Source of the DNA: Octopus sinensis
Taxonomy: Eukaryota
Reading direction: 5' to 3'
Length of the DNA stretch: 64,000 nucleotides
Assembly: GCF_006345805.1 (NCBI RefSeq)
Contig: NC_043006.1
Location: forward strand, 82,708,001 to 82,772,000
A program made the position numbers and the translations under genes. The notes under the pieces were generated by a model. That model had not been told where the DNA came from. It was given only the letters and a program-made list of their open reading frames with translations, and made no database searches. Positions 1-64,000 of this stretch are shown here, one piece after another. How positions within the stretch are numbered: position 1 is the stretch's first letter; each line of letters starts with the position of its first letter.

Positions 1-951
1 CCACAACAACAAGAACAACAGAATGAGCCACTCCTAGTTCCCAGCACAATAGCTGACCCTAACATCGGTCAAGCACAACAACAACAACAACAGCCACAGC
101 AACAAGAACAACAACAGCCACTCCTCAACTCTAGCATACTAGATGATTCACTAAATGCCAGTATCTTTTCACCGCTCTCACGGCAACCACCACAATTATC
201 ATCATCATCATCATCACCACCGCTGCCACCATCGTCTTCTATCACCAAAAATACCAACAAAAAAACAAATGAGAAACCACTGCTCTCTTCCCCCACATCA
301 CCACCTCAATACTACTGCAGTAACAAAATCTTAAAGAAACATATGAAGCAGACTGCGCCCCCCACGTCACAAACAAGAAACCCCAAAATTTGCCGCTATT
401 CACTGCGCCAGAGGCTCTGCACAAATAGTGACTGCATCTTCACGCATCTATCTGGCACTAGACGCACTACCGGCCAAGGCTAAAGCACGCATCCCACAAT
501 AACATCAACACCACCAAATAGTAAATCGAAATTCAAAACACACACAACTCGGAGTCCCAAAATCTGCCGGTATTCCCAACGTGAGAGAATATGTCTGCTG
601 AGTGACTGTCCCTTCACTCATCTTCCAGGGACCCGACGCACAAACAGAAACGGAACTTCAAGCCAACACACAAACCTGAATAAAAATAAAAATAAAAACA
701 CACCATGCTGCAGTAATGCTGGTCCAGTCTTTTCAGGAAGACACAAAACCAACAACAACAAAAGTGGAAACTACAACCCTATCCAACAGTGCAACCACAC
801 CTCCAGCCAAAAACTGCTCCCTAAGCAGGAAAATTCTTTTTTAGCCATGTTGAACATGGCAAAAGAGATACACAAAAATATTCTAGCCATCACTCAACAC
901 CATCCTATGCTATTACCCCAGTGCACCAATTCCCCACCTTGCTGCCACTAA
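1..951 (+). pseudogene. LINE ORF1 remnant: Gln/Ser/Pro-rich region plus two tandem CCCH zinc fingers
   Basis: Frame 1 is open from 1 to 951 except one TAA at 481-483. It encodes CRYSLRQRLCTNSDCIFTH (391-447) and CRYSQRERICLLSDCPFTH (565-621). Not in the ORF track. Confidence 0.75.
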
Positions 952-1001
952 CACACACAAAAAATCCAAGCCCCCTGCAACAGTCAAAACCAGCCACTAC
1001 A

Positions 1002-3828
1002 CTAACCTCCACATTTCTACTCAATGCACAAGGTGTCAGCCCTTCCATCAATGCACAAAAATAGAAGGTCCTATTCATTGAAGACTGGGTTGGTAACCAT
1101 CCACACCACATCCCTTTCTTCATTCTCACTGAGACCCACCTTGACAACTCCCACTTGGAAGCCGAAGTGAGAGTGAAGAATTTCACAACCATCCGCGCGG
1201 ATCGTATCGGCAGAAGGAAGGGTGGAACTGCCATTTTCCAGCATGATTCGTTTACGGCAGATGGAAATAGTATATTCTCCAACGGCTACTGTGAATCAGT
1301 CACCGTGCACAACAAAGCCAATGACCTGACAGTAATTGGGCTCTATAGGCCGCCCCAAACACCCATACTGTGCTTTAAAGAATGCCTCAACAGCATTAAG
1401 TGCTTTATTCAACAGTGCCATTCTAGCAACCTACTCATGATGGGAGACTTCAATCTACCCTGTGTTGACTGGACTACAAACTGTTTGAAACCAAGCACTC
1501 CCGCCTCAACCGCTGACAAAGAAGCAGCAGAGTCACTTTTCGACTTTACGAATGAGTTTTTCTTGTCCCAACTTGTCCTTGCACCAACAAGATATCAGAA
1601 CATTTTGGACCTAGTGTTTAGTAACCACACTAACACTATACATAATGTTACAGTGGAAAAAAACCTTCTTTCAGACCATGACATGGTTCTCTGTAACATG
1701 AAATTCCACCAGCCGAAAGCTAATCCTAGTGACCTCCCTCCAGCCCACCCATTTGACAACATGGATCTCCATAATGCCAACTGGGATGCAATCAGGAACG
1801 AGCTATCACATGTTGACTGGTCCTTTACACATACACACATCTCCACCAACCATAAAACATCTTGGCAGATCTTTGTAGACACCGTCACAGACATATGTGC
1901 AAAACACTCCCCACCAAGACCTGTGAACAAAAAGTGCAGAATCCCCCAAAACAGAAAAACCATTATCATAAAAATAAAAAGAACAAACAAAAAAATTAAC
2001 AAACTAAAGTACTGCCAACAGCAACACACACACTGCTTGAATCCAAAAAATATAACCTCCAACAATGCATGAAGACCCTCATCAATAACCAAAGATCAGC
2101 TGAGGAGAAGTGGGCCATTGAAAAAATCAAACTCAACCCCAAAGTTTTCTTTTCATTTGCGAGGAAACGCAGGGTCACTGTCTCCATTGTTGGCCCTCTA
2201 ATTGATGAAACTGGCACTCTCCAAGATAATGCCAAATCCATGGCCGAGATACTGCAGAAACAATACTGCTCTGTTTTCAGCAATCCTGATATGGCCGATC
2301 TGGGCTGTATCAGTGATGTCAACCCCCAACACACTATATCGGACATAACGTTTAGTGCCCCTGATGTCTTAGCGGCGATAAACGAAATAAAACACAATTC
2401 AGCAGTAGGCCCCGATAGGTTCCCTGCTTGTGTCCTGAAGATGTGTCGACACCAACTTGCATCTCCCCTTGCTAATCTGTGGAGAAACTCACTGGATGCT
2501 GGCTATATTCCAAAAAACCTTCTGTCCCAGTCTGTTGTCTCAGTTTTCAAAAAGGGAAACAAGTCCCTTGCAGTGAACTACCGTCCGATCTCACTCACCT
2601 CTCATATCATCAAGGTATTTGAGAGGGTGGTGAGATCTCGAATAACCCAATTTCTGGAAAGCAACAGACAGCTGATCTCTAACCAACATGGGTTCCGTAA
2701 TGGAAGGGACTGCCTAACGCAGCTCCTGCATCACTTTGATGACATTTTGAGAGCTTTGGGAGAGGGCTTCAACACCGATGTCATCTACCTTGATTTCAGT
2801 AAGGCCTTCGACAGGGTCGATCACAAGATCCTATTGAAAAAACTATCCACCATTGGTCTCTCTGGAAAGTTACTGAAATGGATCAAGTGTTTCCTGACAG
2901 ACAGATCTCAACATGTTGTAGTTGAAGGGGTAAAATCAAGCCCAGCCAAAGTCAGTAGTGGCGTTCCGCAAGGCACTGTGCTGGGCCCACTTCTTTTCAT
3001 CATCTACATTAATGACATTAATGACATCATCAAGCACAGCAATATAAAAATCTTTGCAGATGATTCCAAGCTACAGAAGGTCATAAATGAAGCGATGCCC
3101 TGAAACTCCCATACTCCCTTCCTTCAGGTGAAACTCTCGCGGCGTCCAACAACATCAGAGACTTGGGAGTAATTGTGGACAACAACATAAGCTGGGCCAC
3201 TCATATAAACACCAAAGTTGACATGGCCCGCAGAATGTGTTCCTGGATTCTCAGAACTTTCCAGTCGAGAGATATCCACACCATTATCCTTCTCTTCTCC
3301 ACTTTTGCCCGACCCCACCTTGAATACTGTTGTCCACTGTGGTCTCCCCACACAATACAAAGTATCATAAAAGTTGAAGCACCTCAAAGGGCAATCACAA
3401 AAAAGATAGATGGCATGACAGGCCTCGACTATTGGAGTCGACTAGAAAAGCTAAAACTTTATTCTCTCCAACGTCGTCGTGAACGCTACATCATCTGCAT
3501 GATGTGGAAAATATTCCATCAGCATTGCCCAAATGATGTTGGCATCACCTTTAAGGTACATTCAAGGCTTGGGCCCCGTGCCATCCGCCCAAAACAAAAA
3601 TCGCACTCTCATCTCATAACAACAATACGGCACAATTATTTCACCTCAATTGGACCCGCTCTCTTTAACATTACACCAAAACACATTAAAACAGAAACTG
3701 ACACTATAGGGTTCAAGAAGTCTTTGGACAGATTCCTTCAAGAAATCCCGGATAAACCCCCTACACCCGGATATGTCTCTGTAAACAATAACTCTCTACT
3801 TGAGTGGGCCATAGTGCCCACATTCTGA
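1002..3828 (+). pseudogene. LINE ORF2 (AP endonuclease + reverse transcriptase), disrupted
   Basis: ORF-track pieces 1155-2072, 2069-3103 and 3163-3828. There is an early in-frame stop, a frameshift near 2040-2070, and an apparent deletion just after the FADD motif. Confidence 0.9.
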
Positions 3829-3944
3829 CTTGAAAGACTTCACCAGGTGGTGCTATTAAGTTAGACAAGGCCTGAGCCAATAATGGCCGAAACCTATCAC
3901 AGTATCAAAGTATCAAAGTATATATATATATTTATATAAGGTTA

Positions 3945-4560
3945 ATCCAAACGGGAAAACAGAAAAAACAACAACACGTGGAACAATTACAGTATTATTA
4001 TTATTAGGCGCTCAGGAAAATGGAAGACGTAGGACGTTTCGAGCGGAGCTCTTCGTCGGAAACATAGGAGAAAGAAAGATCCCGAGACGGGAGGACAGAG
4101 GAAAAAAAATTGCAGGTAGTCTTCACGAGGTCACATACTGAAAAGACGGAAGTTGTAAAAAAGGAGGAAAATGTTTTTTAAAAACAGGAGAGCTGAATCA
4201 TAGAGGGAATGGTAAAAAAGGTGTGCGAGAAAACGAGGGTGTGTGTATGTGTGTGTGCGTGTGTGTGTATGTGTGTGTATGGTGGACAGTGGCTTGGAGC
4301 AGGCAGTAGTAGAGTTAAAGGAGTGTGTGGGGGTACCCTAGCAAGTGAGAAAGGCAGGTCAGTAACAGGGAGGTATGTGTGTGTGCGTGTGTATGCATGT
4401 GTGAGTGTGTGCGTGTGTGTATGTGTGTGTGAGGCGAGATAAAAAAACAAATATGTATATGTTAGTGCGTGCAGGGCGAACAGATGACAAAGCAAGTCTC
4501 GAGTGAGTGGTCAGTGGTAAAAAATGGGAGGAAGGAGGGAAGAAGGGAAGGAGGGAAGAA
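3945..4560 (-). mobile_element. Probable Penelope-like terminal-repeat remnant with a degenerate hammerhead-like motif
   Basis: The minus strand at 4026-4059 reads CCGACGA-A-GAGC/GCTC-GAAA-CGT(cct)ACG-TC. Stem I does not pair. Confidence 0.4.
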
Positions 4561-4615
4561 GGGAAGGAGGGAAGAAGGGAATGAGAGAAAGGGTGGGGGC
4601 GTATGTAACGTGCCA

Positions 4616-4666
<51 letters not shown>

Positions 4667-4667
<1 letters not shown>

Positions 4668-6925
4668 GGTGTTTTTGCCGGCTTTGATGATCTCTGAGGG
4701 GATGCCGTCTTTTCCCGGAGCCTTATTTCTTGCTAGGGAGTCAACAGCCTTGGTGAGCTCTGCTATAGATGGCGGACTGTCAAGTTCGCACATGACTGGC
4801 AAGATCTTGACACTCTCGACTGCAGCCTCAGCCACTGTGGTCTCCCGTGAGTAGAGATCCTGGTAGTGCTCCACCCATCTATCCATTTGCTTGCCTTGAT
4901 CCCTGATGAGATCTCCAGTAGTTGATTTCAGAGGAGCTGACTTGGTTGCGGATGGACCGAGGGCCTTCTTCAAACCAGCATACATCCCACGGGTGTCGCC
5001 CCTGTCAGCAGCTGACTGGATACTCTGACAGATTTCCTGCCAATACCTATTTGCACAGCATCTGGCTGTCAGTTGGGTTTTATTTCGTGCCTTTCTGAGT
5101 TCTTCGAGTGACTTTGTAGAAGAGTCACTCTTGTATTGCACCAGAGCTGCACGCTTTGCTTCGATAACTGGCTCCAGCTCTGAGAGCCCAGCATTGAACC
5201 AATCTGGGTTTTGCCTTTCTCTCATGCCGGTGTCAGTGCTGGGAAGAGGGTACAGTCCCTCAGGATATGCGGGATGCAACATCATTACGCTCTACAAAAA
5301 CAAAGGTGACCGTGGTGATTGTAACAATTACCGTGGTATATCCCTTCTAAGCACTGTTGGAAAGACATTTGCCCGCGTTATCCTGGCCAGGCTACAACTA
5401 CTTGCTTCTCGAATCTATCCGGAATCGCAGTGTGGCTTTAGAAGAAGCAGATCAACTATCGATATGATATTCTCCATACGCCAACTTCAGGAGAAGTCCA
5501 GAGAGCAGAAAATGCCATTATATATGGCTTCATTGATCTAACAAAGGCTTTTGACTCGGTAAGCAGAACAGGCCTCTTCCTCCTGCTCCAAAAAATCGGA
5601 TGTCCACCAAAGCTGCTGAGGATCATCAAGTCTTTCCATGATGACATGCAAGGCACCATACAGCACAACGGTTCAACATCAGCCGCCTTCCAAATAAAAA
5701 AACGGGGTAAAGCAAGGCTGTGTCCTCGCTCCTACATTGTTTGGCATCTTCTTCTCACTCTTGCTGTCACATGCCTTTCAGACATCAGATGATGGAGTGT
5801 TTCTGCACAGTAGAAGTGACGGGAAACTGTTCATTCTCTCGCGCCTGCGTGCCAAGACCAAAATCAGAAACGTCCTGATCAAGGAGATGTTATTTGCTGA
5901 TGATGCCGCTCTGGTAACACACACAGAAGAAGCCCTCCAAAAGCTCATTAACTGTTTTGAGCAAGCATGTAACGACTTTGGCTTAGCTATCAGCCTTAAG
6001 AAGACCAACATCATGGGCCAGGCTACATCGGACATCCCAAACATACATATTGGAGACCACAGATTACAAGAGGTGGAGAAGTTTACCTATCTGGGCTCTA
6101 CCGTCACCTACAACCTATCCCTTGACGCTGAGCTCAATATACGCATTGGCAAGGCAGCTGCTGCGATGGCCCAACTCTCCAAACGGGCTTGGGACAACAA
6201 TAAGCTGACCAAGACCACAAAAATGAAGATCTGCCAGGCATGTGTACTCAGCACTCTACTGTATGGAAGCGAGACCTGGACGCTATACACACGCCAAGAG
6301 CGTCGCCTAAACATCTTTCACCTGCGCTGCCTCCGAAAAATCCTCCACATCAAATGGCAGAATCATATCCCCAACAAAGATGTCCTCAGGCAAGCAGGAA
6401 TACCAAGCATGTTTGCACTCCTCACACAAAGACGTATGAGATGGCTTGGGCATGTTAGCCGTATGAAAGATGGCAGAATCCCCAAGGACATACTCTACGG
6501 AGAGCTTGCTAGGGGTACTAGGTCTGTGGGTAGACCGATCTTACGTTACAAGGATGTTTGCAAAAGGGATATGAAGGCCTGCAACATCAACATTAGCGGT
6601 TGGGAGGCAGTCGCCGGCAACCGTGGAGAATGGCGACGTACAGTAAAAGAGGGTATACAGAGGAGTGACAGAAAGAGAGAGGAGAAACGGAAAGAAAGGA
6701 AGAGACATAAACAAGAGACCATGGCACTACAACCAGCCAGGAACAGTCTTCGCTACATTTGCAGTACCTGCCAGAGGGAGTGTTTGTCCAGGATAGGACT
6801 ACACAGCCACAGCAAGAAATGTAACAGGAAATAAAATATAACAGCCGGACTAGACCTGAAAAAAAAAAAAAAAAATATGCGCAACTCCATTGTCTCCCGA
6901 GACAGAAAGGATGCCAAACAATATT
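4667..6925 (+). mobile_element. 5'-truncated RTE-clade LINE with inverted 5' segment
   Basis: 4667-5229 encodes the pre-RT region on the minus strand (RQNPDWF...KAPGKDGIPSEIIKAG). 5231-6834 encodes RT on plus (NYRGISLLS, QCGFR, KQGCVLAP, LFADD) and a C2H2 finger (CSTCQRECLSRIGLHSH). Frameshifts near 5530 and 5700 lie in homopolymers. Flanked by (TA)n. Confidence 0.92.
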
Positions 6926-6933
6926 TATTATAT

Positions 6934-6989
<56 letters not shown>

Positions 6990-7102
6990 TTATATGTATA
7001 TATATATATATTATATATATGTATATATATATATATATTGTATATGTATATATATATATATTTATATATATGTATATATATATATATTTATATATATGTA
7101 TA

Positions 7103-7147
<45 letters not shown>

Positions 7148-7195
7148 ATATATATATATATATAATATTATATATATATAATATATATATATATA

Positions 7196-7231
<36 letters not shown>

Positions 7232-7232
7232 T
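6926..7232. repeat. Imperfect (TA)n microsatellite
   Basis: Seen directly in the sequence. Confidence 0.95.
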
Positions 7233-7234
7233 AT

Positions 7235-7480
7235 CAACAATTGAGGGTAAAATTAATTAGTTATTAATCAATTTCACCAAGTATTCAGTATGTAAAAGGA
7301 CCATTTAAGGCGAAATCAAAATATTACATTATATAATTAGGGCTTAGTAAAGTAAATTACTTTGCCACATACTGAACTTGCTAGAAATAGCAGCCAAAAA
7401 AAAAGTTTTTTTGGCTGCTATTTCTAGCAAGTTCAGTATGTGGCAAAGTAATTTACTTTACTAAGCCCTAATTATATAAT
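7235..7480. repeat. Inverted, diverged partial copy of the 549-bp array unit ending in a perfect fold-back palindrome
   Basis: 7235-7404 is reverse-complementary to the GCTGCTATTTCT...CCCTCAATTGTTGA part of the array unit. Arms 7328-7402 and 7406-7480 are exact 75-bp inverted repeats with a 3-nt spacer. Confidence 0.9.
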
Positions 7481-7865
7481 ATATATAAATATATATATTT
7501 ATAACGATAAAAATTCGCAACACACACGCACACACACATACACACACATATATATATATATACATAAATATCAATAATACAGTGATTGTTTCTTATCAGG
7601 AATAAAATGTTTAATAGGACTGCTATAGAAGTTCTCAATTAAATGAGACAAATATATTAAATCAATCAATCAATCAATCATATATCTATATATATATATA
7701 TTTATATATATATATCTATATACATACATTCTACATTGAGAGAAGAAGGAGATGGACAATTCAATTCGATGCTGCTGCCGCATTTTGTCGTACGGGAACG
7801 AGAAGATTTGCATCCCCAGCCAAGAATTTCGGAACTAACACATGTCCTTGTGGAAGCTGTTGTGA

Positions 7866-7943
7866 GCGGCTGAAGAAGGCCACAGACATACATTATGATT
7901 TGTTATGTATCTGTCTAATAAAGGCCCGAAACATATGTACCGC
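7866..7943 (+). ncRNA. Minimal type I hammerhead ribozyme in a probable PLE remnant
   Basis: Stem I GCGG/CCGC, core CTGAAGA, stem II GGCC/GGCC with an extended hairpin, then GAAA-C-ATAT-G-TA (palindromic stem III). GUA cleavage after 7939. The base pair at the foot of stem II is an A-C mismatch. Confidence 0.65.
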
Positions 7944-7989
7944 CGAATCCTTCGCCTCATGTTTTTATTTTTATTTTTATTTTGTTTTT

Positions 7990-8068
7990 ATTTTTATTTT
8001 TATTTTTATTTTGATCAATCTATATACATATATATATATATATATATATAATATATATCTTATTACAG

Positions 8069-8137
<69 letters not shown>

Positions 8138-8612
8138 GATATATCTATATATATATAATATATATATATAATTTATATATCTATTATATATATATATTAT
8201 ATATATATATATATATAATTATTATATATCTATATATCTATATATATCTATATATATATATATATCTATAATATATATATTTATCTATATATATTATATA
8301 TATATATATATATATCTATATATATCTATATATATATATATATATATCTATATATCTATCTATATATATATATATATATATCTATATATCTATATATATA
8401 TATATTATATCTATATATATATCTCTATATATATATATATTCTAATATATATTTCTATATATATATTTATATATCTATTTTTATATACATATATTTATAT
8501 ATCTATTATATATATATATTATATTTATATATAACATATATATATATTTATATATATATTTATATATATATATATATATTTATATATACATATATATATT
8601 TATATATATATT

Positions 8613-8661
<49 letters not shown>

Positions 8662-8845
8662 ATATATATATATTAATATATTATATATATATATAGATAT
8701 ATTCATATATATTTATTTATATTATAATATATATAATATATATATTTATTTATATATATATATATTTATTTAATATATATATATTTATTTATATATCTAT
8801 ATATTATTTACTATATATTTATATATATAATATATAATATATAGA
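7990..8845. repeat. Long imperfect (TA)n/(TATC) microsatellite
   Basis: Seen directly in the sequence. Confidence 0.95.
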
Positions 8846-8980
8846 TATGGGGAGAGCAGAAATTTTTCTCTTGCATATTTGAGTTTGTTGGCACTGTTAG
8901 TTTGGAACAGATCTTCAGAAGCGATAACAAGCCGAAAGGGTATGCTCCCATTTTCAGTGTTTTCTAATTCAAACAAGGGC

Positions 8981-9040
8981 ATTCTGAGCTGATGAGAGAA
9001 GGGTCGATTTTGGCTAATCTTGAAACGTACGTACTCAAAT
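8981..9040 (+). ncRNA. Minimal type I hammerhead ribozyme, array copy 1
   Basis: ATT(C)TGAG-CTGATGA-GAGA...TCTT-GAAA-C-GTAC-G-TA/CTCAAAT: 7-bp stem I with a bulged C, 4-bp stem II, palindromic stem III, GUA site. Confidence 0.8.
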
Positions 9041-9529
9041 AACCTTTTCATTTGATTTTTTATGTCTCTACCCTCATACTTTCTTGAGTTGAATTGAGCA
9101 AACACTATATGAGAGGGTTTTCTTTAAGTGTTAGAAATAGTTTCTTTAGCTGCTATTTCTAACGAGTTCAGTATGCGGCAAGTAATTTATTTTACTAAGC
9201 CCTTTTATATAATGTAATAATTTTTGATTTGCCTTAAATGGTCCCTTTGCATACTGAATACTTGGTGAAATTGATTAATTAATTAATTAATTTTACCCTC
9301 AATTGTTGAAATTATAATTCATCTCTCTCTACTTAATTGTCTCGGATTTTACCGAAAAAAGCATAGTGTTTGCTGATTTTAACCCACGCTGGTGGAAGGG
9401 GAGAGCAGAAATTTTTCTCTTGCATATTTGAGTTTGTTGGCACTGTTAGTTTGGAACAGATCTTCAGAAGCGATAACAAGCCGAAAGGGTATGCTCCCAT
9501 TTTCAGTGTTTTCAAATTCAAACAAGGGC

Positions 9530-9589
9530 ATTCTGAGCTGATGAGAGAAGGGTCGATTTTGGCTAATCTTGAAACGTACGTACTCAAAT
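9530..9589 (+). ncRNA. Hammerhead ribozyme, array copy 2
   Basis: Same motif; CTGATGA at 9538, cleavage after 9582. Confidence 0.8.
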
Positions 9590-10078
9590 AACCTTTGCAT
9601 TTGATTTTTTAATGTCTCTACCCTCATACTTTCTAGTTGAATTGAGCAAACACTATATGAGAGAGGTTTTCTTTAAGTGTTAGAAATAGTTTTTTTTTAG
9701 CTGCTATTTCTAACGAGTTCAGTATGCGGCAAAGTAATTTTTTACTAAGCCCTTTTATAAATGTAATAATTTGAATGTGCCTTAAATGGTCCCTTTGCAT
9801 ACTGAATACTTGGTGAAATTGATTAATTAATTAATTAATTTTACCCTCAATTGTTGAAATTATAATTCATCTCTCTCTACTTAATTGTCTCGGATTTTAC
9901 CGAAAAAAGCATAGTGTTTGCTGATTTTAACCCACGCTGGTGGAAAGGGGAGAGCAGAAATTTTTCTCTTGCATATTTGAGTTTGTTGGCACTGTTAGTT
10001 TGGAACAGATCTTCAGAAGCGATAACAAGCCGAAAGGGTATGCTCCCATTTTCAGTGTTTTCAAATTCAAACAAGGGC

Positions 10079-10138
10079 ATTCTGAGCTGATGAGAGAAGG
10101 GTCGATTTTGGCTAATCTTGAAACGTACGTACTCAAAT
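10079..10138 (+). ncRNA. Hammerhead ribozyme, array copy 3
   Basis: CTGATGA at 10087, cleavage after 10131. Confidence 0.8.
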
Positions 10139-10629
10139 AACCTTTGCATTTGATTTTTTAATGTCTCTACCCTCATACTTTCTTGAGTTGAATTGAGCAA
10201 ACACTATATGAGAGAGGTTTTCTTTAAGTGTTAGAAATAGTTTTTTTAGCTGCTATTTCTAACGAGTTCAGTATGCGGCAAAGTAATTTATTTTACTAAG
10301 CCCGTTTATATAATGTAATAATTTGAATTTGCCTTAAATGGTCCCTTTGCATACTGAATACTTGGTGAAATTGATTAATTAATTATTAATTTTACCCTCA
10401 ATTGTTGAAATTATAATTCATCTCTCTCTACTTAATTGTCTCGGATTTTACCGAAAAAAGCATAGTGTTTGCTGATTTTAACCCACGCTGGTGGAAAGGG
10501 GAGAGCAGAAATTTTTCTCTTGCATATTTGAGTTTGTTGGCACTGTTAGTTTGGAACAGATCTTCAGAAGCGATAACAAGCCGAAAGGGTATGCTCCCAT
10601 TTTCAGTGTTTTCAAATTCAAACAAGGGC

Positions 10630-10688
10630 ATTCTGAGCTGATGAGAGAAGGGTCGATTTTGCTAATCTTGAAACGTACGTACTCAAAT
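10630..10688 (+). ncRNA. Hammerhead ribozyme, array copy 4
   Basis: CTGATGA at 10638, cleavage after 10681. Confidence 0.8.
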
Positions 10689-11177
10689 AACCTTTGCATT
10701 TGATTTTTTAATGTCTCTACCCTCATACTTTCTGAGTTGAATTGAGCAAACACTATATGAGAGAGGTTTTCTTTAAGTGTTAGAAATAGTTTTTTTAGCT
10801 GCTATTTCTAACGAGTTCAGTATGCGGCAAAGTAATTTATTTTACTAAGCCCTTTTATATAATGTAATAATTTGAATTTGCCTTAAATGGTCCCTTTGCA
10901 TACTGAATACTTGGTGAAATTGATTAATTAATTAATTAATTTTACCCTCAATTGTTGAAATTATAATTCATCTCTCTCTACTTAATTGTCTCGGATTTTA
11001 CCGAAAAAAGCATAGTGTTTGCTGATTTTAACCCCCGCTGGTGGAAAGGGGAGAGCAGAAATTTTTCTCTTGCATATTTGAGTTTGTGGCACTGTTAGTT
11101 TGGAACAGATCTTCAGAAGCGATAACAAGCCGAAAGGGTATGCTCCCATTTTCAGTGTTTTCAATTCAAACAAGGGC

Positions 11178-11237
11178 ATTCTGAGCTGATGAGAGAAGGG
11201 TCGATTTTGGCTAATCTTGAAACGTACGTACTCAAAT
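11178..11237 (+). ncRNA. Hammerhead ribozyme, array copy 5
   Basis: CTGATGA at 11186, cleavage after 11230. Confidence 0.8.
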
Positions 11238-11726
11238 AACCTTTGCATTTGATTTTTTAATGTCTCTACCCTCATACTTTCTTGAGTTGAATTGAGCAAA
11301 CACTATATGAGAGAGGTTTTTTTAAGTGTTAGAAATAGTTTTTTAGCTGCTATTTCTAACGAGTTCAGTATGCGGCAAAGTAATTTATTTTACTAAGCCC
11401 TTTTATATAATGTAATAATTTGAATTTGCCTAAATGGTCCCTTTGCATACTGAATACTTGGTGAAATTGATTAATTAATTAATTAATTTTACCCTCAATT
11501 GTTGAAATTATAATTCATCTCTCTCTACTTAATTGTCTCGGATTTTACCGAAAAAAGCATAGTGTTTGCTGATTTTACCCCACGCTGGTGGAAAGGGGAG
11601 AGCAGAAATTTTTCTCTTGCATATTTGAGTTTGTTGGCACTGTTAGTTTGGAACAGATCTTCAGAAGCGATAACAAGCCGAAAGGGTATGCTCCCATTTT
11701 CAGTGTTTTCAAATTCAAACAAGGGC

Positions 11727-11786
11727 ATTCTGAGCTGATGAGAGAAGGGTCGATTTTGGCTAATCTTGAAACGTACGTACTCAAAT
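11727..11786 (+). ncRNA. Hammerhead ribozyme, array copy 6
   Basis: CTGATGA at 11735, cleavage after 11779. Confidence 0.8.
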
Positions 11787-12276
11787 AACCTTTGCATTTG
11801 ATTTTTTAATGTCTCTACCCTCATACTTTCTTGAGTTGAATTGAGCAAACACTATATGAGAGAGGTTTTCTTTAAGTGTTAGAAATAGTTTTTTTAGCTG
11901 CTATTTCTAACGAGTTCAGTATGCGGCAAAGTAATTTATTTTACTAAGCCTTTTATATAATGTAATAATTTGAATTTGCCTTAAATGGTCCCTTTGCATA
12001 CTGAATACTTGGTGAAATTGATTAATTAATTAATTAATTTTACCCTCAATTGTTGAAATTATAATTCATCTCTCTCTACTTAATTGTCTCGGATTTTACC
12101 GAAAAAAGCATAGTGTTTGCTGATTTTAACCCACGCTGGTGGAAAGGGGAGAGCAGAAATTTTTCTCTTGCATATTTGAGTTTGTGGCACTGTTAGTTTG
12201 GAACAGATCTTCAGAAGCGATAACAAGCCGAAAGGGTATGCTCCCATTTTCAGTGTTTTCAAATTCAAACAAGGGC

Positions 12277-12335
12277 ATTCTGAGCTGATGAGAGAAGGTC
12301 GATTTTGGCTAATCTTGAAACGTACGTACTCAAAT
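12277..12335 (+). ncRNA. Hammerhead ribozyme, array copy 7
   Basis: CTGATGA at 12285, cleavage after 12328. Confidence 0.8.
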
Positions 12336-12822
12336 AACCTTTGCATTTGATTTTTTATGTCTCTACCCTCATACTTTCTTGAGTTGAATTGAGCAAACAC
12401 TATATGAGAGAGGTTTTCTTTAAGTGTTAGAAATAGTTTTTTTAGCTGCTATTTCTAACGAGTTCAGTATGCGGCAAAGTAATTTATTTTACTAAGCCCT
12501 TTTATATAATGTAATAATTTGAATTTGCCTTAAATGGTCCCTTTGCATACTGAATACTTGGTGAATTGATTAATTAATTAATTAATTTTACCCTCAATTG
12601 TTGAAATTATTTCATCTCTCTCTACTTAATTGTCTCGGATTTTACCGAAAAAAGCATAGTGTTTGCTGATTTTAACCCACGCTGGTGGAAAGGGGAGAGC
12701 AGAAATTTTTCTCTTGCATATTTGAGTTTGTTGGCACTGTTAGTTTGGAACAGATCTCAGAAGCGATAACAAGCCGAAAGGGTATGCTCCCATTTTCAGT
12801 GTTTTCAAATTCAAACAAGGGC

Positions 12823-12882
12823 ATTCTGAGCTGATGAGAGAAGGGTCGATTTTGGCTAATCTTGAAACGTACGTACTCAAAT
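12823..12882 (+). ncRNA. Hammerhead ribozyme, array copy 8
   Basis: CTGATGA at 12831, cleavage after 12875. Confidence 0.8.
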
Positions 12883-13372
12883 AACCTTTGCATTTGATTT
12901 TTTAATGTCTCTACCCTCATACTTTCTTGAGTTGAATTGAGCAAACACTATATGAGAGAGGTTTTCTTTAAGTGTTAGAAATAGTTTTTTTAGCTGCTAT
13001 TTCTAACGAGTTCAGTATGCGGCAAAGTAATTTATTTTACTAAGCCCTTTTATATAATGTAATAATTTGAATTTGCCTTAAATGGTCCCTTTGCATACTG
13101 AATACTTGGTGAAATTGATTAATTAATTAATTAATTTTACCCTCAATTGTTGAAATTATAATTCATCTCTCTCTACTTAATTGTCTCGGATTTTACCGAA
13201 AAAAGCATAGTGTTTGCTGATTTTAACCCACGCTGGTGGAAAGGGGAGAGCAGAAATTTTTCTCTTGCATATTTGAGTTTGTTGGCACTGTTAGTTGGAA
13301 CAGATCTTCAGAAGCGATAACAAGCCGAAAGGTATGCTCCCATTTTCAGTGTTTTCAAATTCAAACAAGGGC

Positions 13373-13432
13373 ATTCTGAGCTGATGAGAGAAGGGTCGAT
13401 TTTGGCTAATCTTGAAACGTACGTACTCAAAT
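13373..13432 (+). ncRNA. Hammerhead ribozyme, array copy 9
   Basis: CTGATGA at 13381, cleavage after 13425. Confidence 0.8.
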
Positions 13433-13744
13433 AACCTTTGCATTTGATTTTTTAATGTCTCTACCCTCATACTTTCTGAGTTGAATTGAGCAAACACTAT
13501 ATGAGAGAGGTTTTCTTTAAGTGTTAGAAATAGTTTTTTTAGCTGCTATTTCTAACGAGTTCAGTATGCGGCAAAGTAATTTATTTTACTAAGCCCTTTT
13601 ATATAATGTAATAATTTGAATTTGCCTTAAATGGTCCCTTTGCATACTGAATACTTGGTGAAATTGATTAATTAATTAATTAATTTTACCCTCAATTGTT
13701 GAAATTATATATATATTTATATATATAATTTATTATATAGAAGG

Positions 13745-13795
13745 AGCTTCTACAGGACTAGAACTGTTTCATTCAAGAGAAATCTTCAGGAAGCT
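13745..13795 (-). ncRNA. Type I hammerhead ribozyme of a different family, at the end of a probable PLE remnant (about 13735-14020)
   Basis: Minus strand: AGCTTC-CTGAAGA-T-TTC(tctt)GAA-T-GAAA-CAG(ttctagtc)CTG-TA/GAAGCT. Perfect 6-bp stem I, 4-bp stem III, GUA site, and a U-U pair at the foot of stem II. Confidence 0.78.
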
Positions 13796-14024
13796 AGTTA
13801 ACAAGAATTGTATTGGCATTTATACATTTAGGCATGTTTAAAGGGGTGTTGGTGGGGGACTTTTTGGGGTTAGGCATAGCGCAAAATATCATACTTGGGG
13901 GAGTGGTCAAGGAGTCAGTGTTAAATTAGATAGAAGAATAAATAAAAAAAATAAAAAAATAAAAAAATATATAAAATATTAAAAAAAAAGGTAATAGAGT
14001 TTTAGGTAAATAAGGAGATTCTCA

Positions 14025-14377
14025 CTTATACCTATGCACATATGTATACATATATACACACACACACAAACGTACATACATATACATACACACATACGTA
14101 CACACACACATAATATACATATATACACTTACACATACATATCCATATCTACAATACACATATATGTATACATACACACATTCACATGCATACACGTATA
14201 CACACATGTATATATACACACACGACCACACATACATATACACACAGAAAATATATATACACATAAACACACATACTCCATACACGCATACACACACATA
14301 TCCACACACACACATGCACACACAGCACACTAGTCCCTATATACACATACACACACACATATACACACCACATACAT

Positions 14378-14443
<66 letters not shown>

Positions 14444-14899
14444 GTGTACCTATGCATACCTACACATACACACATATATACACATACAAATACAGACCCA
14501 TTCCCTAATTTTAATTTTATTATCTTCATTTATTACTTTTGTTATCTTTGATCGCTGGTCACAAACATCTTGGCTATGACAGCCGGTCCATTTATCTGTC
14601 TACTGGAAAAACAAGCACTCATTTACTCACGCACACTCTTTAGCACGTACACTCACTCATTCGTACACTCATACACAACCCACGCACGCACGCGTTATAT
14701 TCATACATACATACATCTACATACATTCACGTATGTACACATACGTACGCGTACCTACAGATTCATGTCTACACTCTTAGAAGGCTAGTCTATACATATA
14801 CACCAATAAATATAAATACACACACATACATATACACCTACATACAAATACATACATGTATATATATATATATATATACATACACACCCACATATATAT

Positions 14900-14942
<43 letters not shown>

Positions 14943-15158
14943 TACATACATACATATATATACATATACACACATACACATACATACATATACACACATA
15001 CACATACATACGTATACATACATACATACATCCATACATACATTTATACACATACACACACCCACACGTATACATATACGTACATATATATACGCGCATG
15101 CATACACATACAAATACATACACATACGCAATACATATACATACATACACATACACAC

Positions 15159-15218
<60 letters not shown>

Positions 15219-15521
15219 CACACACATACATACATATACAAATATACGCACACACATACATATATACTCAATACATACACGCACATACACATGTACATGC
15301 GTACCATACACACACACAAACACGCGCATCCATATTACACATAAGTACACACATGCGTAAAAGTATACATATATCTATGCTTACACATACACACACACAC
15401 ACTTGCCTCCTTATATTCATACTTACATGCATACTCAAAAAATAAATAATAAATATTAAGTATATGTACGTGCAGTTACCTATTATATAGACGGATACAT
15501 ACATATAAACTTACACACAAT

Positions 15522-15563
<42 letters not shown>

Positions 15564-15786
15564 CATATATACACACATATATATACATATACATATATAT
15601 ATATATACACACACACATATACACACATATATATATATACATACCTACACACATGTACAAATACATACACACATAGATAACTCTACGTACCTACATATAC
15701 ATAAACACACGGGCGTACACGTATATGTACATATACACATACACATACACACGCATATATATACATACATACATACACATACACAC

Positions 15787-15821
<35 letters not shown>

Positions 15822-16136
15822 CATATACATATACATATATATATATAATATATATATATATATATACATATACACACACACATATACATGTGTGCAAGCA
15901 TACATACATACTCATACACGCACACACACTTACATATACATATATACATTAATTTTACTCTACTATGTATTGAGTACCTTATTTACTTGGTTACCCCGAA
16001 TCAACCCGGGACCTACATATTTATATATAATATATATATAATATAATATATATTAATTTATATATTTATATATTTATATATATATAATATATATATATTA
16101 TATATATATTATATATATATATATTTATATAGTATA

Positions 16137-16175
<39 letters not shown>
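14025..16175. repeat. Compound (CA)n/(TA)n/(TACA)n low-complexity tract
   Basis: Seen directly; it is the source of the many YI/HT/CV pseudo-ORFs. Confidence 0.92.
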
Positions 16176-16176
<1 letters not shown>

Positions 16177-16179
<3 letters not shown>

Positions 16180-17055
16180 TTAAATCCTTAAAAATGTTTT
16201 AGCCCGAAGGCCGCGGCCATGCTGGGGCACCACTGCTGAATGAGCTACACTAGTTTGTGAATCCACCTCTGATACGTGCACTTGATCAAAAGGGAGTTCG
16301 ATGCTGCTGCCCGCATCCGTGTCTCCTGTCGTGAGGTAGGTTCATCTGGGACTCCCAACAAGAAGAGATCCAGTTTAGTTTTAAAGAAACCCACATCCAC
16401 ACCATGTAAGTCTCTCAGGCATTTAGGGAGGATGTTAAAGAGCTGTGGTCCTCTGAAACCCAAGCTGTTGCAGTATCTGGACCTGTATTTTGATGGTGAT
16501 GTTGGAATCCTTGGCACCACGCAGCGGCGCCCCGTTCTGCAGTTGGAGTAACTTTGAATGCCAAAGTTTGGGACAAGACCCTCCAGGATTTTCCAGATGT
16601 ATATCACTGCATATCTCTCCCGCTTCCGCTCCAGGGAGAAGAGGTTTAATACCTTCAGTCTTTCCCAGTAGCTGACATTTTGCATTGAGACGATTTTCTT
16701 TGTGTAGCTTCTCTGAGTTGCTTCGAGTTCTGCTGTTTGTTTTATATTGTGTGGTGACCAAAGTTGGGAGCAGTAGTCCAAGCGGCTGAGGACAAATGTT
16801 TTCCATAGGACCATCAGTGTCTCCTTCTCTCTTGTTCTGAAAGTTCGGAGAATCCATCCAGCTAGCCGTCTGCATTTTATCACCAGATTAGCAATATGCA
16901 TTTGGAAAGATGCATCATTGCTCATGTCAATGCCCAGGTCACGCACTGATTTTGACTCAGGGATTGCAATTCTTCCTGGGCCAGTGTATCCAGTCTTCAC
17001 GTCATTTACCTTTGTGTGCCAGTAGCGCAGGGCCTGGAACTTACCTGCATTAAAC

Positions 17056-17058
<3 letters not shown>
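16177..17058 (-). mobile_element. 5'-truncated CR1/L2-group LINE 3' fragment
   Basis: ORF 16245-17060 (MQFNAGKFQ...VRDLGI...RLDYCSQLWSP...LERKRER...FKTKLDLFL) with a TTTAAGGA tail. Embedded in (TA)n. Confidence 0.9.
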
Positions 17059-17117
<59 letters not shown>

Positions 17118-17134
17118 TTATATATATATACATT

Positions 17135-17165
<31 letters not shown>

Positions 17166-17201
17166 ATTTATATATATTATATATATTATATATTTATATA
17201 C

Positions 17202-17344
<143 letters not shown>

Positions 17345-17391
17345 TATATATATATATATGTTATATATATATATATTATATATATATATAT

Positions 17392-18373
17392 TAAGCAATA
17401 AAGGGTTTAGCAACGAATTGCCTTACCACATACCGAATTTAGAAATACCAGTCAAAGAGTTATAGCTATTTCTTCTACTAAAAAGGGAGATCTCAGTAAA
17501 AACAGCAATTGGAAGGCAGACACAAACAGGTAAGAGAGAATGAATTGACGGCAATCTATCATACATTTTAAAGTTATCTACGGACGTACGTTTCGAAATC
17601 AAGTTTTTAGGAAAGCATAAGAATTAAATATTAAATATTAAATAATTCTATCTTACGATTGTGTCACCAGCCCCTTCCCACCCGCGTGTAGCCAAAACAA
17701 GATGCCGAAGACTACTTGGTGTAATTGATAATTATTCCAAATTAATTAATTTCACCCTTCATTATTACGGATAACCATATTTTATCTCAGTAGATGACCA
17801 CAGCATCTTGTTTTGGCTACACGCGGGTGGGAAGGGGCTGGTGACACAATCGTTTCATTCACATATTGAATTCGGTGATACTAGTTGCGGATTCTAGCTC
17901 GCTCTGATACTGAGTTGAGTTGGTGCCTTCTAGTATCTCAAAATTCAATATATAATCATTTATGATTATAGTATTCTACGCTGAAGAGAAAAGAAGTTTC
18001 GGTAAGATAGAATTATTTAATATTTAATATTTAATTCTTATGCTTTCCTAAAAACTTGATTTCGAAACGTACGTCCGTAGATAACTTAAAAATGTATGAT
18101 AGATTGCCGTCAATTCATTCTCTCTTACCTGTTTGTGTCTGCCTTCCAATTGCTGTTTTTACTGAGATCTCCTTTTTAGTAGAAGAAATAGCTATAACTC
18201 TTTGACTGGTATTTCTAAATTCGGTATGTGGTAAGGCAATTCGTTGCTAAACCCTTTATTGCTTAGTATTACTTAAATTTTCCTCGAATGAGGCTTTTAC
18301 ATGCCGAAGACTACTTGGTGTAATTGATAATTATTCCAAATTAATTAATTTCACCCTTCATTATTACGGATAT
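17392..18373. mobile_element. PLE-type terminal-repeat remnant with nested inverted and direct repeats
   Basis: Outer inverted repeats 17392-17656/18002-18265, inner inverted repeats 17656-17705/17803-17852, direct repeats 17702-17773/18301-18372. Contains a hammerhead and partly resembles the 549-bp unit. Confidence 0.8.
17975..18081 (+). ncRNA. Type I hammerhead ribozyme with a long stem II insertion
   Basis: TCTACG/CGTAGA stem I (6 bp), CTGAAGA, GAAA/TTTC stem II closing about 68 nt, then GAAA-C-GTAC-G-TC. GUC cleavage after 18075. Confidence 0.78.
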
Positions 18374-18376
18374 ATA

Positions 18377-18444
<68 letters not shown>

Positions 18445-18520
18445 TATATGTTTATATATGTTTATATATATATATATATATATATATTATATTTATATAT
18501 ATAATATATATATATATATA

Positions 18521-18564
<44 letters not shown>

Positions 18565-18780
18565 ATATTATATATATATATATTATATAATATATATAAT
18601 ATATATATAATATATATATTTATAACGATAAAAATTCGCAACACACACGCACACACACACATACACACATATATATATATACATAACTATCAATAATACA
18701 GTGATTGTTTCTTATCAGGAATAAAATGTTTAATAGGACTGCTATAGAAGTTCTCAATTAAATGAGACAAATATATTAAA

Positions 18781-18916
18781 CTACGGTTGCAGAACAAACA
18801 AATACAAGATGTATACATGTATATTCTATGTGAAAGAAAAAGCATTATGTGATTAAATGTTCGAGATATGAAATGTTACGTGGATGACCTAGTATTTGTT
18901 TGTTCTGCAACCATAG
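18781..18916. repeat. Small MITE-like element or hairpin with 25-bp terminal inverted repeats
   Basis: CTACGGTTGCAGAACAAACAAATAC (18781-18805) versus 18892-18916, one mismatch. Confidence 0.6.
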
Positions 18917-19078
18917 TGTAACTTATTCACAAAACTGCATTGAGATCGTAAAATCCAGCAGACCGTATCAATGTTATAAATCTTAGTACTTGCCCGATCT
19001 TAAAATGTCTACATTTAGAAAAGACAGTTTATATTAAAAAGAAACAAATTAATTCAGTTCAATTAAGAAGCATGAGTA

Positions 19079-19156
<78 letters not shown>

Positions 19157-19398
19157 GAGTGTATTTTACCTTGTTAACAATTAACAATATATATATATAT
19201 ACGTACAGGCTTCTTTCAATTTCTGCTATGAAATATATTTGTATGTAAGGATATATGTGAGTGTGTAAGAATGGACATAATATTTTTATTTTTAAATTTA
19301 GATTTTTATTTTATTTTTTCCATTTTCTTTCTCATTCTAAGGGACACCCATTATATCCACAATAAGTTCCTCCGTATACATACATACATATATATATA

Positions 19399-19439
<41 letters not shown>

Positions 19440-19484
19440 TGTGTGTGTGTGTGTGTATTTATATGTATATATTTGCATGTAAGG

Positions 19485-19526
<42 letters not shown>

Positions 19527-19765
19527 ATAGCAACACGTCTACTATTGAAAAACAAATCCTCTTTTTCCTTCTCCCTTTCTATTTCTTACAAAGCTCATTT
19601 AAAAAGTACAAAAGGACACAAAAGGAAAAGACCCACATTTTTAACCCCCCCCCCCAATATTCTCTCCCTTTCATCTCCTCCATCCCTCAATTTCTACCAC
19701 GCAATGGGACGGAACCTAAAACATGTGCTGGGAAGCACACTTACACACAGCCACGTCTGCGACTA

Positions 19766-19851
<86 letters not shown>

Positions 19852-19883
19852 TTTGTGTGTGTGTGCCTATTTAAATATACTAC

Positions 19884-20017
19884 GGGCTTTTTTCAGTTTC
19901 TGTCAAGACCTTTGTCGGCCCAAGTCTATAGCTGAAGACACTTGCCCAAGGTGCCACGCAGTGGGACTGAACCCTGAAACATGTGGTTGGGAAGTAAGTT
20001 TCGTACCACTCATCCAC
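19884..20017 (-). mobile_element. tRNA-derived SINE fragment
   Basis: GAAGACACTTGCCCAAGGTGCCACGCAGTGGGACTGAACC core; same family as 54121. Confidence 0.75.
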
Positions 20018-20026
20018 GTCTGCGAC

Positions 20027-20059
<33 letters not shown>

Positions 20060-20213
20060 ATGTGCGTGCGTGTGTTTATGTGTGTACACTGATGGATTCG
20101 AGGGTTTCGTTTAATTAAAAGTTGATTTCTTAATTTCTCCGGAGTATAAATACCTATAATAGCCATACTTAAAAAGAAACAAATTAATTCAGTTCAATTA
20201 AGAAGCATGAGTA

Positions 20214-20279
<66 letters not shown>

Positions 20280-20515
20280 GAGTGTATTTTACCTTGTTAA
20301 CAATTAACAATATATATATATACGTACAGGCTTCTTTCAATTTCTGCTATGAAATATATTTGTATGTAAGGATATATGTGAGTGTGTAAGAAATGGACAT
20401 AATATTTTTATTTTTAAATTTAGATTTTTATTTTATTTTTTCCATTTTCTTTCTCATTCTAAGGGACACCCATTATATCCACAATAAGTTCCTCCGTATA
20501 CATACATACATATAT

Positions 20516-20552
<37 letters not shown>

Positions 20553-20599
20553 GAGTGTGTGTGGTGTGTGTATTTATATGTATATATTTGCATGTAAGG

Positions 20600-20641
<42 letters not shown>

Positions 20642-20932
20642 ATAGCAACACGTCTACTATTGAAAAACAAATCCTCTTTTTCCTTCTCCCTTTCTATTTC
20701 TTACAAAGCTCATTTAAAAAGTACAAAAGGACACAAAAGGAAAAGACCCACATTTTTAACCCCCCCCCCCAATATTCTCTCCCTTTCATCTCCTCCATCC
20801 CTCAATTTCTACCACGCAATGGGACGGAACCTAAAACATGTGCTGGGAAGCACACTTACACACAGCCACGTCTGCGACTATGTGTGTGTGTGTGTGTGTG
20901 TGCGTGTGTGTGTGTGTTTGTGTGTGTGTGTT

Positions 20933-20975
<43 letters not shown>

Positions 20976-20992
20976 CTATTTAAATATACTAC

Positions 20993-21126
20993 GGGCTTTT
21001 TTCAGTTTCTGTCAAGACCTTTGTCGGCCCAAGTCTATAGCTGAAGACACTTGCCCAAGGTGCCACGCAGTGGGACTGAACCCTGAAACATGTGGTTGGG
21101 AAGTAAGTTTCGTACCACTCATCCAC
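20993..21126 (-). mobile_element. tRNA-derived SINE fragment (duplicate)
   Basis: Copy of 19884-20017 within the tandem duplication. Confidence 0.75.
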
Positions 21127-21135
21127 GTCTGCGAC

Positions 21136-21168
<33 letters not shown>

Positions 21169-21499
21169 GTATGTGCGTGCGTGTGTTTATGTGTGTACAC
21201 TGATGGATTCGAGGGTTTCGTTTAATTAAAAGTTGATTTCTTAATTTCTCCGGAGTATAAATACCTATAATAGCCATACTTAAAAAGAAACAAATTAATT
21301 CAGTTCAATTAAGAAGCATGAGTAAACAACATATTGTAAGCCACATTATAAATTGCGAAAATGTTTATTTGCGCCCTGCCGATGTCATTTTTTTTTTCAT
21401 TGTTTCATTTAAAAAATATGTTATTACCTCTCTTAGACTTCAGATGTTTTCATTTCAAACTATTTTCTAGGGCTTCGAAACTACTACCGTAGCCCTCCA

Positions 21500-22480
21500 A
21501 AATATTGCTGTTTTTGTATACCTCTTTTATTTTTTAAAATTTAGGATGAACAAAGTTCTTTTTAAATCGAAAATATATTGTCCTTCATTTTCTATAATGC
21601 CCTTCCATCTAGCTGGTAGACTTGTAAAGCCCCTCTTCTAAAATTCGCTTGTCCGTGACCAAAACTACCCCTCCAATACTATTCTGACCTCCTCTACAGA
21701 ATTCATATTTTTCCGTCCAAATGAAATAGAAGACTGCGGAATAGATGATAATTAGATGATAATTAGATGATAATTAGATGATAAATAAATGATAATTAGA
21801 TGATAATTAGATGGGGCAATGTCCGGCGAATGTGGTGGGTGGGGCAGCGTTTCCCATTGAAACTGCTTCAACTTTTGGATTGTCATACTCGCGGTATGTG
21901 GCTGAGCATTATCCTGATGGAAGAACACCTTTTGTCTTGAAACCATCTGGTTTCAAGACGAAAAAAGATGGTTTCAAAATGAAAAAAGATGGTCGTTTTC
22001 TTCTTGAGTTGACTTGAATGACTAGTTAAATGATCAAATCCAAGGTTCTCCACCAGTTTCTCAACAGTTACGACGGGATTTTGTTCCACCAGGATTTGAA
22101 AGATGTCCTCGATGAGGCTCATCTTCTAGGCTGTAGTTTCCGGTTCAGAATTTTTGGAACCACCGTTGACAATGGCTTACGCTTATTGTCTGATCCCCAT
22201 ATACTGCATTAATAGTCTTCGCACTTTCCGTTGCGTTGTTGCCTTTATTGAACTCAAAAAGCAAAATATGCCTACTATGCTCCTTTGGCACTTCCATTAT
22301 TGCTTTGAAAAAATAACTCTTTAAAATCGAACTGCACTGATCAAAACTTCCACTAAGAATAAGGACAAGGTAAAATTACTGCCTGCTTTTATAACAAGTT
22401 GATGCAGATAGTTTATCACGTCCGACTTTTAGTTCATGCAATTGAAAAAACTGCATTATTTAAGGGATGAATCAATATAT
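21500..22480 (-). mobile_element. Internally deleted mariner transposon
   Basis: N-terminus MEVPKEHSRHILLFEFNKG from 22297 and catalytic region HQDNAQPH...HPPHSPDIAPSNYHL. An 11-mer tandem expansion (GATAATTAGAT) lies at about 21744-21812. Confidence 0.85.
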
Positions 22481-22520
<40 letters not shown>

Positions 22521-23073
22521 ACGAATCAAATATTAAAAAAACTATTTCAAATCGTTGTTAGAGTATCCGCATAAGTGAAGTCAAGACCGGTTAGTTAGTA
22601 TTGGCATCGCATCGTATTAGTAGTAATAATGAAGTTAAAGTAAATAGGGATATTTTGAAATCATTTAATACGAACGTTTCATGTTTGCGTAATACAGAAT
22701 AGGAAATGCATCCTTTACGTAAACCTTCCTTAGTTGAAGCATTAAAAATGTGAAGAAATTCAAGGAAAATTTCAACATATATAGGAGAGTATTGTAGTTC
22801 GCTTGAAACATTGTGTATTGATTGTAAAGGATAAAATGTTTTGAATGGTACAACAATGCACTATAATACAAACAATGGGCTATATACCTGTTGTAATTTA
22901 GTCATCTATAGTCTGATTATATTTCAGAATAAAATTCCTTCTTCATATATTCTCTATATATGAGTTGCTGCTATAATCGGTTTGCCAACGGCTTTTCTTT
23001 TTTTTTCTCTTTGATATACATGTGATTAGAGCTAAGATAGGAAGGTATATATGTATACAGAGAGGAAGAATGG

Positions 23074-23116
<43 letters not shown>

Positions 23117-23299
23117 AGAGAGAAATAAAGACAGAAAGAAAGAAAGAGAAAATGGAAGAGAAGGACGTATATAGTGAGATGGTAGGAAGTGGGAAAATAT
23201 GCAGGAGTGAAGTGTATTGAAAGAAAATGGTTAGTTTTGTTGGTTCGCATAGACATCTTTGTAAACTCAGTTGCCTATTATACTTCCTCAGCCGCCTAT

Positions 23300-24040
23300 T
23301 GTAGCCTCTAGACAGAATAAAATGTGAGAGAACAATTAACCTCTACTTCTGACTCCACGAAAACTAACATTGGAGTTTCTGCACGCTGTACCTTGAAAAA
23401 CAGCCGCAAGAGAGTTAAGTCCTATTCATTGTGCAACAACATGAGTCAAGTGAATTTCATTCGGACGTTTAGAGATTCCCATTTGTTGTACGCAGCAGAA
23501 TGCATGAAACAAAACTTGATTTATGTTGGTTGTACAACAGAAAAATTAAACAAAAGATTCAATGAGCATAGATATGATGTGGGGCACAATAACAGTAGTT
23601 TGACTGAACTTGTCGAACATTTTGCATTAAACGGCTGAAATTTTGTAAAAAGCTTGAAAGTGCATATTCTCAGAAAATATTCCGAATCTGCTATACTTTC
23701 AGTATTCAAAATGCATGAGGAGAAATATGTTTGATGGCTTAATATCATGCCCTAGGGGAATAAATACAACGACTGGAGAATTTCATATTTACACAAAACT
23801 GTTCGATTAAATATTCTTTTTTCTTTTCTTTTTTCTTCTTTTTCTTTCTTTTTCTTTTTGCCAGTTGTAACTTGAAATTTGAAGACTGATGATGTCATTC
23901 CATCAACGTGGTGACCGTGTTGCCCTCGTTCATATGTTGGATTTGAATTTCTATACTTTTGAATTTTTTTGTATCACTTTTCATTTTGAACTTGACGAAG
24001 ACAGGCTAGCTCTCGAAATATCGTTCAACCAAAAGAATAT
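23300..24040 (+). mobile_element. PLE 3' fragment (GIY-YIG remnant) ending in a degenerate hammerhead
   Basis: NLIYVGCTTEKLNKRFNEHR...LVEHF at 23324-23760. Hammerhead-like motif 23986-24028 has TTGAAC/GTTCAA stem I, core TTGACGA and GAAA-TA-TC. Confidence 0.7.
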
Positions 24041-24135
24041 CTATTGCAATCGCATCGCGCTCTTCGTATGGTCCAATAATAATAATAATGATAACAATAA
24101 TAATGATGATGATGATGATGATCATGATGATGGCA

Positions 24136-25097
24136 GACATTGAACGACTATACCTGCTAGGAAAAGAGGGTGATCGTGTACTCTTACAAATGAAATTGAC
24201 AATGAAGATTGCCACAATTGGCCTACACACTTACCTGAAAAACTTTGATGACTGGATGTTAAAAAACTTGTCTTTGAAGCATGAAAACAAGAAAACGTCA
24301 TACTCTGAGTGATTTCCAAATATAACAAATCCCAGAATCAAACGTACTGGAAACAAGCACAGAAAAAGCTAAGCGTGTGAAAACCCTTGCTAAAATTGCT
24401 GCTTTAAAAATTCTTACTGATAAATGGCAAGTAAAATCTCTCAGTAGGAAATACCCAAAGAGAGATAATAACGCTGATGCTGACAAAACCATTGCCTATC
24501 AATGGTTAGTGTATTATGACTTAAAAGCAGAGACAGAAGGGTTTATCATAGCAGCCCAAGATCAATGCCTACCTATAAGAAGCTACCAGGCCAACATCTT
24601 AAAGAGCGCCAGCGGCCCAACATGTCGTGTATGTGAACAACAAAATGAAACCATCGATCATGTTGTTTCCATGTTCAGCCTTCCTGCTCCTACAGAGTAT
24701 CTCAACAGGCATGATAGAGCAGCACAGTATATTAAATAGGTAATTTGTAAAGACTTGGATGTGACTCTTGATAAAAACTAGTAGGAATACAAACCATCTC
24801 CAGTGCTTGAAAATAGTCGCATCACACTTCTTTAGAATTTTACTGTTCAAACTGATAGAATGATAGATGCAAATAGGTCAGACATTATATTGGAAAACTT
24901 CAGACTAAAATCATGTTTTCTCATCGATATGGCTGTCCCAATCGACATAAAAATTAGCAAAATGTGGAACTTCAAAATTAAAACAATACCTGTTGTCATA
25001 GGTGCCCTAGGAATGATAGCAAAAGGGGTTGATTGCTACCTGTCCCAGATATCAGGAAATCTAAAAATGGAAGAAATTAAAAAAATAGTGCTCTGAT
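24136..25097 (+). mobile_element. Degenerate R4/Dong-type RLE LINE 3' fragment
   Basis: DIERLYL, LKAETEGFIIAAQDQ, CRVC...ETIDHVVS, RHD, and RSDIIL...LIDMAVP (restriction-like endonuclease). Starts in an (AAT/GAT)n tract. Confidence 0.85.
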
Positions 25098-25260
25098 GAG
25101 ACTTGGAGTCAACTTGTACAATTACAAAGCAAAAGCCAAACATATAATAATAATAACTAGCTGGACCCGTGAAAAATTCACGGAAAATATAAAAAAATGT
25201 AAGCATCTGTAAATTGTGTGCTGGTGCCATGAGAAATGTTTCTATATTGTGACAGTTAAA

Positions 25261-25478
25261 GGCAGCAAGCTGGCAGAATCGTTAGCACGCCGGGCGAAAT
25301 CCTTAGTGGCATTTCGTCTCTCTTAACATTCTGAGTTCAAATTCTGCCGAGGTCGACTTTACTTTCGTCCTTTCGAGGTCGATAAATTAAGTACCAGTTG
25401 CGTACTGGGGTTGATCTAATCGACTGTCCCTCTCCCTAACAAAATTTCAGGACCTGTGTCTATAGTAGAAAAGTATAT
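25261..25478 (+). mobile_element. SINE (Octopus-type, GCTGGCAGAATCGTTAGCACGCCGGGCGAAAT head)
   Basis: Same family as the minus-strand copy at 34411-34914. Confidence 0.8.
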
Positions 25479-25939
25479 TGTGACAGTTACAGAATATAGA
25501 AAGAAGTGCAAAGCCGATAACTATATAATCCAACCGAAATATCTCAGTTACGCAAACGTAAACAGAATTACTATTTAGCTTTAAAATACATCGTACATAT
25601 TCAGAGAACCTTCTTGGTTTAGTGGTACGGAATATTTTTCTCGTATTCTTTTATTCTTTTACATGTTTCAGGTATTTGACAGTGGTTATGCTGGAGCACC
25701 ACCCTTTAGTCGAAGAAATTGACCCCTGGACTTATTCCCTGCAAGCCTGGTGCTTATTCTATCAGTGTTTCGCTGAACAGCTAAGTTACAGGGACGCAAA
25801 CACACTAACATCGGTTCTCAAGCTATGGTGGTGGTGGTGGTGGGACAAACACAGACACAAACACACACATATATATATATACATATATACCTACATACAC
25901 ACATATATATATATATATATATAACTTAGAATAAATTAG

Positions 25940-27455
25940 AAAGGTTTTGGCCAGTATTGGCCCAGGCCATGCCTGACTTAACAGCACCACCTGGAGACGT
26001 CTTTCAATTCAGGATTTGGGCACCAAGGCCCATTCGAGCAGAGAGTTATTGTTTGCGGTGACATATCCGGGTGTGGGTGGTTTGTCCAGGACTGTTTGAA
26101 GGAATTTGTCCAAAGACTTCTTGAATTTTGTGTGATCAGTTTCTGTTTTGACGTGTCCTGGTGTAATGTTGAAGAGAGCGGGTCCAATTGAGGTGAAATA
26201 ATTGTGCCGTATTGTCATTATGTGATGCGATTTAAATTTTTGTTGTGGACGGATGGCACGTGGTCCAAGCCTTGGATGTATTTTGAAGGTGATGCCAACA
26301 TCATTCGGACAGTGCTGATGGAATATTTTCCACATCATATTATGACTCTCAAGGAAGTGAGTTATACGCGATCTCAGCACTCTCTCAAATACCTTAATGA
26401 TGTGAGAGGTGAGTGAGATTGGACGGTAATTCACGGCAAGCGATTTGTTTCCTTTTTTGAAAACTGGGACAACAGACTGGGATAGAAGGTCTTCTGGTAT
26501 ATATCCAGCATCCAGTGAGTTCCGCCACAGATTGGCTAGAGGGGGGTGCAAGTTGGTGTTGACACATCTTCAAGACACAAGCAGGGAACCTATCGGGACC
26601 TACTGCTGAATTATGCTTCATTTCTTTTATTGCTGCTAAGACATCAGGAGCGCCAAAGGTTATGTCCGATAAAGTGTATTGGGGAGTACCATCACTGATA
26701 CAGCCCAGATCAGTCATATCAGGATTGCTGAAAACAGAGCAATATTGTTTCTGCAATATCCCTCCCATGGTTTTGGCATTGTCTTGGAGAGTACCATTTG
26801 CATCAATCAGAGGGCCAACAGTAGAACCAGTGACTGTGTTTTTTTTCAAATGAAAAGAACACTTTGGGATTGAGTTTGATCTTCTCAATGGCCCAGGCCT
26901 CTTCAGCTCTTCTCTGACTATTGTTGTTTTGGAGTTTATGTTGTTTTGGAGTTTATGTTTTTTAATCTCTAGTGACGAGATGGCAGTCAGGTTGGTGTGT
27001 TGCTGTTGACAGTATTTCAGCTTGTTGATTTTTTTGTTAATTCTTTTAATTTTCTTGATGAGAGATTTTCTATTTCTAGGGATTCGACACTTAGATTTGT
27101 TTGCAGATCTTAATGGGGTGTGTTTTGCACATATGTTCGTAATGGTGTCTACAAATGACTGCCAGGACTTTTTGATGTTTTTGATGTTAGTGGGTGTGTA
27201 TGTGTGCGTGAAGGACCAATCGACTTGTGCAAGATCATTATTGATCGCTTCCCAGATTGCATTGTGGAAATCCATAGTGTCAAATGGATGAACAGGAGGG
27301 ATGACATTTGTTTTGCATTTTGACCGTTGATTGCTGAAAATTAAGTCTAAGACGTTTTTGTGACATCTCGTTGGTTCGAGCACCAGTTGGCACAGGAAGA
27401 AATCATCCATGAAGTCAAGAAGCGATTCCACTGCCTCCCTGTCAGCGGAGGTGGT
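25940..27455 (-). mobile_element. Second copy of the 1-3925 LINE family, 5'-truncated with a large internal deletion
   Basis: ORFs 26394-27431 and 26009-26551 are colinear with 1500-2660 and 3500-3890. The junction LESH/NMMWKIF near 26340 removes most of RT. Confidence 0.9.
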
Positions 27456-28224
27456 ACTTCAGTAGCGTGGCTTCAGTGCTGGGGATCTCGGCCCGCTCCA
27501 AGATTTTAATGTTTGTGACGATGTCACTCCAGTGAATGTTGAGGATGGTGCGGAGACATCCCTGGTGGAAGCGCTCGAGGAGACGGATGTAACTGCGGTA
27601 AGTGATCCAGGTCTCTGAGCCGTAGAGAAGAGTGGTGAGAACCACGGCCCTGTAGACACTGATCTTTGTTTTGTTCCTCAGGCCACCATTGTGCCAAACA
27701 CGTTCGTACAATCTGCCAAAGGAGCTATTTGCCTTAGAAAGTCTAATGTTAATTTCCTTGTCGATCCTTGCATCGGATGAGATGATGCAGCCCAGGTATG
27801 TAAACTGCTGTATTGATTTCAGTTCGATACCGCAGATAGTGATGTGGGGTGGGCCACCGACTGAGAGGAGCCCCGAGGAAGCGCTACAAAGACTGCCTCA
27901 AGAAGTCTCTAACAGCATGTCAAATTAACCACCAATGCTGGTCAGACCTGGCTGCGGACCGTGATGTCTGGCGCCACACGATCTTCAACGCAGTCAGCAA
28001 GTTTGAGGAACAAAGAAGAGACACGCTTAAAGACAAGAGACACAGGAGGAAGGCGCTGGCCGCCTCTGACACAACACCGGATGTTACCTTCGTCTGTGGA
28101 TACTGCTCACAGACCTGCCTTTCCCACATCTGACTTGTCAGTCATGAGCGTGCATGCACGCGACGTGGACAGGCTTCCTGATCTTCGTTCGCGAAGCCGA
28201 GCCATGATGATGATGATGATGATG

Positions 28225-28225
<1 letters not shown>
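27456..28225 (+). mobile_element. RTE-clade LINE 3' fragment with inverted 5' segment
   Basis: 27456-27852 on minus: PPHITICG...FTYLG...LLYGSETW...EATLLK. 27850-28190 on plus: GHRLRGAPRKRYKD...CGYCSQTC, followed by a (GAT)n tail. Confidence 0.85.
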
Positions 28226-28276
<51 letters not shown>

Positions 28277-28277
28277 C

Positions 28278-28325
<48 letters not shown>

Positions 28326-28445
28326 CATACACACATACATACATACGTACTTATATATATATATATATATATAGATAAACAGTATTTTTGAACATAACTA
28401 CACCAACCATTTTTTAGACCTAACACACAGGAACAGGGACACACG

Positions 28446-30753
28446 ATGGCAAAGGACAAACAAAAGAAACCTCAGGTAATTAAGATAATCAATCTCTCAA
28501 ACAAAGAACTTACACCTAACGAAATAAGCATACTCTCCAAAAGACTTAAATTTACACCAACCCCACAACGTTCTAATTACTATGAAATGAAAGATGATTT
28601 TTCGGAATTTTGTAGGAAACTAAGACTTACCGAGGCATTTCATGGCAAACAAATAGATGATGAATCAATAGCTAGAAACAACAGCAATTACACCCCTACC
28701 AAGGGAAAGAATAAAGCCTTAGACCGCTATTGTGACTACATAACTAATTTCCCTTTTCAATTCACCAAGAAACAAAAACACAGCCAAAACTTTAACAAAA
28801 GAGAATGGAACGACCTCATCAAACTAAGAGAAGACAAAATAATAACAATTAAGGAGGCAGATAAGGGCAACGCGGTAGTATTAATGAATACAAACGATTA
28901 TAAAAATTTAGTGCTATCCCTATTAAGAGATGAAACGTATTATGAAAGGGCCCAACAGTATAATCAGCCAAAAATAATGTATAACCTCAGGACATTAATC
29001 AACACATACCGAGAAGGACACATGGACAAGGAGTATGAATACATCACTAACTTCAAGTGCAAATCAAGTTTGTTCTACGGTATCCCTAAAGTCCACAAAA
29101 GCCAAATAATTAGTGAAACATGCAAAACATCTACCGATATACTCATCAAAATCCCTTCACCAAATGATCTTAAACTTAGACTGATAATAGCAAGCCCAGC
29201 ATGTGAATCTCACCGCCTCAGCAATTTCTTAGACACACTTTTTAAACCTTTCCTAAAGCACATCAAAAGCTACGTAAGAGACGATATAGACATGCTTAAC
29301 TACCTCCCTAAAACAGTCAATGAGAAAACCCTTCTAGTATCCTTCGACGTAATTAACCTTTATTCAAACATCCCTCACATCCTCGGAATAGAAGCGATCA
29401 CTTTCTGGCTAAATAACTACTCCTTTGAACTCCCAACTCGCATAAATAAATAACTTATAATAGAAGGACTTAGATTTATTTTAGAAAACAATTACTTTAT
29501 TTTTGACAATAATGTCTACAGACAAAGATCGGGAACAGCGATGGGCACGCGTACTGCACCTTCTTTTGCCAACCTAGTGATGGGATACCTCGAGAAAATA
29601 CTCTACCAGATAACACTTGAGAAATATGGAGACACCTTCTCCACCTATATCCAGAACAACTGGAAAACATACCTCGACGACTGCTTTATCCTCTGGGATA
29701 AAAGTATAGAGAAACTTGAGGAATTTAAAATACTATTAAATGGAATAAATGATAATATACAATTCACGATGGATCATAACGAAGAATAATCACCATTTTC
29801 AGACATCCTCATTAAGAAAGCCGGCAACAAAATAGAGACAGATATCTATTATAAACCGACAGACACCAAACAGTACCTACCCATTGATTCATGCCACCCA
29901 AGACACACTAGAATAAATATCTCTTTTTGTTTAGCTAGAAGGATTTGCACCATAATATCAGACACAAACACCCGACACACACGTCTCCACACGTCTCCAG
30001 GAACTTAGAACTACACTCATAAATAGAAATTATCCACAGCCCCTAATAGACAGTGCAATCCAACAGGCACTTAAATTAAGTATAGAAGACCTGAGACAAA
30101 CAAAACCAAAAAAGAAAGAAAAATTAAAAACCCTTCCCTGCATCTCTACACACAACCCACTTAACAATGAGACCTTCAGCACCATACTACAAAGCACAGC
30201 CCTACTAAAGGGAGACCCAAAGATGAATCGGATCCTCGAAACACACACCATCATTAAAAATAAACGGCAACCAAAATCCTTGAAAAGGATTTTAACCCAA
30301 GCTAAACTGCACTCAACATCAACCACAAAACCAGCAGTTAGAAAATGTGAAAGGCCCAACTGCGGAATCTGTGTCATCTTGGTAGAAGGTTCAGAATTTA
30401 TACTAGAACAAGGCCATCAGTTCACCATTAGAACAAACATCACCTGTGCATCAGAAATCTTAATTTACGTCTTAACATGCGCAGGCTGCAATAGGCAGTA
30501 TATAGGCTATACAAAAAATAGCTTACGTAAAAGGATGGCGGTGCATAAATCCCAAATTAGAAACTCTGAATACCGGAAAATACCGGTCAGCGGACACATA
30601 GATAGAAGTGCTACAAATGAAAATCCGAAATTTACAACTCACCCACTTTACAAATTCAGTGACAGCGTAACCTTCACCCAACGCCAAAATAAAGAACTCT
30701 ATTTCATCAAAAAATTTAGACCAAGTTTGAACACCCTGGGCCAGGAATATTAA
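28446..30753 (+). mobile_element. Penelope-like element ORF (RT + GIY-YIG), near complete but disrupted; Neptune-like Cys linker
   Basis: IINLS...LKFTPTP, FYGIPKVHK, SFDVINLYSNIP, MGTRTAPSFAN, YLDD, CERPNCGIC, IYVLTC...YIGYT. Stops at about 29451 and 29787, and a 10-bp tandem duplication (29978-29997) causing a frameshift. Confidence 0.92.
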
Positions 30754-31372
30754 AACAAAACATTAGTCTTCCGAAAAGGAAAAATGAAATTCTACCACAA
30801 CCACCACGACCACTACGACTGCTTCCACTAGCTGCACTACTACTACAACCACCGTGGTCACTACTATTGCTGCTACGGCCACAGTGTGAGAATTAAAATA
30901 GTAAAAAAAGGGTGGAGGTGGGGGAATTACAATTTCTCAGATCTTTAAACAGTCACTCCCGCTTGCAGTGGTATGTTTTAGGGAAAGATGAATTTATAAA
31001 AAAATTTTTTTGTGCGAGCAGATCTGATTTTTATTCGTTAAAAAATTGATTGCGTTTTTCTTCCGTGGTCAAGCTTGTCGTTCTGCTTGGTTGGTTTCCT
31101 TACAGGATACCGTTATGGGTCTTTTCCTTGTATTCGTTGAAGTTTGGTTTTGATTGGTATGGAATTATGTGACGTCAGTGAGCAGTGCCAGTGAACCGAC
31201 CACTACTGCTACTGCTGCTGCCACAGCTTAACTGCTACAACCCCAACCACCACCAAGGTTACCAAAATTACGGCCAACAGTAACAGCCACAGGTTACTAC
31301 TACTACGACCAACAATCACTACTGTTGCTACCATTGGAACACAAGGTAACAAAAAAGCGGTTCCTTTTGATA

Positions 31373-31615
31373 CCAGCAAGAAACAATAATGGACTTCTTC
31401 ACTACACTCAACAGTAATATAGCGATTATACCAACTAACGACAAAACACCACCACACGGATTCTATTGAGAACAGTAAGAAACGATTATGAACTTTTCTA
31501 TTGCACTTTTTATAATATTTTTGATAAGGTTCGTTTTTTCAAGAACCGAAACATGTAAAATTCATAAGAAAATTAAAATTTATCTAATATAGTGGCGTTT
31601 TCAAACTTCTTTTTT

Positions 31616-31658
<43 letters not shown>

Positions 31659-31908
31659 GTTTAACAAAATTCCTTTTTATTATTTTGAACACCCTGGGCC
31701 AGTAATAAAAAGGAATTTTGTTAAATCTTCGTTCAGCTCCATTTCTTCCTACACTTAATATATAAAACTTCAAATTTCCGCACTAAGGCACGGATTTTAT
31801 GCCCCATGGTCGTAACTACAACCGTGCTTTTTCTGTTGTGATTTTTGCTACCCAGGTATTGGTTATCATCATTTGAATTATCCGTAATAAGATAATTCAT
31901 TTATCTAC

Positions 31909-31961
<53 letters not shown>

Positions 31962-32405
31962 TATGTATGTATACATGCATGTATATATGTATGTATGTTG
32001 TATGTATGTATGTATGTATGTATGTATGTATGTATGTATGTATGTATGTATGCATACATACATACAGCAAGAAACAATAATGGACTTCTTCACTACACTC
32101 AACAGTAATATAGCGATTATACCAACTAACGACAAAACACCACCACATGGATTCTATTGAGAATGGTAAGAAACGATTATGAACTTTTCTATTGCACTTT
32201 TTATAATATATTTGATAAGTTTCGTTTTTTCAAGAACATGGATTCTATTGAGACCAGTAAGAAACGATTATGAACTTTTCCATTGTACTTTTTATAATAT
32301 TTTTGATAAGGTTCGTTTTTTCAAGAACATGGATTCTATTGAGACCAGTAAGAAACGATTATGAACTTTTCCATATAGTGGCGTTTTCAAACTTCTTTTT
32401 TACAA
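31373..32405 (+). repeat. Partially tandem PLE-type terminal repeats with a variant hammerhead
   Basis: Block CAGCAAGAAACAATAATGG... at 31373 and 32065, plus ~91-bp sub-repeats near 32148-32375. Hammerhead-like motif at 31517-31561. Confidence 0.7.
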
Positions 32406-32414
32406 ATATATATA

Positions 32415-32450
<36 letters not shown>

Positions 32451-33294
32451 TGTATGTATGTATGTATGTATTTATGTATGTATTTATGTATGTATGTATG
32501 TATGTATGTATGTATGTATGTATATGATGGGCTTGGAGGTGGTAGTGAAGCTGGCTGCTGCAATTTTCTGGTTTGCTGGTATGCCGAGAGAGATCCAGCT
32601 CTGTTTCGCATATTTTCTAAGTACAGCTACCGTTGCTCTTGACTTATGTGTTCTCGATTCTGTTGATCTCTGTCTCTCTAATTTTGAAAATACACTTCTC
32701 TTTGGTCCTGGCGTATTTGTCCTATCCTTTGCTGATTTCTTTCCCTCCTATACCGTCGGATACGCTCCCTTTCCTCTTGGCTTATTTCCTTTCTTCTCTG
32801 TCTCATTCACACGCAATTTTGATACCTTCTTTCCACCCGCTATTCCTCGCTCAACCGTTCTCTCTTTCTACGCCGACGCTCTCGTGTTCGCCTACATTCC
32901 ATTATCCATATTTTAAAACTTGTTAATAAAACAACATATCTCCAAAATGATTCGGAGTGTTTCAATAGAGAAACATATACGAATGTATTAAACAGTTTTT
33001 GTTTAAAAGGTGGAAATATTTCTGAAATACTCACTTAATATGCAAGTACACAATATATAGGATACGGTAATAAATTATATTGTAGGAGAGTAAAAAGTAA
33101 AGGGTAAAATAGAATTAATATTTTTGATCTTGTTCGGCTCTATGAATTCAATTCTTTTTTAAATGCTTTCGTCAATTGCTTGATACAAGAAAAAAGAAAT
33201 AAGAAAAATCTTGACTAAAACACAGAAATTCGAACTCAACAAAAAATACAGAAAGAAAAAGTTGCGTTTATTTCCACCACGTGACACTTATTAT

Positions 33295-33366
<72 letters not shown>

Positions 33367-34009
33367 TACATATGTGAATGAATGTGTGTGTCTATATGCG
33401 TGTATGTATGTTTGTGTATTTTAGTTATTTACTTAGACACATCAACAAATTAGCCAATTGAACAACTCTGTGTTGTTGTTCAATTTGCTAGAAATAACAG
33501 CCAAACCTCTCTCATACTTTACTTTTGTTAGTATTAAAGAAAAGGGAAAAATAGAATTGGTATTTTTGATTTTGTTATACCCTATGAATTTAATAGTTTT
33601 AATGTTTTTATCCATTACTTGATACAAGGAAAAAGAAATTGGAAAAATTCTGACCAAAACATAGAAATTGTAACTTAACAAAAATATAGAAAGAGAAAGA
33701 AAATGTATTCGAAAGCAAAAAGATGTTTTTTAGCTGAGATGTAACTTTATAATTTAAATCAAATTCAAAGTTTTAATTTCGGAACATTAGATTTTACATG
33801 TTATCTGGTGTATGGCCGAATTCAAAAGGGTAGAAGGCTTAAAACAACTATGTGTGTATTTGGGCCTTTAATAGCCAGGGGTCAATTTCAGTTCAATCGT
33901 AGAAAGGAATTCAAATACCTATGAACCACTTCCTCTCACTCTCTCTATCTTTCTTTCTCACTTCCTCTCTCTCCCTTGCTCGACAGGCGTCAAATTTAAG
34001 ATACTTAAA

Positions 34010-34390
34010 ATAATAGTGGCTGAGAATATATGTATCGCTGATCATGAGCAGAAGTGGGGGAGCATCATAGACATGTGCCGAGAGGAATACTTTGGGATTT
34101 GGATAATTCACCTTTGGGAAACATGGGTGTTTCGTTCAACATCCTTAAACAACTCTTATTCAGGGACATTTTGAGTGGGATGTGCTACTCGGCCTGAAGA
34201 AAATTGTAACTGGGCTCCACCTGCAAGGTCATGCGCCATTCAACTTGATAGGAAATCATAATGTCGTGCACATACGGTTGTGATGCATGTGCCTGGTGTA
34301 CCCTTATTAGACGAGTATCAATGTTGAGTATACTGAGTTTCGTATATCTTACCCCAGGGTCACCGCGATGGCATGCACTGCTCTCTCACT
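34010..34390 (+). repeat. Unclassified interspersed repeat ('repeat X'); related copies at 34960-35460, 37225-37427 and 43380-43583
   Basis: Shared segments such as GAGCAGAAGT..GGGGAGCAT, ATTCTAACTGGGC and ATATTTGTACCCCAG. Confidence 0.6.
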
Positions 34391-34410
34391 CATTGACAAT
34401 GATAATAATC

Positions 34411-34914
34411 CTTTCTATTATAGGAATAAGGCCTGAAATTTGGAGAAGGGTGATAGTCAATTATATCGAACCAGTACACAAATGGTACTTAATTAATCGA
34501 CCCCGAAGGGATGAAAGGCAAAGTCGACCCCGGTGGAATTTGAACTCGGAACGTCGCGACGGGTGAAATACCTATTTCTTTACTACCCACAAGGGGCTAA
34601 ACACAGAGGAGACAAACAAGGACAGACAAACAGATTAAGTCGATTATATCGACTCCAGTGCATGACTTGTACCTATTTTATCGACCTCGAAAGGATGAAA
34701 GGCAAAGTCGACCTCGGCGGAATTTGAACTCAGAACGTAACGGCAGACGAAATACCTGTTTCTTTATTACCCACAAGGGGCTAAACATAGAGGGGACAAA
34801 CAAGAACAGGCAAACGGATTAAGTCGATTACATCGACCCCAGTGCGTAACTGGTACTTATTTTATCGACTGCGCATTTCGCCCGGCGTGCTAACGTTTCT
34901 GCCAGCTCGCCGCC
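34411..34914 (-). mobile_element. SINE with internally repeated body segments
   Basis: Head GGCGGCGAGCTGGCAGAAACGTTAGCACG ends at 34914. The GAAAGGCAAAGTCGACC block repeats at about 34514 and 34700. Confidence 0.8.
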
Positions 34915-35520
34915 TTAATAATAATGATAATAATAAATAACAGACACTGGATTTCATAGCTTTTGATCTTAACTGATTGGAAGTGTTATCATGTACATTG
35001 TTTTGTATAAAAGATGGGCTACAGCAAATATTCTGCTCAGTACCACAGATCTGTTTGTCAGTTGTTTGATCTCAAACAGTTAAACATGTCCCTTAGTGGT
35101 TAACGATATGTGCATCTCTGATCACGAGCAGAAGTAGTGGGGGAGCATAGTAGTTGAGAGGAAGTATTTGGAGTTTGAATAATTCACCTCTGGGAACATG
35201 GGTGTTTCGTTCAACAGACATAAACGATAGTTATTCAGGGACCTTTTGAGTAGGATGTGCCACTTAAATTGAAAAAAGTTCTAACAGGAACCCACGTGCA
35301 GTGTCATGCTGTGTTTATTTTGAGATGTGACCACCATGTGATACACGCATGGTTGCGATGCTTTTGCCTAGTGTACCGTTATCAGACGGATTGTCATGAT
35401 GGGTATATTGAGCTTCCTATATTTGTACCCCAGTGATGGCATGAACTGCACTCTCGTTTAGTAATAATAATAACATTAATAATAAAAATAGTAATAACAA
35501 TAATAATAAAAATAATAATG

Positions 35521-35575
<55 letters not shown>

Positions 35576-35596
35576 TAATAACAATAACAACAACAA

Positions 35597-35911
35597 CTTT
35601 CAAAATACAAAGACCTGGAAATAGAGGTAACCAGAATGTGGAATCTAAAAGCAGAAACAATTCCTATCATAGTAGGTGCATTAGGCATGATAAAAAAAAT
35701 ATTCAGACAAATACATAACAAAAACACCAGGAATTACAAACACATATACCATAGAAAAAATTGCACTACTAGGCACTGCACATATCCTACGCAGAACACT
35801 TTCCATACAATAACCATCAGAGCATCACAACAAATCACAGCCCATACCCAAGGCACACAGAGCTGCGCTCGGTAGTGGAGTAAAGGCACGCTATAAAACT
35901 AAAACTACTGA
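35597..35911 (+). mobile_element. R4/Dong LINE 3'-end fragment in (AAT)n
   Basis: Near-identical to 47905-48219. Confidence 0.9.
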
Positions 35912-35997
35912 ACGACAATTATAATAACAACAACAACAACAACAAAAACTACAACAACAACGACAACAACAAGGACAATTATAATAATAATTTCTTC

Positions 35998-37427
35998 TAT
36001 AGGCAAAAGGCCTGAAATTTAAGAGGTGGGGTCTATTACATCGACCCATGTACGCAATGGACACTGATATCCTCAGCCGAAAGGATGAAATGCGAAGTAG
36101 ACCTCAGTGGAATTTGAATTCAGAACGTAAAAGCGGGAGAAGTACTGCAAAGAATTTTACCCAGTGTGCTAATGTTTTTGTTGCAGTCTCAAGTGCTCAA
36201 TTGCCATATATATCATTTATTTTAATTTAATCCCCATCTCAGATCCTAGTGTCATAAAGCTGGCATGAAATAAAATTTAACATAATGAGCTGCAGGGTGT
36301 TACATATGTAGTTACTTCAATCATTATCTTACGGGTTGTGAAAATGAACCAGACTGCCTACCTGCCTCTTTTCTCTTTCCTATCCCCAACATGTTCACTA
36401 ACTGCTCTGTAAGCTATAAATCTTTTGAACGCCTTACGCACTAGCTAACCATTTAATGTCTTTCTAGCTTTGCTATGTTCTCTCATTCAAAGCTAGCCTC
36501 AGCTGGAATCAGCTTCGGCTGGCCCACTGTGGTGAAATGTTGTTCATATATTGTTTGAAATGTTATGCATCACCTAATGAAAGCGTTTCTTTTTGTTATG
36601 ATACAATGTACTTATTAATCCATTAAAGATATCCGCAGGAAATAGCTGTAATGAAGTGACGCGTATCCATCGTTTTGTTAATTTTTTGTTCATAATGCAC
36701 CTCATTGGTATTCCGACCCGTCTGGAGTATACCAAATACTGTACGACCAATATAATGTAGAGTTTTTGGTTTGGCCATTAGGCAATTAAAATACTCATGA
36801 GGTTTAAATTCTCTATATATATAACCTGAATATTTCTGGATGTACTTCTGTACCTATGATATTTATTCGACTTAAGGGGCTGTTTCCAAATTAATTCGAC
36901 CCTACCTGATAACTATAATTTAAGTTCCAGATTCTTTTCAATCTTTAATATCGTATATATATATATATGTATATATTTATGTGTCTGTGTTTTTGTGTCT
37001 CCTACAGAAAATTGCAGGAAGTGAACAATGGCCACTGGTAGGTGAAAATACTTTCTTTGACCGCGTGGTTGGACAGGAAATAGATGGTGACAGTGCATCT
37101 GTGTAGGGTAGGGAATCATTGTGGCTTGTGAGCATATGAGCTTGTGTGCACGTGTGCGCGTGTATTTGTGAGTGTGTGGCTGGGTGTATATTTATAAGTA
37201 GGTTTCTGTGCGTGTGATGGCTACTCAACCTGAATAAAATTCTAACTGGGCTTCACTTGCATGGTCATGCGCTGTTTAACTTGACATGAGATCATCATGT
37301 CGCGCACATGTAGCTGTGATACATGTGCTTGGAGTATCCTCATTGGACGGGTAGTCATGATGGGTGTACTGGGTCCGTATATTTGTACCCCAGTGTCATT
37401 TTGATGACACACTCTGCTCTCTCACTC
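35998..37427. repeat. Triplicated block, copy A (SINE remnant + ~1.1 kb non-TE sequence + repeat X)
   Basis: Colinear with 42149-43583 and 48279-49490. Confidence 0.92.
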
Positions 37428-37459
<32 letters not shown>

Positions 37460-37469
37460 TAATAATAAT

Positions 37470-37719
37470 TGTGTTGTGAACGATGAAAGAGGACAACAGA
37501 AAAAAGGGAGAATGGAAATACAATCGGGCCTTACCTCGTCGAAGATTATTTCGGATCCCTCTCAGCCAACTCGATACGTCTCGTACCTTCGTTGTCTCTA
37601 CAGCAACTCGTCGATCCCACACGTGCGTCCTCCCTGCTGCTTCCGCTTCCTGCCGCGCATGCGCTCTGCAAGCCTTACTTCCGCCCTCCCCTATCTGTCA
37701 TCCTCTCACGAACACCACA
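37470..37719 (-). repeat. 3' LTR
   Basis: Direct repeat of 41419-41665. Confidence 0.95.
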
Positions 37720-37733
37720 CGCCCCCCTGATCT
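37720..37733 (-). other. Polypurine tract
   Basis: Minus strand AGATCAGGGGGGCG abuts the 3' LTR. Confidence 0.7.
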
Positions 37734-37755
37734 ACAGATCACTGAACCGGCTTTC

Positions 37756-40669
37756 TCACTCGCTCCCGCACCTGAAACTGGTTTCATAATCAGCCAACCA
37801 GGGAGGAGGGTGCCGTACCCTCTGTGGTCGCTGTGCGACCCTAGGACTTGTTCCTGGTGTGTTGCTGATGGCCTCGTCATCCTGTTTGTTGTTTTCGTCT
37901 TGCCCACTGCTGCTGGTCCCATCCTCTGGGGCATGGACAATCCTCCGTATATCCAAAACGTGGCGTGGCATACCATCGACCGAGGTGTTATGTTTTTGAA
38001 TTTACAGAGGTTATTGTCCCCTTTCCCCATTGCGATGTACACCGCGCGTTTGGGGGTTTTACCCAGACTTCCTCCCCGACCTGCACGAAAGCGTGCTCTT
38101 CCTCTGCCCCGGGTCGCATTGATGTAGTACACGGATGCCTCCACTCGTACCTGAATATTGCCCTGTGTGGCACCGACTCCTCAGCCTGTCCTCATCTGGG
38201 CGACATATTGTACCAAAATACGGCCTCAACTGGTGGAATGTGACCCCTCTCTGACATGGCCTTGATGGTACGACGATGCCTTTCCACCACCCCATTTCCA
38301 CTTGGCCGGTATGCCGCCCTGAAGAAGCGGTTGACCTTCCACTCATCAAGCATTTCTCTCAGCACATCCGAGCGAAATGCAGTGCCGTTGTCCAGAAGCA
38401 GTTCATCTACGGGGCCTCGTTCCAGGAATATCTCATTCAACACTTTCACAATTTCTTCTGCGGTCCCCGACTTCATCTCCCTCCATATGGCCAACCGCCC
38501 CGGTCCGCAGTCAACCATTGAGAGGTATGTCCCCTGCCGGTAGTGTGTTATGTCCACCGCCAGTCGTTTCCAGTCCTGATCCACTGGAATACTTCCCGCC
38601 TCATGCACAACCGGAGCAGGGTCGATGGACTGGCACCTGTCAGAACTGCTAACCACTCTTTGCACGCTCTGTCTTGTTACGTCGGAGTCAACTTTTCTGG
38701 CTAGGAACAATGTCCTGTCCACACCCATGTGATGCATGGTGTGCAGTCTCCGCAATTCCGAGTCGCTCAGACGGCATACTGCAGCTACAGCCTGCTTCGC
38801 ATCCTCTGGCACCTGCAACCAGGCTCGCTTTACCCTGGTCAGGACGTCTGCCCTGTTCTTCTCGGAAGGCACAAAGATCACGCTCAGCTTCAGATTGAAC
38901 TCAGTAGTTAGTTCACGCAGTATTCCTAATCGACGCTTTACCAGCATCTCTGCAGCCCCTTTGGTCCGCACCCTCCGCTCATCGGTGATGACTGCTGTCG
39001 CCCAACCAAGTACTGTGGCCGAATCAGTCCTGATTTCTATGGTGTGCAACCCCCACTTCAAGGCTAGGTTCACCCCCTTCAACACGGCATCCAACTCCGC
39101 CACGTTGATATGATTGCAGTCATCCGTCTTCCTGAGCCAGGCTGCATCTTCCACCGTGACACCTCCCACTTCTAAGACAACCCCTATTGCGATGCTACTG
39201 GCATCACAACATACGATCCCGCTCTTTGATTTGGGAACATACCAGCTGCCCCTCACTGGGTCCTCTGCTCCTACTCTGACCAAGACTTCCTGCATCATGT
39301 CGATTGTCCTCTCCCCCACTCTGTCATTCCACTTCACTCCTTCGGCTCGTCTCTTGGTGAAGCTACATGCTGTCCGGAGCCAACCTGCAATCGGGTAGTG
39401 TCCCACCAGCTTCCCACACACAGAGAACAGTTCCCGTCTACTCATGCTGGCGCCCAGTTCAGGGACGTCATTCCCTCGCCGGAACCACAACGCGCCGGCC
39501 TTGTCTTTCCATAGCTTGAGGCCCAGTGCAGCACCTCCCTCCATTGCCTCTGGCGGCTTGGCGATCAGTCCAAAACTCTTCAGATGGCCTATGACCTCCG
39601 TTGCTGGTATCACGGTTTCATCCACCAGAATGTCATCGATGTATGAATTGGTGGCCCTTTTTACTCTGTCCATCTTCCCCAGGATGGCCTTGAGAATTGT
39701 TGCCATAATCTTTGGCGCTGAATTCAGCCCGAATCCCAACCTGGTCAGACAGTACGTCCGGCCCCTATACCTGACGAGCTGGTACTTCCATAATTTCTCA
39801 GCCACATGCACCTGTAGGTATGCCGACTTCAAATCAACAATCATGGAGGCCCCCGTCGTCTGCCTCCACTCTCGCAAGGTGTCTCCGCAGACATCCGTGG
39901 CCTCGCCGCCTGTATGACACGACACGTGGTCATTCAGCTCTCGGAAGTCAAGCACTGGCCTGACCTTATGCTTTGTGGGCTGTATCACCGCCATGAGTGG
40001 CAGGACTCTGCTGTCTTCTTTTTCCCAAGGGATCAATATGCCCTCCTTAATCCACCGCTCCACCTCCCCCTCGAACTCACTTCTGGCATCTCCTTTTAGA
40101 GTATGCTGATAGCAGCCCACTTTATTCTTTAACATCGGGGGCTCTCCCTTCCAGTGCCACTCCACTGTCCACCTCTTGCCATCAAAGACAGCCCGAAAAT
40201 CCTGGTCTTCAATGGTGTGTGCCACATCCTTTTCCTCACGGTTGTCGCCGGTGCACGGTCTCGCCCTACACGGTTTCCCCGCTAACCCAAAGGTTACACC
40301 AGCCTCGTTAACGGTGACACCCCCCAAGCGGGTGATTGCATCCATCCCCATCACCACGTCAATCTCGTCCACCAAGTGACCAACCACAATCTCTCGCAAC
40401 GTCAGCTGTAGTCCCTGCACTAGAATCTGCGCATCCGTAACCCCTTCGCAGTGTACTTCTCTTCCGTCGACAGCCCTAACACTGCTTCCTCCACTCCATG
40501 TCTCTTCCACTTCTGTAGTCATCAGGGTCGTTGTACAGCCCGTGTCCACCAGGGCTCGTGACATCTTCCCCTTCACTAGAATGTCGACCACAGGTAGCGA
40601 TGATAAACGCGCCACTACTGATCTAAAGGGACAACTACCAGCGCAGTAGTCTCCCGCAGTCCGTTTCCC
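37756..40669 (-). pseudogene. pol: protease, RT, RNase H, integrase
   Basis: LVDTGC, VRPVLDFRELN, DLKSAYLQ, YIDD, CDASS...HINVAELDAV...TDS, HHMGVDRT, LAVDI, DNGTAF, GVVER. A premature TGA at 38192 and a frameshift near 37985 disrupt the integrase C-terminus. Confidence 0.92.
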
Positions 40670-41376
40670 CGCAGACACTCGCTGGCTACCTGCCCCGGCT
40701 CTCGACACCGGTAGCAAATCAGCTCAGGCTTGGGCGACACGCAGTCACGCACCATGTGTGGACCTTGGCACCGGAAACACTGTCCTTTGAACGGTCGCAC
40801 ACGTTCTTTCTTCAGCCCCTCTCCGCTGCTCCTAGCTGGGCCACTTTTCGACGTTGCAGTCGCTGCTACCGACGTCATCATGCTGCACGAAACTAGTACA
40901 CGTGCCCGAGATATGATGTCAGCCATCGGCATCGAATGCACGTTCTGGAGCTTCTGTAGCTCGACCGACATGATGTCGGGAAAACCGGTCACGAACGCCA
41001 ACCTAACCGTCCGTTCCAGCGACTCTCCCTCGTAACCCGCCAATTTAGCCAGTCTTCTAAGCTCATTGGTAAACACGTCCACCTGTTGCCCAGTCCATCT
41101 CATTCTACCCAGGCGAGCGCATGCCTCGAACATTCCCTCCGCTAAGGCCTCCATCAGTCGGATTTCTACTTTCACCGCGCTAAGTTGGTCCGTCTCCTCC
41201 ATCTCTAAATATAACGCCAACGCCGGGCCATCCAAGTACAGCAGCATGAAGCTCGCCAGGTCACCTATACCATGGAGCTTCGCCACCAACTTCACTCTCT
41301 TCAACCAAGTGACCACATCTGTGTCGCCGCAAAACGGTGTAATAAGTTCGTGCGAAACCCGAGCACTCTGCATCAT
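40615..41376 (-). CDS. gag (253 aa) with zinc knuckles
   Basis: Open ORF with CFRCQGPHMVRDC and a degenerate CYRCREPGQVASEC. Confidence 0.9.
   Translation of the reverse strand: MMQSARVSHELITPFCGDTDVVTWLKRVKLVAKLHGIGDLASFMLLYLDGPALALYLEMEETDQLSAVKVEIRLMEALAEGMFEACARLGRMRWTGQQVDVFTNELRRLAKLAGYEGESLERTVRLAFVTGFPDIMSVELQKLQNVHSMPMADIISRARVLVSCSMMTSVAATATSKSGPARSSGEGLKKERVRPFKGQCFRCQGPHMVRDCVSPKPELICYRCREPGQVASECLRGNGLRETTALVVVPLDQ
40628..40669 (-). other. Putative -1 ribosomal frameshift signal (G GGA AAC plus downstream hairpin)
   Basis: Heptamer 40663-40669 is in gag codon phase, and pol is in the -1 frame. A 7-nt spacer is followed by a GGGA-g-ACTAC...GTAGT-tg-TCCC hairpin. Confidence 0.75.
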
Positions 41377-41406
41377 TTTTTTATTTATAAAACCGAGTGT
41401 TTATAT

Positions 41407-41418
41407 GCCGAAATAGCT
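41407..41418 (-). other. Atypical primer-binding site complementary to tRNA-Phe nt 1-12
   Basis: Plus strand GCCGAAATAGCT equals the 5' end of eukaryotic tRNA-Phe(GAA) and is flush with the 5' LTR. Confidence 0.75.
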
Positions 41419-41665
41419 TGTGGTGTGAACGATGAAAGAGGACAACAGAAATAAGGGAGAATGGAAATACAATCGGGCCTACCTCGACGAAGATTAGTTC
41501 GGATCCCTCTCAGCCAACTCGATACGTCTCGTGCCTTCGTCGTCTCTACAGCAACTCATCGATCCCACACGTGCGTCCTCCCTGCCGCTTCCGCTTCCTG
41601 CCGCGCATGCGCCCAGAAGCCCTACTTCCGCCCTCCCCTTCTGTCATCCTCTCAACAACACCACA
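41419..41665 (-). repeat. 5' LTR
   Basis: Direct repeat of 37470-37719. Confidence 0.95.
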
Positions 41666-41704
41666 ATAATAATGATAATAATAATATAATAATAATAATA
41701 ATAA

Positions 41705-41735
<31 letters not shown>

Positions 41736-41752
41736 AAGAAGAAGAAAGAGAA

Positions 41753-42133
41753 AAAGATGGTATTGGCACACATCAGAAAAGGTCACAGAAAACGAGAAAG
41801 ACCATACTCTGGGATATTCCGATACACACAGAGGAGAAATTAAGGCCAACAGACCAGATATAGTTGTCAGAGATCATGAAGAAAAAAATGCTTTCTAATT
41901 GATGTATCAATACCGGCAGGTGACAACGTGTCTCTAAAAGAAATAGAGAAACTTTCAAAATACAAAGACCTGGAAATAGAGGTAACCAGAATGTGGAATC
42001 TAAAAGCAGAAACAATTCCTATCATAGTAGGTGCATTAGGCATGATAAAAAAATTCAGACAAATACATAACAAAAACTACAGGACTTACAAACACATATG
42101 ACATAGAGAAAATTGCACTACTAGGCACTGCAT
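41753..42133 (+). mobile_element. R4/Dong LINE 3' fragment
   Basis: KRWYWHT...RPDIVVRDHEEK; same (GAA)n 5' junction as the copy at 43843. Confidence 0.9.
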
Positions 42134-42148
42134 ATATATATATATATG

Positions 42149-43583
42149 TATAGGCAAAAGGCCTGAAATTTAAGAAAATTACATCGACCCCTGTACGCAA
42201 TTGACACTGATTTCCTCAGCCGAAAGGATGAAATGCGAAGTAGACCTCAGTGGAATTTCAATTCAGAACGTAAAAGCGGGAGAAATACTGCAAAGAATTT
42301 TACCCAGTGTGCTAATGTTTTTGTTGCAGTCTCAAATGCTCAATTCCCATATATATCATTTATTTTAATTTAATCCCCATCTCAGATCCTAGTGTCATAA
42401 ATCTGGCATGAAATAAAATTTAACATAATGAACTGCAGGGAGTTACATATGTAGTTAATTCAATCATTATCTTACGGGTTGTGAAAATGAACCAGACTGC
42501 CTACCTGCCTCTTTTCTCTTTCCTATCCCCAACATGTTCACTAACTGCCCTGTAAGCTATAAATCTTTTGAACGCCTTACGCACTAGCTAACCATATAAT
42601 GTCTTTCTAGCTTTGCTATGTTCTCTCATTCAAAGCTAGCCTCAGCTGGAATCAGCTTCGGCTGGCCCACTGTGGTGAAATGTTGTTCATATATTGTTTG
42701 AAATGTTATGCATCACCTAATGAAAGCGTTTCTTTTTGTTATGATACAATGTACTTATTAATCCATTAAAGATATCCGCAGGAAACAGCTGTAATGAAGT
42801 GGCGCGTATCCATCGTTTTGTTAATTTTTTGTTCATAATGCACCTCATTGGAATTCCGACCCGTCTGGAGTATACCAAATACTGTACGACCAATATAATG
42901 TAGAGTATTTGGTTTGGCCATTAGGCTATTAGAATACTCATGAGGTTTAAATTCTCTCTATATATAACCTGAATATTTCTGGATGTACTTCTGTACCCAT
43001 GATATTTATTCGACTTAAGTGGCTGCTTACAAATCAATTCGACCCAACCTGATATCTATAATTTAAGTACCCGATTCTTTCCAATCTTTAATATCGTATA
43101 TATATATATATATGTATTTATTTATGTGTCTGTGTTTTTGTGTCTCCTCAGGCTGATGTACAGAAAATTGCAGGAAGTACAGTATTACCAGTGGTAGGTG
43201 AAAAGAATTTCTTTGACCGCGTGGTTGGACAGGAAATAGATGGCGACAGTGCATCTGTATTGGGTAGGGAATCATTGGGGCTTGTGAGCATATGAGCTTG
43301 TGTGCACGTATGCCCGTGCACATGTGAGTGTGTGGGTGGGTGTATATTTATAAGTAGGTTTTTGTGCTTGTGATGGCTACTCAACCTGAATAAAATTCTA
43401 ACTGGGCTTCACTTGCATGGTCATGCGCTGTTTAACTTGACATGAGATCATCATGTCGCACACATGTAGCTGTGATACATGTGCTTGGAGTATCCTCATT
43501 GGACGGGTAGTCATGATGGGTGTACTGGGTCCGTATATTTGTACCCCAGTCTCACTTTGATGACACACTCTGCTCTCTAACTC
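42149..43583. repeat. Triplicated block, copy B
   Basis: Colinear with copies A and C. Confidence 0.92.
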
Positions 43584-43638
43584 AATAATAATAATAATAA
43601 TAATGATAATAATAAAAATGATAAGGATAATAATAATA

Positions 43639-43683
<45 letters not shown>

Positions 43684-43753
43684 TAATAATAATAATAACA
43701 ACAACAACAACAATAATAATAATAATGATAATAATAATAACAACAACAACAAC

Positions 43754-43834
<81 letters not shown>

Positions 43835-43842
43835 AAGAAGAA

Positions 43843-44358
43843 AAAAGATGGTATTGGCACACACGAGAAAAGGTCAAAGAAAACGAGAAAGCAACCATAC
43901 TCTGGGATATGACGATATACACAGAGGAGAAATTAAGGCCAACAGACCAGATATAGTTGTCAGAGATCATGAAGAAAAAAAAATGCTTTCTAATTGATGT
44001 ATCAATACCGGCAGGTGACAACGTGTCTCTAAAAGAAATGGAGAAACTTTCAAAATACAAAGACCTGGAAATAGAGGTAACCAGAATGTGGAATCTAAAA
44101 GCAGAAACAATTCCTATCATGGTAGGTGCATCAGGCATGATAAAAAATATTCAGACAAATACATAACAAAAACACCAGGTTTTACAAACACATGCCATAG
44201 AGAAAATTGCACTACTAGGCACAGCACACATCCTACGCAGAACACTTTCCATACAATAACCATCAGAGCATCACAACAAATCACAGCACATACCAAAGGC
44301 ACACAGAGCTGCGCTCGGTAGTGAAGTCAAAGCACGCTATAAAAATAAAACTACTGAA
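43843..44358 (+). mobile_element. R4/Dong LINE 3' fragment
   Basis: RLE region plus 3' UTR, followed by (TAA)n. Confidence 0.9.
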
Positions 44359-44360
44359 TG

Positions 44361-44432
<72 letters not shown>

Positions 44433-44440
44433 GTAATACT

Positions 44441-47400
44441 AACTGAAATTTATTACTATTTTCGAAACGAAATGATGTATTTTGACTCGATATTATCTCC
44501 ACCTCTAACACAACACATGTAAACATGCGTGGAACATCACGATCATCCCCGACCTCAAACACCATGTACAAAGGAACTACGAAGAAATTAAATGCCACCG
44601 ATACTATTCAACCCAAGAATAACAATCGAGCGGTACAACAAAAAATGTACGAAAAACTACACGTGCGAAATAATGTGACAACAGAAATAAACGGACCGGT
44701 ACCTTACGAAAATGACGACCGTCAAAATAATGGGCCGGACGTTGTACCTCATGTCCCGCAAATAAAACCCAAAATACGTAAATGGACACGTGGGGAATAC
44801 ATTTCTATCTTACACGCATACTTCACAGCAATGCTCTACCCAAAAAATGAAAATACAACAACACATACATATAAAATATGGAAGGAAAATAATAGAGATA
44901 TAGACTTGGATACAGCAATGAACCCTAATAAATTAGCTAACGTACGAAGATACATTCTCAAAGCCAAAAAATATCAGAAATAGAAATAGAACATTTAAAA
45001 GAAAAAATACACCAGGAAAATGTAGATAGAAGCCACACAACAATGCCCAATAATATAAACACTGAAACTGTAAAACACGAAGACAAACGCAACATTCCCA
45101 ACAAACACGATGTAAACAACGAAGGGGAGCCTAATGATTATGATAATAAAAAAAAAAATAATCAAAGAACTGAAAACCACAGAGCCCAAAATGGACCACC
45201 GACCATACCTCCCAAGAATAAAAATAAACGAAATAACAACACCAATTATAAACAGTATAAACCTAGCCGTCACTGAACTAGCCACTGAAACAAAAAAAAG
45301 TGATATCACTGAACTAAATGACTTGATATACGCAGCAGCCACTGCAGCCACAAAAGAAGCTGGATACTCACCCAAACCCGCCCAAACAGGAGTACCACCA
45401 CCCAAACAAACCCTGTGGATAAATAACATCCAAAACAAAATAAAAAAAATTAGAAAAGACCTGTCGATTCTTAATGAAATCAGCAAACAATCAACGCTAC
45501 TGAGCAACAAAAAGAGAACAAAAATGCTCCGCAAATATAACATCACAGAAAAAGATTTGCCGGAGATAAAAGAAAAGCTGAAGCAAGATATCCTTGCCAA
45601 AGCTCAAAGGATCCGCCGGTACGAGAAACGCCAACGCTTCTTTGAACAGAACAAAAAGTTCAACTCCGACCCCAAAAAGTTCTACCAAGAACTGGGCAAA
45701 AATAAAATAGAAGTTACTGCAGCACCAACGGCAGAAGAATTGGAAGAATTCTGGGGAGAAATATGGTCGGCGAACGAACCACCAAAAAAAAGGAGTATCA
45801 GAAAAACAAACTCGGCATCTGAACAACTTTGGACCCCCATCACAACTGAAGAGGTCACCCAGGCACTGCAAAAACTAAGCAACTGGAAGATCCCCAACTT
45901 CTGGTTGAAATATCTAACAGGAATGCACAAAAAGCTGGCTGAAAACTTTAACAGCATACTAGCAGAGCCAGAGACAATGCCTGAATGGCTCACGAAGGGG
46001 AAAACCATCTTAATTCCCAAATCAAATGAAACAGAAAAACCAGAAAACTACAGACCAATAACCTGCCTCCCTACTATGTTCAAGGCATTTACTGCAGTGA
46101 TATCGCAAAGGCTGAACAAGCACCTGGACGAAAACAAACTGTTCCCAGAAGAGCAGAAATGATGCCGCAAAGGCTCATATAGCTGTAAAGATCAACTAAT
46201 GATTAATAAAGCCGTAACTGAAGACAGCCACAGAAAGAAGAAAGGCCTCAGTATGGCCTGGATTGACTACCAAAAGGCGTTTGATAGCATCCCCCACACA
46301 TGGATCCTCGAAACACTAGCCATTAACAAAGTAGCACCAACAATCATAAAATTCATAGAGCACTCTATGAATAAATGGCAAACAGTCCTACACCTCCAAA
46401 CAAAAGAGGGACTCATGAAAACCAAAGACATCCCCATTAGAAGAGGAATATTCCAGGGAGACACGCTCTCCCCACTCCTTTTCTGCTTGGCACTGTCACC
46501 TCTATCTGATATGCTAAATAGAACTGGATGCGGATATAAATGTTACGGCAAAACGATCAGCCACCTTTTATATATGGATGACCTAAAACTATACGCTGCA
46601 AATGACAAACAGCTGGAAACACTATTAAAGACAGTTCATGGATTTACCAAAGAAATAGATATGAAATTTGGATTAGAAAAATGCGCCAAAGTAACCATGA
46701 AAAGAGGAAAACTAGTTAAGAGTAACAACATCACACTAGATAAAACCAATGAAATAAAAGAATTAGACCAAAGCCAAACTTACAAATACTTAGGAATCCA
46801 TGAACTAGATAAGACACAACACACACAAATGAAAGAGAAAATAAAAAAAGAATATTATAGACGAGTTAGATCAATACTAAAAACAGAACTCAATGCTAAA
46901 AACAAGATAATAGGTATCAACACTTTAGCTGTCCCAGTTATAAGTTACAGCTACAATATCCTTAAGTGGACACGAAATGAACTGTCCAAAATAGATAGGA
47001 AAACAAGAAAAATACTGACAGGATCTAGGATGCATCACCCAAAATCTGACATAGAAAGACTATATATACAACGTATAGAAGGTGGTAGAGGCCTTATACA
47101 GCTGGAAAACTACTATAAAATAACCACCATAGGACTGCAAAAATACCTACTTCAGAAGGAAGGAAAACTGATCCAGATAGCAGCAAAACACGAGCAAAAC
47201 AAAAAACTGTTCTCAGTATTTAAGGAAGCTGACAAATACAAACAAGAAATCATACCACCTAATAAACACGAAGAAGAAGAAGAAGATGATGAAGAAACAA
47301 CAAAAGCTATAACACAAATGAAATCCAAACTAAAAATAGAACACCAACGAACCATGATAAAACGATGGCAAGAAAAGCCCCTTCATGGTAAATACTGGAC

Positions 47401-48219
47401 TAAACTAAACGCAAAAGAAATAGACAAAGAAAAATCCCAGCAATGGTTGAGAAGCTCAGGACTCAAAGCAGTGACAGAGGGATTTTTAATTGCAACACAA
47501 GACCAAAGCCTCCCCACCAGAAATTACCAAAAACATGTAAGGAAAAGTAACTGCAGAATATGTGGAGATGGACAAGAAACAATAAATCATATTATCTCTA
47601 GCTGCCCAGTCCTGGCTAAGAAGGAATATATTCACAGACATGACAGAGTTGGAACCTACATACATTGGAAGCTATGCCAACATTATGGAATGACAACAGA
47701 AAAAAGATGGTATAGGCACACACCAGAAAAGGTCACAGAAAACGAGAAAGCAACCATACTCTGGGATATGCCGATACACACAGATAGAGAAATTAAGGCC
47801 AACAGACCAGATATAGTTGTCAGAGATCATGAAGAAAAAAAATGCTTTCTAATTGATGTATCAATACCGGCAGATGACGATGTGCCTCTAAAAGAAATGG
47901 AGAAACTCTCAAAATACACAGACCTGGAAATAGAGGTAACTAGAATGTGGAATCTGAAAACAGAAACAATTCCTATCATAGTAGGTGCATTAGGCATGAT
48001 AAAAAAATATTCAGACAAATACATAACAAAAACACCAGGACTTACAAACACATATAACATACAGAAAATTGCACTACTAGGCACTGCACACATCCTACGC
48101 AGAACACTTTCCATACAATAACCATCAGAGCATCACAACAAATCACAGCACATACCCAAGGCACACAGAGCTGCGCTCGGTAGTGAAGTCAAAGCACGCT
48201 ATAAAAATAAAACTACTGA
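44441..48219 (+). mobile_element. Near full-length R4/Dong-clade RLE LINE inserted in (TAA)n
   Basis: ORF pieces 44525-44983, 45134-46162 and 46199-48121: RKWTRGE, NYRPITCL, WIDYQKAFDS, GIFQGDTLSP, YMDD, CRICGDGQETINHIISSC, RPDIVV...IDVSIP. Two frameshifts, a TGA at 46160, and a (TAA)n tail. Confidence 0.93.
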
Positions 48220-48278
48220 ATAATAATAATAACAACAACAACAACAACAACAACAATAATTATAATAATAATTACTAC

Positions 48279-49490
48279 TATAGGCAAAAGGCCTGAAATT
48301 ACATCGACCCCTGTACGCATTTGACACTGATATCCTCAGCCGAAGAGATGAAATGCGAAGTAGACCTCAGTGGAATTTGAATTCAGAACGTAAAAGCGGG
48401 AGAAGTACTGGAAAGAATGTTACCCAGTGTGCTAATGCTTTTGTTGCAGTCTCAAGTGCTTAATTCCCATATATATCATTTATTTTAATTTAATCCCCAT
48501 CTCAGATCCTAGTGTCATAAATCTGGCATGAAATAAAATTTAACATAATGAACTGCAGGGAGTTACATATGTAGTTAATTCAATCATTATCTTACGGGTT
48601 GTGAAAATGAACCAGACTGCCTACCTGCCTCTTTTCTCTTTCCTATCCCCAACATGTTCACTAACTGCCCTGTAAGCTATAAATCTTTTGAACGCCTTAC
48701 GCACTAGCTAACCATTTAATGTCTTTCTAGCTTTGCTATGTTCTCTCATTCAAAGCTAGCCTCAGCTGGAATCAGCTTCGGCTGGCCCACTGTGGTGAAA
48801 TGTTGTTCATATATTGTTTGAAATGTTATGCATCACCTAATGAAAGCGTTTCTTTTTGTTATGATACAATGTACTAATTAATCCATTAAAGATATCCGCA
48901 GGAAACAGCTGTAATGAAGTGGCGCGTATCCATCGTTTTGTTAATTTTTTGTTCATAATGCACCTCATTGGAATTCCGACCCGTCTGGAGTATACCAAAT
49001 ACTGTACGACCAATATAATGTAGAGCTTTGGTTTGGCCATTATGCTATTAAAATACTCATGAGGTTTAAATTCTCTATATATATAACCTGAATATTTCTG
49101 GATGTACTTCTGTACCCATGATATTTATTCGACTTAAGGGGCTGTTTACAAATTAATTCGACCCAACCTGATATCTATAATTTAAGTACCCAATTCTTTT
49201 CAATCTTTAATATCGTATATATATATATATGTATATATTTATGTGTTTGTGTTTTTGTGTCTCCTCAGGCTGGTGTACAGAAAATTGCAAGAAGTGCAGT
49301 AATGCCAGTGGTAGGTGAAAAGAATTTCTTTGACCGCGTGGTTGGACAGGAAATAGATGGCGACAGTGCGTCTGGGTAGGGTAGGGAATCATTGTTGTTT
49401 GTGAGCATATGAGCTTGTGTGCACGTGTGCCCGTGCACATGTGAGTGTGTGGTTGGGTGTATATTTGCAAGTAGGTTTCTGTGCGTGTGT
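48279..49490. repeat. Triplicated block, copy C (lacks repeat X)
   Basis: Colinear with copies A and B. Confidence 0.92.
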
Positions 49491-50184
49491 CCCTGCGCTT
49501 GTGATTGTGCCTGTTTCTGTGTGTGCGCTGTATTTATTTTTATTTTCATTTTCAATCGTTTGTGTGTAAGTGATGTTAATATTAAGAAGTCGATGATAAA
49601 CTATAGGCTAGGTGTCTGGAAAAGAGATTTAGAGAAATATTGGTGATCATGCTTGTTGAAGAAGAGTGTAGCTTTATTTATGGACGCATTACAACCAATC
49701 AAATAATTCTTCAAAAATAATGTTTCAGAAATCGAGGGAATTTTGCCTAATTCACTATCATCATTAATTCGGTTTCCTTGCCTACAATCATCAATGGTAA
49801 TGAATGTTGGGTAATGACTGAAAGAATCCGATCGGCAATGCAAGAGGCTGAAATGGGATTCTTCCGAAAGGTCTAAGTAATAATATTACTTGAGAACGTG
49901 CATGGCTCGTAGATCAGGCTCTATCTCTACTTCTCTGCTCTCAGAGTCCACAACCGCAGTTCTATGTACTTGTGATTAGAATGTCGCAGGAAAGAATCGT
50001 CAGACAGATTCATCAAGCTGATTTATCCAACAGGAGACAAAGAACTAAGCTAAAAAAAAAAAAGCAAGAATAAGAATAATATAAATGTGATTGGTAAAAA
50101 ACAGAGTATTGAAGATGAACATTTGAAAGATCATATATTCAACTCTGTAGATACTAAATATACGGTTAGTACAAACAATATTTA

Positions 50185-51600
50185 GTGGTGTCAGAACATA
50201 AACACATAGAAATGATCAGCATCGCTCTCAGAAACTACGAGGCAGTTTCGGGAGTGACGATTAGCCAGAAAAAATCAGTGGGCTTGCGGCTTGGCACCTA
50301 TAGAAGCAAGTCAATGTCGTCCAACTTCATCGTAGGGCGCTGGACAGATGGACCGGTTAAATTGCTGGACCTCTAGATGAACAAAAATTAGCACAAGGTA
50401 ACGAGCAAGGTGACTACTCTCACTCAGAAATAGGCCGAGAGAAAACTATCCCTGACTGGTCGGTCACAATCACTTGACCGTTGCATTTTCCTTGTCACCA
50501 TTTGATTATGCTGGATCGTATATTCTTCTGCTTTTTGTGGAAGGGACGTGTCCCGATGGTCAGACGGTGTATCTGCTGTCAACACCCGCTGCATGGTGGC
50601 CTGGGCATGCCTCGATTGATGATGCGCAGATGTGCACTGAGGCTACGCTATCTCTATTGCTTTCTTGATTGTGTGGTCGCCGTTCACCAGACACGTATTT
50701 CCGCAGCTAGTTTCGTTAACGGAGCTGCAGCTCTGGGTAAATTAGAGTGCTCAACTACTCGGACACTGCGATATACAGAATGTCGACTTTAGCTTTTTAT
50801 AAAGAATTAGTGAAGGAAAAGGGCTACAACGTTCTTGCGGAGACCTTGAGTGTTGAAGAAAATCAGCAAGCCGCTCTTTTCCAGAGAAATTTCGGCCCAG
50901 GACCAATGGATAATTTCCAAAAATGTCTGGCCTCGCAGTGCTACCGGGGAGATTTGCCTGTTCGAGATAAACTTTACTAGTATGGAAATGCTGTCAGCTA
51001 CGCACGTCCGAGATGTGTGCAGGACGACGAGACGGTCCGGCATGCACTCGTCCAGTGCCGAGCATTACTGACCTGTGGGCTTATGTCGAACAGCTGCTGT
51101 CGCTTGTAGGAAGGAACTGGCTGTCAACTAAATCCATCGTGAAAATCGCCCCACCGTCTTCACTTAAGCGGGAAGGAAAGGCTGCGTTTATATGGCTTGT
51201 GGGCATGGTGTAAGTGGTTGTATGGTGAACGAAATTGAAGAGGATGAAGACAAACACTTTTCTCTTTTGCCAATCCCTGATCAACTTCATCAAGTTTCAC
51301 TTGAAAAGGAAAATAAAGGTAAAAAGGGAAGCATTGTCTTTTGGTCAGTTTGCTGGAAGGTGGTTCAAAGTGAAGAGAATGGTGCGAATGAACGGGCCTG
51401 CTCTGAGCATACGCCCGTAGTTGGGAAAAAGGAAAGAAAAAAGACTCCTGCTCCATAAGTCAGTACACCATCGTTTTTATGGGGTTTTTCCATGAGTAGC
51501 CCCCGGACGTCTCCTCCCTATTGAGGATTACACATTGCTAAACTTTTGAAAAAATTCTTGTTAGTCTTGTTCACAGGCAAAACCCTCACAACAAAACACT
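50185..51600 (+). mobile_element. Degenerate Tx1/L1-clade LINE 3' fragment
   Basis: YEAVSGVTISQKKS...GPVKLL, FLWKGR...GGLGMP, ETVRHAL-like Cys/His region, and KLHLKRKI-like C-terminus. Confidence 0.75.
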
Positions 51601-51686
51601 CATACACGAATACACACACATTCTTTGCTTTGTCCTGTACTGGTCCATAATGTTTTTCTTAATGTAAAACCTTGTGTTTGGTGAAG

Positions 51687-51723
<37 letters not shown>

Positions 51724-51743
51724 TATCATTATTATTATTATCA

Positions 51744-51798
<55 letters not shown>

Positions 51799-51895
51799 CA
51801 TTATCATCATCTTCACTCTCACTATCATTATCATTATTATTATTATTATTGTTATTATTATTATTATTGTTGTTGTTGTTGCTGCTGCTGCTGCT

Positions 51896-52380
51896 GCTGT
51901 CTTGGATTGACATTAAGAAGGCATGTGATATAGTGCCTCATTCTTGGATCGTTGAATGCCTGCAGATGGTTGGTGTTGCTGACAACATCACAAATTTTCT
52001 GATGCATAGCATGAAAGAGTGGTAAACCAAATTGTACTCAACTAATGTGTTCCCCGGAGGAGTTAATATTAAAAGGGGAATCTTCCAAGGTGACTTGCTT
52101 TCACCGTTACATTTTGTAATTACACTAATACCCATAACAATGACACATAGGGAAGTTATGATGGGTTACTAATGTGCGAAGAAAGGCCCATCATTGAACC
52201 ATCTTCTGTTTAGCGGTGACCTGAAATTGTTTGGGAAATCTGAAAAACATATAGATTCCTTAAACTAAACAGACCAGAAGTGTGGTAGGGACATCGGTAT
52301 GGAATTTGGGATTACCAAATGCTCAGTACTTAATATGAAAAGAGGGAAGAAAGCAACCTGCAGAGGATTGCGGTTACCAA
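51896..52380 (+). mobile_element. R4-type RT fragment adjacent to (ATT)n/(ATC)n
   Basis: WIDIKKACDIVPHSWI, RGIFQGDLLSP, NHLLFSGDLKL, MEFGITKC. Confidence 0.8.
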
Positions 52381-52384
52381 AGCT

Positions 52385-53538
52385 TTTATGAAAGCTCTCA
52401 AATCCAAAATCCTAAAGGCTTCAACCAAATCCATGAGAAAAATGGCAATTGAACTTGCGGTAGACAACAAGACCATTAGAAATGCTGTAAAATATGATTT
52501 GAGGTTAAAATCTTACACAAGAACACCAAAACACTTGTTGACAACAGCTATGAAGGAAAAGAGATTGGAAAGGTGCAAGAAAATTATTACATGGTTCAAG
52601 AAAAAGTCTTCCATTGTAACGATCTTTTAAGATAGAAAGATCTTCACTGTCGATGCTGTTCTGAACTGCAGAAATGACAGATTTATCGCAAAATCAACAG
52701 CTGAGGTTAAGGGGGCATTCAAAACAAAACATACTGCTCAAGTTATGACTTTTGGTGTTGTGGTTTCCGATGGAAAGAAAATGCCTATAAAATTCTACAA
52801 AGCTGATGAAAAGATCAATGTTAATACTTACTACAAGACTCTGAGATACCAGGTATTGCCATGGCTTAAAGCAAACCACCCAGATGGTAATTATGTATGG
52901 ACACAGGATGATGCTCCAGCCCACACAGCTAGAAAAATACAAGATTTCTGCAAATCCAACTTTTTGGAATCATATTTAAGGCCGCCTTCTAGCCCAGATC
53001 TAAGTCCTCTGGATTATGTTATTTGTGGCATTTTAGAACATACTACCAATAGAACATCACACAGCAATGTCGACTCCCTTAAAGATACTATTAAAGAAGA
53101 ATGGGAGAAGTTGTCTTCCGAATATTTGAGGAACGCCTGTGCAAATTTCAGGAAGCGTGTGAAGGCAGTTATTGAGAAAGAAGCAGGACACAGAATAAAA
53201 ATATTTTCTATTACGTAAATTTTCTTGTGGCAAATAAATCCACATGACTTTCAATAATCTAATTGGTCATACACTGTCTTTCAATCCCTGCTTCAAAATG
53301 GGAGAAGAATGGGAGAAGTTGTCTTCCGAATATTTGAGGAACACCTGTGCAAATTTCAGGAAGCGTGTGAAGGCAGTTATTGAGAAAGAAGGAGGACCCA
53401 TAGAATAAAAAACATTTTCTATTATGTAAATTTTCTTGTGGCAAATAAATTCTCATGACTTTCAATATACTAATTCGTCATACACTGTCTTTCAATCCCT
53501 GCTTCAAAATATTGTAAATTTTGCTTCCCCACCCTGTA
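52385..53538 (+). mobile_element. 5'-truncated Tc1/mariner-superfamily transposon (maT/DD37D-like) with duplicated 3' part
   Basis: KIFTVD, WTQDDAPAH, PPSSPDLSPLDY. Terminal CACCCTG+TA at 53530-53538. About 200 bp is duplicated (53090-53290/53300-53500). Confidence 0.82.
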
Positions 53539-53683
53539 TATACAGACACTCACTCATACGCACAAACACACACACAGTTATATAATTATGATTTTTTTGT
53601 TTTTGTTCCTACTTCCAACTACTGTATACTGAGAAGACTTTAAACATTCTTTTATTAATGTTTATCTTTCATACTTTGTTTAG

Positions 53684-53748
53684 GTTATACCATCCCTAGA
53701 AGAGTTGAAAACAAAAACAGAAATAGAACTTGAAGATATGTACCATGG
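53684..53748 (+). CDS. METTL24: METTL24-like methyltransferase, identified exon 1 (VIPSLEELKTKTEIELEDMYHG)
   Basis: TTTAG acceptor and GTAAT donor. 65 nt ending in phase 2, matching the next exon. Upstream exons not found. Confidence 0.72.
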
Positions 53749-54120
53749 GTAATATTCTTCCATTCCTTTATCTATTACACGCTGTTGTGTGTTAACTATA
53801 ATATAAAAAATCTTTCTATGTTAGATGATTTCCATGTGTTTTAACATGAACACGATAAAACTGTTCTCTCATCTATTTGTTTTTCTTACAATAATTTAAA
53901 TAATTTGTAGCTGTTAATTTCTAAGGCTGCCTTTTATTTTTCTGCTGGTAAAGTTTTAATACATTTTCTAAAATTTAAACTTCAAATTTCTCGTTGAAGT
54001 TTTCCTCTTCTGAGACGTCGTTGGCTTTTCCTACTTTTAACTTATGCACTCTATACCCGAGAAAATTTTTCTGTGTATCAACCCAGTATTTAATTGTCAT
54101 TTTTCCCATGGCATCTTAAG

Positions 54121-54480
54121 GTGTGGCTATGTGGTAAGAATTTTTTGCTTCCCAGCCACATGTTCTGGGTTCAGTTCTATTATGTGGAATATGAGCCAGT
54201 GTCTTCTACTACAGCTGTAGGGCAACCAAATTATTACAACATGGATTTGATAGATGGAAATTGGAATATATGTGTGTGTCACTGTCTTCTTGCTTTGACA
54301 TCTTGCAATAGATGTAAACTAATTCCACCATCGTGCATACAATGTCCTTAATTTCTAATCTCCTTTGTAAACATGCCATGTGATGGGTAATACTATCTTA
54401 TTTGGATACAGGTAAAGGTTGGCGGAAGTAAAGGCATCCAGCCAAATAATATCAACCTCAGTCAATAGCCTGACCCACGG
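54121..54480 (+). mobile_element. Degenerate tRNA-derived SINE
   Basis: GTGGCTATGTGGTAAGA...GGGTTCAG head and GTGTCTTCTACTA core. Confidence 0.7.
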
Positions 54481-56257
54481 GAGCATAAAATAGTGGACAT
54501 TAAACCGAAAATGATGACTGAGGGTATGGTTTTCTTAAATTTAAGACATGAAGTTTGGGGTTCTCACGTTAAGAAATTGTGTGTAGAAGAATAATTTTTC
54601 TGTTTCATTTATCAAGTCATTATATTGGAGCTTTCGTATCAAAGCAAGTGAAACCTAGCAGATGATAATGTATATTTCGCTACTATACAAAACGAGGTGT
54701 CTTGGATGTTTGGTCTTATTGTTTTCACGCTTTAGCTATTTATTGGTTACCTCCAGTCCATAGATCTAAAGAGTTGACTGGGACTTCTCAATAGCGTAAA
54801 CACTTCTGACAACCGATCATTTGACCTGCTGAATATAGCAGCCAAATTTTCCCTCTAAAACACCTTCGTCTCATCAAAGGCAAAAATGCATTGGATAATC
54901 TTGTCTGAAATTTTCTGTTACTTAAGCCAGTTCTAGTCATGAGTGATAAGCCAGAACTTAAGGTGGTTTCAATTGTGTATATAAATTACAACTCCACCTC
55001 CGAATGAGATGTCAGTCTATTGCAGGTTTAATTTCCCACATATTACTGGAGATTATTTATAACCGAGTGAACTGGAAGAACGAGAATGAAGTGTTTTGCG
55101 AAAGAACACAATGCACCACCAAGTGTGTAAATCAAAACCATGATCTTACAACTGTGAATATAATTTGCTATCACAGGGCTACAGACCTTCACTGAAACCC
55201 ATAAGAAAGGAAAAAGGACAAGACATTCGTATCCTGAATGCCTTTGGTAGATCCGTTTGATTAGGACTAACCTGGTACAAGAAAAATCTGGTACATCTGG
55301 ACTAAAAATGTACCACACACCGATCTCCGCTAAAGAAAACCAAGAAGAAGGTGGTGGTGTTAAACTGGGTTCCAAACTCAGTCCATGCAGAACTACCCAA
55401 TATTCATACGAATTAGTAACATAAATTAATATTTCAAAAGCTAGATGCGAGTTTGTGTATTTGAAACTTTTCAACTTTAATTATGCTGAGTTCCATGAAG
55501 ATAAAATAAAGTTCAAGACACACTAATTACAATCTTAAATGGAGCTGTTTCACGTTGCCTACTTCGTTCAATATTCGTGAAAGAAACCTGAATTTAAAAC
55601 AATCTCTACGACTCAGCTTTACAAAGTAAACTCTTTTTTGTTTTTACCTTGCTTTTTTTTGTTCTTTGGCATTGGATGGGCATGCAACTGTACAAACCTT
55701 GCCAAGGCAGACATTGGAGCACGATACAGTCTTTGAATCAGTTGGTACTTGTCAAACCTTCCAACCTAAGCTAGCAAGAATGACGGTAAATTTTCTTAAA
55801 TTGGAAACTTGGGAAGAATGCTTGTAAGAGTAAACTCCATTTAAGGAATCTCAGGACCAGATGATGGTGGAACTCAGAATGCAAAGAGCATTAATAAATC
55901 TCGCAAAGCACCTCATCTAACACTTTGAAATTCTTCCAGTCTGTGGGAGAGAAATGGTACTGTATTTTATCAACTTTTAAAAAATAGGAAACAAAATTGA
56001 TCTTGGTGGCCAAAACAAATTCTATGGTCTACGATGAAATGTCACAGATACTTTCCTCTGTGGTTCTCTGTCAGTCTGTTTGATGCTGTAGAGTAGAAGC
56101 AACAACCTCTCATAGAGTGAAACAAATAATGTACCCTTTCATTCCCAGTTGGAGCTGTTTCACTTCATTTCTCTTGTCAGCCTCTTATAATCATCAAGTG
56201 TTTGTGTCTACGTAAAGAAATAAAAATCAATAATTCATTTGTTGAATATTATTGCAG

Positions 56258-56386
56258 ATTTCTGAACAATGTTCAGGTGAAGTGTAACAAGATAATGCGT
56301 GTTGGTTCCATTGGTGACGGAGGATGGAATGTTTGTTTGGATGACGAATGGTATCCCAAGAAGCCTTGCTTGGTATACTCATTTGG
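56258..56386 (+). CDS. METTL24: METTL24-like exon 2 (FLNNVQVKC...GDGGWNVC...CLVYSFG)
   Basis: TGCAG/GTAAAT splice sites; family motifs DGGWxVC and CLVYSFG. Confidence 0.92.
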
Positions 56387-56546
56387 GTAAATAGAAAGAC
56401 GCTCCGAAATTTTCAGCAAAAATCGGAATGCTCTTCAATTTTTCATTTTCTCTATAATTTTTCTCTCCTATAAATGATTATAAATGATTATAAATGTGTG
56501 TGAGTTTGTGCAAGCATATATACTCATATATATATATATATATATA

Positions 56547-56583
<37 letters not shown>

Positions 56584-56729
56584 AAAAAAAGGAAACGAAG
56601 AAAATGCTGACAAAATAATTTATGTAAGGGAGAGTGTATTTAATTAGGTGAAAGTTCTTTTTTTAAAACAAGAGCAAAGAAAAATTGGGTTAGAATACAA
56701 TGTTCATTTTTTTTAATGATTTCAGTGTA

Positions 56730-57190
56730 TAAGAAAAAAAGTAAGAGTCTTTTACAGTGTTCTGTCACCAGCAATGGTTGTTCTGAGCTGATCAAATTTG
56801 TTGGATCCATAAACTGTGAAAAATACATCGAAATACTTAAGCAAGGATTTTTTCCGATGTATTCACACGATAACAACGAAAAATTAGTTTTTATTCATGG
56901 AAAGTGGAGCTCCATGCCACACAGCGAAAAGCATGACTGAAAATGGGATCAAAAAGCTTCCTTGGCCGAGCCAATCTCCTGACACGAACCCAATTGAAAA
57001 TCTTTGGAGCATACTAGATAGAGCTATATGAAAAACTCAACAGAAACCTAAATCTAAAGATGAATTGTTTCGATCGTTGTGTGAAAAGTGGGCAGAAATT
57101 TCACAAGAGACAATCACAAAGCTCATCAGTTCAATGCCAAAAAGAGTTTCTGAATTAAAAACTGCAAAGTGAATATCAGCTAAATACTAA
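56730..57190 (+). mobile_element. Tc1 (DD34E-type) transposase 3' fragment in an intron
   Basis: WPSQSPDTNPIENLW and LISSMPKRV. Confidence 0.8.
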
Positions 57191-57299
57191 ATTATGTAAA
57201 CCTACCTATCGATTACATTTCAATTGTTCGCTTTGCGTATTAAGTAAAAGATTTTGAAAATTAAAGGTGTCTATTTACTTCCTGCATGTCTGCGTATAT

Positions 57300-57716
57300 T
57301 GTTACTGCATATCTCTCCTTGAGAGATTTAGAAATATGATATTTCTGTAGACCAGTGAATGTTTTTCACTTTGAATTCTATAAGTTTTCGAAAACAGGTT
57401 AGAAGCGACGTCTAGATAATCTAAGCTACTCTACGCTGATAAAGAGCAATAAACCTGAAACTAGTCCGTGTTTCACAATTGGTTGGAGTCGTTTCAAATG
57501 AAACTAGTCCGTGGAGGTGCTAATCTCCCCCGTTCGAAAGTATAAGGACACAGAACGTTTGTGTCGCATAGCCAGCTAGAAATGATATTTCTTGGAGCTA
57601 AATAACAGTAACATTTCTCTCTTTCCTGGGACTGCTACATTATGTTGACAACAAGCCATCACTTTATCGTGCTGTTACTGCATATCTCTCGTTGAGAGAT
57701 TTAGAAATGCGATATA
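57300..57716 (+). repeat. ~373-bp unit bounded by 44-bp direct repeats, containing a degenerate hammerhead (57432-57470)
   Basis: TGTTACTGCATATCTCTC.. at 57300 and 57673. Motif TACG-CTGATAA-AG..CT-GAAA-C-TA-G-TC/CGTG. Confidence 0.6.
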
Positions 57717-57821
57717 TATATATATCTGTCTGTCCGTCTGTCTCTCTCTTTCACTTTCTCTCACACACACATGCACATAACACATGTATATATATATATA
57801 TGTCTTTCTTTGTTTCAACAG

Positions 57822-57896
57822 GATTGGTTGGGATTCGTCTTTTGATGTTGCCATGAAAGATATCTTTGGCTGTGAAGTACATTCCTTTGACCCATT
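57822..57896 (+). CDS. METTL24: METTL24-like exon 3 (IGWDSSFDVAMKDIFGCEVHSFDP)
   Basis: AACAG/GTAAGC splice sites; SFD...GCEVHSFDP motif; phase consistent. Confidence 0.93.
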
Positions 57897-58003
57897 GTAA
57901 GCACTGGTTTACTGTAGTAATAACAGCAGTAGCAGCAGTAGTCCTAGCTGCATCATCATCAGCATTATTATTATTGTTGTTGTTGTTGTTGTTTTTGTTG
58001 TTT

Positions 58004-58038
<35 letters not shown>

Positions 58039-58039
58039 A

Positions 58040-58354
58040 TTCAGTAGTTTTATTTTTATATTGTGCTTTCACTTCACTATCGAGCGCAGCTCTATGTGCC
58101 TTGGATATGTGCTGTGGTTTGTTGTGATGCTCTTATGGTAATTGTATTGAGAGTGTTGTGTGTAGGATGTGTGCAGTGCCCAGTAGTGACATTTTCTGTA
58201 TGTTATATATATTTATAAGTCCTGGTGACTTTGTTATGTATTTATCTGAATGCACCTACAATGATAGGAATCGTTTCTGTTTTTAGATTCCACATTCGAG
58301 TTACCTCTATTTCTAGGACTTTGTATTTTGAAAGTTTCTCCATTTCTTTTAGAG
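58040..58354 (-). mobile_element. R4/Dong LINE 3'-end fragment in an intronic (TTG/TTA)n tract
   Basis: Reverse complement of 47900-48219, diverged. Confidence 0.85.
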
Positions 58355-58658
58355 ATCTTTTCGGTTTGAACGGCAGTTTTTTCTAGCGGTGTCATATGAA
58401 ATTGTCACCCATAATTATGACCCTAGTATCGATCTATTGCATTTCAATCTGTTTTAGGGTTAGGGCTAGTTAGGGGTAGGGGGAAGAGTATCTTTTTTTC
58501 TTCACAAATGTAAATAAACCCAATCTTTTTCATAAACGAGGGAATATTCATACAGCACAGAATGTTTTTTAACTCAATAGACGTCAGTGATTTGTTGAAA
58601 TTGCAGAAATTTCTTGTATTAACAAAATTATTTTTAACATGCTTTGTTGTCTTCACAG

Positions 58659-58788
58659 TGAAAAGAAAATTCCAAATCGTGAATTGTTAAATTTCCATGA
58701 TATCGGAATAAGTAACAAATCAGGCATTGACGGAGGCAGACAGTTTATGACACTACGAGACACTCGCAAGCATTTAAATCACACAAAT
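58659..58788 (+). CDS. METTL24: METTL24-like exon 4 (EKKIPNRELLNFHDIGI...HLNHTN)
   Basis: CACAG/GTAAGT splice sites; 130 nt, converting phase 2 to phase 0. Confidence 0.9.
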
Positions 58789-58809
58789 GTAAGTTTTTGT
58801 TTATACGTA

Positions 58810-58920
<111 letters not shown>

Positions 58921-58936
58921 CTTTTAACAAAACACT

Positions 58937-58970
58937 CTGATGAACGGGAACGTGAAACTCTGAGTAACAG
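58937..58970 (+). ncRNA. Hammerhead-like core with poor stem I
   Basis: CTGATGA-ACG(ggaa)CGT-GAAA-CTC(t)GAG-TA; only one local stem I pair. Confidence 0.4.
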
Positions 58971-59003
58971 CTTTTGTTATATTTCTGCTGCTTTTAAATA
59001 AAG

Positions 59004-59053
<50 letters not shown>

Positions 59054-60111
59054 TGTATGTATGTATGTATGCATGTATTTATTTATTTATGTATGTATGT
59101 ATGTATGTATCTGTACAGACACTCATGTGTATATATATGTATGCATGTGTGTATGTATCACGTTTTTAATGACCAGTCACTATTATTTCTGTAGCAACTC
59201 TGCTTTCCACATAGGTTCATTCAATAATTCCAAGTGAAAAATTTTACGTAATATTTATGGATTAGAGTAGCACCTCCCTAGGACTGCGTCAAAGGTGCGC
59301 TCTTAAATTGCGCGTCTGTCAGGAAACAAAACGTATATATAAAGATTAAAAATAAATGTGAGAAGATTAAAAATAAACGAGATGAGTAATTATGGAATCT
59401 TCACTAATAGCAAAGCGAAAACCAAGATTCAAGACAGATTCATTACATATAAAATAAACCCTCAAGTTTCCCCGAACAATTGGATTCTATAAGTTTTAAG
59501 TATGGTGTTGATGATTTTATTTGTTACAGTAATATTCATATGATTTTTAGCAACGTCCTGCCGAAAAACGTGCACATATTATTTCATTCTATTTTGGAAA
59601 ATGAAATAACGTACCTCTCTTCTGAGGAACAGGCAACAAGCTGCAACTCAAAGGATTATCATAATTTCATTCTGATGATGAGGATAACAAAATATAAAAG
59701 ACTAATGGATTTAGCAATACTACTGTTCCAAAGATAAAGGACTAGTAAATGAAAAACAAAAATCCTTCATAAAAACTAAGATTTTCGTTCTTTAATCATT
59801 TATTTATTTCTCAATTTCTTATTCTTTCTGTTTCCCTCCTTCCCCTTTTCCTATCGCTTTCCATTTCTTTGTTTGTTTCTTTCATTCTTTCTTCTTTCTT
59901 TTTGTTTCTTTCTGTCTTATTTTCTGTTTTCTTTGTTATTCAGTTTTGCTATTTCTTTCTTTCTTTCTTTGTTTTTTCCTACCCACTCTCGCCCCCTCCT
60001 TTCCTGTCTCTGTGTGGTCCATTCAGCTATCTGTGCGTCATCCATTACTTATTTTCACAAAATTGTTTTTAATTAACAACTTCTTTAATTTCCTTTTATT
60101 TCATTCTTCAG

Positions 60112-60395
60112 AAGGATATCAGTATTTTGAAAATGGATGTAGAAAGCTCAGAATGGCGCTCCTTGACGAAGGCGATGTCTGACGGCGAACTAAATCATGT
60201 GAAACAACTAGCACTTGAGTTTCACATCGCTGGAAAAGAATCGGCGTTTTTCATTTATGCGCTTTATATTATCAAGAATCTGATGGATTTTAATTTCCGT
60301 ATATACCACACAGAAAGGAATAATAACTGCCAATACATAAATTCCAGAAATATGAAACTGACAAAGTGTCAGAACGTCCACTTGATTAAAGTTAG

Positions 60396-60399
<4 letters not shown>
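60112..60399 (+). CDS. METTL24: METTL24-like last coding exon (KDISILKMDVESSEW...VKQLALEFH...stop)
   Basis: Polypyrimidine-CAG acceptor; LKMDVExxEW and KQLxxEFH motifs. The five exons total 687 nt (228 aa plus stop) in one frame. Confidence 0.93.
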
Positions 60400-60465
<66 letters not shown>

Positions 60466-60505
60466 AAAGATTGGAGCTGAACGATGAATTAACAAAATTC
60501 CTTTA

Positions 60506-60588
60506 TTTTCGACATATGTTTCGAAGGCTGCATATTCCTAATTGCGAAGGAATAAGGAGTACATTATGCCGCTTTCTCATCAGGAAAA
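60506..60588 (-). ncRNA. Minimal type I hammerhead ribozyme
   Basis: Minus strand: TTTTC-CTGATGA-GAA...TTC-GAAA-C-ATAT-G-TC/GAAAA, with an extended stem II (GCATA/TATGC) and a GUC site. Confidence 0.75.
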
Positions 60589-60626
60589 GCAAGGAACTTA
60601 TGTCAACATCAAAATGCACAAAATCT

Positions 60627-60698
60627 TTTAGATGATTGCTCACACGGAGCCCATAGCGATAATTATCGCTATGGGCTCCGTGGGAGCAATCATCTAAA
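60627..60698. repeat. 72-bp near-perfect palindrome (36-bp arms, no spacer, one mismatch)
   Basis: TTTAGATGATTGCTCACACGGAGCCCATAGCGATAA|TTATCGCTATGGGCTCCGTGGGAGCAATCATCTAAA. Confidence 0.95.
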
Positions 60699-60862
60699 CG
60701 TTACATTACGGCTTTCAGTAAATTCCATAAAAAAGTTTTATTTATTTTGCTTGTGAGTGGGAAAGGGCATTTCGTTTGAAGTTAGCATAAAGTGAGAGAG
60801 AAAATGGACATAGACGTGTGTATATGTTGATGGGGGGAGGGTACGAGATAGAATGTGTGTAC

Positions 60863-60893
<31 letters not shown>

Positions 60894-60954
60894 GAGGGAG
60901 AGAGAGTGACAATTTACATTTAAACATTTTTTCTCGCATCTTTTTTTCAGTGAA

Positions 60955-60987
<33 letters not shown>

Positions 60988-61365
60988 TACAGACAGACAG
61001 ACAGAAAGAAAGAGAGAGAGAGAGATTGCGTAGATTTATACTTAGCTACTTATTTGTACATGCAAAAGAAATTGTCATGAGAACACATCTTCACTCACTG
61101 ACTGACTCTTTCTCTCTTCCTCACACGCACACATAAAAAAACATGTGTGCATATGTATTTATGTATGTACGTGTATATGACAGATAATTGGTGTACGTAT
61201 GTGTTTGTGTGCGTGTGTGACCGACCGTAGACATTTTACACATACATGACAACACCTCTCTCAGTCAACCATTCATACACTCACTAAAAAGATGCGAGGA
61301 AAACTAAGTAAAGAAAATTTACGAAATGACTCCCTCCTTCTACCTCTCTAACACAGAGCGAGACA

Positions 61366-61401
<36 letters not shown>

Positions 61402-61989
61402 AACACACCCTTCTCTCTCCTTCTCAAACACACTATAAAAAGCTGCAAGAAAAATAAATAAATAAAATTTACGCTCTCTCGCTTTCGCTCTCTCCGTCAC
61501 ACACAGAGCAACACACACTATCTCTAGCAATAAAAGTAAAACTATAGCGTTATGAAAAGTGAAACTATTAGACCGCAGAAAAAAATCGGAAGGGTCGTAT
61601 GGGGGTGGCTACAGCTCCCTATATGGGCAAGAGTCAAAATTTCACAGAGGCAAAATCTTTTTGGCTAAAAAATTCCCTAGTGAAATTCTAGGCGAATCGA
61701 TCAATAATTCATCACAGAGGGATTAAAATTTCTCCTTCAAAGCAACTTCTTCATTATTGAGATAAACACTTACCAAGAAATGTCTGGAACTGCGATGTAC
61801 AAAACTTGCCCCAACACACGCCAACTTATGGCATATCTAGAAATCCAAATGGATGAACACGTCAAAACAAAATAAATATCAACTTTCAAATTTATCTAGT
61901 AAACACTGCAAACAATATTTAGATGACTGACTTATTCTGTGCACATACAACCTAGAAGAACTCAATTATTTCAAGTTCCTATCCAATTG

Positions 61990-62745
61990 CATCAATAACA
62001 GTAGTCAGCTCACCATGGAGACACAACCTGCTTCTTGAGGTTATCTTCAAAGCTATAAAGGACCAAATTGGTCTCAACAATAGTGAAAAAAAAACGTTGA
62101 AAGTACCAACTAGAGATTTCATTACCCTCGTGCGCTCAGGACAGCGGATCCGCTTCAAGAAGAGCAACAAACTTCCTGTGAGCGATGAAAAGTAGAACGG
62201 CTATTGGGAGATGATTTACCAGGATGCCAGGGACTCTTTCCCATGCCAGTTATGAAAAAAAAAACGGACATTTTAATGTGGCGTGAAGGAAAGTAAGTTA
62301 TGAATCTAGTCGAGTTAACGGTTCCTCATGAAGATAACATGGACGTCAATAGGGCTCAAAAGATTGACCATTATGCAAACCTTCTTGAGGAATGTGAAGA
62401 CGCAGGCTCGAAAGCGGAGCATTTTCCAATCGAAGTCGAATGTAAAGTGTTTATTGGACACAGTGTGAGACCACCGTTCTTATCATTAGGCATAACCCAT
62501 CGTAAAGTAAGTACCACCATGACCGATATCTAAACTACAATGGAAAAGGCTAGCCACTGGATTTGGTTAAAAATAGACTATGGGTGATGGCTAGAAGAAT
62601 ATTGAGCTTTATTTAGAAACCAGTTGATCTAGTAATGGGGCCTCATATCAGTGAAGGGGGCCGGTGCGCGTTGATGCCATCGAGAGGTAGGCCCCGAAAC
62701 AGCGCGCATTCTCTCTTGATGATCCCATACACTTGCTGGCTTCCG
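61990..62745 (+). mobile_element. HERO-like RLE LINE 3' fragment
   Basis: PWRHNLLL, LVELTVPHEDNM...KIDHYANL...FPIEVECKVFIG, EKASHWIWLK. Confidence 0.75.
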
Positions 62746-62789
62746 GTATGTAGAGTTCTCGACGGGTAGCACTTGCATGTGCAAGTTGT

Positions 62790-63665
62790 TTGCGAAACAT
62801 CAGTCAGCTCACAATGGAATTTAACCGTAACCAACTACCCTTCTTAGACATTTTGATTATTAAGAATGATACGAACAAAGAAACCGACATCTGTTACAAA
62901 CCTTCGGGCTCTAAAGAGTACATACTAATTTCTTCATACCACCCAAAACATAAAACACAATATTCCATTTAACCTAACTTGAAAGATCTAATCAGTAGTT
63001 TCCAATCTAGATGTTTAGAATAAAAGACTCCTTGAAGTAAAGTAGGCTCTCTATGAAAGAACGTACTCGTCTACAAGGGAATAAGGAATAGAATAGAACG
63101 CGCCAAAGCAATAGACATTGAGGAATTAAGAAAAGCATTATCCATCAAAATATACCGTTAGTGAGCTAAGACTGAAGAATGAAAAAGGCACGTGAAGCAT
63201 ACAAAATAACCAAATGCAAAGTCAACCAGAGTCCCTTAAAAATGTCTTACCAATGCAGAACTACCAGCTACGGGTACAACTCTAATAGTTAAAAGGTGTG
63301 GCCGATCCAGCTGTAGAACTTCTGAAAACCTTGAGGACACGACTAAGACATTTAGATCAGGAAAAAGTTTTATTGTAAAAAACCACTTGACATGTTTTTC
63401 AAAGAATTTAAATTCGATGCAGGACTACATTGGACAAACTAAACTCACATTAAGAACGAGACTAAATATTCACCGTCAACAAGTATATTACCCCCCAAAA
63501 CAAAACAAATTCCACTTAATGAACTCCTGGACACACATGCAAAAACCATGTCTCCTAAAATTTTTGTCTTCCCGCATTAATGTGTAGAGAATACTCCAGA
63601 CCAAATAAGAATTAATAAGGAACGTGCTTTCTTTCAAGAATACAAGCCACTGTTGAACGGATTAT
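62790..63665 (+). mobile_element. Highly degenerate PLE fragment (RT thumb + GIY-YIG)
   Basis: QLPFLDILI...TDICYKP...SYHPKH, DYIGQTKLTLRTRLNIHRQ, and a KPLLN end. Confidence 0.8.
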
Positions 63666-64000
63666 AAAAAATCATCAGTAATACAAAATTCTCCGTTTTT
63701 CCTATGAATTAATTATTGTAGAATATCTACCTGGGTTAGTTTTAAAGACAACAAAGTTTCATGTAGGAGGTTTCATCTATCTTATTTACTCCGCACCTTG
63801 TTATCTTACTTTCTCCAACAGCTTAATTACTGTAGAGTGTCTACTTGGGTATTTTGGGAGAACTTAACAAAGAGACACCCAATTGAAATGCAATTGTTAT
63901 TCAATATTGCTACCGAACCTGGTGAAAAATTCACGTTATATCCTAATGTTGGATAATCTAACGAAGCAGGGGAAAAGAAAGTATTTACACGACGCACTAC

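What the first reader, a model, noticed from the sequence alone, without database searches (positions are those of the whole stretch)
41407..41418. LTR retrotransposon primer site matches the 5' end (nt 1-12) of tRNA-Phe, not a tRNA 3' CCA end
Seen: on the coding (minus) strand the 5' LTR ends ...CACCACA and is followed directly by AGCTATTTCGGC, with no TGG. Its complement GCCGAAATAGCT is the first 12 nt of the conserved eukaryotic tRNA-Phe(GAA), GCCGAAATAGCTCAG. The geometry places a 3'-OH at tRNA nt 10-12 next to U5, as minus-strand priming requires. Established: most LTR elements prime from the tRNA 3' end, copia/Ty5 use an internal tRNAi-Met half, and Tf1 uses an 11-nt self-primer released by its own RNase H. 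Inference: this lineage may prime with a very short 5' tRNA fragment, possibly cut by its own RNase H in a Tf1-like way in trans. I do not know of a described case.
Basis: partly seen in the sequence, partly recalled or inferred. Interest (0 to 1): 0.85.

Follow-up and report, generated by a model that had tools for sequence, protein, structure and literature searches.

The report
Retrotransposon primed by tRNA 5' end
A defective LTR retrotransposon in this window belongs to a large, widespread and apparently undescribed lineage whose primer site pairs with the first 12 bases of tRNA-Phe rather than the tRNA's 3' end, which would be a third exception to the textbook way these elements start DNA synthesis.

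Summary
On the minus strand the 5' LTR (41665..41419, TG...CA) is followed directly by AGCTATTTCGGC (41418..41407). This is the exact complement of nt 1-12 of metazoan tRNA-Phe. There is no TGG.

It is a lineage trait, not chance. In 33 distinct relatives (pol identity 33-64%; a cephalopod, a crab, a mantis shrimp and many metagenome contigs) the LTR end ACA is always followed at once by AGCTA + 7 nt. Six variants occur, all fitting GCC-NNNN-TAGCT. Only tRNA positions 4-7 vary. Flanks are unconserved (about 0.2 bits against 1.7 bits).

No complement of the site lies in the LTRs, so Tf1-type self-priming is excluded.

A sister lineage (35% identical PR-RT-RNase H, same DUF7047 domain) carries the canonical site TGGTGCCGAAACCCGGGA for the 3' end of the same tRNA-Phe. 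The window's lineage therefore appears to have switched from the 3' to the 5' end of its primer tRNA.

The likely mechanism is a 12-nt 5' fragment of tRNA-Phe with its 3'-OH at U12. How it is cut is untested. Ten literature searches found no prior description. The window copy is old and broken.

The parts
41666..41670 (.). Target-site duplication, 5' side (ATTAT on the element strand)
   Evidence: The same 5 nt lie at 37465-37469. The site is inside an (AAT)n microsatellite, so it is weak on its own. Relatives have clear 5-bp duplications.
41419..41665 (-). 5' LTR (TGTGGTG...CACCACA)
   Evidence: 93.6% identical to the 3' LTR, with terminal inverted repeat TG..CA.
41407..41418 (-). Primer binding site AGCTATTTCGGC, complementary to tRNA-Phe nt 1-12, directly abutting the LTR
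   Evidence: Conserved in 33 relatives.
40615..41376 (-). gag ORF (253 aa). Its ATG lies 30 nt after the primer site. The zinc knuckle is degenerate here.
   Evidence: Relatives' gag proteins carry CCHC knuckles.
37768..40717 (-). pol (protease, RT, DUF7047, RNase H of PF00075/PF13456 type, integrase). It is broken by an in-frame stop at about 38192 and a frameshift at about 37993.
37722..37741 (-). Small hairpin TGATCTGTAGATCA followed by the polypurine tract AGGGGGG, 2 nt before the 3' LTR
   Evidence: The same GATC-N4-GATCA + G-run is seen in L017, L054, L055 and L056.
37470..37719 (-). 3' LTR
37465..37469 (.). Target-site duplication, 3' side
43450..43950 (+). Paralogous empty site: the same host repeat unit without the element
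   Evidence: the joined flanks of the element align across it.

Best explanation
The feature is the minus-strand primer binding site of an old, defective LTR retrotransposon. The element belongs to a large lineage with gag, then pol in the order protease-RT-DUF7047-RNase H-integrase. Elements are about 4.2 kb and make 5-bp target duplications.

Shown: in this lineage the site is 12 nt long, abuts U5 without a spacer, and is complementary to nt 1-12 of tRNA-Phe (7 nt of acceptor stem, U8, A9, and G10-U12 of the D stem).

Inferred: tRNA-Phe anneals to the genomic RNA through its 5' strand, helped by the zinc-knuckle gag protein. It is cut between nt 12 and 13. The resulting 12-nt RNA, with its 3'-OH at U12, primes minus-strand strong-stop DNA into U5. 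Plus-strand strong-stop synthesis then copies the primer to its natural 5' end (tRNA nt 1). This explains why complementarity ends exactly there and why the site is always 12 nt.

Inferred, less firmly: the cut is made by the element's own RT/RNase H, either at the edge of the RNA-RNA duplex as in Tf1 or measured from the recessed RNA 5' end.

Inferred: the lineage descends from elements that used the 3' end of the same tRNA. The new site could have arisen when plus-strand synthesis read through the whole primer tRNA. Such a copy ends in ...CTGAGCTATTTCGGC. An internal deletion would then leave the 12-mer next to U5.
For: The tRNA-Phe 5' sequence in Drosophila and human comes.

Family-wide conservation: 33 distinct elements at 33-64% pol identity carry ACA|AGCTA+7 nt, 0-30 nt before the gag ATG (62 nt in L001), with no TGG site. 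The site forms an information island of 1.72 bits against 0.15-0.20 bits in the flanks.

The variation fits a tRNA. GCC (nt 1-3) and TAGCT (nt 8-12) are invariant, and only acceptor-stem positions 4-7 vary, in six variants. The base after the site varies freely.

Variants do not simply follow the pol tree, as expected if each element matches its host's tRNA.

There is no complement of the site in the LTRs at up to 3 mismatches, apart from one 3-mismatch chance-level match in L001, and none anywhere else in the window.

The sister lineage (35% identity over 689 aa, E 2e-109; same DUF7047 and RNase H families) has TGGTGCCGAAACCCGGGA 3-6 nt after its LTR. This is the published complement of the tRNA-Phe 3' end.

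The 12-bp duplexes are predicted at -19 to -24 kcal/mol.
Against: No experimental data exist. No primer, cut site or nuclease has been observed.

The host tRNA-Phe genes could not be read for the window's species or for any host. For the five non-GCCGAAA variants the tRNA identity is unknown. The crab and mantis-shrimp elements have GCCTAGATAGCT, whereas Drosophila tRNA-Phe has GCCGAAATAGCT. Either malacostracan tRNA-Phe differs or another tRNA is used there.

In phage genomes the motif GCCNNNATAGCTCAGTTGGGAGAGC belongs to Thr, Val and Phe tRNAs, so the motif alone does not identify Phe.

A 12-nt tRNA fragment ending inside the D stem is not a known abundant tRNA fragment class (my recollection: the shortest 5' fragments are 14-16 nt).

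The window copy itself is dead. Its site is therefore a fossil of the family trait.
Confidence: 0.75

Rival explanations
1. Tf1-type self-priming. The 12-mer pairs with the 5' end of the element's own transcript, which folds back and is cut by RNase H. The resemblance to tRNA-Phe would be secondary.
For: The primer length is similar (11 nt in Tf1, from established knowledge). The site abuts U5 and there is no TGG.
Against: The complement of the site is absent from the LTRs of the 8 elements tested whose LTR ends were resolved, allowing up to 3 mismatches. The only hit is one 3-mismatch chance-level match in L001. It is also absent from the rest of the window. Self-priming would not hold GCC...TAGCT fixed across elements whose LTRs are otherwise unalignable. 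It would not explain the sister lineage's canonical tRNA-Phe site either.
Confidence: 0.03
2. The primer is a 5' fragment of a tRNA or tRNA-like RNA other than tRNA-Phe. Candidates include a Lys-type tRNA sharing GCC...TAGCT, or a tRNA-derived SINE transcript. This could apply at least to the hosts with variant sites.
For: Five of the six variants do not match the Drosophila/human tRNA-Phe. The motif is not Phe-specific in phages.
Against: The window and 12 other elements match metazoan tRNA-Phe 12 of 12. The sister lineage uses the tRNA-Phe 3' end. Position 7 is A in 32 of 33 elements and nt 8-12 never vary, as expected for a single tRNA family.
Confidence: 0.12
3. The 12-mer is conserved for another reason, for example as a packaging, dimerisation or translation signal, or as a target of host 5' tRNA fragments. 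Priming would occur elsewhere or by another route.
For: The site lies only 0-30 nt from the gag ATG in most elements, so a translational role is conceivable. AGCT is palindromic.
Against: No other candidate primer site exists between the LTR and gag. Zero spacing from the LTR end is the position required for the second strand transfer. The complementarity ends exactly at tRNA nt 1.
Confidence: 0.07
4. Chance resemblance in a decayed element.
For: The copy is old (LTRs 93.6% identical) and its pol is broken. With one mismatch allowed, a 12-mer turns up somewhere in 12 of 100 shuffles of the window.
Against: The same site sits at the same place in 33 independent elements, including young copies with identical LTRs (L001, L054).
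Confidence: 0.01

Closest known systems
Tf1/Tf2 self-priming (Schizosaccharomyces pombe; Levin 1995, cited in PMC7472051)
   Same: The primer is very short (11 nt against 12 nt) and taken from the 5' terminus of an RNA. It must be released by an endonucleolytic cut at the end of an RNA-RNA duplex. The site abuts U5. The primer's natural 5' end would define the length of the site.
   Different: In Tf1 the primer is the element's own transcript, acting in cis. Here no complement exists in the LTR and the sequence is that of a host tRNA, acting in trans. No close relationship of the proteins to Tf1 was shown.
Half-tRNA priming of copia, 1731 and Ty5 (genus Hemivirus), and the internal tRNA-Arg/tRNAi-Met sites of Candida elements (PMC4139406)
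   Same: A host tRNA is used through a part other than its 3' CCA end. It must therefore be cleaved to give a 3'-OH, and the primer is a 5' portion of the tRNA.
   Different: [quoted passage not shown] Here the site pairs with nt 1-12 of tRNA-Phe, so the cut falls in the D stem. Those elements are Ty1/copia; this one has the order PR-RT-RH-IN.
Canonical 3'-end tRNA-Phe priming, as in the sister lineage found here (L075-L077)
   Same: The same tRNA species is indicated. The protein architecture is the same (DUF7047 between RT and a PF00075-type RNase H), with 35% identity over PR-RT-RH.
   Different: The sister lineage has an 18-nt TGG... site 3-6 nt after the LTR, needs no cleavage, encodes a fused gag-pol of about 1400 aa, makes 4-bp target duplications and has a different integrase.

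Membership tests
LTR retrotransposon (general) | Two direct LTRs ending TG...CA, flanked by a short target-site duplication | tested here: met
   Empty paralogous site. Clear 5-bp duplications in relatives L001, L054, L055 and L056.
LTR retrotransposon (general) | gag plus pol with protease, RT, RNase H and integrase; polypurine tract before the 3' LTR | tested here: met
   pol is interrupted by one stop and one frameshift.
Ty3/gypsy (Metaviridae) in the narrow sense | Domain order PR-RT-RH-IN | tested here: met
Ty3/gypsy (Metaviridae) in the narrow sense | Gypsy-type RT/RNase H (Pfam RT_RNaseH PF17917/PF17919) and clear RT similarity | tested here: not met
   RNase H matches PF00075/PF13456 instead. 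RVT_1 falls below its cut-off. No Ty3 RT appears among the listed PDB matches, and the only RT match listed is HIV-2 RT at 1.7e-5. Ordinary gypsy proteins are only 25-28% identical to the sister-lineage pol P0304 over about 20% of its length. No formal phylogeny against reference clades was made.
BEL/Pao | Pao-type peptidase A17 and DUF1759/DUF1758/DUF5641 domains | tested here: not met
   None of these was found.
Tf1-type self-priming elements | Primer site complementary to the first nucleotides of the element's own transcript (inside the LTR) | tested here: not met
   no complement in the LTRs at up to 3 mismatches (one 3-mismatch chance-level hit in L001); none elsewhere in the window.
Tf1-type self-priming elements | Primer released by the element's RNase H | not testable with these tools
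   Needs biochemistry.
Half-tRNA priming (Hemivirus: copia, Ty5) | [quoted passage not shown] | tested here: not met
   The site matches tRNA-Phe nt 1-12. The order is PR-RT-RH-IN.
Canonical tRNA 3'-end priming | Site begins TGG and is complementary to the 3' terminal 10-18 nt of a tRNA | tested here: not met
   No TGG site in the window element or in any of 33 relatives. It is met in the sister lineage only.
Proposed kind: tRNA 5'-end priming | Site abuts U5 and is complementary to tRNA nt 1-12, ending exactly at nt 1; conserved across the lineage | tested here: met
Proposed kind: tRNA 5'-end priming | Each host's tRNA-Phe begins with the variant carried by its elements | not testable with these tools
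Only Drosophila and human sequences came from papers.
Proposed kind: tRNA 5'-end priming | A 12-nt tRNA fragment is found joined to minus-strand strong-stop DNA | not testable with these tools
   Needs experiments.

The most novel reading that the evidence does not exclude
A large, old and still active lineage of animal-associated LTR retroelements has replaced the universal 3'-CCA-end tRNA primer with a 12-nt piece cut from the 5' end of the same tRNA-Phe. The lineage comprises at least about 1,300 protein clusters at 50% identity and includes elements in cephalopods and malacostracan crustaceans. This would be a third non-canonical way of starting reverse transcription, beside half-tRNA priming and Tf1 self-priming. 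It implies a site-specific cut in the D stem of a host tRNA, probably by the element's RT/RNase H. It also predicts that 5' tRNA fragments could prime or inhibit retroelements in these animals.
Probability: 0.65. Interest if true: 0.85.

Novelty: new variant of a known kind. Interest (0 to 1): 0.8.

Why it matters
Initiation of reverse transcription from the 3' end of a host tRNA is one of the most constant features of retroviruses and LTR retrotransposons. Only two exceptions are established: half-tRNA priming and Tf1 self-priming.

A whole lineage that uses the opposite end of the tRNA would add a third solution. It comes with a natural before-and-after pair, because the sister lineage uses the 3' end of the same tRNA. 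That pair makes the evolution of primer choice directly testable.

It also has a practical consequence. Annotation tools for LTR elements look for sites complementary to tRNA 3' ends. They will report these abundant marine-invertebrate elements as lacking a primer site.

Finally, it raises the question of whether 5' tRNA fragments interact with retroelements, as 3' fragments are known to do.

Tried and rejected
(1) Self-priming. I searched each LTR for the complement of its own site and found nothing meaningful.

(2) Host tRNA genes. ARAGORN found no tRNA in the window. In 16 related loci it found only a tRNA-Val next to the Oratosquilla element. The host tRNA-Phe could therefore not be read.

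(3) Viral-contig scan for GCCNNNATAGCTCAGTTGGGAGAGC, to learn which tRNAs carry the variants. It returned only phage tRNA clusters in which the motif belongs to Thr, Val or Phe tRNAs. This says nothing about eukaryotic hosts, but it warns that the motif alone is not Phe-specific.

(4) Literature. Ten full-text searches were run, including searches for the literal site strings, DUF7047, and 'complementary to the 5' combined with PBS and tRNA. None found a description of this site or this family. The strings occur only as tRNA-Phe probes. One review was not held. Older subscription literature and Repbase notes could not be searched.

(5) Naming the clade. PDB searches by sequence and by profile showed only general retroviral-type integrase similarity and a weak HIV-2 RT match. 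No clade name could be assigned.

(6) A second conserved box for tRNA contacts near the site. The conservation profile shows none within 25 nt on either side.

(7) Named hosts. A second protein search with a distant member yielded none.

Full report
THE OBSERVATION

Read on the minus strand, the sequence is ...TCGTTCACACCACA AGCTATTTCGGC ATATAAAC..., with the 12-mer at 41418..41407. A second copy of the preceding roughly 248 nt lies at 37719..37470. The two copies start TGTGGTG, end CACCACA / CAACACA, and are 93.6% identical.

Each end is flanked by ATTAT. The insertion sits in an (AAT)n microsatellite, so this duplication alone is weak evidence. However, the element interrupts one unit of a repeat of about 2.1 kb. 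The joined flanks align cleanly with an uninterrupted unit at 43450-43950, so the boundaries hold.

Between the LTRs lie three things:
- a 253-aa gag ORF (41376..40615);
- a pol with protease, RT, DUF7047 (PF23088), an RNase H of the PF00075/PF13456 type, and integrase;
- a G-rich polypurine tract 2 nt before the 3' LTR.

pol has an in-frame stop near 38192 and a frameshift near 37993. This is an old, dead copy.

No TGG follows the LTR. The complement of the 12-mer, GCCGAAATAGCT, is the start of tRNA-Phe. The Drosophila 5' probe GCTCTCCCAACTGAGCTATTTCGGC and the human primer GCCGAAATAGCTCAGTTGGGAG both show this. Pairing stops exactly at nt 12 on the LTR side and at nt 1 on the other side.

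IS IT MORE THAN CHANCE?

The window alone cannot answer this. With one mismatch allowed, such a 12-mer appears somewhere in 12 of 100 shuffles. The relatives answer it.

The pol protein has 713 relatives in the protein collection. A profile search finds 1,285 clusters at E <= 1e-30. I collected DNA for the Argonauta hians, Petrolisthes manimaculis and Oratosquilla oratoria copies, for several ENA/Logan contigs and for 51 metagenome loci.

Every locus that includes the leader has the LTR end ACA followed at once by AGCTA plus 7 nt, usually 0-30 nt before the gag ATG. L001 and L068-70 differ slightly: their LTRs end in AAG and AGA. This makes 33 distinct elements at 33-64% pol identity, plus one (L031) with a 1-nt deletion in the site.

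Written as the complement (the tRNA sense), the variants are:
- GCCGAAATAGCT: 13 elements
- GCCGCGATAGCT: 8
- GCCGTGATAGCT: 6
- GCCTAGATAGCT: 3, including both crustaceans
- GCCGGGATAGCT: 2
- GCCGTGTTAGCT: 1

Anchored on the site, the three LTR-end bases and the 12-mer carry 1.7 bits per position. The 22 bases upstream carry 0.20 bits and the 25 downstream 0.15 bits. Young copies with identical LTRs and clear 5-bp duplications show the same arrangement: L001 (TCAGT), L054 (TAAAC), L055 (CAGAA) and L056 (TTTAG). None of these elements has a TGG-type site.

WHAT THE SITE PAIRS WITH

The invariant parts are GCC (tRNA nt 1-3) and TAGCT (nt 8-12). All variation lies in acceptor-stem positions 4-7. 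The base following the site is free. This is what a tRNA 5' end looks like when compared across hosts.

The variants do not simply follow the pol tree. GCCGAAA occurs in two separate clades, and sister elements can differ in variant (a rough neighbour-joining tree). This fits matching to host tRNAs.

Tf1-type self-priming was tested. The complement of each site is absent from that element's LTR at up to 3 mismatches, except for one chance-level 3-mismatch hit in L001. The window holds no other copy on either strand.

The most telling result came from a more distant branch. Proteins such as P0304, P0358 and P0359 are fused gag-pol proteins of about 1400 aa. They are 35% identical to the window's PR-RT-RNase H over 689 aa and share the DUF7047 and RNase H families. 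They sit in elements L075-L077, whose LTRs are followed after 3-6 nt by TGGTGCCGAAACCCGGGA.

That string is the published capture oligonucleotide for the 3' end of tRNA-Phe. The sister lineage therefore primes from tRNA-Phe in the ordinary way. Independent evidence thus points to tRNA-Phe as the partner of the window's lineage. The polarity of change is most simply read as a switch from the 3' end to the 5' end.

MECHANISM

Shown: the position, length, complementarity and conservation of the site, and the lack of any alternative site.

Inferred: tRNA-Phe anneals by its 5' strand. Relatives' gag proteins carry CCHC knuckles that could unwind it. The 12-bp duplexes are predicted at -19 to -24 kcal/mol.

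The tRNA is then cut between nt 12 and 13, and the 12-nt RNA primes synthesis into U5. Later, plus-strand strong-stop synthesis runs to the 5' end of the primer. This accounts for a site that is always 12 nt long and ends at tRNA nt 1, with no need for a modified base to stop the polymerase.

Who makes the cut is unknown. By analogy with Tf1 (established: its RNase H cuts after nt 11 of the paired self-primer), and with 5'-end-directed RNase H cleavage in retroviruses, I favour the element's own RT/RNase H. I put this at about even odds against a host nuclease.

An origin scenario follows from the geometry. If plus-strand synthesis reads through the whole primer tRNA, the copy ends in ...CTGAGCTATTTCGGC. 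A deletion between U5 and this end would create the present arrangement. This is speculation and no intermediates were found.

WEAK POINTS

No host tRNA-Phe gene could be read. The crustacean variant GCCTAGATAGCT differs from Drosophila tRNA-Phe at two positions. Either malacostracan tRNA-Phe differs or another tRNA is used there. In phages the wider motif belongs to Thr, Val and Phe tRNAs, so the motif alone does not prove Phe. Nothing here is experimental.

COMPARISON WITH KNOWN SYSTEMS

The site works like Tf1 in primer size and in the need for a cut, and like copia/Ty5 in using a cleaved host tRNA. It fails the defining feature of each. There is no self-complement, and the pairing is not with the anticodon stem-loop of tRNAi-Met.

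The proteins have the gypsy-like domain order. They lack the gypsy-type RNase H families and show only weak RT similarity to solved structures. Ordinary gypsy proteins are the next hits to the sister-lineage pol P0304, at 25-28% identity over a fifth of its length. I could not assign a named clade.

Ten literature searches found no description of the site or the family. A review of Candida elements lists internal tRNA-Arg and tRNAi-Met sites, but none at a tRNA 5' end. Subscription-only literature and Repbase were out of reach, so prior description cannot be excluded.

VERDICT

The feature is a family-wide, apparently undescribed variant of tRNA priming. The copy in the window is a fossil of it.

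A NOTE ON HANDLING

For repeat detection, my scripts read the window slice and the fetched loci as they were. They printed only boundary stretches.

Noticed in passing
window 35595-37468 + 41666-42132; 42149-44432; 47698-49489; inverted partial copy 57964-58355: The LTR element interrupts one unit of a repeat of about 2.1 kb. Each unit carries (AAT)n and (GAA)n microsatellites, and copies are 92-96% identical. The uninterrupted unit served as the empty site.
   Followed up: partly
window 8849-13709: Tandem array with a period of about 550 bp, roughly 9 units, 98% identical (a ladder of self-matches). It looks like a satellite.
   Followed up: no
window 1735-3935 versus 27301-25903: Two stretches 80-84% identical in inverted orientation, about 22-25 kb apart. 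Also a tandem duplication of about 1.1 kb at 19031-21334 and a short inverted repeat at 17388-18269.
   Followed up: no
L055 1595-1667 (Oratosquilla oratoria): A tRNA-Val(CAC) gene lies 196 nt upstream of the element's 5' LTR. This is a single case. Whether the lineage targets pol III genes, as Ty3 does, was not examined.
   Followed up: no
window 37728-37741; L017, L054, L055, L056 just before the 3' LTR: A small conserved hairpin, TGATC-N4-GATCA, lies immediately upstream of the G-rich polypurine tract. Its function is unknown. It may define the plus-strand primer.
   Followed up: partly
L075-L077 versus L001, L054-L056: The sister lineage with the canonical tRNA-Phe site makes 4-bp target duplications (GGAC, AGTG, TCAC). 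Its integrase is barely alignable to that of the window's lineage, which makes 5-bp duplications.
   Followed up: partly
L072 (JGI contig Ga0620608_0013891): Two element copies lie head to tail sharing one LTR (gag-pol, LTR, gag-pol). This is either a tandem element array or an assembly of circular or concatemeric forms. Many relatives come as contigs of about 4 kb with terminal overlaps (L004, L019), which also suggests circular or collapsed assemblies.
   Followed up: no
L001 2973-2988 (Argonauta hians): This LTR ends in AAG instead of ACA, so pairing with tRNA-Phe could extend to nt 13 (C13:G). L068-L070 LTRs end in AGA. The terminal CA is therefore not absolutely fixed in the lineage.
   Followed up: no
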